Positions 1-64,000 of a stretch of 64,000 bases of DNA are shown here, one piece after another. The notes under the pieces were generated by a model. The model saw only the letters and a program-made list of their open reading frames with translations, had not been told where the DNA came from and did not search any database. Where the stretch lies: contig CAWJZC010000003.1 in NCBI GenBank assembly GCA_963847195.1, positions 55,968 through 119,967 on the forward strand. Direction: 5' to 3'. This stretch comes from an uncultured Chloroflexia bacterium. Lineage in GTDB: Bacteria > Chloroflexota > Chloroflexia > Thermomicrobiales > JALYUS01. How positions within the stretch are numbered: position 1 is the first letter of the stretch; each line of letters opens with the position of its first letter. The translations under genes were made by a program, and so were the position numbers.

Positions 1-634
1 CTGATGCTCGCCACGCTGCTGCGGCTGAAGCAGATTTGCAACCACCCCGCCCATTTCCTGCAAGACGGCAGCGCCTTCACCGCCGAGCGCTCCCACAAAC
101 TGAGCCGCCTCGCCGAGATGATCGAGGAAGTCGTTGAGAGCGGCGAGAGCGCGCTCGTCTTCAGCCAGTTCACCGAGATCGGCGAGGCGTTGGAGCGATA
201 CGTGCAGCAGACGCTCCGCGCCAACACCTACTACCTGCACGGCGGGACGAGCGCCAAGCGGCGGGAGCAGATGATCGCGGAATTCCAGGACGCCGAGACG
301 GGGCCTTCCGTCTTCCTGCTCTCGCTGCGGGCGGGCGGCGTCGGCATCACGCTGACGAAGGCGAACCATGTCTTCCATTTCGACCGCTGGTGGAACCCGG
401 CCGTCGAGGATCAGGCGACCGACCGCGCCTTCCGCATCGGGCAGCGGAAGAATGTCTTCGTCCACAAGTTCGTCGCAATCGGCACGGTGGAGGAGCGGAT
501 CGACGCAGATGATCGAGGAGAAGAAGGGTCTGGCCGCCGCAATTGTCGGCGCGGACGAATCGTGGCTCACCGAACTCGACAACGACGCATTCAAGGAGTT
601 GATCGCGCTGCGTAAAAGCGCGGTACTGGAGTAG
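1..634 (+). pseudogene. SNF2-family helicase, C-terminal helicase domain (5' cut by window edge; one apparent frameshift near 505)
   Basis: ORF 4..615 reads LKQICNHP...ALVFSQFTE...[43 protein letters not shown] (SNF2 helicase motifs IV-VI). The conserved tail [15 protein letters not shown]...LRKSAVLE continues in the +1 frame (ORF 368..634) to TAG 632-634. Confidence 0.85.
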
Positions 635-639
635 GCGGG

Positions 640-1476
640 ATGGCGAATTTCAGTCGTACCTGGTGGGGGCAGCGATTCATCGTGGCATTGGAGGAGTTCA
701 CCGATCCGGGCCGCCTCGGGCGGGGCCGCTCCTACGCGACCAACGGGCGCATCCTCAAATACACCATCGTGGACGGTACGGTGACGGCGACGGTGCGCGG
801 CTCGGTCAACCCGTACTACGGCATCTACAAGGAGCCGCGCTACAGGACGACGATCTTCATCGCGCCGATCCGCCCGATCGAATGGACGAAGGCAATCGAC
901 CGCATCGCCGCGAACGCGGGCTTCGTCGCCAAACTACTGATGAACGAGATGCCGGATTCCATCGAAGAGTCTTTCCGCCCGCTCGGCCTCTCCCTGCTGC
1001 CGCGCGGCGAGCGCGATTTCGAGACGGACTGCTCCTGCCCGGACTACGCGAACCCGTGCAAGCACATCGCGGGCCTCTATTACGCGCTCGCCGCCGACCT
1101 GGACCGCGACCCCTTCCTGATGTTCGAACTGCGCGGACTCTCGCGGGAGAAGTTGCGGGAGGAACTCGCCCACTCGCCGCTCGGACAGATCCTTGCCGCC
1201 GAAATGGCGCCGCGAGAGGTCGCCATTACCCCGTCCGCCTCCTACTACACGCGGCCGGAGCGGGAGAGACCGGCCACAGCCGTCACGCACCGCGAGTTCT
1301 GGGCGGGCGCGCGGCGCCTCCCGCCGCCCGGCGACTTCGCGCCGCCAAGTGTCCCGGCGCTGCTCATCAAGAAGCAGGGCGACTACCCGCCCTTCTGGAA
1401 TAAGGACCGCTCCTTCATCGCCGTGATGGAAGACCTCTACGAGCGCGTCCGCACCAAAAACAGCCAAATGAAGTAG
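640..1476 (+). CDS. SWIM zinc-finger protein
   Basis: CxCx(n)CxH signature DCSCPDYANPCKHIAGLYYAL. ATG 640 lies 5 nt after the helicase stop, so the two genes look like a pair. Confidence 0.8.
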   Translation: MANFSRTWWGQRFIVALEEFTDPGRLGRGRSYATNGRILKYTIVDGTVTATVRGSVNPYYGIYKEPRYRTTIFIAPIRPIEWTKAIDRIAANAGFVAKLLMNEMPDSIEESFRPLGLSLLPRGERDFETDCSCPDYANPCKHIAGLYYALAADLDRDPFLMFELRGLSREKLREELAHSPLGQILAAEMAPREVAITPSASYYTRPERERPATAVTHREFWAGARRLPPPGDFAPPSVPALLIKKQGDYPPFWNKDRSFIAVMEDLYERVRTKNSQMK

Positions 1477-1484
1477 ACCGGATT

Positions 1485-1577
1485 TGAACCGCCGAGACGC
1501 CGAAGGCACCAAGAGGGGACGAGACAAACGGCCATTCTCTTCGCGTTTTCCTGGCGTCCCTGGCGTCTTGGCGGTTA
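1485..1577. repeat. Long imperfect palindrome, GAACC-terminated (variant of the CACAGAG element family)
   Basis: Arms TGAACCGCCGAGACGCCGAAGGCACCAAGAG (1485-1515) and CCTGGCGTCCCTGGCGTCTTGGCGGTTA (1550-1577). It fills the gap between the convergent SWIM and tenA stops. Confidence 0.8.
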
Positions 1578-1581
1578 TCAA

Positions 1582-2256
1582 TCAGACCGGCCAGGACTCG
1601 CGGGTCCAGGCCATCTGCCAGAAGAGCCATTCGTACCGGCTGCTCGTGCGGAAAATGTCCATCAGCCGCTCGCGACCCCGGTCGTCCAGGCGGGCCGCTT
1701 CGTCATCCACGACGGCGCGCAGCCAATCGCCGACCGAGCCGAAATCGGGGCTCGCGTAGGTGGCGAGCCAATCGCGGTAGGGGTGATCGGCGGCCGGGTC
1801 GCCTTGCGCCGTGAAATGGGCGCCGACGACGGCATAAATCCACGCGCAGGGAAGCGTCACCGTCACAACCTCCGCGAGCGAGCCCGTCGCGGCAATCGAG
1901 AGCATATGGCGGGTGTAGGCGTAGCTCGTCGGCGCCATCGGCACGGCGGCCATCTGCGCGATCGTCAGGCCAAAGCGCGCCGCGTACATCTCATGCAAGG
2001 CGCGCTCGACCCGCACCGTGTCCATCAGGAACTCGCCGAACTTGAGGATGCGGTCGCGGTCATCCGTCTTCGTCGCGGCGAAGGCGAAGGTCTTCGCCAA
2101 TTCGGTGAGGAAGCGCGCATCCTGCAAGATATAGAATTGGAAGGTCTCCTGCGGCAGCGTGCCATCCGCCAGCGCGACGACGAACGGGTGCGTCAACTGC
2201 GCCTCCCAGATCGCCGTACACTCCCGCCGCATCGTCTCCGTAAATGTTTCCGTCAT
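1582..2256 (-). CDS. tenA: Thiaminase II / aminopyrimidine aminohydrolase TenA
   Basis: TenA-like sequence MTETFTETMRRECTAIWEAQLTHPFVVALADGTLPQETFQFYILQDARFL. ATG at 2256 is preceded by AAAGGAG. The longer ORF to 2436 only reads through the upstream repeat. Confidence 0.85.
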   Translation of the reverse strand: MTETFTETMRRECTAIWEAQLTHPFVVALADGTLPQETFQFYILQDARFLTELAKTFAFAATKTDDRDRILKFGEFLMDTVRVERALHEMYAARFGLTIAQMAAVPMAPTSYAYTRHMLSIAATGSLAEVVTVTLPCAWIYAVVGAHFTAQGDPAADHPYRDWLATYASPDFGSVGDWLRAVVDDEAARLDDRGRERLMDIFRTSSRYEWLFWQMAWTRESWPV

Positions 2257-2269
2257 CTCACAACTCCTT

Positions 2270-3226
2270 TCAGCAATGCGAACCACAGAGACACAGAGAG
2301 CACAGAGTGGGAAACAGAGGAAAAGAGGGGGGCGATAGAGAACGTGTATGCGCCTTAGGGGGGTCTCCTTTGTCTCTTTTTCTCCGGGTTTCTCTGTGTC
2401 CTCTGTGCCTCTGCGGTTCATCCCCCGGTCGTACAAGGTGGTTGAGGGGGCCGTGGCCGTGGCCGATGCCGGGTGCGGCGGCGATGGCGGCGTGGGTATA
2501 CCGTTTCGCCGCCGCGAAAGCGTCCGGCACTGTCTGTCCTTTGGCGAGGCAGGCGGTCATCGCGGCGGAGAAGGTGCAGCCCGTGCCGTGCGTGTGCGGC
2601 GTGTCGATACGCGGCGTGGCGAGCGACTGGAAGGATGTGCCATCGTAGAGGAGATCGGTGACAGTCTCGCCGCCCATGTGACCACCTTTGATGACGACCC
2701 AGCGTGGGCCGAGCGCGTGGAGCCGTCGTGCCGCCTCCCGCATCTCCTCCATGGTGCGGATCGACCCGCCGACGAGCGTTTCCGCCTCGGGCACATTCGG
2801 CGTGATGACAAGCGTGAGCGGCAGCAGGTGCGCCCGCATGGCGTCCACGGCGTCCGCGGCGAGGAGGTGGTCGCCGCTCTTCGCCACCATCACCGGGTCG
2901 ACGACGAGCTGCGTCAGCCCGGCGTTGGCGATCATCGCCGCGACCGCCGCGACGACCTTGGCCGTGCCGAGCATCCCGGTCTTCAGGGCGTCCACGCCAA
3001 TGTCGCCCGCCACGCTCTCGAACTGCGTGGTGATGAAGGCGGGCGACAGCGTCTCGACCCCCTGCACGCCGACGGTGTTCTGCGCCGTCACCGCAGTCAG
3101 GACGCTCATGCCGTAGACGCCGAAAGCGGAAAAGGTCTTCAAGTCCGCCTGGATGCCCGCGCCGCCGCCGGAATCGGAGCCGGCGATGGTCAACGCTCGC
3201 GCGAGGCTGAAGCGCTGAGCGGTCAT
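2270..3226 (-). CDS. thiD: Hydroxymethylpyrimidine/phosphomethylpyrimidine kinase ThiD with a ~48-aa repeat-encoded C-terminal tail
   Basis: [32 protein letters not shown]...[15 protein letters not shown]...GHGHGPLNH is ThiD-like. After the usual end the frame stays open through repeat 2280-2419 to TGA 2270-2272. Confidence 0.85.
2280..2419. repeat. CACAGAG-type long palindromic element (copy 1)
   Basis: Left arm GAACCACAGAGACACAGAGAGCACAGAG (2280-2307). Right arm CTCTGTGTCCTCTGTGCCTCTGCGGTTC (2392-2419). The purine-rich/pyrimidine-rich centre is also self-complementary. Confidence 0.9.
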
Positions 3227-3894
3227 CGTTGTGTACCGCCCGGGGAGGGCGGTTCGACGAACCGCCCCTACGGATTGGGCGAGGGCGCGGGTGGCGGCTT
3301 CTACATCCGCTGCGAGACCGATGGCGGAGATGACGGCGACGCCTGCCGCGCCCGCTGCGATCACCGCTCCGGCATTCTCGGCGGTGATGCCGCCGATACC
3401 GACGATGGGGATGGGGGCTGAACGCGGCGATCGTCGCGCACGAGCGTCAGGCCGAGGGGTGGCCCGGCGTCTACCTTCGTGTTGCGGGCCTCGTAGACGG
3501 GGCCGACGCCGAGATGATCCGCGCCCGCCGCGATCGCCGCCCGCGCCGCCTCGACACTGCCCGCCGACGCGCCGACGAACTCTGCGGCCCGACGAGTCGC
3601 CGCGTCGCTTCCACCGGCAGATCGTCCTCGCCGACATGCACGCCGTCCGCGTCCATCGCGAGGGCGATATCGACGCGGTCGTTGACGATGAAGGCGACGC
3701 CCGCCGCCCGCGCCAGGTCCTGCACCATGACCGCGTCCGCATAGAAGCGGCGGATATCGCTCGACTTGTCCCGCAGTTGCAGCACGGTCGCGCCGCCTCG
3801 GATCGCCGCCGTCCGCGACTTCGATGAGCGAGCGGCCCGCCGTGAAGTCGCGGTCGAGGACGACATAGACGGAGAGGTCGAGCGGGCGGTTCAT
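3227..3894 (-). pseudogene. thiE: Thiamine-phosphate synthase ThiE, frame broken about 4 times (near 3810, 3585, 3435, 3415); last segment in frame with thiD
   Basis: ThiE pieces appear in successive frames: [27 protein letters not shown] / [43 protein letters not shown] / [45 protein letters not shown] / ATIAAFS / [35 protein letters not shown] 3894 overlaps the upstream stop (ATGA). There is no stop before thiD ATG 3226. Confidence 0.8.
3240..3268. repeat. CCGGGGAGGGCGGTTCG-N-CGAACCGCCC palindrome (copy 1)
   Basis: GGGCGGTTCGACGAACCGCCC hairpin between the thiE and thiD coding parts. A near-identical copy lies at 8865-8891. Confidence 0.85.
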
Positions 3895-4960
3895 TGGCCC
3901 GTTACCTGCGCCATCGCCGCGCCAAAGGCATTCCAGAACGGATCGACGCGCGGATGGACGAGCGGGCGGTCCGTGCCGCCCTCGGTGACCGTCATGCCGC
4001 GGTCGGCGGGGAGCGTCTCGCCGACGATGCTGCCGACGATCTGCTTCTCCGCCAGCGCGCGCACGACGGCGTCCGCCTTCTCCGGGCGGCAGGTGAGCAG
4101 CAGTGTCCCCTCGCTGATCGCCGCGTACGGGTCCATCGCGAAGGCCTCGCAGACGGCGCGGGCCGCGTCCGCGACCGGGATCGCCGCGCGGTCGATGCGC
4201 ATGCCGACGCCCGCCGCCTGCGCGATCTCGTACAGCCCGCCCCAGACGCCGCACTCGGTCGCGTCGTGCATCGCGGTGACGCCGTTGCCGCGCACGCCGA
4301 CGCTGACGGCGGCCATCGCGTCCTCGACGACCGACATCTGCCAGAAGAGGTCCGCCGCACCCTGCGCCACCGCCCCGCCGCACTTCTCCTCGACGAGCGC
4401 GGGGAAGGAGACGCCGAAGAGCCCCGTCGCCTCGATCGCCGCGCCCTTCGTGACGATCACCGCATCGCCGACCTGCGCCATCGTCGGCACGATGTAGGCA
4501 TCCTCCGGCCCGACGCTCATCACCGTCGCGCCGCCGACCATCGGGTAGTCGCAGCCGTCGTAGCGCGCCGTGTGGCCGGCGACGATGGCGATGCCGAGCC
4601 GCTCGCACTCGCGGTGGATCGTCGTCCAGATCGCGTCCAGCCCCTCCATATCGAGGGAGAGCGGCAGGTTGAGGTCGATGGTCAGGTAGGTCGGGCTTGA
4701 GACCGGAGGTCGCGGCGTCCGAGGCGAGGATATGCAGGGCAAACCATGCCGCCCGCTCCCAGCCGTAGGCGGGGACGATGAAGACGGGGTCGGTCGTGAC
4801 CGCCATCACCTGCCCGCCGCCGATGGAAATGACGCCGACATCGACGCCGTTCTGCGGCGGGACGAGGACGCGGCGCATCGCGCGCGCCGAGATGCGGCAG
4901 GATGAGATGCTGGAAGATTTCCGGGGAGATTTTGCCGATATCGGGGAGTTTGACGGTCAT
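3891..4960 (-). pseudogene. AIR-synthase-related protein (PurM/HypE/ThiL superfamily), two apparent frameshifts (near 4880 and 4700)
   Basis: [26 protein letters not shown] / [59 protein letters not shown] / YLTIDLNLP...[28 protein letters not shown]... lie in three frames. SD GGAGGA precedes ATG 4960. This is the first gene after the TPP riboswitch. Confidence 0.7.
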
Positions 4961-5007
4961 CGCGCGTCCTCCAGACGGTGGGTGGGGAAGGCGCGATGGC
5001 GAAGACG

Positions 5008-5108
5008 ATTTGCTCTCCCACTTCCCTACGCCGGTGCGAACCGGATCAGGTGCGAAGGGTCTGCGGGTCTCCCCGCACTCTCAGCGCGCCAGCGCTCCCC
5101 CAGTGCTG
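5008..5108 (-). promoter_or_regulatory. TPP (THI-box) riboswitch
   Basis: The minus strand reads GCUGAGAGUGCGGGGAGACCCGCAGACCCUUCGCACCUGAUCCGGUUCGCACCGGCGUAGGGAAGUGGGAG. It has the CUGAGA box and the ACCUGAUCCGG...CCGGCGUAGGGA core, about 50 nt upstream of ATG 4960. Confidence 0.85.
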
Positions 5109-5214
5109 TTCAGTTGCCGGAGACTGTACGCGCGCGCGCCGCGTTCGTCAATCGCCGTGCTATCATCGCGGAGCATGGACATTTCCGCCGAAGTAGCACG
5201 AGGGGGAAGCCATC

Positions 5215-5537
5215 ATGTACGTCCTGCTGGTCCAGATCGATATTCTCCCGGAGCACCGCGATGCCTTTTCGCCGCCATGCGGCGGGCATGCCCGCCGGGC
5301 GCGCGAGAACGAACCCGGCACGATCCGCTTCGACGTGATCGCCGACGAGAACGAGCCGAACGCGCCTATATTACTACGAAGTCTACGCGGACAAAGCGGC
5401 CTTCGACGCCCATGGCGAAGGGCGAGAGCATCGCCATCTTCCGCGCGGAAACCCAGGGATGGTCCAACGGCACGACCGTCGTCAGGCGCGGCGAGACGCT
5501 GTTCCCGCCGGACGGCGGTCCATACTGGCAGAAGTGA
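5215..5537 (+). pseudogene. Antibiotic-biosynthesis-monooxygenase (ABM) domain protein, two apparent frameshifts (near 5362 and 5410)
   Basis: MYVLLVQIDILPEHRDAF..ENEPGTIRFDVIADENEPN / RLYYYEVYADKAAFDAH / AKGESIAIFRAETQGWSNG...GPYWQK lie in frames stepping +1 each time. SD AGGGGGAAG precedes ATG 5215. Confidence 0.65.
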
Positions 5538-5683
5538 GCGCGTGAATTCCTCTCATCCGTGCGATCGAGCGAATCCCGGCGACTGTGCGACAAGAACCGA
5601 TCGCGAAGGGCACTGTGCTCAAAGGCCCGTGCGCTCTCGGGTATAATGGACGCTGCGACGCTGAGCTACAGGAGGTACGCCAG

Positions 5684-6397
5684 ATGTGTGAGTTCCACAA
5701 CGATTTGCCGATGATCGCCGATGGCGAGGATCAGTTCATCCTCGATACGCCGGTGATGCGCGACTTCATCGCGGCGGTCGATGCCGCCCGCGCTTCCGCC
5801 CCCTCGGCGGCAGCGGCGATCGAGCAGATCCGGCCGCACTTCGCCGCTCTGCTCGCGGACCCCGATTGGCTGCCGCCGGAGTATCAGGAACCGGCGGCGC
5901 AGAGCGGCATGGGCAGCAACACCGGCATGTGGCTGCTCTATCGCGCGGGGGATGGCGGGCTCGCCTTCTCCGTCCTCGTCCTCGGGCCGGGCCGCGAGAC
6001 GCCCGTCCATGACCATCTCGCCTGGGGCCTCGTCGGCCTCTATCGCGGCGAGCAGGATGAGGTCGTCTATCAGCGGCGGGACGACGGCTCGCGCGATGCC
6101 TTCGCGGACCTCGCCGTCGCGGAGCACAATGCCCTGACGCCCGGCGATTTCTACACGCTCCTGCCGGAGAACGACATCCATCGCGTCCGCACGACCTCGG
6201 ATGTCACCTCCGTCTCGCTGCATCTGCTTGGCAACGACAACGGCTGCATCGCCCGGCGGCAGTACGTCCCCGATGAAAAGGTTGCCAAGCCCTTCCGCAG
6301 CGGCTACCTCAACATCAAATGTGCCGACGGCGAAGCCCGCGCCACCCCGAATTGGGACGAGGTCCACGAGTCCCTGGAACGCCTCGCGGCGGTGTGA
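5684..6397 (+). CDS. Cupin-fold protein, cysteine-dioxygenase type I-like
   Basis: GRETPVHDHLAWGLVGLYRGEQDE...NDIHRVRTTSDVTSVSLHLLG suggests a metal-binding cupin. ATG 5684 is preceded by GGAGG. TATAAT lies at 5642-5647. Confidence 0.6.
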   Translation: MCEFHNDLPMIADGEDQFILDTPVMRDFIAAVDAARASAPSAAAAIEQIRPHFAALLADPDWLPPEYQEPAAQSGMGSNTGMWLLYRAGDGGLAFSVLVLGPGRETPVHDHLAWGLVGLYRGEQDEVVYQRRDDGSRDAFADLAVAEHNALTPGDFYTLLPENDIHRVRTTSDVTSVSLHLLGNDNGCIARRQYVPDEKVAKPFRSGYLNIKCADGEARATPNWDEVHESLERLAAV

Positions 6398-6402
6398 CCG
6401 AG

Positions 6403-6458
6403 AAGTAACGAGTAACGAGGGGAATTCCGCATCCGCTCGTTACTCGTTACTCGCTACT
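6403..6458. repeat. Heptamer-armed hairpin (GAGTAAC / GTTACTC type)
   Basis: GTAACGAGTAACGAGG (6405-6420), loop GGAATTCCGCATCC, then GCTCGTTACTCGTTACTCGCTAC (6435-6457). A second hairpin follows: CCTCCGG..CCGGAGG (6460-6480). It sits between convergent genes. Confidence 0.85.
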
Positions 6459-6485
6459 GCCTCCGGACAGGGGCCGGAGGAGGCG

Positions 6486-7064
6486 TTACTGGACGGCGCG
6501 GCTGCCGAGTTCATGCAGCACGGGCGCCTCGCGCAAGGACGTGCGCTGCTCCTCGATGGTACGGGTTTCCTCGGTGAGAATGTTGCTAATATCTCGCCGC
6601 AGGACGTAGAAGCGGTCGCTCGTATCGTCCCGCACGGACTCGACGGCGCCCGCGTACATCCAGCGGTAGATCGTCGGCCGTGCGACGCCGAGTTGCTCCG
6701 CCGCCGCGCCGATGCTCATCAGTTCGGCGTGATCGACGCTGCGCCACTTCGCCTGCGAGAGCATCTTGCCGAGCGGCTCCGTCCAGAAGGGGTGCTGCAC
6801 CTCATACACATCCGCGCCGGCGGGCCAGAAGAGGAGATCGAGGATCGCCCGCACCGATTGGAAGACCTGATCGGCCGGTACCCGCTCCTCGCCCCGAGCG
6901 ATGCTGGCGAGGCGCTGCAGATCCTGCCCTAACGGGCCGGAGCGCAGTTGCTCCAGCGACACGGCATCCGGCACAGCGCCGGTCAAGTGCCGGTGGAAGC
7001 GATGCAACTGGCTGTGAATGAGCCGCAGCGTCTGATCAATGACGGGTTCGTAATCGATCGGCAT
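6486..7064 (-). CDS. Hypothetical protein with excisionase/MerR-like helix-turn-helix
   Basis: LMSIGAAAEQLGVARPTIYRWMYAG resembles an HTH_17-type motif. Clean ORF with ATG at 7064. Confidence 0.55.
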   Translation of the reverse strand: MPIDYEPVIDQTLRLIHSQLHRFHRHLTGAVPDAVSLEQLRSGPLGQDLQRLASIARGEERVPADQVFQSVRAILDLLFWPAGADVYEVQHPFWTEPLGKMLSQAKWRSVDHAELMSIGAAAEQLGVARPTIYRWMYAGAVESVRDDTSDRFYVLRRDISNILTEETRTIEEQRTSLREAPVLHELGSRAVQ

Positions 7065-7180
7065 GATATGTTCCTTCGTCTGATATGTGCCGCACCCGGC
7101 TGCCGTCGTATCAATACGGACACTTTGTACGTTACGTATTGTACGTTCGTCTGGTCGCTATGTCAAGTGGGCATCGGGCG

Positions 7181-7237
7181 GTAGCGAGCAGCGAGTTGCG
7201 AGGAAATGCGCGTTTCGCTCTCGCTACTCGCTACTAC
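7181..7237. repeat. Heptamer-armed hairpin (GTAGCGA / TCGCTAC type)
   Basis: GTAGCGAGCAGCGAGT (7181-7196) pairs with CGCTCTCGCTACTCGCTACTAC (7216-7237). The permease stop (CTA 7234-7236 on +) lies inside the right arm. Confidence 0.8.
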
Positions 7238-8082
7238 CTGCGATAGGGCAACAATCGTCGCTCGATTTCGTCCATGAGGAAGTTGAGCAGGACGCCGAGG
7301 AGGGCGGCGGCGATCAGGCCGGCGTACATCTGCTCGATGTCGAGGATTTGCCAGGAGAGCCAGATGCGCGTGCCAATGCCGTAGCCGCCGGGGATGACGA
7401 ATTCGCTGCCGACCGCGACGATCAGCGAGAAGCCGAGCGCCAGCCGCGCGCCCGTCAGCACGAGCGGCAGCGCGCCGGGCAGGGCGACGGTGCGGATCAC
7501 TTGCCAGCGGCTCGCGCGGAAAGAATGCGCCACATCGAGGTGTAGCCGGTCAATCGCCATCACGCCCGCCATCGCGTTCAGGAGGACGAAGAAGAAGCTG
7601 CTCGCGACGATCATCGCGATCTTGCTTTGCTCCCCGAGACCGAAGATGACGAGGAAGAGCGGCAGGATGGCGATTTTCGGGATGGCGTAAATGAGCGACG
7701 TGATCGGCAGCAGCACGGCGCGCAGCGTGCCGGAGAGCCCCATCAAGAGCCCGACGGCGGCAGCCGGGAAGAAGCCGAGCAGGAAGCCGACCGCCACCCG
7801 CCGCGTCGTAGCGAGCACGTCGAGCGGGAGTTCACCGGAGAGCGTCAGCCGTTTCAACGCGCCGAGGATCGCCGTCGGCGGCGGGAAGAACGTCGCATTG
7901 AGAAGCCCGGAGCGCGACGCGATCTCCCAGAGAACGAGCAGGAAAAGGGGAGAGAGGAAGGCGAGCAGCCGCTCCCGACGAGGACTGAGGACTGAGGACT
8001 GAGGACTGAGAATATCACGTCCCGTTCGCTGCATTTGCGAGGATGCCGACATTGAGTTGTCTATGATCTGCTGATCGTTCAT
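7234..8082 (-). CDS. ABC transporter permease, NitT/TauT (nitrate/sulfonate/taurine) family
   Basis: A multi-TM sequence with the binding-protein-dependent transport signature region IAMIVASSFFFVLLNAMAGVMAID...RASRWQVIRTVALPGALP. SD GGGAGAAGG precedes ATG 8082. Confidence 0.8.
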   Translation of the reverse strand: MNDQQIIDNSMSASSQMQRTGRDILSPQSSVLSPRRERLLAFLSPLFLLVLWEIASRSGLLNATFFPPPTAILGALKRLTLSGELPLDVLATTRRVAVGFLLGFFPAAAVGLLMGLSGTLRAVLLPITSLIYAIPKIAILPLFLVIFGLGEQSKIAMIVASSFFFVLLNAMAGVMAIDRLHLDVAHSFRASRWQVIRTVALPGALPLVLTGARLALGFSLIVAVGSEFVIPGGYGIGTRIWLSWQILDIEQMYAGLIAAALLGVLLNFLMDEIERRLLPYRR

Positions 8083-8130
8083 GAGCGACAGCCTTCTCCC
8101 GGCACGCAGTCCTCAGTCATCAGTTCTCAG
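7981..8130. repeat. Inverted heptamer arrays (AGGACTG)x4 and CAGTCCTCAGTCATCAGTTCTCAG bracketing the ATPase stop and the permease SD/start
   Basis: Arms lie at 7981-8010 and 8107-8130. The loop contains ATPase stop 8113-8115, the SD and ATG 8082. Confidence 0.85.
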
Positions 8131-8904
8131 CCCTTGCTCAAGTGTCTCCCAGATGCGGGTCGCGGCGGCGCGGAAGGCGAGCCCTTCGCGGTCCGCGTAG
8201 CGCGTACGCGGGCGGGGGAGATCGATCGGCAGATCGAGGATCACCCGGCCCGGTCGCGCGCTCATCGCGCAGACGCGGTCGCCCATCGCCACCGCCTCAT
8301 CGACGCTGTGGGTGACGAAGACGACCGTCTTGCCGCTCCCCTGCCAGAGCGTCATCAGTTGCTCCTGCATCAGAATACGCGTCTGCTCATCGAGGCTGCC
8401 GAAGGGCTCGTCCATCAGCAGCACATCGGGGTCAATCGCGAGCGCGCGGGCGATATTGACACGTTGCTGCATCCCGCCGGAGAGGGTGTGCGGGTAGGCG
8501 CGGGCAAACCGCTCCAGCCCGACGCGGCGCAGTTGCGCGATGGCGATCTCCCGCCGCTGCGCGGTGGGCATCCCGTCCAATTGCAACCCATACGCGACAT
8601 TATCCACCGCCGTCAGCCACGGGAAGAGCGACTGTCCCTGGAAGACCGTCGCCACCCGCCCCGCCACCTGCACCGTGCCGCTCGTCGGTCGCGCCAGCCC
8701 CGCGAGGATCCGTAAGAGCGAGGTCTTCCCGCAGCCGCTCGGCCCGACGAGGCAGACGAACTCCCCCGGCCGCACCGTCAGATTCGTGTCCGCCAACGCG
8801 GGCACCGTACCGAACTGCTGCGTCACGTCTGCGACGAGGACCGCAGGCTGCGCGTGCCCGCCAGCCGGGGAGGGCGGTTCGCGAACCGCCCACGACGCTA
8901 TCAA
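8113..8904 (-). CDS. ABC transporter ATP-binding protein, NitT/TauT family
   Basis: Walker A GPSGCGKTS, signature LSGGMQQRVNIARAL, Walker B LLMDEP. The start is uncertain: TTG 8904 is the nearest in-frame start and its first codons translate palindrome 8865-8891. Confidence 0.85.
   Translation of the reverse strand: MIASWAVREPPSPAGGHAQPAVLVADVTQQFGTVPALADTNLTVRPGEFVCLVGPSGCGKTSLLRILAGLARPTSGTVQVAGRVATVFQGQSLFPWLTAVDNVAYGLQLDGMPTAQRREIAIAQLRRVGLERFARAYPHTLSGGMQQRVNIARALAIDPDVLLMDEPFGSLDEQTRILMQEQLMTLWQGSGKTVVFVTHSVDEAVAMGDRVCAMSARPGRVILDLPIDLPRPRTRYADREGLAFRAAATRIWETLEQGLRTDD
8865..8891. repeat. CCGGGGAGGGCGGTTCGCGAACCGCCC palindrome (copy 2)
   Basis: GGGCGGTTCGCGAACCGCCC is a perfect 20-nt palindrome (8872-8891) with the same 5' flank as copy 1. 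Confidence 0.9.
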
Positions 8905-8919
8905 TCTTCTCGCTACTCA

Positions 8920-9944
8920 TTACGCTACACGGCTTATATGGCCCCAGCTTCTTCACGGCGGCATCGGCGAAGGAGGTATCGATCTGCTTGTGCATGTCGA
9001 GCGGGTCTTTATAGGTGAGGCCGCCGCGCTCGAAGTAGAACTGCTGCATCGTCTGGAGGTCGTCGAGCTTGAACTGGCCGTTCGGGTCGAAGGTCGGCGC
9101 GTTGGAGCGCTTGGCGACATCGGCGGGCACTTTCGTGTACTTCTCGATAATGGTCGCGATTGCGTCGGTCTTGAAGGCGCCGCCTTGCAAGTCGCGGCAC
9201 GCCTTGATGTAGGCGTTCATGAATCCCTGCGCCGGGCCCTTCTTCTCCTGGGCGAACTTCGTGTTGTAGAGGACGATGGTCGGGAAGAAGCCGCTGATGA
9301 AGTCGTCGGAGAGGATCTGTATCTGCCCCTTATCCTTCGCCTGCGTGACGATCGGCTCGCCGAGCATCGACGCGGCAATCGCGCCGTTCTCCAAGGCGGC
9401 GGGCACATCGGCAAAGGCGACATTCTCCACCTGCACATCGGTCAACTTGAGGCCGCCCTTCTCCAGCGCGCGCGCCAGCCAGTACTCGGTCGCCGAGCCG
9501 GCCGCATTGATGGCGACTTTCTTGCCCTTGAGGTCCGCCACGCTCTTGATCTGGCCGCTGTCGTACGCCTTCTTGCTGACGACGAGCGGTGTCGTGACGG
9601 GCGGCGCCTCGCTGTGCAGCGGCGCGACGACCGTGATGCCGATGTTCTTCGCCAGCGCATTGAAGGTGGCGACGCCCAAGCCCGCCAAGGCCGACATCGA
9701 AGTTGCCCGTCGCCGTCTGCGTGATGACGTCCGTGCCGCCCGCCAGCGGGGCGAGGTTGATATCGAGATTTTCCGCCTTGAAGTACCCCTTCTCGATGCC
9801 GACGTAGAGCGGCGCATCGATCATCACGGGGATGTAGCCGACCGTCAGCTTGGTGGGGGTATCGGCGGATTTACTGCCGCCGCAGGCCGTGAGAACCAAC
9901 GTGATCGCGAGCACGCCGACCAGAGAACCGCTCAACCGACGCAT
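8920..9944 (-). pseudogene. ABC transporter substrate-binding lipoprotein, NMT1/THI5-SsuA-like; apparent frameshifts near 9690 and 8925
   Basis: MRRLSGSLVGVLAITLVLTACGG (lipobox) ..KLTVGYIPVMIDAPLYVGIEKGYF.. is followed in the next frame by NALAKNIGITVVAPLH...KKLGPYKP. One more +1 step gives VA-TAA (8920-8922) inside a heptamer array. As written, the frame runs on into the ATPase gene. Confidence 0.7.
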
Positions 9945-10593
9945 GGATCATCGCTCCTGCTGCGCTGCATGGGGAAGCCACGTCGCTTCCTCACCATAGT
10001 ATACCGCGCCGCGCGGAAAAGGGATGAGTCGCGCAATCCGCCCTTCTCTGTCACAGAGACGTTCAGAGCAATGTGTAATTCAGCACGCTCGCCGCATTCT
10101 TGAGCGTTGCCGATGCTTCATCGTCCGCGAGCGCGCGGTTGAATGCCGGTGTACTGGGATACGCTTCATCGATTGCCTGCGACCAGCGACGGGCCGGGCG
10201 GCGATCGCCTGTACAAATCGCCGCTCACATTCTGCGTCTGACTTTCGGGGTCCTCTGCGCTCTCGACGCGAGAGGCCTGGCCGAAGCCCCCCTCACTGAA
10301 CATTTGCCGCGCGCTCCGTCAGCCGATGCTCCGGCCGTACTCGTATTGAAGGGAACATCGGCATCAATATGTAGACGAGCGCCACAACCTCTCTAAGGAC
10401 CATATCGAGCCCCTGGTCTGTAAGCATCTTTCGCGTCACGGTGATAGGGATCACCTTTTCTATCAATGAGATACATTGTAAGCATACGGGTCCGTCGAAC
10501 ATCTTTGGGAAAGGTCCAGCATATTCCGACATCATTGGAGGGCGCTTCAGGAACCGCCCTCCACTTGGCTCTTTGTCACCTCCTACCCGCTTC

Positions 10594-11271
10594 TTACGCG
10601 AAGCGCTCTTCCTTCCAAGGGTCGGCGTCGTTGTGGTAGCCATACTTCTCCCAGAAGCCGAGGCGGTCTTCGGGCAGGAACTCGATGCCGCGCACCCATT
10701 TGGCGCTCTTCCAGGCGTACTTCTTCGGGATGACGAGGCGCAGCGGCCAGCCGTGCGCCGGGGAGATGTCCTCGCCGTTGTTGCGCCACGCGAAGAGGCA
10801 GTCGTCGTCCGCGAAGACGGGGAGGGGCATATTCGTCGTATAGCCGCCGTCGCACTTGACGAGGACGAATTTCGCCTCCGGTTGCAGGGTGACATGCGAG
10901 AGGACTTCCTTGGTGCTGACGCCCTCCCAAAGGTTGTCGAACGTGCTCCAGCGGGTGACGCAGTGCATGTCCGCCGTGATCTCGGTGTGCGGCAGGGCGC
11001 GGAACTCGTCGAATTTCCACGTCACCGGCTCCTCAACCAAGCCGGTGATCGTGAAGTCCCACCGGAAGGGATCGTAGCGCGGGATGCTCCCGTAGTGGAG
11101 GACGGGCCACTTATCGGTAAGCGTCTGGCCGGGCGGGAGCCGGTCGCCGTACGCGGCGCGGTTCGTGCGGGCAGAGTCAGGGCTTTGAAGATCATGGGGG
11201 CCTCCGAGATTCGCAACTCGCGGTATGAGATGCGCGCGCCAAACGCCGCTGTCTGGAAGCGAGTGTACCAT
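10594..11271 (-). CDS. Sulfite-oxidase-like molybdopterin oxidoreductase (small single-domain type)
   Basis: GDRLPPGQTLTDKWPVLHYGSIPRYDP..WDFTITGLVEEP..MHCVTRWSTFDNLWEGV...HGWPLRLVIPKKYAWKSAKWVRGIEF. SD AAGGAG precedes ATG 11271. Confidence 0.8.
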   Translation of the reverse strand: MVHSLPDSGVWRAHLIPRVANLGGPHDLQSPDSARTNRAAYGDRLPPGQTLTDKWPVLHYGSIPRYDPFRWDFTITGLVEEPVTWKFDEFRALPHTEITADMHCVTRWSTFDNLWEGVSTKEVLSHVTLQPEAKFVLVKCDGGYTTNMPLPVFADDDCLFAWRNNGEDISPAHGWPLRLVIPKKYAWKSAKWVRGIEFLPEDRLGFWEKYGYHNDADPWKEERFA

Positions 11272-11629
11272 CGGCTCCTTACCGTTGGATTACCTGTTCC
11301 ATGCGAAATGGAGCTCGTCGTTCGAAGTGCGAAGTGCGGACAGGAGGATTCAGCATCCCCTTCTTTCATCGAACGCCGAACGCCGAACGCCATTCCCATC
11401 GCAGCGCGCCCCTGCTATGCTGCGCCACGCGCACCCGGATGTACGGACAGATGGCAAGACCCGTTCCTTTTCCTTGCATTCCGGTGTGCGGTGTAGTAGA
11501 AGGTTCCACCTGAGAAGACGGGGGCGGAGAACCATGCGACACGTCCAGCGTCTCTTGTAGCGAGGAGACAGCCAGCGCTCCGTTGCTCATTACTCGGTAC
11601 TCGGTACTTGCCTTGGAGACCCCACGAAC

Positions 11630-13486
<1,857 letters not shown>

Positions 13487-13582
13487 CAATGAGTAACGAG
13501 CAATGAGTGATGAGCAACGAGGAACGAGCAACGAGAAGGGGCTTCGCATCCCCTCGTTGCTCGCTACTCGCTACTCGCTACT
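13487..13582. repeat. Heptamer-armed hairpin (GAGCAAC/GAGTAAC versus TCGCTAC arrays)
   Basis: GCAATGAGTAACGAGCAATGAGTGATGAGCAACGAGGAACGAGCAACGAG, loop AAGGGGCTTCGCATCCCC, then TCGTTGCTCGCTACTCGCTACTCGCTACT. It starts right after rpoD TAG 13484-13486. Confidence 0.85.
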
Positions 13583-14231
13583 TCCCGCTCCCCGCGCCAT
13601 CCTCTTCGACCTCGACGGGACGCTGATCGACAGCATCGAGTTGATCGTCCGGTCATTCCAGCACGCGACGGAGACGCATCTCGGCGTGCCGCTGTCGCGC
13701 GAGGAGATTATCCCGACCATCGGGCGCTCGCTGGCTGCGGAACTGGAGCGGATCGCACCGGGCAGCGGCGCGACCTTGCTCGCCACCTACCGCATCTATA
13801 TGCTCGCCAACCACGACGCATTCGTGACTGTTTATCCCGGCATCGTCGATCTGCTGGCGGCGCTCCATGCGTGCGGCCTGCCGACCGGGATCGTCACCTC
13901 GAAGGCGCGCATCTCCGCCGCGCCCTCCTTCGCGCGCTTCCTGCTCGACCGGGAGATGTCCGTCGTCGTCGTGGAGGACGACACCGAGCGACACAAGCCG
14001 CACCCCGATCCGCTCCTGCACGCCGCCCGGCTGCTCGATCTGCTACCCGCCGCATGTTGGTATATCGGCGACAGCACGCACGACATGATCGCCGCCCGCG
14101 CCGCCGGGATGACCGCCGTTGGCGCCGCCTGGGGACCGAATCGCGCCAGCGACTTAGCGCCTCTCGCGGACGCCGTCGCCGAAACCCCCGCCGACGTGCT
14201 CGCGCTGATCGTCGGAGACCGTCACGCATAA
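13503..14231 (+). CDS. HAD-superfamily hydrolase (phosphoglycolate phosphatase / PpaX-like)
   Basis: Motif [13 protein letters not shown], then GIVTSK and the [15 protein letters not shown] motifs. ATG 13503 lies inside the repeat hairpin, so in-frame TTG 13557 is an alternative start. Confidence 0.8.
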
Positions 14232-14259
14232 GCGGTTCCGTCGTTATCTCTATCGCCGA

Positions 14260-15873
14260 TCAGAGCGTGCGCATCAGCAAGTGCCACGGGCTGGGCATCT
14301 CGCCAACGGGCACTTCGATCAGGACGGGCTCGTTGGCGGCGAGCGCCTCCCGCAGCGTCCCTTGCAGCGCGTCCGCGCCGTGCGCGCGCATCCCCGCGAT
14401 GCCGAAGGACGCGGCGAGGGCGACGAAGTCCGGGTTGGTCAGGTCCGAGACGATCGTCCGGCCCCGGTAGTTCTGCTGCTGGATGCGCTTGACGTTGCCG
14501 AAGGCATTGTCGTTGAAGACGATGGCGACGAGCGGGATGTTGTAATGCTTCATCGTCGAGAGTTCCTGGACGTTGTACATAAATCCGCCGTCGCCGGAGA
14601 CGCAGACGACTTTCTTGCCCGGATTGCCCGCCTGCGCGCCGAGCGCCGTGGCGAAGCCGCAGCCGAGCGTCCCCTGATAGCCGGGGCCGATCAGCGTGCG
14701 CGGCTCGTAGACCGGGTAGCCGAGGCTGGCGAAGAAGGAGATTTGCGTCACATCGTTGACGAGGACGCCGTCATCCGGCAATTCGGCGCGGATGGCATTC
14801 GAGAAGGACGCCTGCGGCTGGAGTTCGAAGAGTGTATCCGCCACCGATTCCTTCAGGGCATTCAGTTCCTTCTCGCGCGAGGGGCGCGGGCCGATGCCGT
14901 CCACTTGCGCGACGAGCGCAGCCACCGCCGCCTTCGCGTCCCCGACGATGCCAATGGCCGGGGCGGGCTGCCGCCGCACTTCGCGCTCGTCGGCGTCGAT
15001 GCGGATGACCGTCGCGCCGGATGGTACGCCCCATTCCTTCGGGTGGACGAAGCGCGTCCCGACCGCGAGGACGACGTCCGCCTCGGGCAGCAGGCGTTGC
15101 CCGGCGAGGCCATTCTGTGCGAGGTGGTGCCGCTCCGAGAGCGTGCCGCGCGCGTTCGAGGACATGATGACCGGCGCTTCGAGCATTTCGGCCAGCGCGC
15201 GCACCTCGTCCCACGCGCCCGACGAGAGCACGCCGCCCCCGACGCAGATCACCGGCCGCTCCGCCTTCCGTAGCGCCGCCGCCGCCTGCGTGAGGAGGGT
15301 GGGATCGCCCGCCGCACGCTCCACCGGCGCGGGGTCGAGCAAGGCGACATCGGCGGTCATCCCCAGCGTATCCGGCGGGATTTCGATCTCCACCGGGCGG
15401 GGGCGGTCGCTGCGGAGTTGGCGGAACGCCTCGCGCACGAGGGCGGGGATCTCCTGCGGTGTGACGGCCCGGCCCGCCCACTTCGTCACCGAGCCGATCA
15501 TCTCCAACTGATTGGGGATTTCATGGAGCTGCCCGACGCCCTGCTCGATCATCTTCGAGTTGATCTGCCCCGTGATGCACAAGACGGGCGACGAACAGGC
15601 GTATGCCGTGGAGAGCGCCGCGCTCGCATTCAAGAGCCCCGGCCCCGGCACGACCATGCAGGTGCCGATCTTCCCCGTCGTGCGCGCGTAGCCGTCGGCC
15701 ATGTACGCCGTCGCCTGCTCATGGCGGGTATGGTAAATCTTAATGTGCTCCTGCTCGTCGTACAGCGCGTCGAACGCCCAGTCCAATTGGACGCCCGGCA
15801 GGGCAAAGATCGTCTCGATCCCCTCCCGCTTAATCGACTGCACCAATGCCTGCCCACCCGTCATCTCATTCAT
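14260..15873 (-). CDS. Thiamine-pyrophosphate-dependent enzyme, acetolactate-synthase large-subunit family
   Basis: 537-aa intact ORF. N-terminal pyrimidine-binding domain GIETIFALPGVQLDW...HEQATAYMADGYAR. C-terminal TPP motif VSGDGGFMYNVQELSTMKHYNIPLVAIVFNDNAFGN. Confidence 0.85.
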   Translation of the reverse strand: MNEMTGGQALVQSIKREGIETIFALPGVQLDWAFDALYDEQEHIKIYHTRHEQATAYMADGYARTTGKIGTCMVVPGPGLLNASAALSTAYACSSPVLCITGQINSKMIEQGVGQLHEIPNQLEMIGSVTKWAGRAVTPQEIPALVREAFRQLRSDRPRPVEIEIPPDTLGMTADVALLDPAPVERAAGDPTLLTQAAAALRKAERPVICVGGGVLSSGAWDEVRALAEMLEAPVIMSSNARGTLSERHHLAQNGLAGQRLLPEADVVLAVGTRFVHPKEWGVPSGATVIRIDADEREVRRQPAPAIGIVGDAKAAVAALVAQVDGIGPRPSREKELNALKESVADTLFELQPQASFSNAIRAELPDDGVLVNDVTQISFFASLGYPVYEPRTLIGPGYQGTLGCGFATALGAQAGNPGKKVVCVSGDGGFMYNVQELSTMKHYNIPLVAIVFNDNAFGNVKRIQQQNYRGRTIVSDLTNPDFVALAASFGIAGMRAHGADALQGTLREALAANEPVLIEVPVGEMPSPWHLLMRTL

Positions 15874-15897
15874 GGACGGTTCCTTTCTTTATTCTTT

Positions 15898-15992
15898 ACC
15901 ACAGAGACACAGAGAACACAGAGAACAGAAGAGAAAGAAGACCATTATTTTCTTCTCGTCTCTGCTCTGTGTCCTCTGTGTCTCTGTGGTTC
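15898..15992. repeat. CACAGAG-type long palindromic element (copy 2)
   Basis: ACCACAGAGACACAGAGAACACAGAGAAC ... CTCTGTGTCCTCTGTGTCTCTGTGGTTC, between the BNR-protein stop and the start of the TPP enzyme. Confidence 0.9.
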
Positions 15993-16006
15993 AATACCCT
16001 CCCCGA

Positions 16007-19000
16007 TTACGCGACGATGGGCGGGATGGCCAGCGATTGGACGAGGTCGCCAAAGGACGGGATGTGCTCGTCCAGCAGTTGCTGGAGCTTCTTCCGCTGC
16101 TCGTCGATCTGCTCGGCGAGCAGATCGTAGACCTCGCCCGCGCCTTTGGTGGGCGCGTGGTCGGACTCGTCGATCATCGTGCTCAGGGCGCCCAATTTCT
16201 CCTTGATCTGCGCGGGGCCGGGCCGCGACTTTTCGGCGTCGAGCATCGTCAGCGTGCCCTCGATGGCGGTCAGTTGATCCTTGAGGGTCTTGCCCGCCTC
16301 GGAGACCCGCTTCGCGTTGGGGCTCCCCTTCGCTCGCGTCTCCCACTCATCGACCTGCGTGCGCACGCGCTGGATCTGATTGAGCGACTGATTCACCTCC
16401 GAAAGCCGGTCGCGGATGGCGAGTTTGAGGTCGAACTGCGCCTGCAGATCCTTCTCTCCGACGGGCAAACGCGGGTCGTGGACGATGGTGAAGGGCGCGG
16501 TGAAGGCCCGGTCACCGACCGTCAGACGCACCTGGTAATTGCCGGGGACGGCCTTCGGCGCGACGCCGCTTTCGAGCGCCTCTTGGCGCGGGGTGCCGCC
16601 CTTGCGATTCTCCAGCTTGGTCGGCATCGGATAGCGGTAATCCCAGACGAAGCGATTCATCCCCGCCGCGACGGGCACCCAGAGCGATTCATCGGACGAC
16701 TCGTCCTCGCTGCTCGCTTCCTCCTCGCCGGTCGCCTGCAAGACCTCGCCGGACGGTTCGCCGCTTTCTTCCGCCTTCTTCCCGTTGCTCTCCTTCTTGG
16801 TCGTGAAGGAGCGGATCTCCGTGCCGTCGGCGTCGAGGATGCTCAGTTTCACCGCGCCGCCGGGCTGCTCCTTCAACCAGTAGTGGATGATGACGCCCTC
16901 CGGCGGATTCTTGCCGGCGTCGTAGAAATCCTCGGTTTTCATGCCGTTCGCCGCCTCGGTCGGCTTGTAGGCGACGGTGACGGGGCCGGTCATCTTGTAG
17001 TTGACGAAGGAGGCTGGCTTGCGGTCGAAGGCGCGCGAGTAGAGCCGGTAGCGGACGGTGTCGCGCGGTGCGAAGAGGTGCGCCGTCTCATTCGTCAGAT
17101 CGTCCTGCATCTGGCGGAGCGGCGTGATGTCGTCCAAAATCCAGAAGGAGCGGCCATGCGTGGCGGCGACGAGGTCCGTCCCCTTGACGACGAGGTCCCA
17201 GATCGGCACGACCGGCAGGTTCGTCTCCATCCGCTGCCAGTTGCCGCCGTCATCGAAGGAGACGTAGACGCCCGTCTCGGTGCCGCAGTAGAGCAGGCCG
17301 CGCCGCGCCGGGTCCTCACGGATCGTGCGGGTGAAATCGTCCGCCGGGATGCCGCCGGTGATCTTCGTCCACGATGTGCCGTAGTCGTTCGTCTTGTAGA
17401 GGTAGGGCGTCGTGTCGTCGCTCTTGTAGCAGGTGGCGGCGACGTAGGCGGTCGCCTTGTCGTGCGGCGAGGGCTCGATGATCGAGATCATCGCCCATTC
17501 GGGCAGGTCGGGCGGCGTGATATTCGCCCAGTTCTTACCGCCATCGCGGGAGAGATGGACGAGGCCATCGTCCGACCCCGCCCAGAAGACGCCTTGCTCG
17601 TGCGGGGACTCGCGGAAGGCGAAGATCGTGCAATAAATCTCCGCGCCGCTGTTATCCGCCGTGATCGGGCCGCCGGATGAGCCGAGTTTGTCCGGGTCAT
17701 TGCGGGTCAAGTCGGGCGAGATGACCTCCCAACTCGCGCCCTCGTCGGTCGAGCGGTGGACGAAGTTCGAGCAGATGTAGAGCATGTCGGGATCGTGCGT
17801 GGAGATTTCCACCGGGAAGGTCCACTGGAAACGGTACTTCAGTTTGTCCGCGCCCGCGCCAAAGCCCTGCATCTCCGGCCAGACGGTGACGTTGCGCTTC
17901 TGGCCCGTCTCGGGGTTCCAGGCGATCAGCCGACCGTGGCCGAGGCCGGTGCCGATGCCGCCGCCGAAGACGAGGTGCGGCGGCTTGGGACTGACGGCGA
18001 TGTAGCCGCTCTCGCCGCCGCCCGGCTCGACGTAGTCCTTCCAAGAGATCGCGCCCTCGAAACCGATACTCGGCAGGCGCATCGCCCAGTTATCCTGCTG
18101 CGAGCCGTAGACGTTGTACGGCTGCTTCTCGTCGGTCGTGACGTGGTAGAACTGCGCCGTCGGCTGGTTGAGGATCGTCGACCACGAGCGGCCGCCGTCG
18201 TAGGTGATCGTCGCGCCGCCGTCATTGCCCTCGATGATCCGCTTCGAGTCGCGCGGGTCGATCCAGAGGCCGTGGTTATCGCCGTGCGGCGTCGGGATCG
18301 CCTCGAACGTCTTGCCGCCGTCGATCGACTTCCAGCAGCCCAATGTCAGCACCCAGACGGTGTTCGCGTCCTGCGGATCGGCGTAGATGTGCATGTAGTA
18401 CCACGGGCGGCGGCGGAGGTCCGGGCTGTCGCAGACGCGCTCCCAGGTCTCCCCGTAATCGTCCGAGCGGAAGAGCGCGCCGTCCTCCGCCTCGACCAAT
18501 GCCCAGACGCGCCCGGCCTGTGCGGGCGAGGCGGCGACGCCGATCTTGCCGAGGATGCCGGTCGGCAGGCCGCTGTTGCGCGTGATCTCCGTCCACGTAT
18601 CGCCGCCGTCAAGCGAGCGCCAGAGGCCGGAATCTTCGCCGCCGCTCGATGCGGCGTGCGGGTAGCGCTGCCCCTGCCAGATCGCCGCATAGAGGATGCG
18701 CGGGTTGCTCGTGTCCATCGCGATGTCGTGCGAACCGGCCCGCGCGCTCTTGTGCAGCACGAGGTCCCACGTCTCGCCGCCGTCTTTCGAGCGGTAGACG
18801 CCGCGCTCCTCGTTCGGACCCCAGGCGTGGCCGAGCGCCGCGACGTAGACGAGGTCGGAGTTGTGCGGGTGGACGAGGATGTCGCCGATATGGCGCGTCG
18901 CGGCGAGCCCCTTGTTCTGCCATGTCCGCCCGCCGTCGGTGGACTTGTAGACGCCGTCGCCGTGCGAGATGTTGCTGCGGATCGCCGTCTCGCCCATGCC

Positions 19001-19246
19001 GGCGTAGATGACATTCGGATCGGCGTCCGCAACAGTCAGCGCGCCGACGGCGGAGGTCTTGAAGAAACCGTCCGAGATGTTCTGCCAGTGGGAGCCGCCA
19101 TTGGTCGTCTTCCAGACGCCCCCGGCGCAGCCGCCGAAGTAGAACGTCCCCTGCTCACGCGGGTGCCCCGCGACGGCGACGACACGCCCGGCCCGGTGCG
19201 GCCCGATATTTCGCCATTCGAGCGACTTGAAGAGTGCTGAGTCCAT
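16007..19246 (-). CDS. Sortilin/VPS10-like BNR (Asp-box) repeat protein, about 1080 aa
   Basis: MDSALFKSLEWRNIGPHRAGRVVAVAGHP.., with many S-x-D-x-G-x-T-W Asp-boxes (STDGGRTW, SKDGGETW, SLDGGDTW, SDDYGETW, SIDGGKTF, TYDGGRSW, STDEGASW, SRDGGKNW, TNDYGTSW, SFDDGGNW). SD GGAAGGGGAG precedes ATG 19246. Confidence 0.85.
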   Translation of the reverse strand: MDSALFKSLEWRNIGPHRAGRVVAVAGHPREQGTFYFGGCAGGVWKTTNGGSHWQNISDGFFKTSAVGALTVADADPNVIYAGMGETAIRSNISHGDGVYKSTDGGRTWQNKGLAATRHIGDILVHPHNSDLVYVAALGHAWGPNEERGVYRSKDGGETWDLVLHKSARAGSHDIAMDTSNPRILYAAIWQGQRYPHAASSGGEDSGLWRSLDGGDTWTEITRNSGLPTGILGKIGVAASPAQAGRVWALVEAEDGALFRSDDYGETWERVCDSPDLRRRPWYYMHIYADPQDANTVWVLTLGCWKSIDGGKTFEAIPTPHGDNHGLWIDPRDSKRIIEGNDGGATITYDGGRSWSTILNQPTAQFYHVTTDEKQPYNVYGSQQDNWAMRLPSIGFEGAISWKDYVEPGGGESGYIAVSPKPPHLVFGGGIGTGLGHGRLIAWNPETGQKRNVTVWPEMQGFGAGADKLKYRFQWTFPVEISTHDPDMLYICSNFVHRSTDEGASWEVISPDLTRNDPDKLGSSGGPITADNSGAEIYCTIFAFRESPHEQGVFWAGSDDGLVHLSRDGGKNWANITPPDLPEWAMISIIEPSPHDKATAYVAATCYKSDDTTPYLYKTNDYGTSWTKITGGIPADDFTRTIREDPARRGLLYCGTETGVYVSFDDGGNWQRMETNLPVVPIWDLVVKGTDLVAATHGRSFWILDDITPLRQMQDDLTNETAHLFAPRDTVRYRLYSRAFDRKPASFVNYKMTGPVTVAYKPTEAANGMKTEDFYDAGKNPPEGVIIHYWLKEQPGGAVKLSILDADGTEIRSFTTKKESNGKKAEESGEPSGEVLQATGEEEASSEDESSDESLWVPVAAGMNRFVWDYRYPMPTKLENRKGGTPRQEALESGVAPKAVPGNYQVRLTVGDRAFTAPFTIVHDPRLPVGEKDLQAQFDLKLAIRDRLSEVNQSLNQIQRVRTQVDEWETRAKGSPNAKRVSEAGKTLKDQLTAIEGTLTMLDAEKSRPGPAQIKEKLGALSTMIDESDHAPTKGAGEVYDLLAEQIDEQRKKLQQLLDEHIPSFGDLVQSLAIPPIVA

Positions 19247-19477
19247 CCTGCTCCCCTTCCGACACGATACGGTCATGAAGCGCCCCCTATCGGCACATTC
19301 ATCGCGGCACTTGCCCGCCCGGTATACTAGCACCGTTCGCTCATTGCGCTGCGCCATTTTCGCTCGAAGATATGGCCTCTCGCTCGCATGTCCCGCTGCC
19401 GACGTACTGTGCCGTAGCGTTCATGGGCGATCCGGCTATCTCTTCCCCTTCTCCGGTGGGGAAGGGGTTAAGAGGAA

Positions 19478-20660
19478 TCAGCGCGCGCCGGGGTAATCGA
19501 CGGCCGGGTGCTTCAGCAGTTGCTCCTCGATCAGGTCGGAGCCGAGGCCGGGGCGGGTGGGCACCTGGAGGTAGCCGTTGGTGATCGTGAAGGGGTGCGT
19601 GAGCAGATCGTCGCGCCAGGGCGGGTCGTCCACGTCGATTTCGGCGATGAAGAAGTTCGGCACTGTCGCCGCGACATTTGCCGTGATGAGCGTGGTGAGC
19701 GGGCTGTGGCAGTTGTGGAACGAGCAGAGCACATCGTAGGCGTGGGCCATGTCCGCGATCTTCTTGCCCATCGTGATGCCGTTCCACGCCAAATCCGGCA
19801 TGATGATGTCCTGTGCGTGCAGTTCGAGATAGGGCTTGAATCCAACGCGTGCCGAACAGGCTCTCGCCGGTGCAGATCGTCGTCTTCGTCGATTCGCGGA
19901 TGAGCCGGAGCGCGGCGGGGTCGAAGCTCTCCACCTCCAGCCACATCAGGTTGTACGGCTCCAACGCCTGCGCCAGCTTGATCGCCCCGCCGAGTTTGAA
20001 GCGGAAGGCGACATCGAGCGCGATGTCTATATCGGGGCCGAGCGTCTCCCGCAGCGTGCCGACGATCACCTCCGCGTTGCGACGCGTCGCTGCGGGTAGA
20101 TTCCCCGCGTCCGCCGTGCGGATGTCCACGGGCAGCGCGTCGGGGCGGTCGGCGAGGGCGAAGAGGTTCGTCTTGACGGCGGTGTAGCCGCGCTCCTTCA
20201 CCTCCGCGCACAGCGCGATCAGGTCGTCCGTCGTGCGGACTTGCGTCAGGCCGAGCCGCTCCCAGCGGGTGGCGCGGGTGCTGCCGAAATGGGACCAGTA
20301 GAGGCGCAATTCGTCGCGCATCTTGCCGCCGAGCAGTTGCCAGACGGGCGCATTGAGCACCTTGCCGCGAATATCCCAGAGGGCGGAGTCGATGCCGGAC
20401 ATCGCCTTGGAAGCGATGCCGCCGGTGTGGCGGACGGAGGCGGCGTCGAGGTCCCACCAGATGCGTTCCGCCTGCATCGGGTCCCGCCCGATGATGAACT
20501 CCGCCATCCGCTCGACCATCGCCGCGACCGGCTTCGGCGAGCCCCAATCGGTGCAGTCGCCCCAGCCCACCGTGCCGTCGCTCGTCTCGATCTTCACGAA
20601 CGTCCACGGCCGGAACCCGCCATCGACGATGAAGGTGCGCACGCCGGTAATCGTCAGCAT
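19478..20660 (-). pseudogene. Enolase-superfamily enzyme (mandelate racemase / D-galactonate dehydratase-like), one apparent frameshift near 19848
   Basis: MLTITGVRTFIVDGGFRPWTFVKIETSDGTVGWGDCTDWG...IDIALDVAFRF...LMWLEVESFDP..TICTGESLFGTR then continues in the next frame as VGFKPYLELHAQDIIMPDLAWNGITMGKKIADMAHAYDVLCSFHNC... Confidence 0.8.
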
Positions 20661-20794
20661 CGATCCCCCTAACCCCCGGCCCCTTCCCCGCTGGGGAAGG
20701 GGTGACTCATGTGCATTGCCGTGCTTTGCCGCCACCATCGAACTCCCGGTTTCGCTCCCCTTTCCCCCAGCGGGGAAGGGGCCGGGGGTTAGGG
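20661..20794. repeat. Pair of inverted C/G-run hairpin repeats (CTAACCCCCGGCCCCTTCCCC..GGGGAAGGGG type)
   Basis: CCCCTTCCCCGCTGGGGAAGGGG (20680-20702) and CCCCTTTCCCCCAGCGGGGAAGGGGCCGGGGGTTAGGG (20757-20794) lie in inverted orientation. The ridA stop (TTA 20789-20791 on +) is inside the repeat. Confidence 0.85.
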
Positions 20795-21202
20795 CTGCTC
20801 CCGTACCCGATCCTCCGGGATGACCGCGACGGCTTCGATCTCGATCAGGTATTCGGGGCGGACGAGCGCCGTCACCTCCACGAGCGTGCTCGCCGGGTAG
20901 GGCGGCGGGAAGAACTCGGCGCGCACGGCGTGGATGTCCATCAAGCGAGAGATGTCCGTGACGAAGATCGTCACCTTCTGGATATCGTCCATCGTCCCGC
21001 CCACACTGGTCAGCACGCCCCGAATATTCTCCAGTACCTGCCGGGCTTGCGCGACGATATTGCCCGCACCGACGACGCTGCCATCCTCCGCTTGCGCGAC
21101 TTGGCCGGAGAGATGGAGCACGCGCCCCGGCGGCTGCCAGGCCGCGGCGGAGAAGATCCCGAACGGTTTGACGACGCCCGGCGCATTGAACCCTTGTGCC
21201 AT
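20789..21202 (-). CDS. ridA: RidA/YjgF-family reactive-intermediate deaminase
   Basis: MAQGFNAPGVVKPFGIFSAAAWQPPGRVLHLSGQVA...NIVAQARQVLENIRGVL...KVTIFVTDI...PASTLVEVTALVRPEYLIEIEAVA. SD GGGGAGGAA precedes ATG 21202. Confidence 0.85.
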   Translation of the reverse strand: MAQGFNAPGVVKPFGIFSAAAWQPPGRVLHLSGQVAQAEDGSVVGAGNIVAQARQVLENIRGVLTSVGGTMDDIQKVTIFVTDISRLMDIHAVRAEFFPPPYPASTLVEVTALVRPEYLIEIEAVAVIPEDRVREQP

Positions 21203-21480
21203 CACATTCCTCCCCTCGCGCGGTGCGACCGCACGCAGTACAGAGAACCACCGGAAAGAAACCGAACCGCACGGAGCGTAGCCGATGATGCGTCGCCTTG
21301 TCACCCGTGCGGGCCATGTTGACCGAAAGGACAGGGACTCACCTGGCCTTCCGCTACGGCGAAATCCTGCCCGTTCGCCAGAGGCGGGCCGGGCCGCTCT
21401 TTGGCACGATAGTGGTGAGGCCGTGCGGAGGGAAACGCGTCCCACCGGATACATCGACACGACAATGAGGAGGATTTTCG

Positions 21481-22002
21481 ATGAAACGCTTGCACCACGG
21501 TCGTCTCGTGCTCCTGATGGCGCTGGTCACGCTCGGCATCCTCGCCACGACCGCCGGGCCGGTCGGCGCGACACGGATTTATGTCGACCCGGATCAGCGG
21601 TTCGCCATCGGCGTCGCGGACGGTTGGTCGCAGCGCGCCCCCGACACGAATGGTGTCGTCGCCCTCTGGGCCGTCGATGGCGGTCGCGCGATCTTCAACA
21701 TCGTCCGCGAGAGCGTTCCGTATGGCACGACCAGCGAGGCGTACGCGCGCGCGAATATTGCCGGTGTCTCCACCTTCGACGGGTACACGGAAATCCGCCG
21801 CGACTACGTCACCTGCGCCGATCAGGATTGCCCGATCCTCGACTACACCGCGTACGACGACGGCGGCGAGTTGCAGCGCGTCCAGCAAGTCTTCGTCACG
21901 AAGGGCGCGGACGGCTACGTCCTCACCTACCGGACACGCGCCAACGACGCCGAGCGCTACCGGAGCGACGTGGAGCTGATGGTCTATTCCTTCTCGCTCT
22001 AG
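21481..22002 (+). CDS. Exported hypothetical protein
   Basis: Signal-peptide-like N-terminus MKRLHHGRLVLLMALVTLGILATTAGPVGA. SD GAGGAGG precedes ATG 21481. No family recognised. Confidence 0.55.
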   Translation: MKRLHHGRLVLLMALVTLGILATTAGPVGATRIYVDPDQRFAIGVADGWSQRAPDTNGVVALWAVDGGRAIFNIVRESVPYGTTSEAYARANIAGVSTFDGYTEIRRDYVTCADQDCPILDYTAYDDGGELQRVQQVFVTKGADGYVLTYRTRANDAERYRSDVELMVYSFSL

Positions 22003-22132
22003 GTTTTTACCCACCCCCAACCCCCTCCCGATACGGGAGGGGGCTTTTCTTGCTCCCCTTTCGGGCGCCCTCTGGGCGGCGCCCAGGAAGGGCTGGTGGT
22101 CTCCAGGCGCGTTTGCCCGACGCCATCGGCGT

Positions 22133-22748
22133 GCGGCAGATCGAGCGCGTGACAATAGCGGATGCCCATCCGACTCGTCAGCGTGCCGCTGTGCTCGGCG
22201 TAGCAGGGATCGATCTGCAGCATCTGCGCGTGCAACTGATTGACCAGGCGCGTCCGCTCCGCCACGAGGTTATCGCGATGATCGCTCAACAGCCGCAACT
22301 CGGTGCTGACATCGTCACGCCGGACGAGCGGCAAATGCTCGGGCTCGGCTTGCAGCAATCGCGCCATCGCCAGCGCATCAGCGTGATCGGTCTTATCTTG
22401 GTTGCGTCCGCGCTTGCGATACTGCGCCGTGCGATGCGGGACGATCTCGTGGACCGCGGTTTCTCCGCTGCTGAGCAGGAACTGGGCAAAGCCCTTGCCC
22501 AGCGAGCCGCTGTTCTCGACGCCCCAGATGCAGGTGGCGTCGCGATCGTGCGCCCACTGGAGCGCTACGGCCCACCCGGCGGGCGAATTCGCCACCTTCT
22601 GGGTGCCACAGCCCTGTCCGCGTGTATCGAGCGCAACCATGACATGCTGTTTCTTGTGCGTATCGACACCGATGTGCACGTCGCCCTCCTCCGTCCGCAG
22701 TTTGACGATCGGCACGCGGGGGCGACAGGTCTGTATGGAGAAGGTCAC
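22133..22748 (-). mobile_element. IS110-family transposase remnant (N-terminal DEDD domain only, 3' truncated)
   Basis: VHIGVDTHKKQHVMVALD...WGVENSGSLG...LAMARLL...LRLLSDHRDNLVAERTRLVNQLHAQM is typical of the IS110 N-terminal half. The C-terminal Transposase_20 part is absent and similarity stops near 22130, next to a C/G-run hairpin (22021-22043). Confidence 0.75.
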
Positions 22749-22976
22749 ATGCTCCCGTTGAGTCTGCCACCCGGTGCCTGGAGTGAAGAGGGCGACAGCT
22801 CACATGCAAGCGTCACCGCGCAGCTAAGTCCTGAGTCAACCCTCTTCCTCGACACACTAACATACAGGCTAAGGCCCGGGCAGGTTCGCGTAATCTGGCG
22901 ATTGGTTGCACAATAGAGAACCGTTGACGGGTGGGCGGGAGCGAGTGCAGCCGCGTGGAGAAGGGGGCCGGGGGCG

Positions 22977-24281
<1,305 letters not shown>

Positions 24282-24305
24282 TGATGAAATGGCGGCGTCT
24301 CTGAT

Positions 24306-24362
24306 GGTAGCGTAGATGCGCCTGCGGCTCTCCGGCTGGGACGAAAACGCACCTACGCTACC
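24306..24362. repeat. Hairpin repeat downstream of the DAHP synthase gene
   Basis: GGTAGCGTAGATGCG (24306-24320) pairs with CGCACCTACGCTACC (24348-24362), with one mismatch and a 27-nt loop. Confidence 0.7.
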
Positions 24363-24559
24363 GCACATTTCCCCGGCCCTTCTCGCGCGCGACCGACTCT
24401 GAGACGCATCCGCAGCCCGGTCGCGCGATAGACAGCCCTGTATGCCACCCCCTATACTTGCGTGCAATCATGCCGGGACTCTCCGATTGATACGCCGGTC
24501 GCGTGGCGGAGCAGCTCGCCGAGATGATTATCTGAGCCGTATAACCGTTTTATTGGGGG

Positions 24560-25900
24560 GTGCAGATGCGACGATGGTTCTTCCCGCTCACGCTGATGCT
24601 CTTGTGCGCCTTCGTCCTCGTCGGGTGCGGCGGCAGCGCGGCCACCGCGACTACCGCGAAACCGACGACGGCTGCCGCCACGACCGCGCCGAGCGCGGCC
24701 TCTCCCGCCGCGGCGGCAACGCGGCCCGCCGCGAGTAGCGCGTCCGGCGCGACCGCCCCGGCAGGGGCGGTCACGCCCGCAGCCAGCACAGCGGCGAGTG
24801 GCAGCGCGGTCGCCAGTGGCGGCACGATCAAACTCGGCATGATTACCTCACTCACCGGCCCGTACAACCCGCTCGGCGGCTTCAACAAGCAGGCGGCCGA
24901 TCTGCTCGTCAAGCAGATCAACGACGCAGGCGGCATCAATGGCGCCAAGATCGACCTGCAGATCGAGGACGACCAATCGAACCCATCCAATGGCCCGACC
25001 ATCGTCAAGAAGTTCGTCGCCAACAAGGTCGTGGGGATCATCGGCCCGGTCTTCAGTTCCACCTGCGCCGCCATCCTCGATGATGTCGAGGCGGCGAAGA
25101 TTCCGATGATTACGCAGTGCGCGGCGGACTCGGTCGTCACGCCGATCCGCCCCAATGTCTTCCTCGGCCCGCAGTCCACCCGCTTCGCGGCGGACCAATT
25201 GCTCGGCTACTTGAAGAGCCAGGGCAAGACGAAGATCGCCGTTATGCACGACGCGACGGAGTACGGCTCGCTCGGCTGGAACGTCATCAAGGCGGATGCC
25301 GCCAAATTCGGCATCGCCGGCGTGGACGAGCAACTCTACGAACTGACCGCGACGACCTTCATCCCGCAACTGACGAAGATCAAGAATAGCGACGCCCAGG
25401 CGATCATCAGTTGGGGCTCCGGCGCGCCCGCCGTGACGATCACCAAGGAGTACCGCCAACTCGGCCTGACGCAGCCGCTCCACTTCAGCGGCGCGCAGGC
25501 AAGCCCCCTGTACATCAAGCCCGCCGGGGACGCGGCGAATGGCATCGTCATGCAGTGCCAGTTGGGGCCGCTCGGCAAGTATCTGCCGGATAGCAACCCC
25601 TCCAAGGCGCTGATCACCAAGTTCGACGCCGATTTCATGGCGGCCTATAACACCCCGCCCGCCCAGTTCGCCTACAACACCAATGACGCGCTCTCGCTCT
25701 TCGTCAACGCCATCAAGAAGGCGGGCGCCGACCCGGCGAAGATTCGCGACGCAATCGAGCAGACACAGGGCTTCGTCACCGTGGACGGCGTCTACAACTA
25801 CTCCCCGACCGACCACACCGGCCTGAGCCAGGACAGCCTCTGGGTCGCCCAAGTCAAGGACGGCGGCCTCGTCCCGACGATGTACGGGAACGGGAAGTAG
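24560..25900 (+). CDS. Branched-chain amino-acid (Leu/Ile/Val-type) ABC transporter substrate-binding lipoprotein
   Basis: Lipobox LCAFVLVGCGG, then a LivJ/Peripla_BP_6-like body IKLGMITSLTGPYNPLGGFNKQAADLLVKQINDAGGINGAKIDLQIEDDQSNP. TAG 25898-25900 is part of the GTAGCCA array. Confidence 0.8.
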   Translation: MQMRRWFFPLTLMLLCAFVLVGCGGSAATATTAKPTTAAATTAPSAASPAAAATRPAASSASGATAPAGAVTPAASTAASGSAVASGGTIKLGMITSLTGPYNPLGGFNKQAADLLVKQINDAGGINGAKIDLQIEDDQSNPSNGPTIVKKFVANKVVGIIGPVFSSTCAAILDDVEAAKIPMITQCAADSVVTPIRPNVFLGPQSTRFAADQLLGYLKSQGKTKIAVMHDATEYGSLGWNVIKADAAKFGIAGVDEQLYELTATTFIPQLTKIKNSDAQAIISWGSGAPAVTITKEYRQLGLTQPLHFSGAQASPLYIKPAGDAANGIVMQCQLGPLGKYLPDSNPSKALITKFDADFMAAYNTPPAQFAYNTNDALSLFVNAIKKAGADPAKIRDAIEQTQGFVTVDGVYNYSPTDHTGLSQDSLWVAQVKDGGLVPTMYGNGK

Positions 25901-25990
25901 CCAGTAGCCAGTAGCCAGTAGCCAGTGGGCAGAAAACGCGCGTATCGCCTCCGCTCCCAACTGACTACTGGCTACTGGCTACTGGCTACT
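25898..25990. repeat. Heptamer-armed hairpin (GTAGCCA)x4 / (TGGCTAC)x4
   Basis: GTAGCCAGTAGCCAGTAGCCAGTAGCCAGTGG (25898-25929) and CTGACTACTGGCTACTGGCTACTGGCTACT (25961-25990). Confidence 0.9.
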
Positions 25991-26007
25991 CAGGAGCGGA
26001 GCGACGA

Positions 26008-26769
26008 GTGCTCACCATTGACGGGGTGTCGAAGCGGTTTGGCGGGGTGGCGGCGCTCGCGGATGTGAGCGTTACCGTGACGCAGGGGCAACTGCTGGCG
26101 ATCATCGGGCCGAATGGGGCGGGGAAGTCGACGCTCTTCCAGACGATTGCCGGGCAGCACCGGCCGGACGCGGGGCATATTACGTTCCTCGGGCGGGTGA
26201 TCACCGATGTGCTGCCCTATCAGCGCGCGCGCCTCGGCATCGCCATCGCCTTTCAGGATGTCCGGCTCTTCCCGGAAATGTCGGTGCTGGAGAATGTGAT
26301 GGTCGGCTGCCATACGAGCGGCCACCACGGCTTCTGGGAGGCGGCGCTGCGGCTGCCGCGCCACTGGCGAGAGGAAGCGGCGACGCGCGACAAAGCACGC
26401 ACGTTGCTGGCGCGCGTCGGCATGGCAGAGATCGCCGATGTTGCGGCGGAAAGTCTCCCCTTCGGGCAGCAGCGGCGCGTCGCCATCGCCCGCGCCCTCG
26501 CCACGAACCCGACGCTCCTTCTCCTCGATGAGCCGGCGGCGGGACTTTCGACGAGCGAGCGGGGCGACCTCGCCCGCCTGATCCGCACCATCGTCGCCTC
26601 CGGCGTGACGGTCGTCTTGATCGAGCACGATGTCAATCTCGTCATGGCGCTCGCGGACCATGTCGTCGTGCTCGAATATGGCCGCGTGATCGCCTCGGGC
26701 CCGCCCGCCGAGGTGCAACGCGATCCGCGCGTCATCGAGGCGTACATCGGCGCGGAGGTGGCCTCATGA
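26008..26769 (+). CDS. livG: Branched-chain amino-acid ABC transporter ATP-binding protein LivG
   Basis: Walker A GPNGAGKST, LivG-specific insertion MVGCHTSGHHGFWEAALRLPRHWREE, signature LPFGQQRRVAIARAL, Walker B LLLLDEP. GTG 26008 follows CAGGAG. Confidence 0.85.
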   Translation: MLTIDGVSKRFGGVAALADVSVTVTQGQLLAIIGPNGAGKSTLFQTIAGQHRPDAGHITFLGRVITDVLPYQRARLGIAIAFQDVRLFPEMSVLENVMVGCHTSGHHGFWEAALRLPRHWREEAATRDKARTLLARVGMAEIADVAAESLPFGQQRRVAIARALATNPTLLLLDEPAAGLSTSERGDLARLIRTIVASGVTVVLIEHDVNLVMALADHVVVLEYGRVIASGPPAEVQRDPRVIEAYIGAEVAS

Positions 26770-27620
26770 ACCTCACCCCCCCGCCCCCTCTCCGTCAAGC
26801 GGAGAGGGGGCGCACGGAGGGAGCGTTGCTTGCAGTGCGCGATCTGCGCGTGCGGTATGGGAGCATCGAGGCGCTCCGCAGGGTATCGCTCTCGGTGATG
26901 CCGGGGGAGTTCGTGGCGATTGTCGGGCCGAATGGGGCGGGCAAGAGTACGCTGGTCAACACGATTGCCGGGTTGCTCCGCCCGGCGCGCGGCACGATCA
27001 CCTTCGATGGCGCGCGGATCGGCGGGCTGTCGTCGGCGCGGGTCGTGCAACGCGGCATCGCGCAGGTGCCGGAGGGTCGGCAGGTCTTCAGCGAGTTGAG
27101 CGTGGAGGACAATCTCGCGCTCGGCGCGTTCGGTCGCTACTTCCGCTCGCCCATTCCTCATCGATGGCTACGCGCGGCTGCTCGGCGGGCGGCGGCGCGA
27201 TGGCGGCGGACCTCGCGCGAGTCTATACGCTCTTCCCCAAACTCCACGACCTGCGGGCGCGGCAGGCGGGCACCCTGAGCGGCGGCGAGCAGCAGATGCT
27301 CGCCCTCGGTCGCGCACTGATGAGCGAGGCGCGCCTCTTGATGATCGACGAACTCTCGCTCGGCCTCGCACCGCTCGTCGTGCGGGACATCGCCGAGCAT
27401 CTGCGCGCCCTGAACGCCGGCGGACTGACGGTGCTGCTCGTCGAGCAGAATGTGCATCTCGCCTTCTCGCTGGCGGCGCGCATCTACGTGCTGGAAAACG
27501 GCCGCGTCCACGCGGAGGGCACAGCGGAGGAACTGCGGCGGCAGCCCGAGATCGAGCGCGTCTACCTCGGCAGCCCGGTCGAGGCAGGCGTCAGATGGAG
27601 GCAGGCGGCAGCGCCGTTGA
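26766..27620 (+). pseudogene. livF: Branched-chain amino-acid ABC transporter ATP-binding protein LivF, frame broken near 27145 and 27185 (probably again near its end)
   Basis: LLAVRDLRVRYGSIEALRRVSLSVMPGEFVAIVGPNGAGKSTL.. / RPFLIDGYARLLGG / AMAADLARVYTLFPKLHDLRARQAGTLSGGEQQMLALGRAL..LLMIDELSLGLAP. The first ~15 codons translate repeat 26771-26810. As written, the frame runs into livH with no stop; a further +1 step gives TGA 27618-27620. Confidence 0.8.
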
Positions 27621-28470
27621 GTGAGTTCGGCCAGTACCTCGTGACGGGTATCGCGACGGGCGCATCGTTCGCGCTCGTCGCCCTCGGCTTCGTCGCCATC
27701 TATCGCGTCACGCATGTCGTCAACTTCGCGCAGGGCGCCTTCGCGATGCTCGGCGGCTACGTGATGTCCTCGATGCTCGACCGCGCGCTGCCGGGGCCGC
27801 TCGCCGCCCTCTGCGCGGTGCTGATCGTCGCGGCGATCGGCACGCTCGTCGGCGTGCTGGCGGTCGGCAAGCCGCGCCTGCCGATCATCGCCTCGCTGAT
27901 GATTACGCTCGGCCTCTCGGTGCTGATCGAGGGTATTTGCCTGCTCCATCTGGGGCGACATCCCGACGACCTACAACGGCGTCGGCAGCAAGGCGCTCGA
28001 CGTGTTCGACTATCCTTATCCTGCCGCAGCAACTCGTCGTCGTCGCGGCGGTGGCGGTCGTCTTCCCGCTCTTCCAACTCTTCTTCGCCCGCACCTACAT
28101 CGGCAAGGCGGTGACGGCGTGCGCGCTCAACCAGCGCGCGGCGCAACTGGTCGGCATCAATCCGCGCGTGATGGCCTTCCTCGCCTTCGGCGTCGCGGCG
28201 GCGTGCGGGGCACTCTCCGGCATCCTGACGACGCCCCTCTCGCCACTCACCTCGGACGCGGACGTCAACATCGCCATCAACGGCTTCGCGGGGGCGATCG
28301 TCGGCGGTCTGATCAGCCCGGCAGGCGCGGTGATCGGCAGCATCCTCCTCGGCATCGCGCAGACGATGATGGCGGGCTACTTCGACCCGTCCTACCAACT
28401 CGTCGTCGCCCTGCTCGTGATGATCGCTGTCCTGATCGCCCGCCCCAACGGCCTCTGGCGCCGCGCATAG
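27617..28470 (+). pseudogene. livH: Branched-chain amino-acid ABC transporter permease LivH, two apparent frameshifts (near 27950 and 28005)
   Basis: LSEFGQYLVTGIATGASFALVALGFVAIYRVTHVVNFAQGAF.. / IWGDIPTTYNGVGSKALDVFD / ILPQQLVVVAAVAVVFPLFQLFFARTYIGKAVTACALNQRAAQLVGINP... The start is taken as TTG 27617 (tentative). Confidence 0.75.
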
Positions 28471-28476
28471 TGGGAT

Positions 28477-28585
28477 GTACCACAGAGCCACAGAGAACGC
28501 AGAGAGGGAAAGAGGATGAGGGGTAGAGAAAGTCCAGAAGTCATTCTCTTGTTTCTTCTCCGTGCTCTCTGTGTCTCGGTGGTTC
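28477..28585. repeat. CACAGAG-type long palindromic element (copy 3)
   Basis: GTACCACAGAGCCACAGAGAACGCAGAGAG ... CTCCGTGCTCTCTGTGTCTCGGTGGTTC, between livH and livM inside the operon. Confidence 0.9.
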
Positions 28586-28602
28586 AAGCGTTACCCGGAG
28601 GG

Positions 28603-29638
28603 ATGATGGCCGTGCGGCGTGTGGGGATTGGATTGCTGGCGCTGGTTGCTGCGGTGGTCGTGGCGGTGCTGCCGCGCGCGTTGACGCCGGACAAGCAAGA
28701 TGTCGTCATCTTCATGGGGCTGTACACGATTGTCGGCGCGGGGTTGACACTCCTGATGGGCTTCGCGGGGCAGGTATCACTCGGGCAGGGGGGCTTTTTC
28801 GCCATCGGTGCGTATACCGTCGGGCTGCTGACGGCGAAGGCGCACTGGAACCCCTGGCTCGCGCTCGTCGTCGCGCCGGTGGCGGCGCTCGCGGTGGGGT
28901 ATGTCGTCGGCCTGCCGCTGCTCCGCCTGCGCGGGCATCATCTGGCGGTGGCGACGCTCGCCTTCGGCATCATCGTCTACACCCTCCTCAATAATCTGCG
29001 GGGCCTCACCGGCGGGCCGGTCGGTCTGCGAGGAATCAAGCAGCCGACGCATCGGCGGCACAGTACTCAGCGGCGAGCGCTTCTACGACTTCATCTGGAT
29101 CGTCGCGGCGCTCTCGCTCGTCGTCGCCTGGAACATCGTCCGCTCGCGACCGGGGCGGGCGCTCCGGGCGATCGCGCAGCACGAGGGGGCGGCGGAGTCG
29201 GTCGGCATCAATGTGCGCCTCTACCGCCTGACGATCTTCGCCATCGCGGCGATGTTCGCGGGCGGCGGCGGGCGGCTTATTCGCCAGTTACTTCAAGTTC
29301 CTCTCGCCGGACTCATTCAAGCCCACCGCTCTCGCATCCTCTTCCTGATCATCGTCGCCGTCGGCGGCCTGGGGAACGTCTACGGCGCGCTCGTCGGCTC
29401 GGTCGCCATCGTCCTACTGACGGAGTTCCTCAAGCGGCTCTCCACCCGGCCGGACTTCCCCGCCCGCGCGCCCGTCGTCTTGCAGTCCATCGTCTACGCC
29501 GCTATCCTCATCCTCATCATGCTCTTCCTGCCGCGCGGCCTCCTCCCCGGCATGATCCACTCCGGTCGCCAACTGATCGCCCGCATCCGGGGCACGCGCA
29601 CCATCGGCGTACCTCTCGACGAACTCGCGGACGGCTGA
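28603..29638 (+). pseudogene. livM: Branched-chain amino-acid ABC transporter permease LivM, about 3 frame breaks (near 29040, 29268, 29325)
   Basis: MMAVRRVGIGLLALV..FMGLYTIVGAGLTLLMGFAGQVSLGQGGFFAIGAYTVG.. / ERFYDFIWIVAALSLV..RALRAIAQHEGAAESVGINV..AAMFAG / AGGLFASYFKFLSPDSFKPT / ILFLIIVAVGGLGNVYGALVGS... Confidence 0.8.
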
Positions 29639-29767
29639 GGACGGGGATTGCCAGCCGCAGAGAGTTCAAACGGTTCCCCGCTGATTGTGCATCTTTGCCA
29701 ATCGCGCACATCAAACCTTTCGATGCTGCACATCGTTTCCTCTCACTCCGTTATGTATACTGATTGC

Positions 29768-30157
29768 ATGATCGCGACCCCGGTGCATGTCTATCGGGGT
29801 GACGCACGCGCGGTGGTGGCGCGACCTCCCCACGGAGAGTACCCATCGCGGGAACGGGAGCATGGCATGATAACCTTTGACGGGCGCGACGTTTCGATGC
29901 AGCAGGAGCGATTTCTCCAACAGGTGGTTGCCCATCATCATGCCGGTGACTATTACCCCGATCCGCAGGCGATTGGGGAGGAATTGCGCCTCACGCAGGG
30001 ACAGACCACGTCAGTGCTCCGCGATCTCCGCGCGATTGGCTGGATTGCCTCCAGCCCCTATCATCCTGAGCAGCGGATACGCCTCACCCCCCGTTGCTGG
30101 AACATTCTCCGCTGCGTCCCCGCTCCGGAATCGGTCGGCGCGCGGGATGCGGCATAA
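29768..30157 (+). CDS. Hypothetical protein, possible winged-helix segment
   Basis: An ORF in a lower-GC patch. IGEELRLTQGQTTSVLRDLRAIGWI looks wHTH-like. The start is uncertain (ATG 29768 or 29867). Confidence 0.35.
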   Translation: MIATPVHVYRGDARAVVARPPHGEYPSREREHGMITFDGRDVSMQQERFLQQVVAHHHAGDYYPDPQAIGEELRLTQGQTTSVLRDLRAIGWIASSPYHPEQRIRLTPRCWNILRCVPAPESVGARDAA

Positions 30158-30220
30158 TACGAAAATGCGCTCCGGCGACGGGGCACATGGGACATATTAA
30201 GGTTTTGGAGGTCTTTACCG

Positions 30221-30397
30221 ATGGTTCAAAGCGAACACGAGCAGCACGATCCGACGCTGCCGCCGACGGCAGCCCTGCATCAGCACGCCGCGCGCCTCAG
30301 AAACGAGGCGGCCCGCCTCAAGGCGGCGCACCGCTACTTCCAGCGCACGGCGACGCGACGACCGTTCCGGCGTGAGGAGATCATGGAGGCTGCCTGA
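30221..30397 (+). CDS. Small hypothetical ORF (58 aa), below the ORF-track cutoff
   Basis: ATG 30221 is preceded by GGAGG at an 8-nt spacing. It encodes MVQSEHEQHDPTLPPTAALHQHAARLRNEAARLKAAHRYFQRTATRRPFRREEIMEAA and ends at TGA 30395-30397. Confidence 0.3.
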   Translation: MVQSEHEQHDPTLPPTAALHQHAARLRNEAARLKAAHRYFQRTATRRPFRREEIMEAA

Positions 30398-30411
30398 CGC
30401 GCCGAGCGCGC

Positions 30412-31416
30412 TCACGGCCTCATTGCTCCCATCTTCTTCCAGGCATCGAGCACTGCCACTTCCCGCGCGGGGTCCAGACCGGCGCGACGGGGAGTGTCGG
30501 ACGGCATGGTCGCGTCCCAGGCGAGGGTATCGCGCACCGTCTCGGCAATCGGGCGGAAGGTCAATCCCGCCGCGTACGCCTTGTCGCTCCGCGCGGTGTT
30601 GATACCGTTCATGCTCGCCGGGAGCCAGAGGGGTAATTCCATCCACGGGCCGACACCCTGCGCGCGCAAGACTTCCTCATCCACCCAGGTAAACCGCGCG
30701 CCGCTGCCGCTGACCGTTTTGCACGCGTCAAGCAGTTCGCCCATTGTCAGTGAGTAATCCGGGCCTTTGGCATTGTAGACACCCGTCGTGCCCGCCTCCG
30801 CCATGTGGACGATCCACGCCGCGAGGTCGCGCACATCGACGATGAACCGCACCGGCTGCTCCGGCCTGCCCGGCGCGAGCACATCGCCGCCCTGCGCGAC
30901 GCGATGCGGCCAGTAGGTGAAGCGGTTGGACGGGTCGTGCGGCCCGACGATCAGGCCGGGGCGGACGATCAGTGCCCGGCCCGGCATCGCCGCCTCCACC
31001 GCCCGCTCGCAGAGCGCCTTGAGCGGCCCGAAGGTCTCGCCCGTCACCTCCTCCACCGTCTCATCCGGGATCGTGCCGACGGGCGACGTTTCATCGCTCC
31101 CCGACGAGGCGAGATCCGCGTAGACAGACATCGTAGAGATAAATGTGTAGTGCCCGACGGTGTCCGCCAGCAATTCCGCCGACGCCCGCACGACGCGCGG
31201 GAAGGAGCCGCAGGTGTCGATCACCGCGTCCCATTGCCGCCCACGCAGGGCGTCGAGCCCGCCATCGCGGTCCCCGCGTACCTTCTCCACCTCGGGGAAG
31301 AGATCGGGATTATGCTGCCCGCGATTGAAGAGCGTCACCACATGCCCGCGTTCCCGCGCCGCCTCCACCAGATGCCGCCCGAGGAAGATCGTCCCGCCGA
31401 TAATGAGGATCTTCAT
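30412..31416 (-). CDS. NAD-dependent epimerase/dehydratase-family (extended SDR) protein
   Basis: Rossmann N-terminus MKILIIGGTIFLGRHLVEAARERGHVVTLFNRG; intact 334-aa ORF. Confidence 0.8.
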   Translation of the reverse strand: MKILIIGGTIFLGRHLVEAARERGHVVTLFNRGQHNPDLFPEVEKVRGDRDGGLDALRGRQWDAVIDTCGSFPRVVRASAELLADTVGHYTFISTMSVYADLASSGSDETSPVGTIPDETVEEVTGETFGPLKALCERAVEAAMPGRALIVRPGLIVGPHDPSNRFTYWPHRVAQGGDVLAPGRPEQPVRFIVDVRDLAAWIVHMAEAGTTGVYNAKGPDYSLTMGELLDACKTVSGSGARFTWVDEEVLRAQGVGPWMELPLWLPASMNGINTARSDKAYAAGLTFRPIAETVRDTLAWDATMPSDTPRRAGLDPAREVAVLDAWKKMGAMRP

Positions 31417-31440
31417 GCAATGTTCCCTTCCCAGAGCACA

Positions 31441-31630
31441 TCAAAGAGCCTCGAACTCATCCGACGTTCGTCCGGCCTGGCGCAGGATGCTTCCAAGCGT
31501 TCCAACACTCACGTCGCGGTGGTGTGGAACAAGTGCCGTCCGGGTTTCTGCACCAATCGCCTTCACGATTAACGCGGCTATCCTTCTGGCTGACCTCGAC
31601 GAACCCTGCCGCCTCACGCCTTCGCTTCAT
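31441..31630 (-). pseudogene. hicA: HicA-like mRNA-interferase toxin, one apparent frameshift near 31565
   Basis: (LSFRE)MKRRREAAGFVEVSQKDSRV then continues in the next frame as VKAIGAETRTALVPHHRDVSVGTLGSILRQAGRTSDEFEAL to TGA 31441-31443. It overlaps the end of hicB. Confidence 0.65.
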
Positions 31631-31856
31631 CTCTCGGAAAGATAGCGGTTGACGCGGCCCTGACGTCGATCTCGACGGTTCGGATATGTGGGGCAATGGT
31701 CGCGACGGGCGACTCGACATGCACCTCCAATGCCTCCTTGAGATTCCTCACCGCTTCTACTTCGCTCTCACCTTGGCTTGCCACATCAACCTCAAGGCAT
31801 TGGGCGACGTACCAATCGTCTTCATGCCAGATAGTTGCCGTGAACATTTGCTTCAT
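31614..31856 (-). CDS. hicB: HicB-like antitoxin (UPF0150-type N-terminal domain)
   Basis: MKQMFTATIWHEDDWYVAQCLEVDVASQGESEVEAVRNLKEALEVH. SD GAGAGGAGAAAG precedes ATG 31856. Confidence 0.7.
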   Translation of the reverse strand: MKQMFTATIWHEDDWYVAQCLEVDVASQGESEVEAVRNLKEALEVHVESPVATIAPHIRTVEIDVRAASTAIFPRDEAKA

Positions 31857-31981
31857 ATACTTTCTCCTCTCAGATGGATCATTCGGGTAGTGAGTTAGTT
31901 TGAAATCTACAAACCGTCTCAAAACTCCTCGGTAGGCGTCGCAAGGCTGCGCATTCATGATGGCCGCGCTTGATGATTCGC

Positions 31982-32473
31982 TCACCGTCGCAGTCGTGCC
32001 ATCGCGTAGGCATCAACGTAGATCCCGTCTCGGAAGGCGTACGCGTGCATCGTTCCCTCGATGGCGAAGCCGAACTTCTTGTAGAGATGGACGGCGGCAT
32101 TATCGGCGAAGACCGTCAGCTCGATCCGGCGCAGATCGAGCCAGCGATCCGCCAACTCGATCATCGCCGCCACCAGGGCGCTGCCGACACCCCTGCCTTG
32201 GAAGTCGTCGTGGACGCCCATGCCGATGCTGGCGCAGTTGCGCCGACGCGGGTTTGTCGCCGGATCGAGCCGCAACTGACCGACAACCCGGCCATCGATC
32301 TCGGCAACGAGGCTGTGCGCGCCCGGTGCGGGGTCCGCAAACCACTTCCGGCGGTCCTCGACCGAACGATAGGGCAACTGGAGGGTGCCAGCGACCACGC
32401 CGGGGCAGTTGAAGACCTCGGTGATGGCCTCAAGGTCTCGCGACTCCCTGCCTCGCACAATGATTGTGGCCAT
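31982..32473 (-). CDS. GNAT-family N-acetyltransferase
   Basis: Acetyl-CoA motif A: VHDDFQGRGVGSALVAAMIELA...LTVFADNAAVHLYKKFGFAIEG. Confidence 0.85.
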   Translation of the reverse strand: MATIIVRGRESRDLEAITEVFNCPGVVAGTLQLPYRSVEDRRKWFADPAPGAHSLVAEIDGRVVGQLRLDPATNPRRRNCASIGMGVHDDFQGRGVGSALVAAMIELADRWLDLRRIELTVFADNAAVHLYKKFGFAIEGTMHAYAFRDGIYVDAYAMARLRR

Positions 32474-32618
32474 TTTACCTCCTCGTCAGGTACTGTAGCA
32501 GCCCGTACTCTACCGTCGTCGTACACGAGGGCAAAGAGATTTGTGGCCTTATCGAAGTCGCGTTCGAGTTTTGAGACCGTTTGTAGGGGCCGGGATTTGA
32601 CCCGTAAGGCACACCGGA

Positions 32619-32822
32619 TCAATGCGTCATCCAGAAGATGACTGCCGAGAGAATGAAACCTGTCCCGATGAGTGAAACGACGATGGTGACCATCTCGTCC
32701 GCCCATCGCCGCTTCGTGACCAACCACGCAATATGAGGGAAGGCAAGGAACGCGACCCCGATGATCATCGCGAGTGTCGGGGGGAATGATCCATGTCCAC
32801 CGTAGGTGGCTAAGCCGGTCAC
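32619..32822 (-). CDS. Small predicted membrane protein (two hydrophobic helices)
   Basis: PTLAMIIGVAFLAFPHIAWLV and VTIVVSLIGTGFILSAVIFWM. GTG start, lower-GC patch, no family recognised. Confidence 0.35.
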   Translation of the reverse strand: MTGLATYGGHGSFPPTLAMIIGVAFLAFPHIAWLVTKRRWADEMVTIVVSLIGTGFILSAVIFWMTH

Positions 32823-32965
32823 GCTTTATGCCGGTTCTTTCCCCAATGCACCGCAGCCGCCTTCTGCGCACTCGCCCTGCGCCCCTCTTGAGCTGTCTCT
32901 GCCGAACGAACGTTACTGCATGAAACAAACTGAGCCACTACCATCATTCGCGATGATGGCACACG

Positions 32966-33430
32966 CTACTGCGGATCGGTCGTCAACTCGTCGTAGTTGA
33001 TCGGATACCCCGCGAAGAGACATTCGTGGCAGGCGGGGCCGAGGTCGAACTGGGAGCGGCAGCGGGAGCAGAAGCCCGCGCGGTAGCCGCGCGCGAAGAG
33101 CCGGGCATCCATCGGCTGGAGGGCCGCGCCGCTCGTCAGGTGGCGGCACTCCGCGACGAGCGATGCCTCGATCTCCGGCGTCAGCGCAGCGGGGCGGGCG
33201 ACATCGTAGCGGTTGCCGGCCCAGTCGCTGATGCTGATGGTGCGCACGGGGCCGAGGTCGTAGAACGCCTCCAGGTACGCCTGCCCCTCTTCGAGGGCGA
33301 CGATGGCGGAGACGTACTGGATCGCGGCGGATGCCTCCTGCTCGCTCGCGAAGAGCCGTCCGGCGATCTGGATCAGCCGGTTCGTCGCGCGGCGTTGCGG
33401 GTCGAGCCGCCCCGCATCAACGTCCGGCAT
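32966..33430 (-). CDS. Hypothetical protein with C-terminal CxxC...CxxC zinc-ribbon-like motif
   Basis: MPDVDAGRLDPQRRATNRLIQ...FCSRCRSQFDLGPACHECLF. ATG 33430 overlaps the trpF stop (33417-33419) by 14 nt. Confidence 0.45.
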   Translation of the reverse strand: MPDVDAGRLDPQRRATNRLIQIAGRLFASEQEASAAIQYVSAIVALEEGQAYLEAFYDLGPVRTISISDWAGNRYDVARPAALTPEIEASLVAECRHLTSGAALQPMDARLFARGYRAGFCSRCRSQFDLGPACHECLFAGYPINYDELTTDPQ

Positions 33431-34121
33431 GACCGACCTCGACCGGGGCACGGGCCGCCTGGATAAATGCCGCAATGCGCGCGGCGTCCTTGACACCGGG
33501 CTGGCCGGCGACCTCGACGCCGCTCGCCACATCGACGCCCCACGGCCGCACGGCGCGCAGGGCATCGGCGACGTTCCCCGGATGCAACCCGCCCGCCAGC
33601 ATGATGCGCCCCTCGGCGGCGAGCGCGGCGGCGACCGGCCAGTCGCCGGTTTGGCCCGTGCCGCCGTATTGCCCCGGCACATGGGCATCCAGGAGCGGCG
33701 TCAACGGCTGGCCGAACGGGCCGGGAGGCAAGCCGCGCGCCGCGTGGCGGAGGGCGTGCAATCGCTCGCGCAACGCATCGACATCCTCACCGGGCAGCGC
33801 GCGCATCGCCATCAGCAGGGGTACGTCCAGCCGCTCGACATCATCCGCCGTCTCATCGCCGGAGAGTTGCACGAGATCGAGGCCGCAGCGCGCCACCGTC
33901 GCGGCGATCGTCGCCGGTTCGGCATTAACGAACAGTCCGCTGATCAGCGGCTGATGCTCGCCCTCCGCGCGCAACGCGGCGATCACTTCCGCCGCATCCT
34001 CCGGCGCGATATACCGCTTCGTCCCCGGCCAAAACGTGAAGCCGAGGATATCCGCCCCCGCCGCCGCTGCCGCCCGCGCATCCACCAACCGCCGCACACC
34101 ACAAATCTTGACGATGGTCAT
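33417..34121 (-). CDS. trpF: Phosphoribosylanthranilate isomerase TrpF (in frame with upstream trpC, no intervening stop)
   Basis: MTIVKICGVRRLVDARAAAAAGADILGFTFWPGTKRYI...LVQLSGDE...GGTGQTGDW...LAGGLHPGNVADAL...GVDVASGVE. Confidence 0.85.
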   Translation of the reverse strand: MTIVKICGVRRLVDARAAAAAGADILGFTFWPGTKRYIAPEDAAEVIAALRAEGEHQPLISGLFVNAEPATIAATVARCGLDLVQLSGDETADDVERLDVPLLMAMRALPGEDVDALRERLHALRHAARGLPPGPFGQPLTPLLDAHVPGQYGGTGQTGDWPVAAALAAEGRIMLAGGLHPGNVADALRAVRPWGVDVASGVEVAGQPGVKDAARIAAFIQAARAPVEVGHAGR

Positions 34122-35015
34122 GGGAGAATGCCCCCTCCCCCGGCCTCTCCCGACACGGGAGGGGAGATTGCCCTCCCCCTTCCCGCCCACTGGGGAAGGG
34201 GGCAGGAGGGTTAGCGCACGCACCGCCGCCGTGCGGTCCGCCGCAGTGATGACCGATTCGCCGACGAGGGCGGCGTCGAACCCCGCGTCCGCCAGTCGGC
34301 GCATGTCGTCCGCGTTCTTGATGCCACTGAGGGCGGCGCGCACCGTCGTCGCGGGCATCTGGGCGGCGAGGTCAGCGGCGAGGTCGGTATTGACACTAAA
34401 ATCGCGCAAGTCGCGCTGATTGACACCGATCAAGGACGCGCCAACGGCGACCGCACGCGCCAACTCCACCGCGTTATTCACCTCGACGAGCGCGGTCATG
34501 CCGTACTCGTGCACGGCGGCGAAGAGCGTCGCGAGCATCGCGTCGTCGAGCGCAGCGACGATCAGCAGGCAGGCGTCCGCGCCCCAGGCCCGCGCCTCCG
34601 CGACCTGATAGGGGTCGATGATGAAGTCTTTGCGTAAGAGCGGAATCGCGCTGCCCACACCGTCGAGACCGCGACGCGCGATCGGCAGGTGCGTCAGGCT
34701 GCCGAGGAAGAACGACTCGTCAGTCAGCACGGAGAGTGCCGCCGCGCCGCCGCGCGCGAACTCGCCCGCGATCAGCTCGGGGTTGTAGTCCTCCACGAAG
34801 ATGCCCTTGCTTGGCGAGGCGCGCTTCAGTTCGGCGATCACGCGCACCGGCTCGCCCGGCCCGCGCCGCAGTGCGCCGAGGAAGTCGCGCGGCGGCGGCG
34901 TGCGGCTCAGTTTGAGCTCGATCAACTCCATAGAGACGCGCGCCTTGCGCGTCGCCACTTCCTGCCGCTTCTTGGCGAGAATTTCATCGAGAATCGTGCC
35001 GGTCCGCTCTGCCAC
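34122..35015 (-). CDS. trpC: Indole-3-glycerol-phosphate synthase TrpC (reads through a repeat into trpF)
   Basis: GTG 35015 follows GGGGAGG. ILDEILAKKRQEV...VIAELKRASPSKG...LSVLTDESFFLGS...LLRKDFIIDPYQV..GADACLLIVAAL...ALVEVNN..IGVNQRDL.. The tail LLPPSPVGGKGEGNLPSRVGRGRGRGHSP is repeat-encoded. Confidence 0.85.
34131..34213. repeat. C/G-run double hairpin repeat forming the trpC-trpF linker
   Basis: CCTCTCCCGACACGGGAGGGG (34144-34164) and CCCCTTCCCGCCCACTGGGGAAGGGG (34176-34201). Confidence 0.85.
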
Positions 35016-35061
35016 GTGCGCCTCCCCTCTTCTCGGTACAGTATACTCCGACGCATTGGGC

Positions 35062-35092
35062 GAGTGCTGAGTGCCGAGTGCTGAGTGCTGAG
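35062..35092. repeat. Heptamer array (GAGTGCT-type), single arm
   Basis: GAGTGCTGAGTGCCGAGTGCTGAGTGCTGAG in the divergent trpC/pepF spacer. TGA falls in all three + frames. Confidence 0.8.
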
Positions 35093-35146
35093 AACGACGC
35101 TCCATTAGCGTTACACCATTGCACGTGAAGCGAAAAGGAGTCATCT

Positions 35147-36861
35147 GTGGCAAATCTAACGCTACCGAATTCGCCTGAAGCGTTCGCGGAGGCGACGTGG
35201 GACGATATTCTGCCCTACTACCAGGAACTGGCCGCCCGGCCGCTCGATCGCACGAACGTTGAGGCGTGGCTGAGCGACTGGGCGAAGCTGGAGGAGATGG
35301 TCGCGGAGGCGAGCGCGATTGCCTACAACGCCTACTACGACCGATACGGCGAGCGCGGCGAAGGAGGCGGCGCAGGTGCGCTTCTCCAGCGAGATCGAGC
35401 CGCAGATGCACGAGCAGCACGTCGGCCTCTCCAAGCGGCTGCTCGACCTCGGCTACGAGCCCACCAACACCGAGACGCTGCTCCGTAGTTTCCGCAACCA
35501 GTTGGCGATCTTCCGCGAGGAGAATGTGCCGCTCGTCGGGGACGAGGAGCGGCTGAACACGCAGTACAACAAGATCACCGGCGGGATGACCGTCGAGTGG
35601 GAGGGTGAGGAAATTCCCCTCCCCCGCTTGCAGCCGTACTTGCTCAACCCGGATCGCTCGGTGCGCGAGCGGGCGTGGCGACTCGGCACGCAGCCCTACA
35701 TCGACCAGCACGACGCGCTCGCCGACATCTTCGACCAACAGTACGCGCTCCGGCAGCAGATGGCGAAGAATGCCGGGTTCGCCAACTACCGGGACTACAT
35801 GCACCGCGCCAAGGACCGGTTCGATTACACGACGGACGACTGCGAGCGGTTCCACGCCGCCGTCGAGCAGACCGTTGTGCCCGCCGTCGCGCGTCGGTTG
35901 GAGCGGCGACGCCAGCGGATGGGGCTCGACACGCTGCGCCCGTGGGATACCGCCGTCGATCCCGAGGGCCGCCCGCCGCTCAAACCGTTTGACGAGGTCG
36001 GCACCTTGATCGGCCAGGCGGAGACGATCTTCGACCGCGTCGATCCGACGCTCGGCGGCTACTTCAAGACGATGGCCGATGAGCGCCTGCTCGATCTCGA
36101 CAGCCGCAAGGGCAAGGCGCCGGGCGGCTACTGCATCGACTACCCATTCCGGGGTCGCCCCTTCATCTTCATGAACGCGGTCGGCGTCGCGGGCGATGTC
36201 GATACCCTGCTCCACGAGGCGGGGCACGCCTTCCACGTCTTCGAGGCGCACGACATCCCCCTCTACTGGCAGCGGCACACCGGGCTCGGAGATGGCGGAA
36301 GTCGCCTCGATGAGCATGGAACTGCTCACCGCCCCCTACCTCGCCAAAGAGGACGGCGGCTACTATTCCGAGTCGGACGCACGCCGGGCGCGCATCGAGC
36401 ATCTGGAGGGTATCTTGCAGGGGCTTCCCCACATCGCCGCGGTGGACGCCTTCCAGCACTGGATCTACACGAGCGGCGAGGGTCACGACCGCGACGCTCG
36501 CGATGCCGCCTGGCTCAGTATCCGCGCCCGCTTCGAGCGCGGCGTCGATTGGTCCGGGCTGGAGCGGCAGCGCATCGCCCGCTGGTACCGGCAACTGCAC
36601 ATCTTCCTCTACCCGTTCTACTACATCGAGTACGGCATCGCGCAGGTGGGGGCATTGCAGGTGTGGCGCAACAGCTTGGGGGACCATGCGGAGGCGTTGG
36701 CGGCATACCGGCGGGCGCTGGCGCTGGGCGGGACACGACCCTTGCCGGAGCTGTTCGGGGCGGCGGGGGCGGCGCTGGTCTTCGATGCGGGGACGATGGG
36801 CGCGCTCACCGCCCTCGTGGAAGCGCAACTGGCCGCCCTCGAAACCGAGAACGAGGGGTGA
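35147..36861 (+). pseudogene. Oligoendopeptidase F-family (M3B) metallopeptidase, two apparent frameshifts (near 35341 and 36283)
   Basis: GTG 35147 follows AAAAGGAG. The zinc motif HEAGHAFH and the downstream SEMAEVASMSMELL..FYYIEYGIAQVGALQVW are in different frames. Frames step 2,0,1. Confidence 0.8.
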
Positions 36862-37043
36862 TCGTGGCGACGTGTTTCGGAAACGGACTCACAGGCGCTC
36901 TGGCTGTGCTACCGGTAGCGCAGGCACGGCGCCCGCGTCCCCGAATGACGCGCTGAAGTCGTAAAGGTTCATCAGCCTGGCGCGGCGAGGTTCGGCAGGC
37001 GGGAGCCCGTCGCCACCAATACGACGTGCTGAGTGAGGAATCC

Positions 37044-37661
37044 ATGGACATGCGCTTCCTCATCCGGGGCATGATCTTCGGGCTCTCCATCGCCGCGCCG
37101 GTCGGGCCAATAGGCGTGCTCTGCATCCGGCGGACGCTGGCGGACGGGCGGCTGGCGGGATTCGTCTCCGGGCTCGGGACGGCGACGGCGGACGCCTGCT
37201 ACGGCGCGATCGCCGCCTTCGGCCTGACCTTCGTCACCACGTTTCTCGTCGACCAGCAGTTCTGGTTGCGATTGATCGGCGGCTCGTTCCTCTGCTACCT
37301 CGGCGCGACGACCTTCCTGAGCAGGCCCGCCGAACGGTCGGCGGCGATGGGGAGGAGCGGCTTGCGGAACATCTACTTCACGACATTCGGTCTCACGCTG
37401 ACCAACCCGCTGACCATTCTCACCTTCGCGGCGATCTTCGCCGGGATCGGTGTCGGCGAGCTCAACGGCGCGTACGGATCGGCCAGTCTGCTCGTGCTCG
37501 GCGTCTTCCTCGGCTCCGCGCTCTGGTGGCTGGTCCTCAGCAGCGGCATGGGCCTGATGCGGACGAAACTGACGCCCGCGCGTCTCGTCTGGGTGAACCG
37601 CCTCTCCGGCCTGGTGATCGCCGCGTTCGGGGTCGTCGCGCTGCTCAGCATTGTCCGGTAG
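37044..37661 (+). CDS. LysE/RhtB-family amino-acid exporter
   Basis: MRFLIRGMIFGLSIAAPVGPIGVLCIRRTLADGRLAGFVSGLGTATADACYG plus further TM helices. The start is ATG 37044 or 37050. Confidence 0.8.
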   Translation: MDMRFLIRGMIFGLSIAAPVGPIGVLCIRRTLADGRLAGFVSGLGTATADACYGAIAAFGLTFVTTFLVDQQFWLRLIGGSFLCYLGATTFLSRPAERSAAMGRSGLRNIYFTTFGLTLTNPLTILTFAAIFAGIGVGELNGAYGSASLLVLGVFLGSALWWLVLSSGMGLMRTKLTPARLVWVNRLSGLVIAAFGVVALLSIVR

Positions 37662-37746
37662 TGAGCGGTAGCGCAGGCTCCCATCGGGGACGCTCTCGTT
37701 CCCTCGACCGACCGGCTTCGAGACGCTTCCCCCACCGCCCACTACC

Positions 37747-37776
37747 TTGCACGCCGAGCGGCGCGGGTGTATATAT
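37747..37776 (+). promoter_or_regulatory. Sigma-70-type promoter (TTGCAC - 17 nt - TATATA, TG just upstream of the -10)
   Basis: TTGCAC 37747-37752, 17-nt spacer, GTGTATATAT 37767-37776. It lies in a lower-GC spacer. Confidence 0.6.
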
Positions 37777-37784
37777 GAGGCATA

Positions 37785-37970
37785 AATGATCCTGCGCCGT
37801 GCGTGATGCCTCCTTTATGCCATTGAGCCAATACTTCAATGTGCGGGAGCCATAACCCATCAGGAGCGAGGCCGCCGGTGAGTAACCGGCGTTACCATTC
37901 CCGGTGGCGGGGCGCCCACCTGCCTCGGCAGGTTCAGAGCATTCCGAGGCACACGGCGGGGCGGGATCAC
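37785..37970 (+). ncRNA. Candidate structured RNA (about 185 nt; small RNA or holA 5' leader), identity unknown
   Basis: A long interrupted closing helix: GAUCCUGC/GCGGGAUC (37788-95 / 37961-68), GCCGUG/CACGGC (37796-801 / 37952-57), UGCCUC/GAGGCA (37807-12 / 37946-51), AUGC/GCAU, UUGAGCC/GGUUCAGA. Internal hairpins lie at 37873-37891 and 37903-37920. No ORF. It sits directly downstream of a strong promoter. Confidence 0.4.
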
Positions 37971-38008
37971 CCCACGAATGACTGAGTCGAGGACCGAGGA
38001 CTGAGACG

Positions 38009-39100
38009 ATGGCGACGCAATCCCCCTCAGCCCTGCATTTGGTCCATGGCGATGATGCGAAGGCGGCGCGGGAGATCGTCGCGCAGTTGCAGGCGCGCCA
38101 CGCGGAACATGATCCCAGCGGCCTGAATGTCACGACGCTCGATGGCGAGCGGGCGACGCGTCGGCGATGTCATCACCGCGTGCGATGCGCTACCCTTCTT
38201 CGGAGACGGGCGGTTCGTGCTCGTGCGGGGGTTGCTCGGTCGCTTCCTCCAGGGGCCGGAGGGGCAACGCGGGCGGCGCAAGGCGGCGGACTTCGATGCC
38301 CTGCTGCCCGCTTGCCGCGTTCCTCCCGGTGATGCCCGCCACGACGACGCTCGTCTTCTGGGATTCCGGCACACTCAATCTCTCCATATTGCCTGCCCGC
38401 CGTGCGCGACGCATTGCTCACCGGCACCGTCCACGCCGCGAACCTGCCCGCGCCGACCGAACGGGACGCCTGGTTGCGCTGGATCCGCGATCGCGCGGTG
38501 GCGGAAGGGGTGAAGATCGACCGCCCCGCCGCCGAGGCGCTCCTGAACGCCCTCGGCGCCACCGGGACGGGGCCAACGGGCGCGCTCCGGTTGGAGAGCG
38601 AAGTCGCCAAACTGGCCGCCTACGCGCTCGACGATGGCGGCACGATTACCGCCGCGCACGTCGCGATGCTCGTCCCCGACGCGGCGGACGAGCAGACCTT
38701 CGCCTGGCTGGACGCGGTGATCGGCGGCAACGCGCGCGAGGCGGTGACGCGCACCGAGCACCTGCTCGCCGCCGGTGAGGAGCCGATGCGGCTGATGGCG
38801 CTCCTGGCCAGTCAGGCCGGTTATCTCACGCGCGCCAAGCGCCTCGGCAATGTGCCGCAGAACGATGCGGCGAGCCTGCTCGGCGTCGCGCCGAACCGCG
38901 CCTACCACCTGCTCCGCGCGGCGCGCGGCGTCGATGCCGGGCGGATGGCCGCCGCCGTCCACGACCTCGCGGCGGCGGATGAAGCGGTCAAGATGGGCGT
39001 CGCGACCAGCGACGCGGACGCGCTTCTCTGGGCCGTCCTCCAGGTCGCCCGCGTCGGCGCCCCCGGCCCCGCCTGGGAGCACCGCACCGACCTCCCGTAA
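38009..39100 (+). pseudogene. holA: DNA polymerase III delta subunit HolA, three apparent 1-nt insertions (near 38157, 38310, 38398)
   Basis: ALHLVHGDDAKAAREIVAQL..TTLDGERAT / VGDVITACDALPFFGDGRFVLVRGLLGRF / LAAFLPVMPATTTLVFWDSG / VRDALLTGTVHAANLPAPTERDAWLRWIRDRA..EEPMRLMALLASQ. Frames step 2,0,1,2. Confidence 0.8.
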
Positions 39101-39112
39101 TCGGAGCGCAAT

Positions 39113-39230
39113 TGAACCACAGAGGCACAGAGAGCACAGAGAAGAGAGAAAGAAGAACCGGACTCATTGTACGAGCATCCGGTCTCCCTTCCTCTTCTCG
39201 TTCTCTGTGCCCTCTGTGCCTCTGTGGTCA
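39113..39230. repeat. CACAGAG-type long palindromic element (copy 4)
   Basis: TGAACCACAGAGGCACAGAGAGCACAGAG ... CTCTGTGCCCTCTGTGCCTCTGTGGTCA, between the convergent holA and rpsT stops. Confidence 0.9.
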
Positions 39231-39239
39231 ACGTATCCG

Positions 39240-39507
39240 TTACTTGCCGAGAGCGTTGTACTTCGCCATCAGGCGGCTCTTGCGGCGGGCGGCGTTGTTG
39301 CGGTGGATGACGCCCTTGGAGGCGGCGCGGTCGAGCGCGCTGATCGCGTCGCCGACAGCGGTCGCGGCGGTGGAGGTGTCGCCCGCCTCGATTGCGGTGC
39401 GCGCGCGGCGCACATAGGTCCGCGTCGCGGAGATGATCGGGCGGTTGCGCTGGCGGCGGCGCTCGCTGCGTCGCATATCCTTCATGGATGACTTGAAGAT
39501 TCGGCAC
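39240..39507 (-). pseudogene. rpsT: 30S ribosomal protein S20, frame broken within the first ~5 codons (near 39494)
   Basis: GTG 39507 with SD CAGGAGAAG gives MPNL... The S20 body KSSMKDMRRSERRRQRNRPIISATRTYVRRARTAIEAGD..KGVIHRNNAARRKSRLMAKYNAL is in the adjacent frame. Confidence 0.85.
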
Positions 39508-39679
39508 GCGCTTCTCCTGATTGCTTCGGCTATCGACGCTTCACGCTGCAAACGGCCCTGCATCGGGCGCGTCTGGTAGACTACCACGGATGACGGCGCC
39601 GTGCAAGCAGCCGGATTGCCCCACCCCTGCCCCTGCCCCGCCATACGGGAGAGGGGAGTGCAAGGAGAACGCTTGCGTT

Positions 39680-41526
39680 ATGCAGATTGACGGGGCCGCG
39701 CCAGCGTCCGGCCTGACGCCGGAGGAGCAAATCGAACAGACCCGGCGCATCAAGTGGGTGCCGCGCCCCCCGAAGGCGAAAGCGCGCCCGAGGGCCACCG
39801 ACACGCCCGGAGCCGAAATCAGGCGCGCCACCCCGGTCATCCCCACACCGGAAATCGACCTCGAACCCGAGCCTATCCCGACGCTCGTCATGCCGCCGAA
39901 CGCGCCATCGACCATCGAAATCCGTCAGATCACGCCGCAGGTGACTCCCGTCGCGGCCCGGGCGCGCGTGGCGATGGGCCGGTCCGTCGCGGTGGTCGGG
40001 CTCGCCTTCATCGCCAACCGCGTGCTCGGCTTGCTGCGGGATGTGATCATCGCGGGCAAGTTCGGCACGCGCGCGGACCTCGACGCCTACTACGCCGCCT
40101 TCCGCATCCCGGACTTCCTCTTCCTCGTCATCGCCTCCGGCGCGTTCGGCGCGGCCTTCATCCCGATCTTCACCGGCTTCCTCGAACGCGACGACGAGAC
40201 CGCCGCCTGGGTACTGGCGAGCAGCGTCCTCAATACCGCCTTCTACGCCCTCACCGCGCTCTCCGCGCATCGGCTTCTTCCTCGCCGGGCCGCTCGTCCG
40301 GACGATTGTCGCGCCCGGCCTGACCGCCGCGCAGCAGCACCTCGCGACCGATCTGACGCGCGTGCTGCTCCTGCAGCCGCTCTTCCTCGGCCTCGGCGGG
40401 GCGGCGATGGGCATCCTGAACGCGCAGAACCGCTTCCTCTGGCCCGCCCTCGCGCCCGTCACCTACAACCTCGGCATCATCTTCGGCGCGCTCGTCCTCG
40501 CGCCCCGCTACGGCGTCAAGGGGCTGGCGTACGGCGTCGTGATCGGCGCGGTCGGCCACTTCCTCACGCAACTGCCCGCCCTGGCGCGCGTGATGCGCTA
40601 CTACCCCGTCGTCTCGCTGCGCGTGCCGGGGATGCGGCAGGTCGGCGTGCTGCTCGTGCCGCGCATGTTCGGGCAGGCGGTCTTCGCGCTCAATTTCGTC
40701 ATCGTGACGAACTTCGCCTCCCGGCTCGGCGAGGGGCGCGTCTCCGGCTTCCAGTACGGCTACACGCTCTTCCTGCTGCCGCACGGCGTCTTCGCCCTCT
40801 CCGCCGCGACGGTGCTCTTCCCCACCCTCTCGCGCCTCGCCGGGGCGGGCGATTGGGAGCAGTTCCGCTCGCAGTACGCCGGGACGCTGCGGAGCGTCCT
40901 CTTCTTCGTCGTGCCCGCCACCGCCGGCGCTGATCGCCTTGCGCACGGCGATCCCCGAGGCGATCTATCAACTCGGCGCATTCAACAGCACCTCGACCGA
41001 CCCTGACCGCGACCGCCCTCGGCGCGCTGGCGACGGGCCTGATCGCCTACGCGGTCGTCGAGATCGTCACGCGCGCCTTCTACGCCTTGCAGGATACGCG
41101 CACGCCGGTGATCGCGGGGGTGCTCACCATTGCCCTCAATCTGCCGCTCAGTTGGACCCTGAGCAAGGCGTTCGGCCTCGGCGGCCTCGGCCTCAGCCTC
41201 GCGCTGACGACCTGGCTGGAGATGGCGATCCTGCTCATCGTCCTCCGCCGCCGGATGGGCGTCATCGCGCCGGGGCTGACCGCGTCGCTCGTGCGCATCT
41301 TCTGGGCGACCGCCGCGATGACCGTTGTGCTGATGCCCTGCTCGTGGCTGCTGCACGCGACTGCATCGCACGACCGGCAAGAGCATCGCGCAACTCGCCT
41401 TCTTCCTCGTCACGCTCGGCATCGGCGCGGCCGTCTATCTCGGCGTCTCCTCATGGCTCGGCGTCGAGGAAGTGGCAGCGCGTCCGCGCGATGGTCCTGC
41501 GCCGCCTCGGGCGCGGAGCCCGATGA
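39680..41526 (+). pseudogene. murJ: Lipid II flippase MurJ (MviN) with N-terminal extension, about 5 apparent 1-nt insertions (near 40268, 40930, 41000, 41365, 41490)
   Basis: AFIANRVLGLLRDVIIAGKFGTRADLDAYYAAFRIPDFLFLVIASGAFGAAFIPIF / IGFFLAGPLV..LLLQPLFLGLGGAAMGILNAQNRFLWPALAPVTYNLGII.. / TAIPEAIYQLGAF / ALATGLIAYAVVEIVTRAFYALQDTRTPV.. / GKSIAQLAFFLVTLGIGAAVY / RVRAMVLRRL. Frames step 2,0,1,2,0,1. Confidence 0.85.
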
Positions 41527-41546
41527 CGAGGAGACTCCCTTCTCAG

Positions 41547-41606
41547 TGGCGGCGGGCTTCAGCCTGCCGCAGATGACCCGTTCGGCAGGCTGAAGCCCGC
41601 CGCCAT
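41547..41606. terminator. Perfect 23-bp stem hairpin downstream of murJ (no U-tract)
   Basis: TGGCGGCGGGCTTCAGCCTGCCG (41547-41569), 14-nt loop, then CGGCAGGCTGAAGCCCGCCGCCA (41584-41606). Confidence 0.5.
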
Positions 41607-41631
41607 GCGTTCAGCGTGAGAGGAGCAAACG

Positions 41632-42597
41632 TTGGTGAGGCTGTCGGTGTTGGTCGAAGGGGCGCATGGATTGACGTGGCCGCGCTGGAAGGAGTTCATC
41701 CGCGAGGTCGAGCGGATGGGATTCACGGGGCTGTACGGCTCCGACCATTTCACGCTCGCGGCCGCGCCGCCGGACAAGGATTCGCTGGAACTGATCGTCT
41801 CGCTCACCTATGCCGCGGATCACAGCGAGCGGCTGACGCTCGGCCAACTCGTCTCGCCCGTCTCATTCCGCGATCCGGTGATGCTGACGCGCCAGATGCT
41901 CGCGCTCGACGACCTGAGCGGCGGGCGGATGGTCTTCGGCGTCGGCGCGGGCTGGAATGTGCGCGAGCACGCGATGTTCGGCTACCGACTCGGCGAGATC
42001 AAGACGCGGATGGATCGCTTCGCGGAGTCGCTGGAAGTGATTACCCTCCTGATGCGCAGCGACGGGCCCGTCTCGCTACTCCGGCACCTACTATCACCTC
42101 GAAGAAGCGACGGTGCTGCCACGCCCGCAACGGCCTGGTGGCCCGCCGCTGCTGATCGGTGGCGGCGGCCCGAAGCGCACGCTTCCCCTCGTCGCGCGCT
42201 ACGCGGACATCTGGAACGCCGTGATGATTACCCCGGAAGCTTGCGGGAGAAGTTGGCGCTGCTCGACGCGCTGATCGTGGCGGCAGGGCGACAACCGGGC
42301 GATGTCGCGCGCACGCTGATGACGCCGGTCTACTGCGGGCGGAGCACCGCCGAGCTCGCCCAGCGAGCCAGCGGCCGCCGTGCCACTCCCGCCCTCACCG
42401 ACCTTTCCGACGAGGATCTGGTGGAGCAGCAACGCGGACGCGGCGCGATCATGGGCACGCCGGACGAAGTCGTCGAGCGCATCCGGGTCTACGAAGCGTT
42501 GGGCATCGAGGAGATTATGGTCCAATGGTTCGCACTGGACGACCTCGACGGATTGCGGGAGATTGCTGAGTACGTGCTGCCACGAGTGGGGGGATAA
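41632..42597 (+). pseudogene. Luciferase-like (LLM-class, probably F420-dependent) oxidoreductase with an out-of-frame internal segment (about 42075 to 42240)
   Basis: VRLSVLVEGAHGLTWPRWKEF..GFTGLYGSDHF..LGQLVSPVSFRDPVMLTRQ..GGRMVFGVGAGW... The expected middle YSGTYYHLEEATVLPRPQRPGGPPLLIGGGGPKRTLPLVARYADIWNAV is only readable in the +1 frame. The ORF stays open in the main frame. Confidence 0.75.
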
Positions 42598-42598
42598 A

Positions 42599-42748
42599 CC
42601 TCACCCCCGGTCCTCCTCTCCTTTGCTTGTCAGCAAAGGAGAGGAGCAATACGGGGAGCAAGGATATGGGGGGTCTCCCCTCTCTATCGCCAAACGGACT
42701 TGGTATCTACCATGATCCGAGAGCGATGGAGAGGGGTCTGGGGTGAGG
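42599..42748. repeat. C/G-run hairpin repeats (CCTCACCCCCGG..CTCTCCTTTGCTTGTCAGCAAAGGAGAGG type)
   Basis: CTCTCCTTTGCTTGTCAGCAAAGGAGAGG lies within 42599-42646, and CCCCTCTCTATCG...CGATGGAGAGGGGTCTGGGGTGAGG at 42676-42748. A near-identical hairpin lies at 55885-55932. Confidence 0.85.
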
Positions 42749-42752
42749 AACC

Positions 42753-43298
42753 TTACTCCTGCGGGCGCTTGCTGGCGCGGGTCCGCAAGACGGTGCCGCC
42801 AGTGATGACGATGGTGGCCGCGATCAATGCGGCGATCATGCCCCAGTTGCGATTCCTCTGCGTCTCACCCGTCTTCGGCAACACAGACGCGGGGGTGGAG
42901 GCGGTGGTGCTCGGGGCGCCGGCCGTCGTCGGTGCGGAGCCGGCGGTGACGACGATGTTCGCGACCATGCGCGGATGGATGGCGCAATGGTAGGCGAACG
43001 AGCCGGCCTGATTGAAGGTGAAGGAGAAACTCGCGCCGTTCGCCATGTTCTTGGAGTCGAACGCGCCGGTATCGCTGGTGACAGTGTGCGCCGCCGTGTC
43101 CATGTTTGTCCAGGTCACTTTCGTCCCGACCGGTACGGTGATCGTCGCGGGCGCGAAGGCGAAGTTCTTGATCGTGATCTGCATGTCAGCGGCGGCGGTA
43201 CTCGTCGCACTCGCGCCAACGATCAGCCAGAGCAGGCCCACGAGCAACAGAATATGTGCCATGTACTTGATCCGTCGCAACCGTCCAAAGAGGCGCAT
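42753..43298 (-). CDS. Cupredoxin (plastocyanin/amicyanin-like blue copper protein) with signal peptide and C-terminal LPXTG-type sorting signal
   Basis: Type-1 Cu ligand pattern: TWTNMDTAAHTVTS ... AYHCAIHPRM. C-terminus LPKTGE + hydrophobic WGMIAALIAATIVITGG + basic RTRASKR. SD GGGGAGGAA precedes ATG 43298. Confidence 0.8.
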   Translation of the reverse strand: MRLFGRLRRIKYMAHILLLVGLLWLIVGASATSTAAADMQITIKNFAFAPATITVPVGTKVTWTNMDTAAHTVTSDTGAFDSKNMANGASFSFTFNQAGSFAYHCAIHPRMVANIVVTAGSAPTTAGAPSTTASTPASVLPKTGETQRNRNWGMIAALIAATIVITGGTVLRTRASKRPQE

Positions 43299-43515
43299 AA
43301 CCAAATTCCTCCCCTCGCGGACACACGTCCGCATACCGCGTCGTGAAGCGCAGATCGCCGTCACTCTGTCGTACGTCGCTTCATTGCTCACTACGCCGAT
43401 TGGAGGGGATGTGGATTGCTTACCGCATTGACTGTCCCGCTCCATCGCCGCGTAGATGTGACAGGGATCACAGCACAGGGGGCGATGGAGCGGGGCAGGG
43501 GGTGGGGATAGATTG

Positions 43516-43941
43516 CTACTCGCGCTCCCGGACACCGCCGATGAGAGAGCTTTCTTCCGCATGGAGGCGGCGATTCGGGCGCGGCGCGTGGGAGACGGTG
43601 ATGTTTTCCGGCTTCGGCATGTGCGTCGGCAGGAGTTCCGAGGCGAAGACAGGCACGGGCACGCCCGGCTCCTCGCCGGGGAGCGCGAAGTCGAGCGAGA
43701 CGGAATAGACCGTCTCGCCGCCCGCCGCACCGCCCGGCGCTTCGCTGCCGACGATCTCGCCCATGCGCCCCTCGTACGGGTTCGGCAAACCCGGCTCCGA
43801 GCGCACGACAACGCGCGACCCCGGCTCGAACCGCCGCTCGCGCATCCCGCCTGAATGGACGAACCGCCGCTCGATGTGGTGCGACGGCTTGTGGCTGCCA
43901 CCCTGATAACGCATTCTGTTCCCGCTCCCATGCATAATCAT
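43516..43941 (-). CDS. Hypothetical protein
   Basis: ORF with a plausible core RFEPGSRVVVRSEPGLPNPYEGRMGEIVGSE...TVYSVSLDFALPGEEPGVPVPVFASELLP. The start is uncertain and no family is recognised. Confidence 0.3.
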   Translation of the reverse strand: MIMHGSGNRMRYQGGSHKPSHHIERRFVHSGGMRERRFEPGSRVVVRSEPGLPNPYEGRMGEIVGSEAPGGAAGGETVYSVSLDFALPGEEPGVPVPVFASELLPTHMPKPENITVSHAPRPNRRLHAEESSLIGGVRERE

Positions 43942-44159
43942 GCCCGCAGGCTGCACGCCCGCGCTACCGATGTGATGGTTAGTGTACCGGAATATGTGGC
44001 ATGGGAGCAAGATGGGAAAGAGCCGGGAGTGAGGGCGCAATCTGGTATACTTCCCCTGTCCGGCACACCGGGCAGTGAGACGGCGCAGCGCGGGCGCAGG
44101 CAAGATGCGTCGCGCCACGCCGCTTTTTCGAGTGAGCACGCGAGACAAGAACGGATCGC

Positions 44160-45985
<1,826 letters not shown>

Positions 45986-46184
45986 CCTTTCGTGGGGCGA
46001 AGGGGCGTATTCGCCTTACGCGCTCCGGGAAGCGCAGCGACTCGTCGTCGGGATTGCGTGATGGCGATTTCGTCCCGGCAAGAAATGGAGCGATGCGGTC
46101 GGACTGACCGGCAACGCTCCGGGCATGCGGTATGATTGGTGCGCCACCGCGTTTTCTGCGCCGATGCGCGATGCGAGGACCGCC

Positions 46185-49100
46185 ATGCAGCACGCACCGG
46201 ATGCGCCGTACGTCTTTATCTCCTATGCCAGCGCCGATCGCGAGCGCGTCCTGCCCCTCGTCGATGCCCTCGCGCGCGCCGGGGTAACGGTCTGGATCGA
46301 CCGCGAGGGCATCCACGGCGGCGCGAACTACGGCCGGGAGATCGCCAAGGCGATCAAGGGGTCGGCGGCGCTCATGCTCATGGCATCCTCGATGTCACTG
46401 GCGTCCCGGAATGTCAAGCAGGAGATCGCGGTGGCATGGGAGTACGAGCGCCCCTACCTGCCGCTGCTCCTCGAACCCGTCGCCATCCCGGATGACCTCA
46501 AATACTGGCTGACCGCCGCCCAGTGGATCGAGGTGCTGGACAGACCCGAAGTCGCGTGGCTGCCGCGGGTGCTCACCGCGCTCCAACCGCTCGGCGTCAT
46601 CCCAACGGCCCAACCGCGCGAGGAAGATCAACTCGCAGGCCGGGAACGCGAACTCGGGCTGCTCCGAGACAAACTCGCCGCCGCGAAAGCGGGCGAGGGC
46701 GGGCTGGTGCTGATCGGCGGGGAGGCGGGCGTGGGCAAGACGACGCTCGCCGATGCCGTGCTGCGGGAGGCGGCGTGGCAGGGGTTCGCCGTGCTGGAAG
46801 GGCACTGCTTCGACCTCGCCGAGACGCCGCCGTACGGGCCCTTCATCGACCTCTTCGCCCGTTTCCGTCCGTCGCCCTCCTCTCCCCCGCTGCCCGACGC
46901 CTTCAAGGAGCGGGGGACGGTCGGGGCGGTGCCCAGCCAGATGGCGCTCTTCGTGCAGGTGCAGGACTTCCTCGCCGCGCTGAGCGGGCAACAGCCCATC
47001 GCGGCGCTGCTCGATGATCTCCACTGGGCAGACCCCGCCTCGCTCGACCTGCTACGCTTCCTCGCCCGCTCGATCGGCGGACCTGCCGCTGCTGATCTTC
47101 GTCACTTACCGTTCGGACGAACTGACCCGCCGGAACCTGCTCTCTGCCCTGCTGCCCCAGTTAGCCCGCGAGGCGGGGGCGACACGCCTCGCCCTCGGCA
47201 GCCTCGACGACGATGCCGTACGGGCAGTGGTGAGCGCGCGCTACGGCTTGCCGGACGCCGATACCGACCGGCTCGCCGCCTATCTCCAATCGCGCGCCGA
47301 GGGGAACGCCCTTTTCGTCGGCGAACTCCTGCATTCGCTGGAAGAAAGCGGCCTCTTGACGCGCGAGGGCGACGTGTGGCGGCTCGCCGCCTTGACCGCG
47401 ACCGCCGTTCCCGCCCTGCTGCGGCAGGTCATCGACGCTCGGGTAGGCCGGTTGGACGACGAGAGCCAGCGACTGCTCGCGGTCGCCGCCGCCATCGGGC
47501 AGGAGGTGCCGCTCGCGGTCTGGGCGGCGGCGGGAGAGGCGGACGAGGAGACGCTGCTCGACCTCGCGGAGCGCGGGGAGGAGGCGCGGCTGCTGGTGGC
47601 CGGGAGCGACGGGGAGGCGGTGCGCTTCGCCCATGCATTGATCCGGGAAGCCTTGTACGAGGGGATCGCGCCGCTGCGCCGCGCCCGCCTCCATCGGGGC
47701 GTCGCCGACATCCTGCTCGCGCAGCCGCAGCCCGACCCGGATGCGCTCGTCCACCACCTGCGCGCCGCGCGCGACCCCCGGCTCGGCCACTGGCTTTTCG
47801 AGGCGGGCACGCGGGCGTTCCAGGCGTCGGCGCAGGCGACGGCGATCGCCCGCTTCGAGGAGGCGCTGCCCCTGCTCGCCGGGCCGGACGATGCGATGGA
47901 CCGCTACGTCGCGCTCTACCGCCTGACCATCCTGCGCGTCTCCGAACCCGCCGCCGTGGACGATGCGGAGGAGGCGGTGCGGGTCGCGGAGGAGATGGGG
48001 GACCGAGGTGCTCGCGGCGTGCGCCCTCTCGCGGCTCGGCTTCCTGCGGGGCTACCACGGAGACATCCCGACCGGGCTGGCGGAATTGGAGCGGGCGGCC
48101 CCGGTGCTCGCGGCCCATCCCGACTTCATCTTCCGCGCGGCCTCGGTGCCGGTCAAGCGCCGCCAATGTCGCCCGGGGCAACCTCGCCAGCGCGCTCACG
48201 GCCGTGGGTCGGCTGCACGAGGCGCGGGCGCTGGCGTCGGGGGTGGCGCTGCTGCAACAACGCCTACCTCGCGCTGATTGCGAGCGAGGGAATGCTCGGC
48301 CACCCCGAAGCGGCGCGGGCCGCCGCGCGGGCGTACATCGTCGCCCTCTCCGCCAAGGACATAGATGTCGGCTTCGCGTATCTCCTGGACTTGAACCATG
48401 CGCTCGTGCCCTATCATGCCGACGATGCGGGGGAGGTGCGACGGCTCGCCGCTGCGGCGGAGGCGCGGTTCGAGCGGATGGGGGAGGAGGCGCGCGGCTT
48501 CCCGCCGCGCCTCGCGCAGGTGGCTCCCTTGGTCCTCCATGGAGAGTGGGAGGAGGCGCTCATCTTCCTACCGTACGCCCGCCGCGTGCGCCATTTGTTG
48601 CAATCAAACATCTGGGCCGTCCCGCTGTATGCGGTCGTGGTGCGGGCGCGGGGGGAGCGGGGACTGGGGTGGGAGATGGTGCGCGAGATGTTCCCGGCGG
48701 GGCCGGGTACGGAGCCGGGGGCGATGCCGTTCCGGTACGCGCAGGCGATGCAGCGGCTGGGGGCGGCGCTGGCGCTGGACGAAGGCGACCAAGCGACGGC
48801 AAAAGAGTGGCTGGAGACGCACGATCGCTGGCTCGCCTGGTCGGGGGCGGTCCCGGGGCGGTCGGAAGGGCAGTTGCTATGGGCAGAGTACCACCGGCAG
48901 GCGGGCGACATGGAGAAGGCGAGGGAGCATGCCGAACGCGCTCATGCCATGGCGAACGAACCGCGCCAACCGCTCGCGCTGCTCGCCGCCCATCGACTGC
49001 TCGGCGAACTCGATGCCGACGCGGGCCGGTACGAGGACGCGGCCCAGCATCTCGATGCGGCGCTCGCCCTCGCGACCGCGTGCGAGGCGCCGTACGAGCG

Positions 49101-49263
49101 GGCGCTGACGCTGCTCGCGCTGGCCGAGCTGGGCGCCGCGACGGGGGAGACCGAGGAGGCGGTACGCCTGCTCACCGAGGTGCGGGCGATCTGCGGGCCG
49201 CTCGGCGCGACGCCCGCCCTCGCCCGCACCGATGCGCTGGCCGCCCGCATCGGCGTCACCTGA
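46185..49263 (+). pseudogene. TIR domain - P-loop STAND (AAA_16-like) NTPase - TPR-like repeat protein, about 1025 aa; four apparent 1-nt insertions (near 47075, 48005, 48155, 48262)
   Basis: TIR-like N-terminus YVFISYASADRERVLPLVDALARAGVTVWIDREGIHGGANYGREIAKAIKGSAALMLMASSMSLASRNVKQEIAVAWE. Then LAGRERELGLL..Walker A GGEAGVGKTTL, Walker B AALLDDLHWADPASLDLLRFL, an LLIFVTYRSDEL segment, and a helical-repeat C-terminus (..DMEKAREHAERAHAMA..GRYEDAAQHLDAALALA..). Frames step 0,1,2,0,1. Confidence 0.75.
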
Positions 49264-49575
49264 CGGCCCCCGAGCGGCATAGGAGCGAAGGCTCAAGGCC
49301 GGTCGAGGATCTTGAGAGAGGTTGTACGAGATTCACGACGCCGTTCTGATCGTTGTTGTCGTCCGCGTTGGGCACCGCCGCGAGGTAGAGCGGTAGAGAA
49401 CGCCATGCCGAGTCAGAACACCTCGCGCGAATCGGCGTATCGGGGCTGCCTGCCTCTCGTCATTACCGCTCATGCGACGGGTCGCATGACCTTTCCCGAT
49501 CAAAGGATGCGGGATCATCGTATACACGATTCGCCCCGTCCCCGGCAGCGCGCGTCACCATCGAAAGAACGGCGC

Positions 49576-50409
49576 TCACGGTGCCGGTTCGAAGGCGGCG
49601 CAGAGCATCCCGAAATAGGTCGGCGCTTCGTAGGAGAGGAACTCGCCCCGCCACGCATCGCCGATCGCGCCGGAGAGCATCAGCATCTGCCAGAATGAGT
49701 CCGCCTTCGCCGCGGCGACCAGCGCCGGGTCGATCTCCTGCACGCCGGTGAGATGGTTTGCTTTGATCAGATCCACGACATGATTGTCGTACTCGGCGGC
49801 GGCGGGATCGAAGCCGTAGGGCCCGTCCGCGAGGTGGGCGTGGCCGTGGTCCGAACTGGCGATCATCGCGACGCGCTTGCCGGAGGCCGCCGCCAGCGCC
49901 GCCAATGCCTGCCCGGCGCGCACATGATCCGCCGGTGAGTGATCTCGCGCCGGGCTGATGACGACGATCGGCACCTGCGGCTCCGACCGGCCACCCATGA
50001 ACCAGAGGGGGATCAAGACTCCCCAGTCCATCGGCGCGGTCGCGCCCTTCGCATCGTTGCCGCCATAGCTGATGCCGACCGCCGGGACATCCGCCGCGTT
50101 GAGGGCATCGATCGCGGCGCGCGCCAGATCGCGGTCGGTCGGGCAGTGCAACTCGATCTTCTCTTTCGTCCAGTCGGAGAGCGACCCGGCGAGCGTGCCC
50201 GCCGTGACGACCGCCATCGCTCCCTCCACATGGACATTGTGCGGCGTGAAGATGATCGTCGCGTCCGGGCGGGCGGCGGCAAAGCGGCGGCCAAGGTCCG
50301 CCATCGCTTCCTGCGTCTTCGTGGCGAGGCCGCGCTCTTCCGGCGCGCACGCCTCGGGGATCGCCAGGCTGCCGTGCGGCGCGATCGCGGCAAAAACCAA
50401 CCCACTCAT
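49576..50409 (-). CDS. Class III extradiol dioxygenase subunit B-like (LigB-family) protein
   Basis: MSGLVFAAIAPHGSLAIPE...TIIFTPHNVHVEG...MIASSDHGHAH. SD AAGGAGGAGG precedes ATG 50409. Confidence 0.6.
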   Translation of the reverse strand: MSGLVFAAIAPHGSLAIPEACAPEERGLATKTQEAMADLGRRFAAARPDATIIFTPHNVHVEGAMAVVTAGTLAGSLSDWTKEKIELHCPTDRDLARAAIDALNAADVPAVGISYGGNDAKGATAPMDWGVLIPLWFMGGRSEPQVPIVVISPARDHSPADHVRAGQALAALAAASGKRVAMIASSDHGHAHLADGPYGFDPAAAEYDNHVVDLIKANHLTGVQEIDPALVAAAKADSFWQMLMLSGAIGDAWRGEFLSYEAPTYFGMLCAAFEPAP

Positions 50410-50483
50410 ACTGCCTCCTCCTTGCTACACAACGGACGATAATGCCCGGAGTATAGCAGCATCGGCGCACGCCGGGCGGGAGG

Positions 50484-50597
50484 AAACCGGGAGAATCGCG
50501 GAGGGCGCCGAGAGAAAGAGGATTGACGGTGCGTGCTCCAATCTTCTCTCCGTATCTCTCCGTGACCTCTGCATCCTCCTCGGTTCTCCCCGGTTTC
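50484..50597. repeat. Long imperfect palindrome, GAAAC-terminated (divergent member of the CACAGAG element family)
   Basis: GAAACCGGGAGAATCGCGGAGGGCGCCGAGAGAAAGAGG ... CTTCTCTCCGTATCTCTCCGTGACCTCTGCATCCTCCTCGGTTCTCCCCGGTTTC. Confidence 0.7.
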
Positions 50598-50669
50598 AGG
50601 TTGCGCGGCGGTGATGCGGGCGGGACGGCGTGGTCATCGCCGCGCGATATGGGGTGCGCCAGATGCCGG

Positions 50670-50996
50670 TTATGCCTTCGGGGGCTGATAGGTCAGTTCG
50701 CCTGCCTTGCGCATACCGGCCATCGCTTCTTCCACCGTGAGAAGTGGCGTCGTCTTGTAGTTGCGGAGGTGGCCGGGGGAGACGATCGCGAACGCGACGG
50801 CGGTCGCGGCGGTTGCGTCGGGCAGTTCCGCGATCGCGACGATGTCGGCGTCTCCGAGCGCATAATAGAAGCATTCCAGCCGCCCGCCCAGTTTCTCCAT
50901 CAACGCGACGATGCCGGGTGTGCGATCCTGCGGGTTCTTCGCGAGTGTCGCGAGCGCCTCCGCGGTATAGCTCGCCTGAATAAGGTAACGTGTCAT
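50670..50996 (-). CDS. GYD-domain protein
   Basis: MTRYLIQASYTAEALATLAKNPQDRTPGIVALMEKLGGRLECFYYALGDADIVAIAELPD. SD AGGGAGGGGA precedes ATG 50996. Confidence 0.75.
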   Translation of the reverse strand: MTRYLIQASYTAEALATLAKNPQDRTPGIVALMEKLGGRLECFYYALGDADIVAIAELPDATAATAVAFAIVSPGHLRNYKTTPLLTVEEAMAGMRKAGELTYQPPKA

Positions 50997-51153
50997 CGGT
51001 TCCCCTCCCTTTTCTCTCCAGGTGTCCCTGCCCGTGCGGCGAGTATAGCAGGAGAGGGCCGAGCATGACCCGCGATGCGTCACAGAACGGGTATCTGTCC
51101 GTTTCTATCAGTAGCGAATGGCACGGGCGTCATTCTTCGGGAAGGGAGCGAGG

Positions 51154-51738
51154 ATGCCACGGATTGCCTGGGTGGAGGATGACGCGGCTGAGGGGGCGAC
51201 GGCGGAAGGGTTCGCGCGCGTCCGGGCCGCCTCGTCGAGCGGGCAGGTCGCGGAGATCATGCGGACGATGAGCGTGCGCCCGGATTTCATGGAGGCGATT
51301 CTCGCCGCGTCGCGCCTCCATTTCTCGGACGGCGCGCTGACCCGCGTGCAGCACGAGATGATCGCCTCGTACGTCGCCGCGCTCAATCGCTGCCACTACT
51401 GACTGACCAGCCACACCTGGTTCCTGCAGTTGCAGGGCGAGCAGTACAGTGCGGCGGCGCGGGCCCTCCGCGATGGCGATCTGGCGGCGGCCCCGGTCAC
51501 GCCCGCCGAGCGGCTCCTGCTGGAGTTCGTCGGCACCCTCACCGAGCACGCCTACCGGATCACCGATGAGCAGGTGCAAGGGCTGCGCGACGTCGGCTGG
51601 ACGGACGCGCAGATCGCCGAGGCGGTCTATGACGGCGCGCTTTTCAATCTTTTCGTCCGTCTCGCCGACGCCTTCGATATCCACCCGCCGCCCGTGATGG
51701 ACGCCGACGGGATACCGAAGGCGGTCACCGGCGGGTAG
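51154..51738 (+). CDS. AhpD-like / carboxymuconolactone-decarboxylase-family peroxidase-related protein with in-frame TGA 51400-51402 (candidate selenocysteine)
   Basis: ORFs 51118..51402 and 51430..51738 share one frame and are separated only by one TGA. The joined sequence reads LTRVQHEMIASYVAALNRCHY-TGA-LTSHTWFL, so TGA sits where the family motif N-x-C-x-Y-C-x-x-x-H has its second Cys. Hairpins lie at 51406-51421 and 51423-51436, just 3' of the TGA. Confidence 0.6.
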
Positions 51739-51878
51739 CGGGTTGGCGTGCGGGAACATCGGGTACTTGCGCGACGTACTATACTGCGAAGGATGACCCG
51801 CGATGCGGGGCTTCTGGGGCATGGCGCGTGGGTGATGCGCCGCGAAGATCGGTGGTGTAGGGAAGGAATGGGGAACCA

Positions 51879-52109
51879 ATGGATCCGATGCAAAGTGGAC
51901 AGGTCAGCGACAAGACATTCACGACGACGCTCATCCTGAGCATTCTCCTCGGCAGCCTCGGTGTCGACCGTTTCTATCTGGGCTACACGAAGCTCGGTAT
52001 CCTCAAGTTAATCACACTCGGCGGCTGCGGCATCTGGTCGATCATCGATATCATCCAGATCGCCCAGGGGAAGATGCCGGACGCGCAGGGCCGTCCGCTC
52101 GCCCGCTAA
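51879..52109 (+). CDS. TM2-domain membrane protein
   Basis: LILSILLGSLGVDRFYLGYTKLGILKLITLGGCGIWSIIDIIQIAQG. Confidence 0.8.
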   Translation: MDPMQSGQVSDKTFTTTLILSILLGSLGVDRFYLGYTKLGILKLITLGGCGIWSIIDIIQIAQGKMPDAQGRPLAR

Positions 52110-52126
52110 CAGGGACGGGAGTTCGG

Positions 52127-52169
52127 GGTTCGGGGGTCGCGACGGCAATGCCGTCCCGACCCCCGAACC
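52127..52169. terminator. Bidirectional stem-loop between convergent genes
   Basis: GGTTCGGGGGTCG..GACGGC AAT GCCGTC..CGACCCCCGAACC gives about 19 bp of pairing. It fills the 62-nt gap between stops 52109 and 52172. Confidence 0.55.
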
Positions 52170-52171
52170 GC

Positions 52172-53263
52172 TTAAGGAAGGTATCGCCGCTCGTAGCGCG
52201 TCTCGCGGGGGGCGCGTGCGTCGATGCCCGGCAGGGGCGCGAAGGGGGCGTGCGGCTCGGTCTGATACCAGTAGGCGGTGCTGGCGATGTCGTCCCCCCG
52301 GTCGTTCGCGTGGCCGTGCTCGATGGTCACGCGAATGGCCGTGTCGAAGAGTACCGGGTCCTCGATATGATAGCGATAGACGGTGATTTTGCCGCCCCAG
52401 TTGGCCGCGCCGGGGAGGAGAATGCCGTGGTACGGCGCGACATAGAACTCCGACGGGCACCATGAGCAGCCGTAATAATCCTCCGTGCCCGTGCCGACGA
52501 GTGACGGCACGGCCTCGCCGTCGATGAAGATCATGTCGTCGCCCTCGCCATACCAGGACCAGTCCGCCGCCAGCCCCGCGCCCTCCTGGCCGGCGGTGTG
52601 GCGATGGACATTGTCGTAATCGAGGTGGCAGCCGACGTAATGCCCCTTGCCGGTCGCCTCCATGATGAGGTAGTTGCCCGCGCCTGTCAGGTTCTTGCCG
52701 TCGTCCTCGTTGTGCGGCTCCGCCCGCGCCGGATTCTCCCGGTGCCACCAGGCATGGAACCTGCCCAGGCCCTCGTCTAACGCGACGTATTCCTCGTAGT
52801 CCACGTAGAAATAGAATGAGCGGCAGTCCACTGGGCCATCGTTGGTGATCGTCACGCGCGCCCCCTGCGCGAAGGGCATCGGGAAGTAGCAGTTGAGACC
52901 CCGGCCGTCCTGCGGGCTCATCGCGAGCATCGGCGTGGCGAAGTTGCGCGTCATCGCGTGGCCCATGCCGAAGAAGTCGCCGACCGGCACTTCCACGGAG
53001 GGGGACGCCTCGCCGTCCCAGTACATCCGCAGCGCGAGGTTCCGTAGATGGAGCGGGTCGTCCGAGGCGATGGTGAACCAGAGATGCGTGATGCAGCCCG
53101 CGCCGCCGATCTCCGCCAGCGTCGCCGTCTCGCCCGCCCGGATGGTGATGAAGTCGCGGTTCCCGCCCGTCCGGTCCCACGACGAGGCCCGACGGCGCTT
53201 CGCGTCTCGCAGCCGCGCCAGCCCGCGCAATGACGCCCCGCCGAATGTTGGTAGCCCGCTCAC
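52172..53263 (-). CDS. DUF2961-family protein (glycoside hydrolase family 172-like)
   Basis: LARLRDAKRRRASSWDRTGGNRDFITIRAGETATLAEIGGAGCITHLWFTI...LRMYWDGE..VPVGDFFGMGH...NCYFPMPF. GTG 53263 with SD AAGGAG is preferred over the TTG 53338 of the ORF track. Confidence 0.7.
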   Translation of the reverse strand: MSGLPTFGGASLRGLARLRDAKRRRASSWDRTGGNRDFITIRAGETATLAEIGGAGCITHLWFTIASDDPLHLRNLALRMYWDGEASPSVEVPVGDFFGMGHAMTRNFATPMLAMSPQDGRGLNCYFPMPFAQGARVTITNDGPVDCRSFYFYVDYEEYVALDEGLGRFHAWWHRENPARAEPHNEDDGKNLTGAGNYLIMEATGKGHYVGCHLDYDNVHRHTAGQEGAGLAADWSWYGEGDDMIFIDGEAVPSLVGTGTEDYYGCSWCPSEFYVAPYHGILLPGAANWGGKITVYRYHIEDPVLFDTAIRVTIEHGHANDRGDDIASTAYWYQTEPHAPFAPLPGIDARAPRETRYERRYLP

Positions 53264-53389
53264 CCCACGCTCCTTTGCTATCTGTCCGTTGGCCGTCTCG
53301 GAGGGTACTGTACCACCCGCCTTGCCCCCGACCCGCAATCCTCGTATCCTCCCCGTGGGTGTACCGAAGCAAGAATTGCGGAATGGGGT

Positions 53390-54961
53390 ATGACAGTCAT
53401 GCGGCGATCTCTGCGCCTCCGGTTATCGGTGATCCTGCTTGTTGCCCTGATGGGCATGCTGCTCGACACCACCACGGCGGGGTACGCCGCCCCGGTCGGC
53501 ATCGCCGACGCGGGCACGACGTTCGCGGCGGATGGCGGGCCGGTGCCGCGCTTCGAGGCCGCCGCCTGCCCGTGGAAACTGCCGACGGGGCAGGTGGAGG
53601 GGCAGACGGTGAAGTGCGGCTTCGCTGTCGTGCCGGAGGTACATCAGAACCCGACCGGCCCGACGATCCGGCTGCCCGTCGCGGTCTTCAGGAGCACATC
53701 GAGCACCCCCGCGCCGGACGCAACGATCTATCTGCAAGGGGGCCCCGGCGCGCCGGTCGGTGACTTCATCACCGGATTCCTCGAAGGCCACCTCGATCGC
53801 TACACGGCGGCGCGCGACCTGATCGTCTTCGATCAGCGCGGCATCGGCTTCGCGCAGCCGAGCCTCGACTGCCCGGAAGTGACGGCGGCGGACCTCGCGG
53901 ACATCGGCGCCCAGACCAGCCAGACGCAGAAGACGAACGACGACATCGCCGCGACGTTCGCCTGCCGGGACCGCCTGATGAAGCAGGGCATCGACCTCGG
54001 CGCGTACACGAGCGCAGAGGGTGCGGCGGATGTCAACGACATCCGCGCCGTGCTCGGCTACTCGCAACTGAACCTGCTCGGTGTCTCCTACGGCACGCGC
54101 CTCGCCCTGACGATCATGCGGGACTTCCCGAACGCGGTGCGGAGCGCGGTGCTCGATTCGTCCGTGCCGCTGCAAACAAACATCGTCGAAGACAACGGCG
54201 TCAACTTCAAACGTTCGTTCGATCTCTTCTTTGCCGCCTGTGCGGCGGATGCCACCTGTACGAGCAAGTATCCGGCATTACAAGCGGACTACGCGGCCGC
54301 TGTCGCGCAACTGAACGGCCAGCCGATCACGACAACCGCGACGGATCAGACGACGAACAAGACGGTGCCCGTCGTCGTTGATGGGATCGAGCTCACATCC
54401 TTGATTTCGGAATTGCTGTACCTCAATGGCGATATCACGCGCATCATTCCTCCCTTGGTCGAGGAGATCAAGGCGGGCCAGACGACGATACTGGACGCCG
54501 TATTGAACGCATTCGGCCCGATCGTTGGCGCCGATATCAACGTCGGCGCCTATTACTCGGTCATCTGCTCCGAGGAGGTGCCGTTCAACAATCGCGACCG
54601 CGCCGCCGCCGCCGCGCAATCGCTCACGCCCGATCTGCAACAGATCTTCGCCAGCGATGTCCGCCAGCATTTCGATGTCTGCGCGCAATGGCCCGTCCAT
54701 GCGATCAACCCGGTGGAGACGCAAGCCGTGACGAGCGATTTGCCCGCGCTGGTGCTCTCCAGCGATAACGACCCCGCCACGCCGCCATCGTACGGCACGC
54801 AGGTGGAGCAGACGCTCTCGCATGGCTTCCTCATCACCTTCCCCGGTATCGGGCACTCCGTCCTCGGCAACGGCGGCGATTGCGGCCTCAGCACGATCTT
54901 CGCCTTCATCGACAACCCGACAACCGGGCCGCCGACCGATTGCGTCGGGAAGCGGGGGTGA
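53390..54961 (+). CDS. Secreted alpha/beta hydrolase, TAP-like (tripeptidyl aminopeptidase family)
   Basis: Signal peptide MTVMRRSLRLRLSVILLVALMGMLL. YLQGGPGAP, nucleophile elbow GVSYGT, and a C-terminal TAP-like segment LVLSSDNDPATPP..GHSVLG. Confidence 0.7.
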   Translation: MTVMRRSLRLRLSVILLVALMGMLLDTTTAGYAAPVGIADAGTTFAADGGPVPRFEAAACPWKLPTGQVEGQTVKCGFAVVPEVHQNPTGPTIRLPVAVFRSTSSTPAPDATIYLQGGPGAPVGDFITGFLEGHLDRYTAARDLIVFDQRGIGFAQPSLDCPEVTAADLADIGAQTSQTQKTNDDIAATFACRDRLMKQGIDLGAYTSAEGAADVNDIRAVLGYSQLNLLGVSYGTRLALTIMRDFPNAVRSAVLDSSVPLQTNIVEDNGVNFKRSFDLFFAACAADATCTSKYPALQADYAAAVAQLNGQPITTTATDQTTNKTVPVVVDGIELTSLISELLYLNGDITRIIPPLVEEIKAGQTTILDAVLNAFGPIVGADINVGAYYSVICSEEVPFNNRDRAAAAAQSLTPDLQQIFASDVRQHFDVCAQWPVHAINPVETQAVTSDLPALVLSSDNDPATPPSYGTQVEQTLSHGFLITFPGIGHSVLGNGGDCGLSTIFAFIDNPTTGPPTDCVGKRG

Positions 54962-55024
54962 CCCTCTCCCCCGGCCTGCTCTCGTACAGAGCTATCGTGG
55001 CACATATCTGAAACATATCGTGAC

Positions 55025-55822
55025 CTATCTGCGATGGCTCCGTACGAGGGGGGCCGAGGGTGAGGAAACGAACGCGCCGTCCTGCAATATGGGCGCCGTC
55101 TCGCTCGCGTCGAGATGCGCGGCAATCTCAACATCGCTCGCGTAACCGAGGGCGGCGAGTTCCCGGCCCGAACTGCACGCGGCGATGAAGGGGAGCAGTG
55201 CGGCTGCGGCCGCCGCATAGACGGCAATGGCAGCGATCGCCTCCGGCGAGGGCGCGGTCGGACGGAGGGCGGCGAGGATCGCGCCCGCGCCGACCATGTC
55301 CTCGATTGCGGGGCGGAGCGGCCGGTCGTCGCCCTCCCACTGCTCCCCCGCCGCAACCACCGTGACAGTTTGACCGAGCGCGCGGGCGGTCGCGGCGACG
55401 GCTCGCGCATTGCGCACGCACCCGGCGATCACGGCGGCACCGGAATCGGCGGCGATGGTGGCGAGCGTCGAGCCGTTCGGGGAGGGGAGGACAAGCCGCG
55501 TCCCCGGCGAGAGCGTGTCCAACGAGGCCGGGGAGAGCGAGTATGGCCGCTCCGCCGTCGTCTCGCCCCGGCTGACCGCCAGCATTGCCCCGTTCTCCCG
55601 CGCGAACGCCTCCGCTGACGCATCTCGCCACCGATAGGGGAAGACCGTCGCCCCGTGCGCCACCGCGACATCCACGCAGGTGCTAAAACTGAGCACATCG
55701 ACGATCACGACGACATCGGAGAGGGGCGCGAGTCGCCGTATGCCCTCCACTCCCCACTCGAAGCGCGCGTCGCAGCCGGATTGGTCGTAGTACGCGGTTG
55801 CGGGGCCGTGCTGTTCCATCAT
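55025..55822 (-). CDS. 2-phosphosulfolactate phosphatase (ComB)-family protein
   Basis: VVIVDVLSFSTCVDVAV...LPSPNGSTLA...IEDMVGAGAIL resembles ComB-family motifs. Confidence 0.5.
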   Translation of the reverse strand: MMEQHGPATAYYDQSGCDARFEWGVEGIRRLAPLSDVVVIVDVLSFSTCVDVAVAHGATVFPYRWRDASAEAFARENGAMLAVSRGETTAERPYSLSPASLDTLSPGTRLVLPSPNGSTLATIAADSGAAVIAGCVRNARAVAATARALGQTVTVVAAGEQWEGDDRPLRPAIEDMVGAGAILAALRPTAPSPEAIAAIAVYAAAAAALLPFIAACSSGRELAALGYASDVEIAAHLDASETAPILQDGAFVSSPSAPLVRSHRR

Positions 55823-55884
55823 CGGATTCCTTCTGAAATTGGCGAAGGGCGCACGGCTGTGCGCCCCTACAGTGTGACTTGCTT

Positions 55885-55932
55885 CCCCCCTCTCCTTTGG
55901 TTGTCAGCAAAGGAGAGGGGCCGGGGGTGAGG
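55885..55932. repeat. C/G-run hairpin repeat
   Basis: CCCCTCTCCTTTGGTTGTCAGCAAAGGAGAGGGGCCGGGGGTGAGG, nearly identical to the element at 42599-42646. Confidence 0.85.
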
Positions 55933-55937
55933 TTCCC

Positions 55938-57395
55938 CTACAGGCCGACCGTGACCGCCTTGACCTCCATGAATTCCTCGATGCCCATGCTGCCGTTCTC
56001 GCGGCCGAGACCGCTCTCCTTGAAGCCCCCAAAGGGGATCTGCGGCGCGGTGGGCAGCGGGTCGTTGCAGCCGACGATGCCGTACTCCAGCCCTTCCGCG
56101 ACGCGGAAGACGCGGCCAACGTCGCGCGTGAAGAAGTAGGCGGCGAGGCCGAACGGCGTGTCATTCGCCAGGCGGATGCCTTCCTCCTCGCTGTCGAACG
56201 GCACGATCGGCAGCGCGGGGCCGAAGGTCTCGTCGTGGAGAATCTTCGCGTCCGGCGCGACATTGGCGAGGATCGTCGGCTCGTAGAAGAACCCCTTCAG
56301 GTGACCGTTCGTATCGGCGGGCTTGCCGCCGGCGAGCACCGTCGCGCCGCCCTTCAGTGCGTCCGCAACCTGATCCTCGACCTTCTGGAAGCCCCGCTCG
56401 TCGATCATCGGGCCGACTTTGGTATCGGCATCGAGGCCATTGCCGACCTTCAGCCCCTTCGCCAGTTCCGCGACGCGCTTCGAGAACGCCTCGACGATCG
56501 GGCGCTGGACATAGAGACGGTTGGTGCAGATACAGGTCTGGCCCGCGTTGCGGAAGCGCGAGGTGATCGCGCCCTGCGCGGCCTGCTCGATGTCCGCGTC
56601 GTCGAAGACGATCATCGGCGCGTGGCCGCCGAGTTCGAGCGAGACCTTCTTGACCGTCCCCGCCGCCATCGCCATCAGTTCCTTGCCGACCTCGGTGCTG
56701 CCGGTGAAGGTGATCTTGCGGACGATGGCGCTCTCCGCCAGCACCTTCGCCACTTCTCTGGCGGACTTGCTCGTGACGATGTTGACGACGCCCGGCGGGA
56801 AGCCCGCCTCGTCGAACGCCTTGATGATCTCCAGCGCGACGAGCGGCGTCGCGGACGAGGGCCGGAGGACGACGGTGCAGCCGGCCGCCAGCGCGGGCGC
56901 GATCTTACGCGTAATCATCGAGTGCGGGAAGTTCCACGGCGTGATCGCCGCAACGACGCCGACCGGCTGCCGGAAGGTGAGGACGCGCTTGCCCGCCGTC
57001 GGGCTGGGGACGACCTCGCCGTAGGTGCGGCGCGCCTCCTCCGCGTTCCAACGCACGAAGCCCGCGCTGATCGTCGCCTCGCCGCGCGATTCCGCCAGCG
57101 GCTTGCCATTCTCCTCGGTGAGGATGCGGGCGTGCTCCTCGATGCGGCTCTTGAGGATATCGAAGGTCTTGTGCAGCAGTTCGGCGCGCTCGTCCGCCGG
57201 GCGCTTCGACCACGCCGGGAAGGCATCGGCGGCCGCCTGCACCGCCGCTTCCGTCTCCGCCGCGCCGCCGTCCGCCACCTCGGCGAGCAGTTCGCCGGTC
57301 GCGGGGTTATGGACCGGGAAGGTCTTGCCGCCTGCGGCATCCTGCCACTGGCCATTCAGATAGAGTTGATAGGTCTTCGTCGCGGTCGTCGCCAT
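55938..57395 (-). CDS. NAD(P)-dependent aldehyde dehydrogenase, succinate-semialdehyde dehydrogenase-like
   Basis: Intact 485-aa ORF with ITPWNFP, FTGSTEVGK, the catalytic Glu motif SLELGGHAP and the catalytic Cys motif RNAGQTCICTNR. SD AAGGGAGA precedes ATG 57395. Confidence 0.85.
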   Translation of the reverse strand: MATTATKTYQLYLNGQWQDAAGGKTFPVHNPATGELLAEVADGGAAETEAAVQAAADAFPAWSKRPADERAELLHKTFDILKSRIEEHARILTEENGKPLAESRGEATISAGFVRWNAEEARRTYGEVVPSPTAGKRVLTFRQPVGVVAAITPWNFPHSMITRKIAPALAAGCTVVLRPSSATPLVALEIIKAFDEAGFPPGVVNIVTSKSAREVAKVLAESAIVRKITFTGSTEVGKELMAMAAGTVKKVSLELGGHAPMIVFDDADIEQAAQGAITSRFRNAGQTCICTNRLYVQRPIVEAFSKRVAELAKGLKVGNGLDADTKVGPMIDERGFQKVEDQVADALKGGATVLAGGKPADTNGHLKGFFYEPTILANVAPDAKILHDETFGPALPIVPFDSEEEGIRLANDTPFGLAAYFFTRDVGRVFRVAEGLEYGIVGCNDPLPTAPQIPFGGFKESGLGRENGSMGIEEFMEVKAVTVGL

Positions 57396-57547
57396 GCTGA
57401 TCTCCCTTCGTGCGTACCGTACCCTCATATGGTTGAGAACACCGTGCATCGTCCCGCATTCCATCGGGAGCGTCAACGGCGAGAGAACCTCACTCTCCCG
57501 GCACCCTGGGGGCAGGTGAGAGGGGCTGAGGGTGAGGTTTTTTGCTC

Positions 57548-57576
57548 TTGCAGCGACTCCCCACGCGGGGTATACT
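57548..57576 (+). promoter_or_regulatory. Sigma-70-type promoter of the nusA operon (TTGCAG - 17 nt - TATACT)
   Basis: TTGCAG 57548-57553, 17-nt spacer, TATACT 57571-57576, preceded by a T-run. It lies about 200 nt upstream of nusA. Confidence 0.6.
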
Positions 57577-57602
57577 TTCAGTTGAACTCGTGCGCTGGCG
57601 GC

Positions 57603-57630
57603 AACGTGGGTTCTTTGACCCACGTTTTTC
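57603..57630 (+). terminator. Intrinsic terminator / attenuator in the nusA leader
   Basis: AACGTGGGT-TCTTTG-ACCCACGTT followed by TTT(C): a 9-bp stem plus U-tract about 30 nt after the predicted start site and 150 nt before the nusA ATG. Confidence 0.6.
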
Positions 57631-57779
57631 ATGCGCGAGAGCAGGGAGCCTCTCCGGCACGAGCCGGGCTCTCCATGCCGCCGGTACGGGGAACCACCCG
57701 CACGAAACTCGCGCGGGCAAGGGAATACGTAGCGGACGGGGCGATAGCGCCGCCGTCCGAATTGGGAGGGATACCAGCA

Positions 57780-59336
<1,557 letters not shown>

Positions 59337-59359
59337 CGCCCGAGCGGAAGGAGACCCCT

Positions 59360-59812
59360 ATGCCCGCGAAGGCGACGCTTGAAACAACCGGGAATTCCCC
59401 CTCCCCTGACCCTTTCCCCGTTCCGGGTGAAGAGAACCATGACGGGAATGGAGCCTCGAGTCCTTCTCCTCCTCCCGCATCGGGAGGGGGCCGAGGGGTG
59501 GGCAATCCTCCCCGTAAGAAGCGCAAGGGATTGAAACCCCGTCACATTCCGCAGCGGACGTGCATTGTGACGCGGCAGACGGGCGACAAACGCGGACTGG
59601 TCCGCATCGTCCGCACCCCCGAAGGACGGGTTGAGGTGGACGCCACCGGCAAGAAGAATGGCCGGGGCGCGTACCTCACCGCCGACCGCGCGATCTGGGA
59701 GCGTGCCCTGAAGGGCAATCTCCTCGCCCGCGCGCTGAAATGTGACATCAATGCGGACGACGCGGCGACGCTTCAGGCGTATGCGGAGACGCTTCAGAGG
59801 ACTGAGGACTGA
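59360..59812 (+). CDS. ylxR: YlxR/RnpM-family (DUF448) RNA-binding protein with repeat-derived N-terminal extension
   Basis: IPQRTCIVTRQTGDKRGLVRIVRTPEGRVEVDATGKKNGRGAYL. ATG 59360 has SD GGAAGGAG. Codons ~10-45 translate C/G-run repeats. TGA 59810-59812 lies in the heptamer array. Confidence 0.8.
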   Translation: MPAKATLETTGNSPSPDPFPVPGEENHDGNGASSPSPPPASGGGRGVGNPPRKKRKGLKPRHIPQRTCIVTRQTGDKRGLVRIVRTPEGRVEVDATGKKNGRGAYLTADRAIWERALKGNLLARALKCDINADDAATLQAYAETLQRTED

Positions 59813-59865
59813 GGACTGCGGGCCGTGTGGGGCTGGCTCAGTCCTCAGCACTCGGCCCTCAGTCC
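59798..59865. repeat. Heptamer-armed hairpin (GAGGACT / AGTCCTC type)
   Basis: GAGGACTGAGGACTGAGGACTG ... CTCAGTCCTCAGCACTCGGCCCTCAGTCC, between ylxR and infB. Confidence 0.85.
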
Positions 59866-59903
59866 TTGATAATGCCCTCACATCAAATGTGGGGGAAAGG
59901 AGT

Positions 59904-61844
59904 ATGACAATGCCAGGAAAACCTCCTCGTGGTGGATTTCGACCCGGACCGCCCCGCACGGGCGGCGGCCCGCGACCCGGTGGCGGGCGACCGGGCGGCC
60001 GCCCCGGTAATCGCGGCCCGAACACGAATGGTGCCGGGGGCGGCGAGCGGATCGCGCAGGTACGTCGCGGCCCGGTGCGCCCCGAAGAGCCCGTCATGCT
60101 GCCCGCTGTCATTAGCGTGGGCGACCTCTCCGACCGCTTGATGCTCTCGCCCACCGAGATCATCAAGGCCCTGATCGGCGTCGGCGTCTTCGCCAATATC
60201 AATCAGCAGATCGACTTCGCGACCGCCGAGAAAGTCGGCGCCGCACTGGAGATCCAGGTGGCGCCCGCTGAGCAGACGACAGACGCCGAGGGGATCACCG
60301 CCACCGTCGATACCCGCGCGACGACCGGCGGCACGGATACCCGCCCGCCGATCGTCACGATCATGGGGCATGTCGATCACGGTAAGACGAAGTTGCTCGA
60401 CGCCATCCGCGAGACGAAAGTCGCGGAGGGCGAGGCGGGCGGCATCACCCAGCGCATCGGCGCCTATCAGGTCGAGGTGCAGGGGCGGAAAATCTCCTTC
60501 CTCGATACCCCCGGCCATGAGGCGTTCACCGCCATGCGGGCGCGCGGCGCGCGGGCGACCGATATCGCCATCCTCGTCGTTGCCGCCGATGACGGCGTCA
60601 AGCCGCAGACGCTGGAGGCGATCTCGCACGCCAAGGCGGCCAATGTGCCGATCATCGTCGCGATCAACAAGATCGACGCCATCGGCGCGAATGTCGACCG
60701 CGTCAAGGCGCAACTCGCCGAGGCGGACGTGACGCCGGAGGATTACGGGGGCGACACGCCGACTGTCGAGGTCTCCGCGAAGGAGAAGCTCGGCATCGAC
60801 GACCTGCTCGACACGATCCTGCTCGTCGCGGACATCGCCGAGCTGAAGGCGAACCCGCACGTCCCGGCGACCGGCGTGATTATCGAGGCGAACCGCGACC
60901 CGGCGCGCGGCATCACCGCGACGGTGCTCATCCAGAATGGCACCTTGAATCAGCGGGATAGCGTCGTCGTCGGCTCGACCTATGGACGCATCCGGGCGAT
61001 GCAGGACGACCGGGGCCGCAAGGTGCGCCGGGCGCTCCCCTCGATGCCGGTGGAGATCATCGGCCTGGAGGACATGCCGGAGGCGGGCGACATCTTGCAG
61101 GCGTACGCGGACGACCGCGAGGCGCGCACGATCGCCGATCAGCGGCGCTTGCAGAAGCAGGCATCGTCGTTCTCGGACGAGCGGTTGAGCCTCGAAAATG
61201 CCCTGCGCAATGTCCAGACGGGCGGCACGAAGGAACTGCGGCTGATCCTCAAGGCGGCGGAGCAGGGCTCGCTCGGCGCGATCCAGAACGCGCTCAACAA
61301 GCTCGATGATCCATCGGTGCAGATCAACGTCATCCATACCGGCGTCGGCGCGATCGGCGAGTCCGATGTCTCGCTCGCCTCGGCGTCGCAAGCCATCATC
61401 ATCGGCTACAACGTCCGCCCGGACGTGGCGGGCAAGCGGGCGTCCGAGGCGCGCGGCGTCGATATCCGCTTCTACGATGTCATCTATCACCTCGTGGACG
61501 ACGTGAAGGCGGCGATGACCGGGATGCTCGACCCGATCGAGCAGGAGACGACGGACGGCTACGCCGAGGTGCGCGAGATCTTCAAGTTGCCGAACAAGAT
61601 CGTCGCGGCGGGCCTCTATGTCACGGACGGCGTCATCCGGCGCAACGACCGGGTGCGCGTGCTGCGCAACGGTGCGGTCGTCCACGACGGCACGGTGACG
61701 ACGCTGAAGCGCATGAAGGACGACGCGCGCGAGGTGCAGGCGGGCTACGAGTGCGGCCTCTCCCTCGATGGCTTCAACGACTACGAGACCGGCGACACGC
61801 TCGAGTTCTATCACAAAGAACAGATCGCGGCGCGGCTCGCGTAG
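59904..61844 (+). CDS. infB: Translation initiation factor IF-2
   Basis: ATG 59904 follows GGGGGAAAGGAG. There is a Gly/Pro/Arg-rich N-terminus and the GTPase motifs [26 protein letters not shown]. Intact to TAG 61842-61844. Confidence 0.9.
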
Positions 61845-61862
61845 CGAGAAGGAATGAGCGAT

Positions 61863-61924
61863 GAGGACTGAGGACTGAGTAGGGAACTTCTCCACTCAGT
61901 CCTCAGTCCTCAGTCCTCAGTCCT
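61863..61924. repeat. Heptamer-armed hairpin (GAGGACT / AGTCCTC type)
   Basis: GAGGACTGAGGACTGAGT, a 14-nt loop, then ACTCAGTCCTCAGTCCTCAGTCCTCAGTCC, between infB and rbfA. Confidence 0.9.
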
Positions 61925-61940
61925 TCCCCTGGAGGGGAAG

Positions 61941-62378
61941 ATGGCGAAATCCAACAGGCGCATTGAGCAAGTCAATGACTTCCTCAGGAACGAGGTGGCG
62001 CAACTGATCCGGCAGGAGCAGGACGAGATGCGCCTCAAGCTCGTCAGCGTGACCGAGGTACAGACGAGCCCCGACCTGCGCCATGCGAAGGTCTTCATCA
62101 GCACGCTCGGCGGTGAGAAGGAGCGCGACGCGGCGGTCGCGACGTTGCGGCGGCACGCGAGCCATCTGCGGCACCTGCTCGCGCCCCGTATCACCTTCCG
62201 CTCCGTCCCCTCGCTCGATTTCCGCCCCGATTCCTCGCTGGAAGCGGGCGCGGAGATATTGCGCGCCCTGAACGAAATCGAACGCGAGCGGGCCGTGAAC
62301 CCGCCCCACCTCGACGACGAACCGGCCCCGGAGCCGGCCGAGAAAGCGCCTAATCCGCGTGCGCGTAAACGGAAGTAA
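61941..62378 (+). CDS. rbfA: Ribosome-binding factor A
   Basis: RRIEQVNDFLRNEVAQLIRQE..LVSVTEVQTSPDLRHAKVFIS...LRRHASHLRHLLAPRITFRSVPSLDFRPD. Confidence 0.85.
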   Translation: MAKSNRRIEQVNDFLRNEVAQLIRQEQDEMRLKLVSVTEVQTSPDLRHAKVFISTLGGEKERDAAVATLRRHASHLRHLLAPRITFRSVPSLDFRPDSSLEAGAEILRALNEIERERAVNPPHLDDEPAPEPAEKAPNPRARKRK

Positions 62379-62379
62379 C

Positions 62380-62499
62380 GAGTGCTGAGTGCTGAGTGCT
62401 GAGAAAGGATAAGACGATTGAGCAATATGCCGAATGCCAGGAGTGCGCAGGGGGCGGGTCTCTCCCCACCCAGCACTCAGCCCTCAGCACTCAGCACTC
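62380..62499. repeat. Heptamer-armed hairpin (GAGTGCT / AGCACTC type) with a 67-nt loop
   Basis: GAGTGCTGAGTGCTGAGTGCTGAG (62380-62403) and CAGCACTCAGCCCTCAGCACTCAGCACTC (62471-62499). The loop holds the first candidate start codons of the next gene. Confidence 0.9.
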
Positions 62500-63533
62500 T
62501 TTCCCGTTCCGGCCCGACCTGGGCCGAGGCCGACCTCGACCGCGCGTGGGATGCGATGGCGCACGCCACGCATGTCCTGATCCCCACGCACGTCAATACG
62601 GACGGCGACGGTATCTCGTCATCGCTGGCGATGGCGGAGATTGTGCGCGTCGCGAACCCGGCGGCGCGGGTGACGACCTGCATCCCGGACGGCAAACTGC
62701 CGCCGATGCTCGATTTCATCCCCGGCGTGCAGACGATGGCCCGCTACACGGGGCTGCCGCTGCCGCTCGATGATGTTGACCTGATTATCGCGCCCGATGT
62801 GCCGGAAGTGCGCCGGTTCGGGCCGCTCTACGAGGCGTATCAATCCCTTTTCTCCGGCACGCCGGTCATCATCATCGATCACCATGTGCCGCGCGGCGAG
62901 GAACCGGCGATCGCGCGCTTCATCGACACGAGCGTCATCGCCGTCGATTCGCTGATCGTGCGCCTCTGCGGGCAGTGGGGCGTGCCGATCACCCCGCTTC
63001 TCGGGACGCTGCTCCTCATTGGCATCAGTTCGGACAGCAGTTCGTTCATGCGCGTGGAGGGGAATGGCGCGCCGACTTTTCGGATGCTCGCCGACCTCTG
63101 CGAGGCGGGCGCGGACTACGCCGGGGTGATGGATGGCCTGCGGCGCAGCAAGACGCCGGGGATGGTGGCCGTCTGGGGCGCGCTGCTCGCCCGCGCGACC
63201 TGGGTGCAGCACGTCCTCTGGACGGAGGTGACGCCGGGTCTGCTCGTCGAGTTGGGCGCGGACGAATCGGCGGGCGAGGGAGTTGTCAACTGGATCGTCG
63301 GCACGCGCGGCGTCGGTGCGGCGGCGATCTTCTATCAAGGGCAGGAGAGTTGGCGCGCCAGCCTCCGTTCGACGACGCCCGCCGTCGATGTCGCTGCCTT
63401 CGCTCGACGCTACGGCGGCGGCGGGCATGTCATGGCGAGCGGTTGCACCTTCGCGGGCGGCATCCCCGAGCGCGACGCCTTCCTTGCCGCCCTTGTCGAC
63501 TATACCGAAGCGGGTCTCGCGCGGCGTAGATAG
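62418..63533 (+). CDS. nrnA: DHH/DHHA1-family phosphoesterase (NrnA-like oligoribonuclease / pAp phosphatase)
   Basis: VLIPTHVNTDGDGISSSLAM (DHH motifs I-II), IIIDHH, and the DHHA1 motif GGGHVMASGCTF. The start is uncertain: TTG 62418 and ATG 62427 lie in the hairpin loop, and ATG 62559 is a later option. Confidence 0.75.
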   Translation: MSNMPNARSAQGAGLSPPSTQPSALSTLSRSGPTWAEADLDRAWDAMAHATHVLIPTHVNTDGDGISSSLAMAEIVRVANPAARVTTCIPDGKLPPMLDFIPGVQTMARYTGLPLPLDDVDLIIAPDVPEVRRFGPLYEAYQSLFSGTPVIIIDHHVPRGEEPAIARFIDTSVIAVDSLIVRLCGQWGVPITPLLGTLLLIGISSDSSSFMRVEGNGAPTFRMLADLCEAGADYAGVMDGLRRSKTPGMVAVWGALLARATWVQHVLWTEVTPGLLVELGADESAGEGVVNWIVGTRGVGAAAIFYQGQESWRASLRSTTPAVDVAAFARRYGGGGHVMASGCTFAGGIPERDAFLAALVDYTEAGLARRR

Positions 63534-63666
63534 CCGGTGGTGGCGGGCCTTCGCCTGCCTCTCCCGCGTCGTGCGCGGTTCCGCACCGAAGTCAGGCGAG
63601 GATAATGCATCATCTACGTACGTCGTGTACACTACCCATGCGGCGATGAGACGAACGAGAGGGCGC

Positions 63667-64000
63667 ATGAAACGGCGAGTGCAAACAATCGCGGGATTGA
63701 CCATCGTGCTGCTGCTCGTTGCGTGCGGGGGAAACGGCGGGAGCGGCAACGCGGATAAGACGGCGACGGCGCGCACCACTGATGCCAACGACGCCGCGAC
63801 GGTGACCGCCTTCGCCGGTAGCCGGGCGAGCGGTGCGGGCACGGCCACCGGTGCGACGCCCGGCACAGCATCCGGCGCGGGGACGCGCGTAGCGGGCAAA
63901 TCGGGCGGGTTCAAATTCGCCACGCTCGCTCCCGGCGGGGCGGCGAGCGGCGGGCAGGCTGCGGCGGGCACACCGCGCGGCACCGCCGCGAATACCGGCG
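63667..64000 (+). CDS. Putative lipoprotein (3' cut by window edge)
   Basis: ATG 63667. MKRRVQTIAGLTIVLLLVACGG has a signal peptide plus lipobox, followed by a low-complexity Ala/Gly/Thr region that stays open to the window end. Confidence 0.5.
   Translation, partial: MKRRVQTIAGLTIVLLLVACGGNGGSGNADKTATARTTDANDAATVTAFAGSRASGAGTATGATPGTASGAGTRVAGKSGGFKFATLAPGGAASGGQAAAGTPRGTAANTG

Follow-up and report, generated by a model that had tools for sequence, protein, structure and literature searches.

A solitary TIR-STAND-TPR gene in a Thermomicrobiales genome encodes a candidate NLR-like receptor with a predicted NADase effector

The DNA analysed here (the window) is a 64,000-nucleotide stretch of a contig from an uncultured Chloroflexia bacterium. 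A single continuous coding region occupies positions 46185-49263 of its plus strand, on which all features below lie unless stated otherwise, and after removal of four extra bases it specifies a 1,024-aa product in which a TIR domain, a STAND (AAA_16) NTPase and TPR-like repeats follow one another. Both a GC3 frame plot and Viterbi segmentation with 7 states carry the region through frames 0, 1, 2, 0 and 1, and the frame-corrected gene contains no in-frame stops. The lepA stop at 45985 leaves a 199-nt spacer before the gene, and the stop codon of a minus-strand LigB gene (49576-50409; Pfam LigB E=7.5e-28) lies 312 nt downstream. The gene is monocistronic, solitary and chromosomal with no operon partner, just as the original prediction had placed it, alone between lepA and a LigB-like gene. 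The neighbours are housekeeping or metabolic genes (holA-like, MurJ, luciferase-like, cupredoxin, lepA, LigB, GYD, CMD, DUF2961, hydrolase, ComB-like, aldehyde dehydrogenase, NusA and IF-2). No defence or mobile-element genes are found within ~10 kb, PADLOC gave no meaningful matches and no defence island in the neighbourhood, and searches for flanking direct or inverted repeats, tRNA genes and integrase signatures returned only chance GC-rich matches. Nor does the 64-kb window hold another paralogue or a partner of the nSTAND5/AAA type that accompanies some relatives.

A conserved 5' leader at 46124-46184 holds a probable promoter as well as a Shine-Dalgarno sequence, GAGGA, ~7 nt ahead of the ATG. 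This leader is the only upstream DNA common to the gene and its closest orthologue, with the blastn match beginning at 46124, ~60 nt before the ATG; a match to a contig from sequencing run X1 likewise begins upstream of the gene, at 46121. The N-termini of homologues read MQHxPDAPY or MPDAPY. An upstream ATG at 46125 was ruled out as the start codon, given an in-frame TGA there in the orthologue. A scan for sigma-70 promoters found none, and terminator-like sites were weak only.

The original prediction described four frame breaks, each a +1 step, and gave them as a caveat. Their number and direction are correct, and alignment with the closest orthologue pins them to single extra bases at 47081 (A; frame 0 to 1), 47997 (a G within GGGGG at 47996-48000; frame 1 to 2), 48157 (G; frame 2 to 0) and 48256 (A; frame 0 to 1). 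All four are missing from the orthologue, which is 86% identical, and from metagenome contigs that are 92-99% identical and belong to relatives, the best sequencing run holding 7% of the window's 31-mers. An X1 contig leaves out the first base, and X1 omits the second at 48003 (an equivalent placement) and the third and fourth at full depth, the latter at 48258; in X2, record 14 (~97% identical) has one gap at the third base and record 15 one gap at the fourth. The breaks are not particular to the gene. Extra single bases cause the same kind of +1 step in rpoD and lepA (two breaks each), in murJ (two or more) and in the genes for a BPD_transp_2 permease, an M3 peptidase and an NMT1 protein, and every validated break is an insertion. 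In comparison with the orthologue, dN/dS is 0.23 overall and 0.17-0.58 in each segment between breaks, and the gene is under purifying selection. Four breaks inside 1.2 kb could conceivably mark a genuine pseudogene, dead in the source strain, and it may be added that six breaks crowd into 44.6-48.3 kb, with none at 14-19 kb or 50-64 kb, and that fragmentation also affects many members of the family in long-contig MAGs. However, an organism in which rpoD, murJ, lepA and the other split genes were all truly broken would not be viable, and we consider real decay very improbable. The absence of the extra bases from relatives, the like splitting of housekeeping genes and the low dN/dS together argue that the four breaks are almost certainly assembly errors and that the gene is almost certainly intact in the organism, which largely removes the worry, raised at the outset, that it might be dead. 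The assembly carries systematic one-base insertions, and "pseudogene" calls in the window should be distrusted.

In the frame-corrected product, Pfam TIR_2 matches residues 10-118 (E=2e-20; 73.9 bits, cut-off 28) and AAA_16 matches residues 149-304 (E=7.9e-28; 98.5 bits, cut-off 32.6), so that the N-terminal TIR domain and the P-loop NTPase fused to it, both originally proposed from the letters, are significant profile matches. The TIR domain, supported by Pfam, an AF2 model and Foldseek, spans aa 8-135 (46206-46589), and the AAA_16/STAND domain spans aa 149-304 (46629-47097), with the Walker A motif GEAGVGKT at 46719-46742 and the Walker B DD at 47013-47018 read from the sequence. A STAND helical arm and winged-helix region (aa ~305-493, 47098-47664) was assigned from conservation, Foldseek and the secondary structure of a modelled homologue. 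The helical repeats that follow are TPR-like as predicted, and amount to ~530 aa and not the ~600 aa first suggested. Within them, a hypervariable sensor segment (aa ~560-890, 47863-48858) stands out with column entropies of 2.0-2.7 bits versus 0.7-1.4 bits elsewhere, and is followed by a conserved C-terminal TPR cap (aa 891-1024, 48859-49260) that includes a Pfam TPR_12 match at residues 897-962 (48877-49074; 30.8 bits against 30.1) and is almost unvarying in TIR-type and helix-turn-helix (HTH)-type paralogues alike. Pfam found no HTH or other DNA-binding domain in the protein, including the C-terminal LuxR-type (GerE) HTH of MalT/LAL regulators, in keeping with the expectation that no DNA-binding output would be present. 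Matches to NACHT (15.3 bits, cut-off 26.7) and NB-ARC (14.4 bits, cut-off 23.5) are sub-threshold and cover the P-loop only, and ThsB_TIR is likewise below its cut-off (17.3 versus 21.2 bits). With its Walker A and B motifs, helical and winged-helix modules and repeat sensor, the protein is a member of the STAND NTPase superfamily. Its layout also fits that of the antiviral STAND (Avs) families, as the effector comes first, the STAND core second, and the C-terminal sensor exceeds the 400 aa expected of them.

The glutamate originally singled out as catalytic, that of the KQE motif, is E80 (GAG codon, 46422-46424). This residue and its predicted active-site partners D39 (46299-46301) and S74 (46404-46406) show no variation among 57 homologues and in alignment fall on E80's counterpart E74 and on D33 and S68 of Cat1, respectively, residues lining the NADase site of Cat1, whose activity depends on them (PMC12162218). 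In the NTPase, G179, G182, G184, K185 and D278 are the same in all 67 TIR-type and HTH-type homologues compared, and invariant residues of the helical arm and winged-helix region are R309 and the nearby H503. The AF2 model of the TIR domain has a pLDDT of 90.5, and its top Foldseek matches, all with a probability of 1.00, are the SPARTA TIR-APAZ protein (TMq 0.78), the SARM1 TIR (0.70) and Cat1. The modelled fold is of the NAD-consuming (NADase) type, and cleavage of NAD+ is predicted. For the full-length fold we used an intact homologue, P0003, that is 58% identical to the window protein (AF2 pLDDT 92.3). It matches the PH0952-type STAND protein 6mfv, RPP1, Apaf-1, CED-4 and MalT (8bob), with 6mfv the best full-length match and RPP1 second-best, over the TIR and nucleotide-binding domains. 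Searching the PDB with the full protein sequence gave weak TIR matches only (E of at least 0.06) and no solved close relative.

The family is restricted to Thermomicrobiales/Chloroflexia, and a search with the TIR domain by itself recovered just fragments belonging to this family, with no further architectures. The closest orthologue, at locus L001, lies in an unrelated context, where it adjoins a gene for a TPR-CHAT protease. Relatives at three further loci (L002, L003 and L087) form tandem arrays of 5-6 translationally overlapping paralogues that are 37-60% identical, and each array is adjoined by an nSTAND_NTPase5/AAA gene of 677-707 aa. The presence of CHAT-TPR or nSTAND5 genes beside relatives is no more than suggestive of a link to defence. 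Other paralogues, such as P0026 and P0032, carry a LuxR-type (GerE) HTH, and whole-body identity of the window protein to paralogues bearing LuxR or XRE HTH domains is 50-63%. The window TIR is 81-86% identical to that of array members, and the sensor is 60% identical to that of the XRE-type P0013 and 53-55% identical to those of the LuxR-type P0026, P0029 and P0032, versus only 29-36% for most TIR-type paralogues. In a neighbour-joining tree, XRE-type proteins form the sister group of the window protein plus its orthologue, and the HTH-type paralogues occur singly beside metabolic genes. Repeated exchange of TIR for XRE or LuxR HTH outputs appears to have taken place within the family.

Several known systems share parts of this architecture. 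Antiviral STAND proteins known as Avs or AVAST, TIR-bearing Avs included, were reportedly described by Gao et al. in 2022. Avs proteins are also treated by Lee et al. 2026 (PMC13581612). Like them, the window protein carries its effector at the N-terminus, its STAND NTPase next and a large TPR-like sensor at the C-terminus, all on one polypeptide, and by analogy ligand-induced oligomerisation would be expected to activate the effector. Unlike them, it has an NTPase of the AAA_16/MalT type, lacks a defence-island context or a known phage trigger, and belongs to a family that is confined to Thermomicrobiales/Chloroflexia and forms tandem arrays in relatives; against PADLOC-DB v2 (E<=0.1), the frame-corrected protein gave partial TIR or P-loop matches only, with no Avs or full-length model. 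The AAA_16 P-loop, winged helix and TPR-like sensor are shared with MalT and other LAL (large ATP-binding LuxR-family) regulators and with the PH0952 TPR-STAND protein (8bob, 6mfv), but in place of a DNA-binding domain there is an N-terminal TIR with a complete NADase-type active site. The SPARTA TIR-APAZ, SARM1, Cat1 and AbTIR domains resemble the window TIR in fold (TMq 0.70-0.78) and in the positions of the catalytic Glu, Asp and Ser, whereas sequence identity is only 20-25% and the role of activating module falls to a STAND NTPase instead of an Argonaute, ARM-SAM or CARF module. These NAD-consuming TIR effectors all require oligomerisation for activity. Plant TIR-NLRs such as RPP1 (PDB 7crc) have the same order of TIR, STAND NTPase and repeat sensor, but the NB-ARC match here is sub-threshold, the repeats are TPR and not LRR, and an EDS1-type downstream pathway is lacking. 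In the E. coli "TIR-II" defence systems, too, TIR is joined to TPR, and ~30% of them also have an ATPase domain (PMC11350192), but these come from a different phylum. Uncharacterised as yet, the window protein belongs to an established kind of NLR-like receptor in bacteria and is not new in kind.

On balance, we lean towards a single-chain NLR-like receptor, namely a ligand-gated, oligomerising TIR NADase sensor that is probably immune, with an abortive-infection outcome; that it oligomerises and cleaves NAD+, what it binds and its immune role are inferred. At rest, the protein would be monomeric, its TPR-like sensor folding back onto a STAND (AAA_16) module that holds ADP. A ligand, most likely a phage or other non-self protein, would bind the hypervariable repeats at aa ~560-890, releasing autoinhibition and permitting ADP/ATP exchange, upon which the NTPase and winged-helix modules would oligomerise. 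The oligomer would gather the N-terminal TIR domains into composite active sites around E80, D39 and S74, and hydrolysis of NAD+ could then deplete the cell to the point of arrest or death. Since there is no operon partner, the TIR is likely the terminal effector. Proteins combining TIR, ATPase and TPR domains have already been tied to defence (PMC11350192), STAND clades with defence effector domains have been classed as defence-associated (PMC13581612), and a Thoeris survey handles stand-alone TIRs and Avs TIRs alike (10.64898/2025.12.03.692087).

In favour of the immune reading are the NADase-type TIR, the invariant active-site and Walker residues, the variable sensor between conserved ends, the arrays and the non-syntenic placement of the closest orthologue. 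Against it are the lack of a full-length PADLOC model, the lack of defence or mobile-element genes nearby, the lack of family relatives on viral contigs in a family-profile scan, and a MalT/LAL-type body whose sensor is nearest to HTH-output paralogues beside metabolic genes. The NLR- and Avs-like logic proposed in the original prediction is supported by the hypervariable sensor and the arrays, but not by any Avs model or defence surroundings. Because the HTH-output paralogues with the closest sensors sit singly beside metabolic genes, the ligand could be a metabolite or endogenous signal, and the protein might be a non-immune sensor of metabolites or stress, built on the LAL/MalT body, in which TIR has replaced the usual HTH; it would then respond not through transcription but through an altered NAD+ level or a signal derived from NAD (dormancy or metabolic shut-down). 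The MalT and PH0952 fold matches, the position in the tree and the solitary chromosomal copy in housekeeping surroundings all fit such a protein. Nevertheless, a TIR that consumes NAD and whose catalytic residues never vary is a toxic output, one known to date from systems of immunity and cell death, the TIR-type members differ from LAL regulators in forming tandem arrays with hypervariable sensors, and the closest orthologue is non-syntenic; we regard this alternative as rather unlikely.

Distinctly less likely again is that the TIR generates a cADPR-type messenger, as in Thoeris, for a separate effector elsewhere. The nSTAND_NTPase5/AAA protein encoded beside the arrays could be such an effector, and there are weak ThsB-type TIR matches. 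However, neither such a partner nor a ThsA-type effector operon is found in the window, the gene stands by itself between its two spacers, ThsB_TIR does not reach the Pfam cut-off, and the nearest TIR structures are NAD-depleting effectors.

More tentatively, the family may constitute an NLR-like repertoire specific to the Thermomicrobiales lineage and built on a MalT/LAL scaffold, with coupled TIR-STAND-TPR arrays bearing hypervariable sensors, an nSTAND5/AAA companion, and recent, repeated recombination between TIR and XRE or LuxR outputs. If so, the window gene would be a solitary mosaic of an array-like TIR and a sensor common to HTH regulators, and one class of ligand would be wired either to gene regulation or to NAD+ depletion. 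Sensors that are 53-60% identical yet sit on either a TIR NADase or a DNA-binding domain offer a natural experiment in output swapping, which bears on how STAND clades pass between defence and other roles, an issue that PMC13581612 also brings up. If active, the protein would provide a high-GC TIR-effector STAND receptor from a thermophile lineage, in a phylum with almost no experimentally studied immunity.

The gene at 46185..49263 (+ strand) is a single coding unit with third-position GC of ~0.9 throughout, and the frame plot shows it stepping from frame 0 to 1 near 47080, 1 to 2 near 48000, 2 to 0 near 48160 and 0 to 1 near 48256, in agreement with the original observation of four breaks, each a +1 step. 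Removal of one base per step gives a 1,024-aa product with no internal stop, in which Pfam detects TIR_2 (residues 10-118, E=2e-20), AAA_16 (residues 149-304, E=7.9e-28) and TPR_12 (residues 897-962), all above curated cut-offs, and no DNA-binding domain. The end of lepA lies 199 nt upstream, and a minus-strand LigB-family gene ends 312 nt downstream. Given the one coding unit, its domain matches and these flanks, the original description of a TIR-STAND-TPR protein lacking a DNA-binding output, with spacers of about 200 and 310 nt to lepA and a LigB-like gene, is accurate.

Alignment of 57 TIR-bearing homologues shows W37, D39, G45, G46, Y49, S74, R75, N76 and E80 of the TIR domain to be invariant. 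An AlphaFold2 model covering residues 1-145 has high confidence (pLDDT 90.5), and among solved structures it most resembles NAD-consuming TIRs, those of SPARTA TIR-APAZ (TMq up to 0.78), SARM1 (0.70) and Cat1. In a direct phmmer alignment, D39, S74 and E80 lie opposite Cat1 D33, S68 and E74, which are reported to line the NADase site and to give inactive enzyme when changed to alanine (PMC12162218). Alignment, conservation and fold therefore support the earlier proposal that the glutamate of the KQE motif, E80, occupies the catalytic position.

A frame broken four times could mark a dead gene, as had been feared. The closest relative, P0001, from a Thermomicrobiales MAG (L001) and 86% identical, is continuous over all four sites and is interrupted solely by a scaffold gap of 10 Ns within the TIR domain. 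By blastn, the only frame-changing differences between the two genes are four single extra bases, all in the window: A at 47081, G at 47997 within a G5 run, G at 48157 and A at 48256. Contigs of related organisms from two soil metagenome runs, some of them matching locally at 97-99% identity, have one base fewer at each of the four places, and also at a lepA break. Elsewhere in the window, other genes likewise have their Pfam profiles divided between frames, each time through a +1 step. In lepA (44160-45985, +) there are two breaks, near 44684 and 45307-45313, with a related contig from run X1 one base short at 45307. The primary sigma-70 gene rpoD (11634-13486, +) also has two, regions 1.1/1.2 lying in frame 0 (11634-12593), regions 2-4 in frame 2 (12560-13486), and a short stretch around 12471-12542 in frame 1. 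In the lipid II flippase gene murJ (39521-41593, +), three frames share the profile: positions 1-71, 104-295 and 348-431 map to ORFs 39521-40933, 40362-41006 and 41087-41593, respectively. One profile spans two frames in each of a BPD_transp_2 permease (28516-29763, step at ~29063), an M3 peptidase (35319-36956, ~36288) and an NMT1-type binding protein (8600-9944, ~9700). The stretch 44.6-48.3 kb holds six breaks, whereas 14-19 kb and 50-64 kb are free of them, and consensus quality is therefore uneven along the window. A CMD-family (carboxymuconolactone decarboxylase-like) gene at 51118-51738 (+) is represented by two short ORFs (51118-51402; 51430-51738), of which only the first gives a weak CMD match, and may hold another break.

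A cell with broken rpoD and murJ is not viable, and a genuine mutational process would not yield insertions alone. Between the corrected window gene and that of P0001, dN/dS is 0.23 overall and 0.17-0.58 per inter-break segment, showing that purifying selection has acted on the whole frame, including downstream of the first break. Because rpoD and murJ are also split, the breaks are insertions only, the bases are absent in relatives and dN/dS is low, the four breaks are very probably consensus errors of assembly, a reading drawn from relatives, as the closest public sequencing run shares 7% of window 31-mers; genuine pseudogenisation is less likely.

Across 67 homologues, Walker A G179, G182, G184 and K185, Walker B D278, R309 and H503 are invariant. 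The full-length fold was read from an intact homologue, P0003, 58% identical to the window protein, whose model (pLDDT 92.3) runs from the TIR domain through a 25-residue linker and the P-loop domain to a helical arm and winged helix and then paired helices over ~530 residues. Over its full length this model best matches the archaeal TPR-STAND 6mfv, the plant TIR-NLR RPP1, Apaf-1, CED-4 and MalT; by sequence search, the window protein has no close relative among solved structures. PADLOC returned only partial TIR or P-loop matches and no Avs model, and the one NCBIfam match, itself partial, was to the AAA_16-TPR portion of a kinase/cyclase fusion. Taken together, these matches suggest a protein that would work as a single-chain receptor in the manner of Avs and NLRs, yet is a member of none of the modelled Avs families; its NTPase is of the MalT/LAL type.

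We found 2,435 homologues at E<=1e-10. Whole-body matches occur only in Thermomicrobiales and Chloroflexia, beyond which matches cover the NTPase only (30-35% identity; actinobacterial LAL-type proteins and similar). By column entropy the TIR, the NTPase-WH region and the last ~135 residues are conserved, with hypervariability at about residues 560-890. Tandem arrays of TIR-type genes occur in relatives: L002 carries five in a row, overlapping by 4-8 nt, and a sixth nearby, L003 has them two plus two, and L087 has a syntenic, partly fragmented array. Array members are 37-60% identical to one another. Every array adjoins a gene for a conserved 677-707 aa nSTAND_NTPase5/AAA protein (L002 1478-3511; L003 14574-16697; L087 1-189), which has weak nSTAND_NTPase5/AAA matches, a classical AAA+ P-loop and, at the N-terminus, a half of ~400 aa that received no domain assignment. 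Both this companion and a second paralogue are absent from the 64-kb window. On Mb-scale MAG contigs, the gene calls for many family members come as successive short TIR-only, AAA_16-only and TPR-only pieces (L087 296-10008; L088 6773-9730 and 13165-13626), through either decay inside arrays or long-read frameshift errors of the same kind, and a TIR-only search returned mostly such fragments.

In place of the TIR, the body can carry an N-terminal XRE HTH; it also exists in a TIR-less form with a LuxR/GerE HTH at the C-terminus, occasionally with TIR and LuxR together, and, as here, with TIR alone. In a neighbour-joining tree of the body, the query and P0001 group as sister to XRE-type proteins, and one TIR clade has a protein of XRE type within it. 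Region-by-region identity shows the window protein to be a mosaic: in P0005 and P0007-P0010 the TIR is 81-86% identical to its own and the sensor segment only 29-36%, whereas its sensor is 60% identical to that of XRE-type P0013 and 53-55% to those of LuxR-type P0026, P0029 and P0032.

The genes around the window gene are housekeeping or metabolic; searches there gave no defence genes, mobile-element genes, flanking repeats or tRNA gene, and viral contigs yielded no relatives. Elsewhere in the window are a TPP riboswitch (5006-5111, -; RF00059, 68.1 bits) upstream of thiamine genes (ORFs at 3361-4878, -, with TMP-TENI and AIRS domains) and a 6S RNA gene (37786-37971, +; RF00013, 64.2 bits, full-length match). 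The TIR-STAND-TPR gene does not hold a fixed syntenic position. The L001 orthologue lies downstream of mutS, mutL, an S8 peptidase (2502-4337, -), a 965-aa TPR-CHAT (caspase-like) protein (4378-7275, -) and a small GerE gene, a conflict-system-like setting unlike that in the window. DNA similarity to L001 starts only at 46124, 60 nt upstream of the start codon; one X1 contig breaks off at the same point, and another joins gene end to gene start, as in a tandem array.

The best-supported mechanism is that a ligand would gate nucleotide-dependent oligomerisation of the STAND module, clustering the TIR domains and thereby switching on NAD+ hydrolysis. We favour an immune or abortive-infection role because of the toxic effector and the variable-sensor arrays, and because published work treats TIRs that stand alone or are of Avs type as NAD-depleting effectors (10.64898/2025.12.03.692087) and regards STAND clades that carry effector domains as defence-associated (PMC13581612). 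The main rival is a regulatory, non-immune role, since the body is of MalT/LAL type and the sensor is shared with transcription factors; the chief evidence for it is this sharing with HTH-type members together with their setting, as they sit singly beside metabolic genes. Thoeris-like signalling is less likely than either.

Bacterial TIR-ATPase-TPR architecture has already been described (PMC11350192; PMC13581612), and the window protein is an uncharacterised, lineage-specific member of it. The more interesting aspects are the array organisation and the short-range exchange of TIR and HTH domains, both of which belong to the family in relatives and not to the solitary window locus.

Follow-up and report, generated by a model that had tools for sequence, protein, structure and literature searches.

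A candidate AhpD-like selenoprotein gene with a conserved in-frame TGA and a putative minimal SECIS hairpin in a Thermomicrobiales genome

Background

In the window analysed here (the whole stretch of 64,000 nucleotides of DNA from an uncultured bacterium of the Thermomicrobiales), two open reading frames (ORFs), 51118..51402 and 51430..51738, lie in the same frame and are separated only by the TGA at 51400-51402. TGA is an ordinary stop codon in the window, since most of the GC3-supported ORFs end in it. The question raised by this locus is whether the TGA terminates the first of two genes, damages a single gene, or is translated and, if so, into which amino acid. A first-pass annotation of the DNA had favoured selenocysteine (Sec, U).

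AhpD-like selenoproteins with a CxxU motif were first reported in 2005 from the Sargasso Sea metagenome, as a family of 27 sequences assigned to COG2128 (PMC1088965). In the GOS data, the group called 'AhpD-like 1' (COG2128, CxxU) counted 299 genes and was among the most abundant selenoproteins (PMC2398784). Such proteins also occur in sequenced genomes (PMC1794560) and are listed in reviews as 'AhpD-like protein, TIGR01926, CxxU' (PMC13188914) or under COG2128 (PMC9312934).

Gene and product

Translation of the window confirmed that the two ORFs are split by nothing but the TGA, as the first-pass annotation had stated: positions 51154-51738 of the forward strand form one frame with TGA 51400-51402 as the sole internal stop. 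Both halves bear a coding signature, with GC3 values of 0.86 and 0.89 (sequence GC 66.5%). The ATG at 51154 is most likely the real start, because the homologues begin with MPRIAW or MARIAW. The context of the TGA reads ...ALNRCHY*LTSHTWFLQLQG..., the asterisk being the TGA, and the protein motif is E68-x11-C80-H-Y-[TGA]83-L-T-S-H87. Written with U83, this motif is the AhpD proton-relay and CxxC signature. The position of Cys80 is occupied by Ser in one orthologue (L040) and by Thr in some Cys-type homologues. The features of the locus are collected in Table 1.

Table 1. Positions of the features discussed in the text, in window coordinates
Feature	Position	Strand	Remarks
AhpD-like (CMD-family, TIGR01926-type) CDS	51154..51738	+	194 residues; UGA codon 83 predicted to be read as Sec; N- and C-terminus match homologues
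Shine-Dalgarno-like GGGAG (putative, read from the sequence)	51144..51148	+	5 nt 5' of ATG 51154
Glu68 codon of the E-x11-C-x-x-C/U-x3-H AhpD signature	51355..51357	+	Glu in 41/41 TGA-type orthologues
Cys80 codon, first residue of CxxU, presumed resolving thiol	51391..51393	+	Cys in 40/41 orthologues
In-frame UGA, predicted Sec codon, residue 83	51400..51402	+	TGA in window and 41 loci; TGC/TGT in Cys forms
First stem-loop of the first-pass annotation, ACCAG-CCACAC-CUGGU	51406..51421	+	Folds in the window, pair probability 0.76-0.86; lineage-specific
His87 codon of CxxU-x3-H	51412..51414	+	His in 41/41 orthologues; between UGA and any possible restart codon
Candidate bacterial SECIS hairpin	51422..51437	+	UCCUGC-AGUU-GCAGGG; near-invariant in 42 sequences
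Hairpin stem	U51422.G51437 and CCUGC 51423-51427 / GCAGG 51432-51436	+	5 Watson-Crick pairs plus U.G
Hairpin apical loop AGUU	51428-51431	+	25 nt (51403-51427) between UGA and loop
Stop TAG	51736-51738	+	End of the AhpD-like CDS
ThiL-like AIRS_C protein	3891-4805		Adjoins TPP riboswitch; weak tblastn match
GTPase	~44199-44675		Weak tblastn match to E. coli Sel query
IF-2	59739-61844		Weak tblastn match to E. coli Sel query

The claim that the joined ORFs give a full-length CMD/AhpD-like protein was borne out by profile and structure searches. The 194-residue product matches the Pfam CMD profile PF02627 (1e-9, 38.5 bits for a cutoff of 23). Its best NCBIfam match, obtained with U replaced by C, is TIGR01926 'peroxidase-related enzyme', which spans residues 6-178 of the protein and positions 5-175 of the 178 in the profile; the score of 79.1 bits is 2.7 bits below the curated cutoff of 81.8. 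In the PDB, the entries 3C1L, 2PRR and 2OYO are matched with E values of 1e-13 to 1e-15, and 6K40 and 2PFX are matched as well; the ...NHCYYCLTAH... of these homologues aligns with ...NRCHY[TGA]LTSH... of the window. A structure model was made for a Cys homologue that is 72% identical to the window protein (P0001, pLDDT 95.5). The model has the all-helical AhpD fold of the Cys-type structures, with a TM score of about 0.8 to 2PRR, 6K40 (Deinococcus radiodurans AhpD), 3C1L and 2OYO, and its CxxC opens the helix 81-93.

Two other same-frame ORF pairs of the window that are separated by TGA were considered and rejected as selenoprotein genes. The pair at 8113-8115 on the reverse strand comprises two distinct genes, for an ABC ATPase and, after it, a permease, and at 36954-36956 on the forward strand stops abound in the downstream frame. 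Frameshift-like splits were seen in rpoD (11634-13486, at about 12.5 kb) and in a PepF-like fragment (36175-36861, at about 36 kb); none was seen among the ORFs scanned between 46984 and 63533.

Conservation of the TGA codon

Scanning a single genome for each species yielded 46 related loci. The TGA is present at the identical codon (C-x-Y-TGA-L-S-x-H) in 41 of them, the frame being open and similar on both sides. Among the 43 close orthologous loci 41 keep the TGA, and two loci from Pseudonocardiaceae have TGC; four more Cys forms have TGC or TGT at this position. The alignment of homologues proposed in the first-pass annotation thus gives Cys or TGA at the position, with similarity carrying on downstream in 41 genomes. 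These 41 species-level genomes, whose amino acid identity ranges from 62 to 96%, are labelled Thermomicrobiales, other Chloroflexota, Ktedonobacterales and Dormibacterota, together with single MAGs labelled Actinomycetes, Actinomycetota, Latescibacterota, Clostridia, Thermodesulfobacteriota, Verrucomicrobiia and Nitrosopolaris. The closest relative, a Thermomicrobiales MAG (L001), shows about 90-93% DNA identity and has the LigB/GYD/TM2/DUF2961 neighbourhood in common with the window.

At the protein level, the search brought up about 28 Cys-type homologues of full length, with 53-72% identity, and more than 90 clusters of fragments of 106-119 amino acids, with 71-91% identity, that start just 3' of the TGA position. 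The latter is the pattern expected from gene callers stopping at a Sec codon. In the 25 full-length Cys homologues aligned, the Cys facing the TGA is invariant, in line with the earlier proposal that the stop falls on the second Cys of N-x-C-x-Y-C-x-x-x-H; the motif's first Cys is not.

The exact sequence was not found in any public run, the best run containing 12% of its words. Contigs of relatives covering the region came from soil and sediment metagenomes, one run being labelled RNA-Seq, and exhibit many substitutions in the gene; among the variants listed, none is located at 51400-51402 or in the hairpin described below.

Translation downstream of the TGA

Substitution patterns were compared on the two sides of the TGA in the 41 TGA-type genes. 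Averaged over gene pairs, pS amounts to 0.61 upstream of the TGA and 0.62 downstream of it, and the pN/pS ratio is 0.37 upstream and 0.32 downstream. From these values, the downstream half is evidently translated, being under purifying selection like that of the upstream half. The five codons that immediately follow the TGA (L-S-S-H-T) are particularly informative. Their amino acids are kept but variation at the synonymous sites is free, with Leu encoded by CTG, CTC or CTA, Ser by AGC, TCG or AGT, and His87 by CAC in 21 genes and CAT in 20. Such a pattern excludes a pseudogene. Moreover, these codons precede both the hairpin and any possible restart codon, and the conservation of their amino acids argues against two separate polypeptides.

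A conserved hairpin downstream of the TGA

The first-pass annotation had described two stem-loops in the zone after the TGA where a bacterial SECIS is expected. Both do fold in the window, and only the second, at 51422/3-51436/7, is conserved. The 5' arm of the first, at 51406-51421, was found only in the window and in its closest relative L001 and is absent from the consensus fold; this stem-loop probably lies outside the functional element.

For the 42 TGA genes (the window and the 41 others), an alignment was made of the 66 nt from the TGA on. In its columns 19-38 there is little or no variation (TGG-YT-CCTGCAGTTGCAGG-G), while the flanking third positions vary. RNAalifold returned a single helix, composed of U.G and CCUGC/GCAGG and closed by the loop AGUU, with 99.2% of the cells paired, and the A-G-U-U of the loop is invariant in the 42 sequences. 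The hairpin alone has a dG of -8.3 to -8.5 kcal/mol and a pair probability of about 0.99. One compensatory change from C-G to U-A, through the synonymous changes CTG to TTG and CAG to CAA, is observed in two loci (L006 and L007) and affects the pair formed in the window by C51424 and G51435; one pair is broken in L040. As the hairpin is nearly constant, covariation support is thin and amounts to this single compensatory change. The folding energy of the whole region is no better than that of shuffled sequences (z = 0.27 and -0.86), which is unsurprising for so short an element in a GC-rich coding sequence; thermodynamics by itself is uninformative at this locus.

Synonymous variation collapses locally over the hairpin. 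Over its seven codons pS is 0.157, against 0.61-0.64 elsewhere. In the alignment of 180 codons, only three degenerate columns show zero synonymous variation and all three are in the hairpin: Phe TTC (37/37), Gln CAG (41/41) and Leu TTG at 51430 (41/41), a codon used for only about 8% of the remaining Leu residues of the TGA-type genes. The Cys forms provide a comparison. Two of them encode the same peptide FLQLQG, as TTT TTA CAG CTG CAA GGG (L054) and as TTC CTC CAG CTA CAA GGC (L055), and in both the hairpin is destroyed. In a third (L056), the peptide itself is changed and the hairpin is lost. The hairpin is thereby missing from 3 of 6 Cys forms; remnants are seen in L053, L022 and L024. As Cys forms with the same peptide lose the hairpin, the RNA-level constraint goes with the TGA, and these comparisons indicate that the hairpin is under RNA-level selection.

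We then compared the hairpin to the published bSECIS consensus, which allows an apical loop of 3-9 nt, an upper stem of 4-16 bp, a distance of 16-37 nt from UGA to loop and an MFE of at most -7.5 kcal/mol, with a G at loop position 1 or 2 and usually a G or U after it (PMC13188914 Fig. 2). With a 4-nt loop (A-G-U-U), a stem of 5-6 bp, a spacing of 25 nt and an energy of -8.3 to -8.5 kcal/mol, it falls within all four bSECIS criteria. The SECIS anticipated after the TGA would therefore be represented by the second hairpin, and we regard 51422-51437 as a candidate SECIS that matches the bSECIS model, for which SelB binding and read-through are predicted. As in the E. coli fdhF-type SECIS and in the bSECISearch model, the hairpin is located within the ORF, a short way 3' of the UGA, and bears a small loop with G then U, and its spacing and dG are within the bSECISearch-type limits (16-37 nt; at most -7.5 kcal/mol) (PMC13188914). 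It differs from the fdhF-type element by having a conserved stem of only 5-6 bp, with no conserved lower stem or bulged U demonstrated. Seven near-matches to the hairpin, with at most 2 mismatches, occur in the window, where 0.23 would be expected; at none of them except the site of the AhpD-like gene itself does an in-frame TGA lie within an open frame.

Search for the selenocysteine machinery

No tRNA-Sec was detected in the 64-kb window with ARAGORN and Rfam, nor in the 46 related loci with ARAGORN. Similarly, tblastn searches with E. coli SelA, SelB and SelD identified no selA, selB or selD in the window and the 46 loci, and in two long Chloroflexota contigs (L049 and L050) neither sel genes nor tRNA-Sec were found within 10 kb on either side of the AhpD-like gene. 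The weak tblastn matches of E. coli SelD and SelB were discarded: they correspond to a ThiL-like AIRS_C protein, to IF-2 and to another GTPase, and not to sel genes. In the 20-kb Chloroflexota contexts, a molybdopterin oxidoreductase is encoded by an uninterrupted ORF of 715 amino acids. Within the phylum Chloroflexota, the use of Sec is documented for Dehalococcoidia (PMC4918011, PMC13326102), and counts per phylum have been published (PMC1794560). We found nothing specific in the literature on the use of Sec in Thermomicrobia or Dormibacterota.

Proposed decoding and function of the product

Because the TGA is conserved, purifying selection is equal on both sides and a bSECIS-like hairpin is conserved, the comparative data argue, with a probability that we put at about 0.9, that UGA 51400-51402 is a Sec codon served by a SECIS within the ORF and that the gene encodes an AhpD-like selenoprotein. 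The candidate put forward by the first-pass annotation is accordingly retained, on the strength of a TGA conserved in 41 genomes, Cys homologues with TGC or TGT, selection on both sides and the bSECIS fit. As selA, selB, selD and tRNA-Sec were found neither in the window nor in the related loci, it is by inference that we assign Sec as the inserted residue and expect the host genome to carry selA, selB, selC and selD.

In the proposed mechanism, SelB-Sec-tRNA(Sec) would decode UGA 51400-51402 as selenocysteine, the recruiting element being the short SECIS hairpin 51422-51437 inside the coding sequence, and 51154-51738 would yield a single AhpD-like thiol/selenol oxidoreductase of 194 residues. 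By analogy with the AhpD family, Sec83, which would replace the second Cys of E-x11-C-x-x-C-x3-H at a helix N-terminus, may act as the attacking nucleophile. Cys80 would then resolve the intermediate as a selenenylsulfide, and Glu68 and His87 would form the proton relay. The same analogy suggests a peroxiredoxin, or a hydroperoxide or disulfide, as likely substrates.

Alternative explanations

One alternative to Sec insertion is that the UGA and its hairpin direct the insertion of another residue, either Cys, through a tRNA-Sec-like tRNA-Cys(UCA) and a SelB paralogue, or the product of near-cognate read-through, so that the protein would be free of selenium. Systems made of a tRNA-Sec-like tRNA-Cys and SelB exist in some bacteria. 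The comparative evidence bears on recoding and read-through and not on the identity of the residue, and no Sec-synthesis genes were found in the window or in the related loci. This absence, however, concerns 64 kb of a multi-megabase genome and is uninformative. Besides, the standard mark of a selenoprotein is just this combination of a Sec/Cys pair at a redox CxxC with a canonical bSECIS, and the AhpD-like family figures in the literature as a selenoprotein family with CxxU (PMC13188914, PMC1088965). We consequently hold non-Sec recoding to be quite improbable.

A second possibility is that the TGA is a real stop and that the gene is split, with a product of 82 amino acids and another of about 102 amino acids initiated at TTG 51430, the two assembling non-covalently and the conserved stretch serving as a restart signal. 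The invariance of this TTG (41/41) is what such a signal would predict, and gene callers do annotate two ORFs in public records. Yet the nine codons from the TGA to the TTG, which include the invariant catalytic His87, conserve their amino acids with free synonymous variation, and the split would remove the invariant catalytic Cys position. No Shine-Dalgarno sequence precedes TTG 51430, the double change in L006 and L007 preserves base pairing and not a linear motif, and the Cys forms are single polypeptides. Two separate products are in our opinion very improbable. Finally, the TGA might be the lesion of a pseudogene, or a TGC or TGT turned into TGA by an error of sequencing or assembly, as the frameshift-like splits of rpoD and of the PepF-like gene might bring to mind. 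This explanation has next to no chance of being right: 41 genomes assembled independently of one another share the TGA, as do contigs of relatives from soil metagenomes and metatranscriptomes, no listed variant falls at 51400-51402 or in the hairpin, and the downstream half is under purifying selection.

Two more adventurous scenarios for the soil clade, improbable even when taken jointly, may be mentioned: a selenium-free decoding in which, for example, Cys is inserted, or the horizontal movement of a cassette, made of the gene and its invariant 16-nt SECIS, between phyla such as Chloroflexota, Dormibacterota, Actinomycetota and others. If true, such a transfer of the cassette would imply a SelB-SECIS pair working across phyla.

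Comparison with known families

The window gene and the AhpD-like family (COG2128 YciW / TIGR01926) have in common the CMD/AhpD domain, the position of Sec, predicted in the window gene, in place of the second Cys (CxxU) with widespread Cys homologues, and a candidate bSECIS within the ORF with a G in its small apical loop. They differ by their hosts, a high-GC soil-type Thermomicrobiales relative for the window gene, and marine plankton, Deltaproteobacteria and Clostridia for the family. They also differ by the hairpin, which in the clade of the window gene is unusually invariant and minimal, with 16 nt.

Another family, NF041238 AhpD_rel_CFYUT, 'alkylhydroperoxidase-related (seleno)protein' (the Sargasso 'hypothetical protein 1'), also carries CxxU in an AhpD-related domain. 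The window protein scores 64 bits against its cutoff of 175 and matches only positions 150-334 of a longer profile of 357 positions; moreover, its motif is C-H-Y-U-L and not the C-F-Y-U-T of NF041238. Judging from these scores and motifs, it is not a member of that family.

With the structures of Cys-type AhpD and 'uncharacterized peroxidase-related protein' (2PRR, 2OYO, 2PFX, 3C1L and 6K40), the window protein has in common the E-x11-C-x-x-C-x3-H signature, and their motif N-x-C-x-Y-C-L-T-x-H aligns with it residue by residue. These proteins have Cys where the window has UGA, and the sequence identity is only 25-28%. The AhpD of Mycobacterium tuberculosis (1KNC) is a more distant Cys-type structure.

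Conclusions

The AhpD-like gene of the window fits a selenoprotein family known since 2005, with a TIGR01926 score marginally below the cutoff, and what is known of the families and of their decoding is unchanged. A modest novelty lies in the soil clade, which is broad and uniform, has a minimal SECIS candidate that hardly varies, and is systematically mis-annotated as having two ORFs here. More than 90 public clusters of orthologues are called as two 'hypothetical' fragments or as the C-terminal fragment only, and a corrected annotation would restore a full-length redox enzyme. The use of Sec would be implied in soil lineages of Thermomicrobiales, other Chloroflexota and Dormibacterota. The clade would also provide a clear-cut natural case of a minimal SECIS, marked by the local collapse of synonymous divergence and with the Cys forms as an internal control.

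Gene calls of the orthologue and hairpin-like sequences in the window

In the public annotations of L049 and L050, the two long Chloroflexota contigs carrying an orthologue, the gene is called as two separate ORFs, each described as hypothetical (see table), and in the protein database clusters the split orthologue of both contigs is represented by its C-terminal piece only.

Near-matches to the hairpin sequence CCTGCAGTTGCAGG were counted in the window and compared with dinucleotide shuffles, resulting in 7 near-matches, a count that includes the hairpin's own site and its reverse complement, versus 0.23 expected. None of the near-matches listed in the table is accompanied by an in-frame TGA within an open frame. 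Their excess is likely due to codon-composition bias.

Features of the orthologue contigs and of the window
Feature	Location	Strand	Remark
L049 orthologue, public calls	9650-9979 and 10001-10321		two 'hypothetical' ORFs
L050 orthologue, public calls	9731-9979 and 10001-10321		two 'hypothetical' ORFs
Near-matches to CCTGCAGTTGCAGG	window 3770, 10875, 16072, 38080, 46952	+	2 mismatches
TenA/THI-4 family gene	window 1582-2556	-	further downstream of ThiL-like gene, same strand
ThiL-like AIRS_C protein	window 3891-4805	-	TPP riboswitch upstream
TPP riboswitch	window 5006-5111	-	68 bits
rpoD-like, first frame	window 11634-12593	+	regions 1.1 and 1.2
rpoD-like, second frame	window 12542-13486	+	regions 2-4
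IS110-family (DEDD) transposase ORF	window 21999-22799	-
Peptidase-like ORF (possible)	window 36175-36861	+	resembles C-terminal portion of larger gene
6S RNA (SsrS)	window 37786-37971	+	Rfam, full-length match, 64 bits

Other genes and apparent gene breaks in the window

An rpoD-like primary sigma factor is distributed over two overlapping frames, which suggests a frameshift in an essential gene, probably an assembly indel. What looks like a second break of this kind involves the ORF resembling the C-terminal portion of a larger gene, possibly, as read from its translation, an oligoendopeptidase-F/M3-type peptidase, whose N-terminal portion must lie upstream in a different frame. The TPP riboswitch, the ThiL-like gene and the TenA/THI-4 family gene look like a thiamine operon; no N-terminal AIRS domain was detectable in the ThiL-like ORF. 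A 6S RNA and a transposase ORF were also identified.

Taxonomic spread and variant motifs

The orthologues at L032, L014, L038, L009 and L015 are of the TGA type, and their hairpin is essentially the same. The MAGs that contain them bear the labels Nitrosopolaris (an archaeon), Clostridia, Verrucomicrobiia, Latescibacterota (a complete chromosome) and Thermodesulfobacteriota. Their presence under such labels reflects either mis-binning or horizontal transfer.

One Dormibacterota orthologue (L040, region of 3247) has a Ser in place of the first Cys (N-R-S-R-Y-TGA) and a G-to-A mismatch in the hairpin stem, and is possibly a copy in decay or a variant one. In a distant AhpD-like gene of a Rokubacteria MAG (L046:3070, 28% identity), too, the second Cys position is taken by an in-frame TGA, within the motif NQCHT-TGA-VRSH; the downstream structure of this gene differs. 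Among the Cys-type homologues, those at L055:657-1247 and L056:1001-1594 have a Thr at the first Cys of the motif (T-H-Y/F-C). In the AhpD-like family, the only invariant Cys of the motif is the one aligned with Sec.
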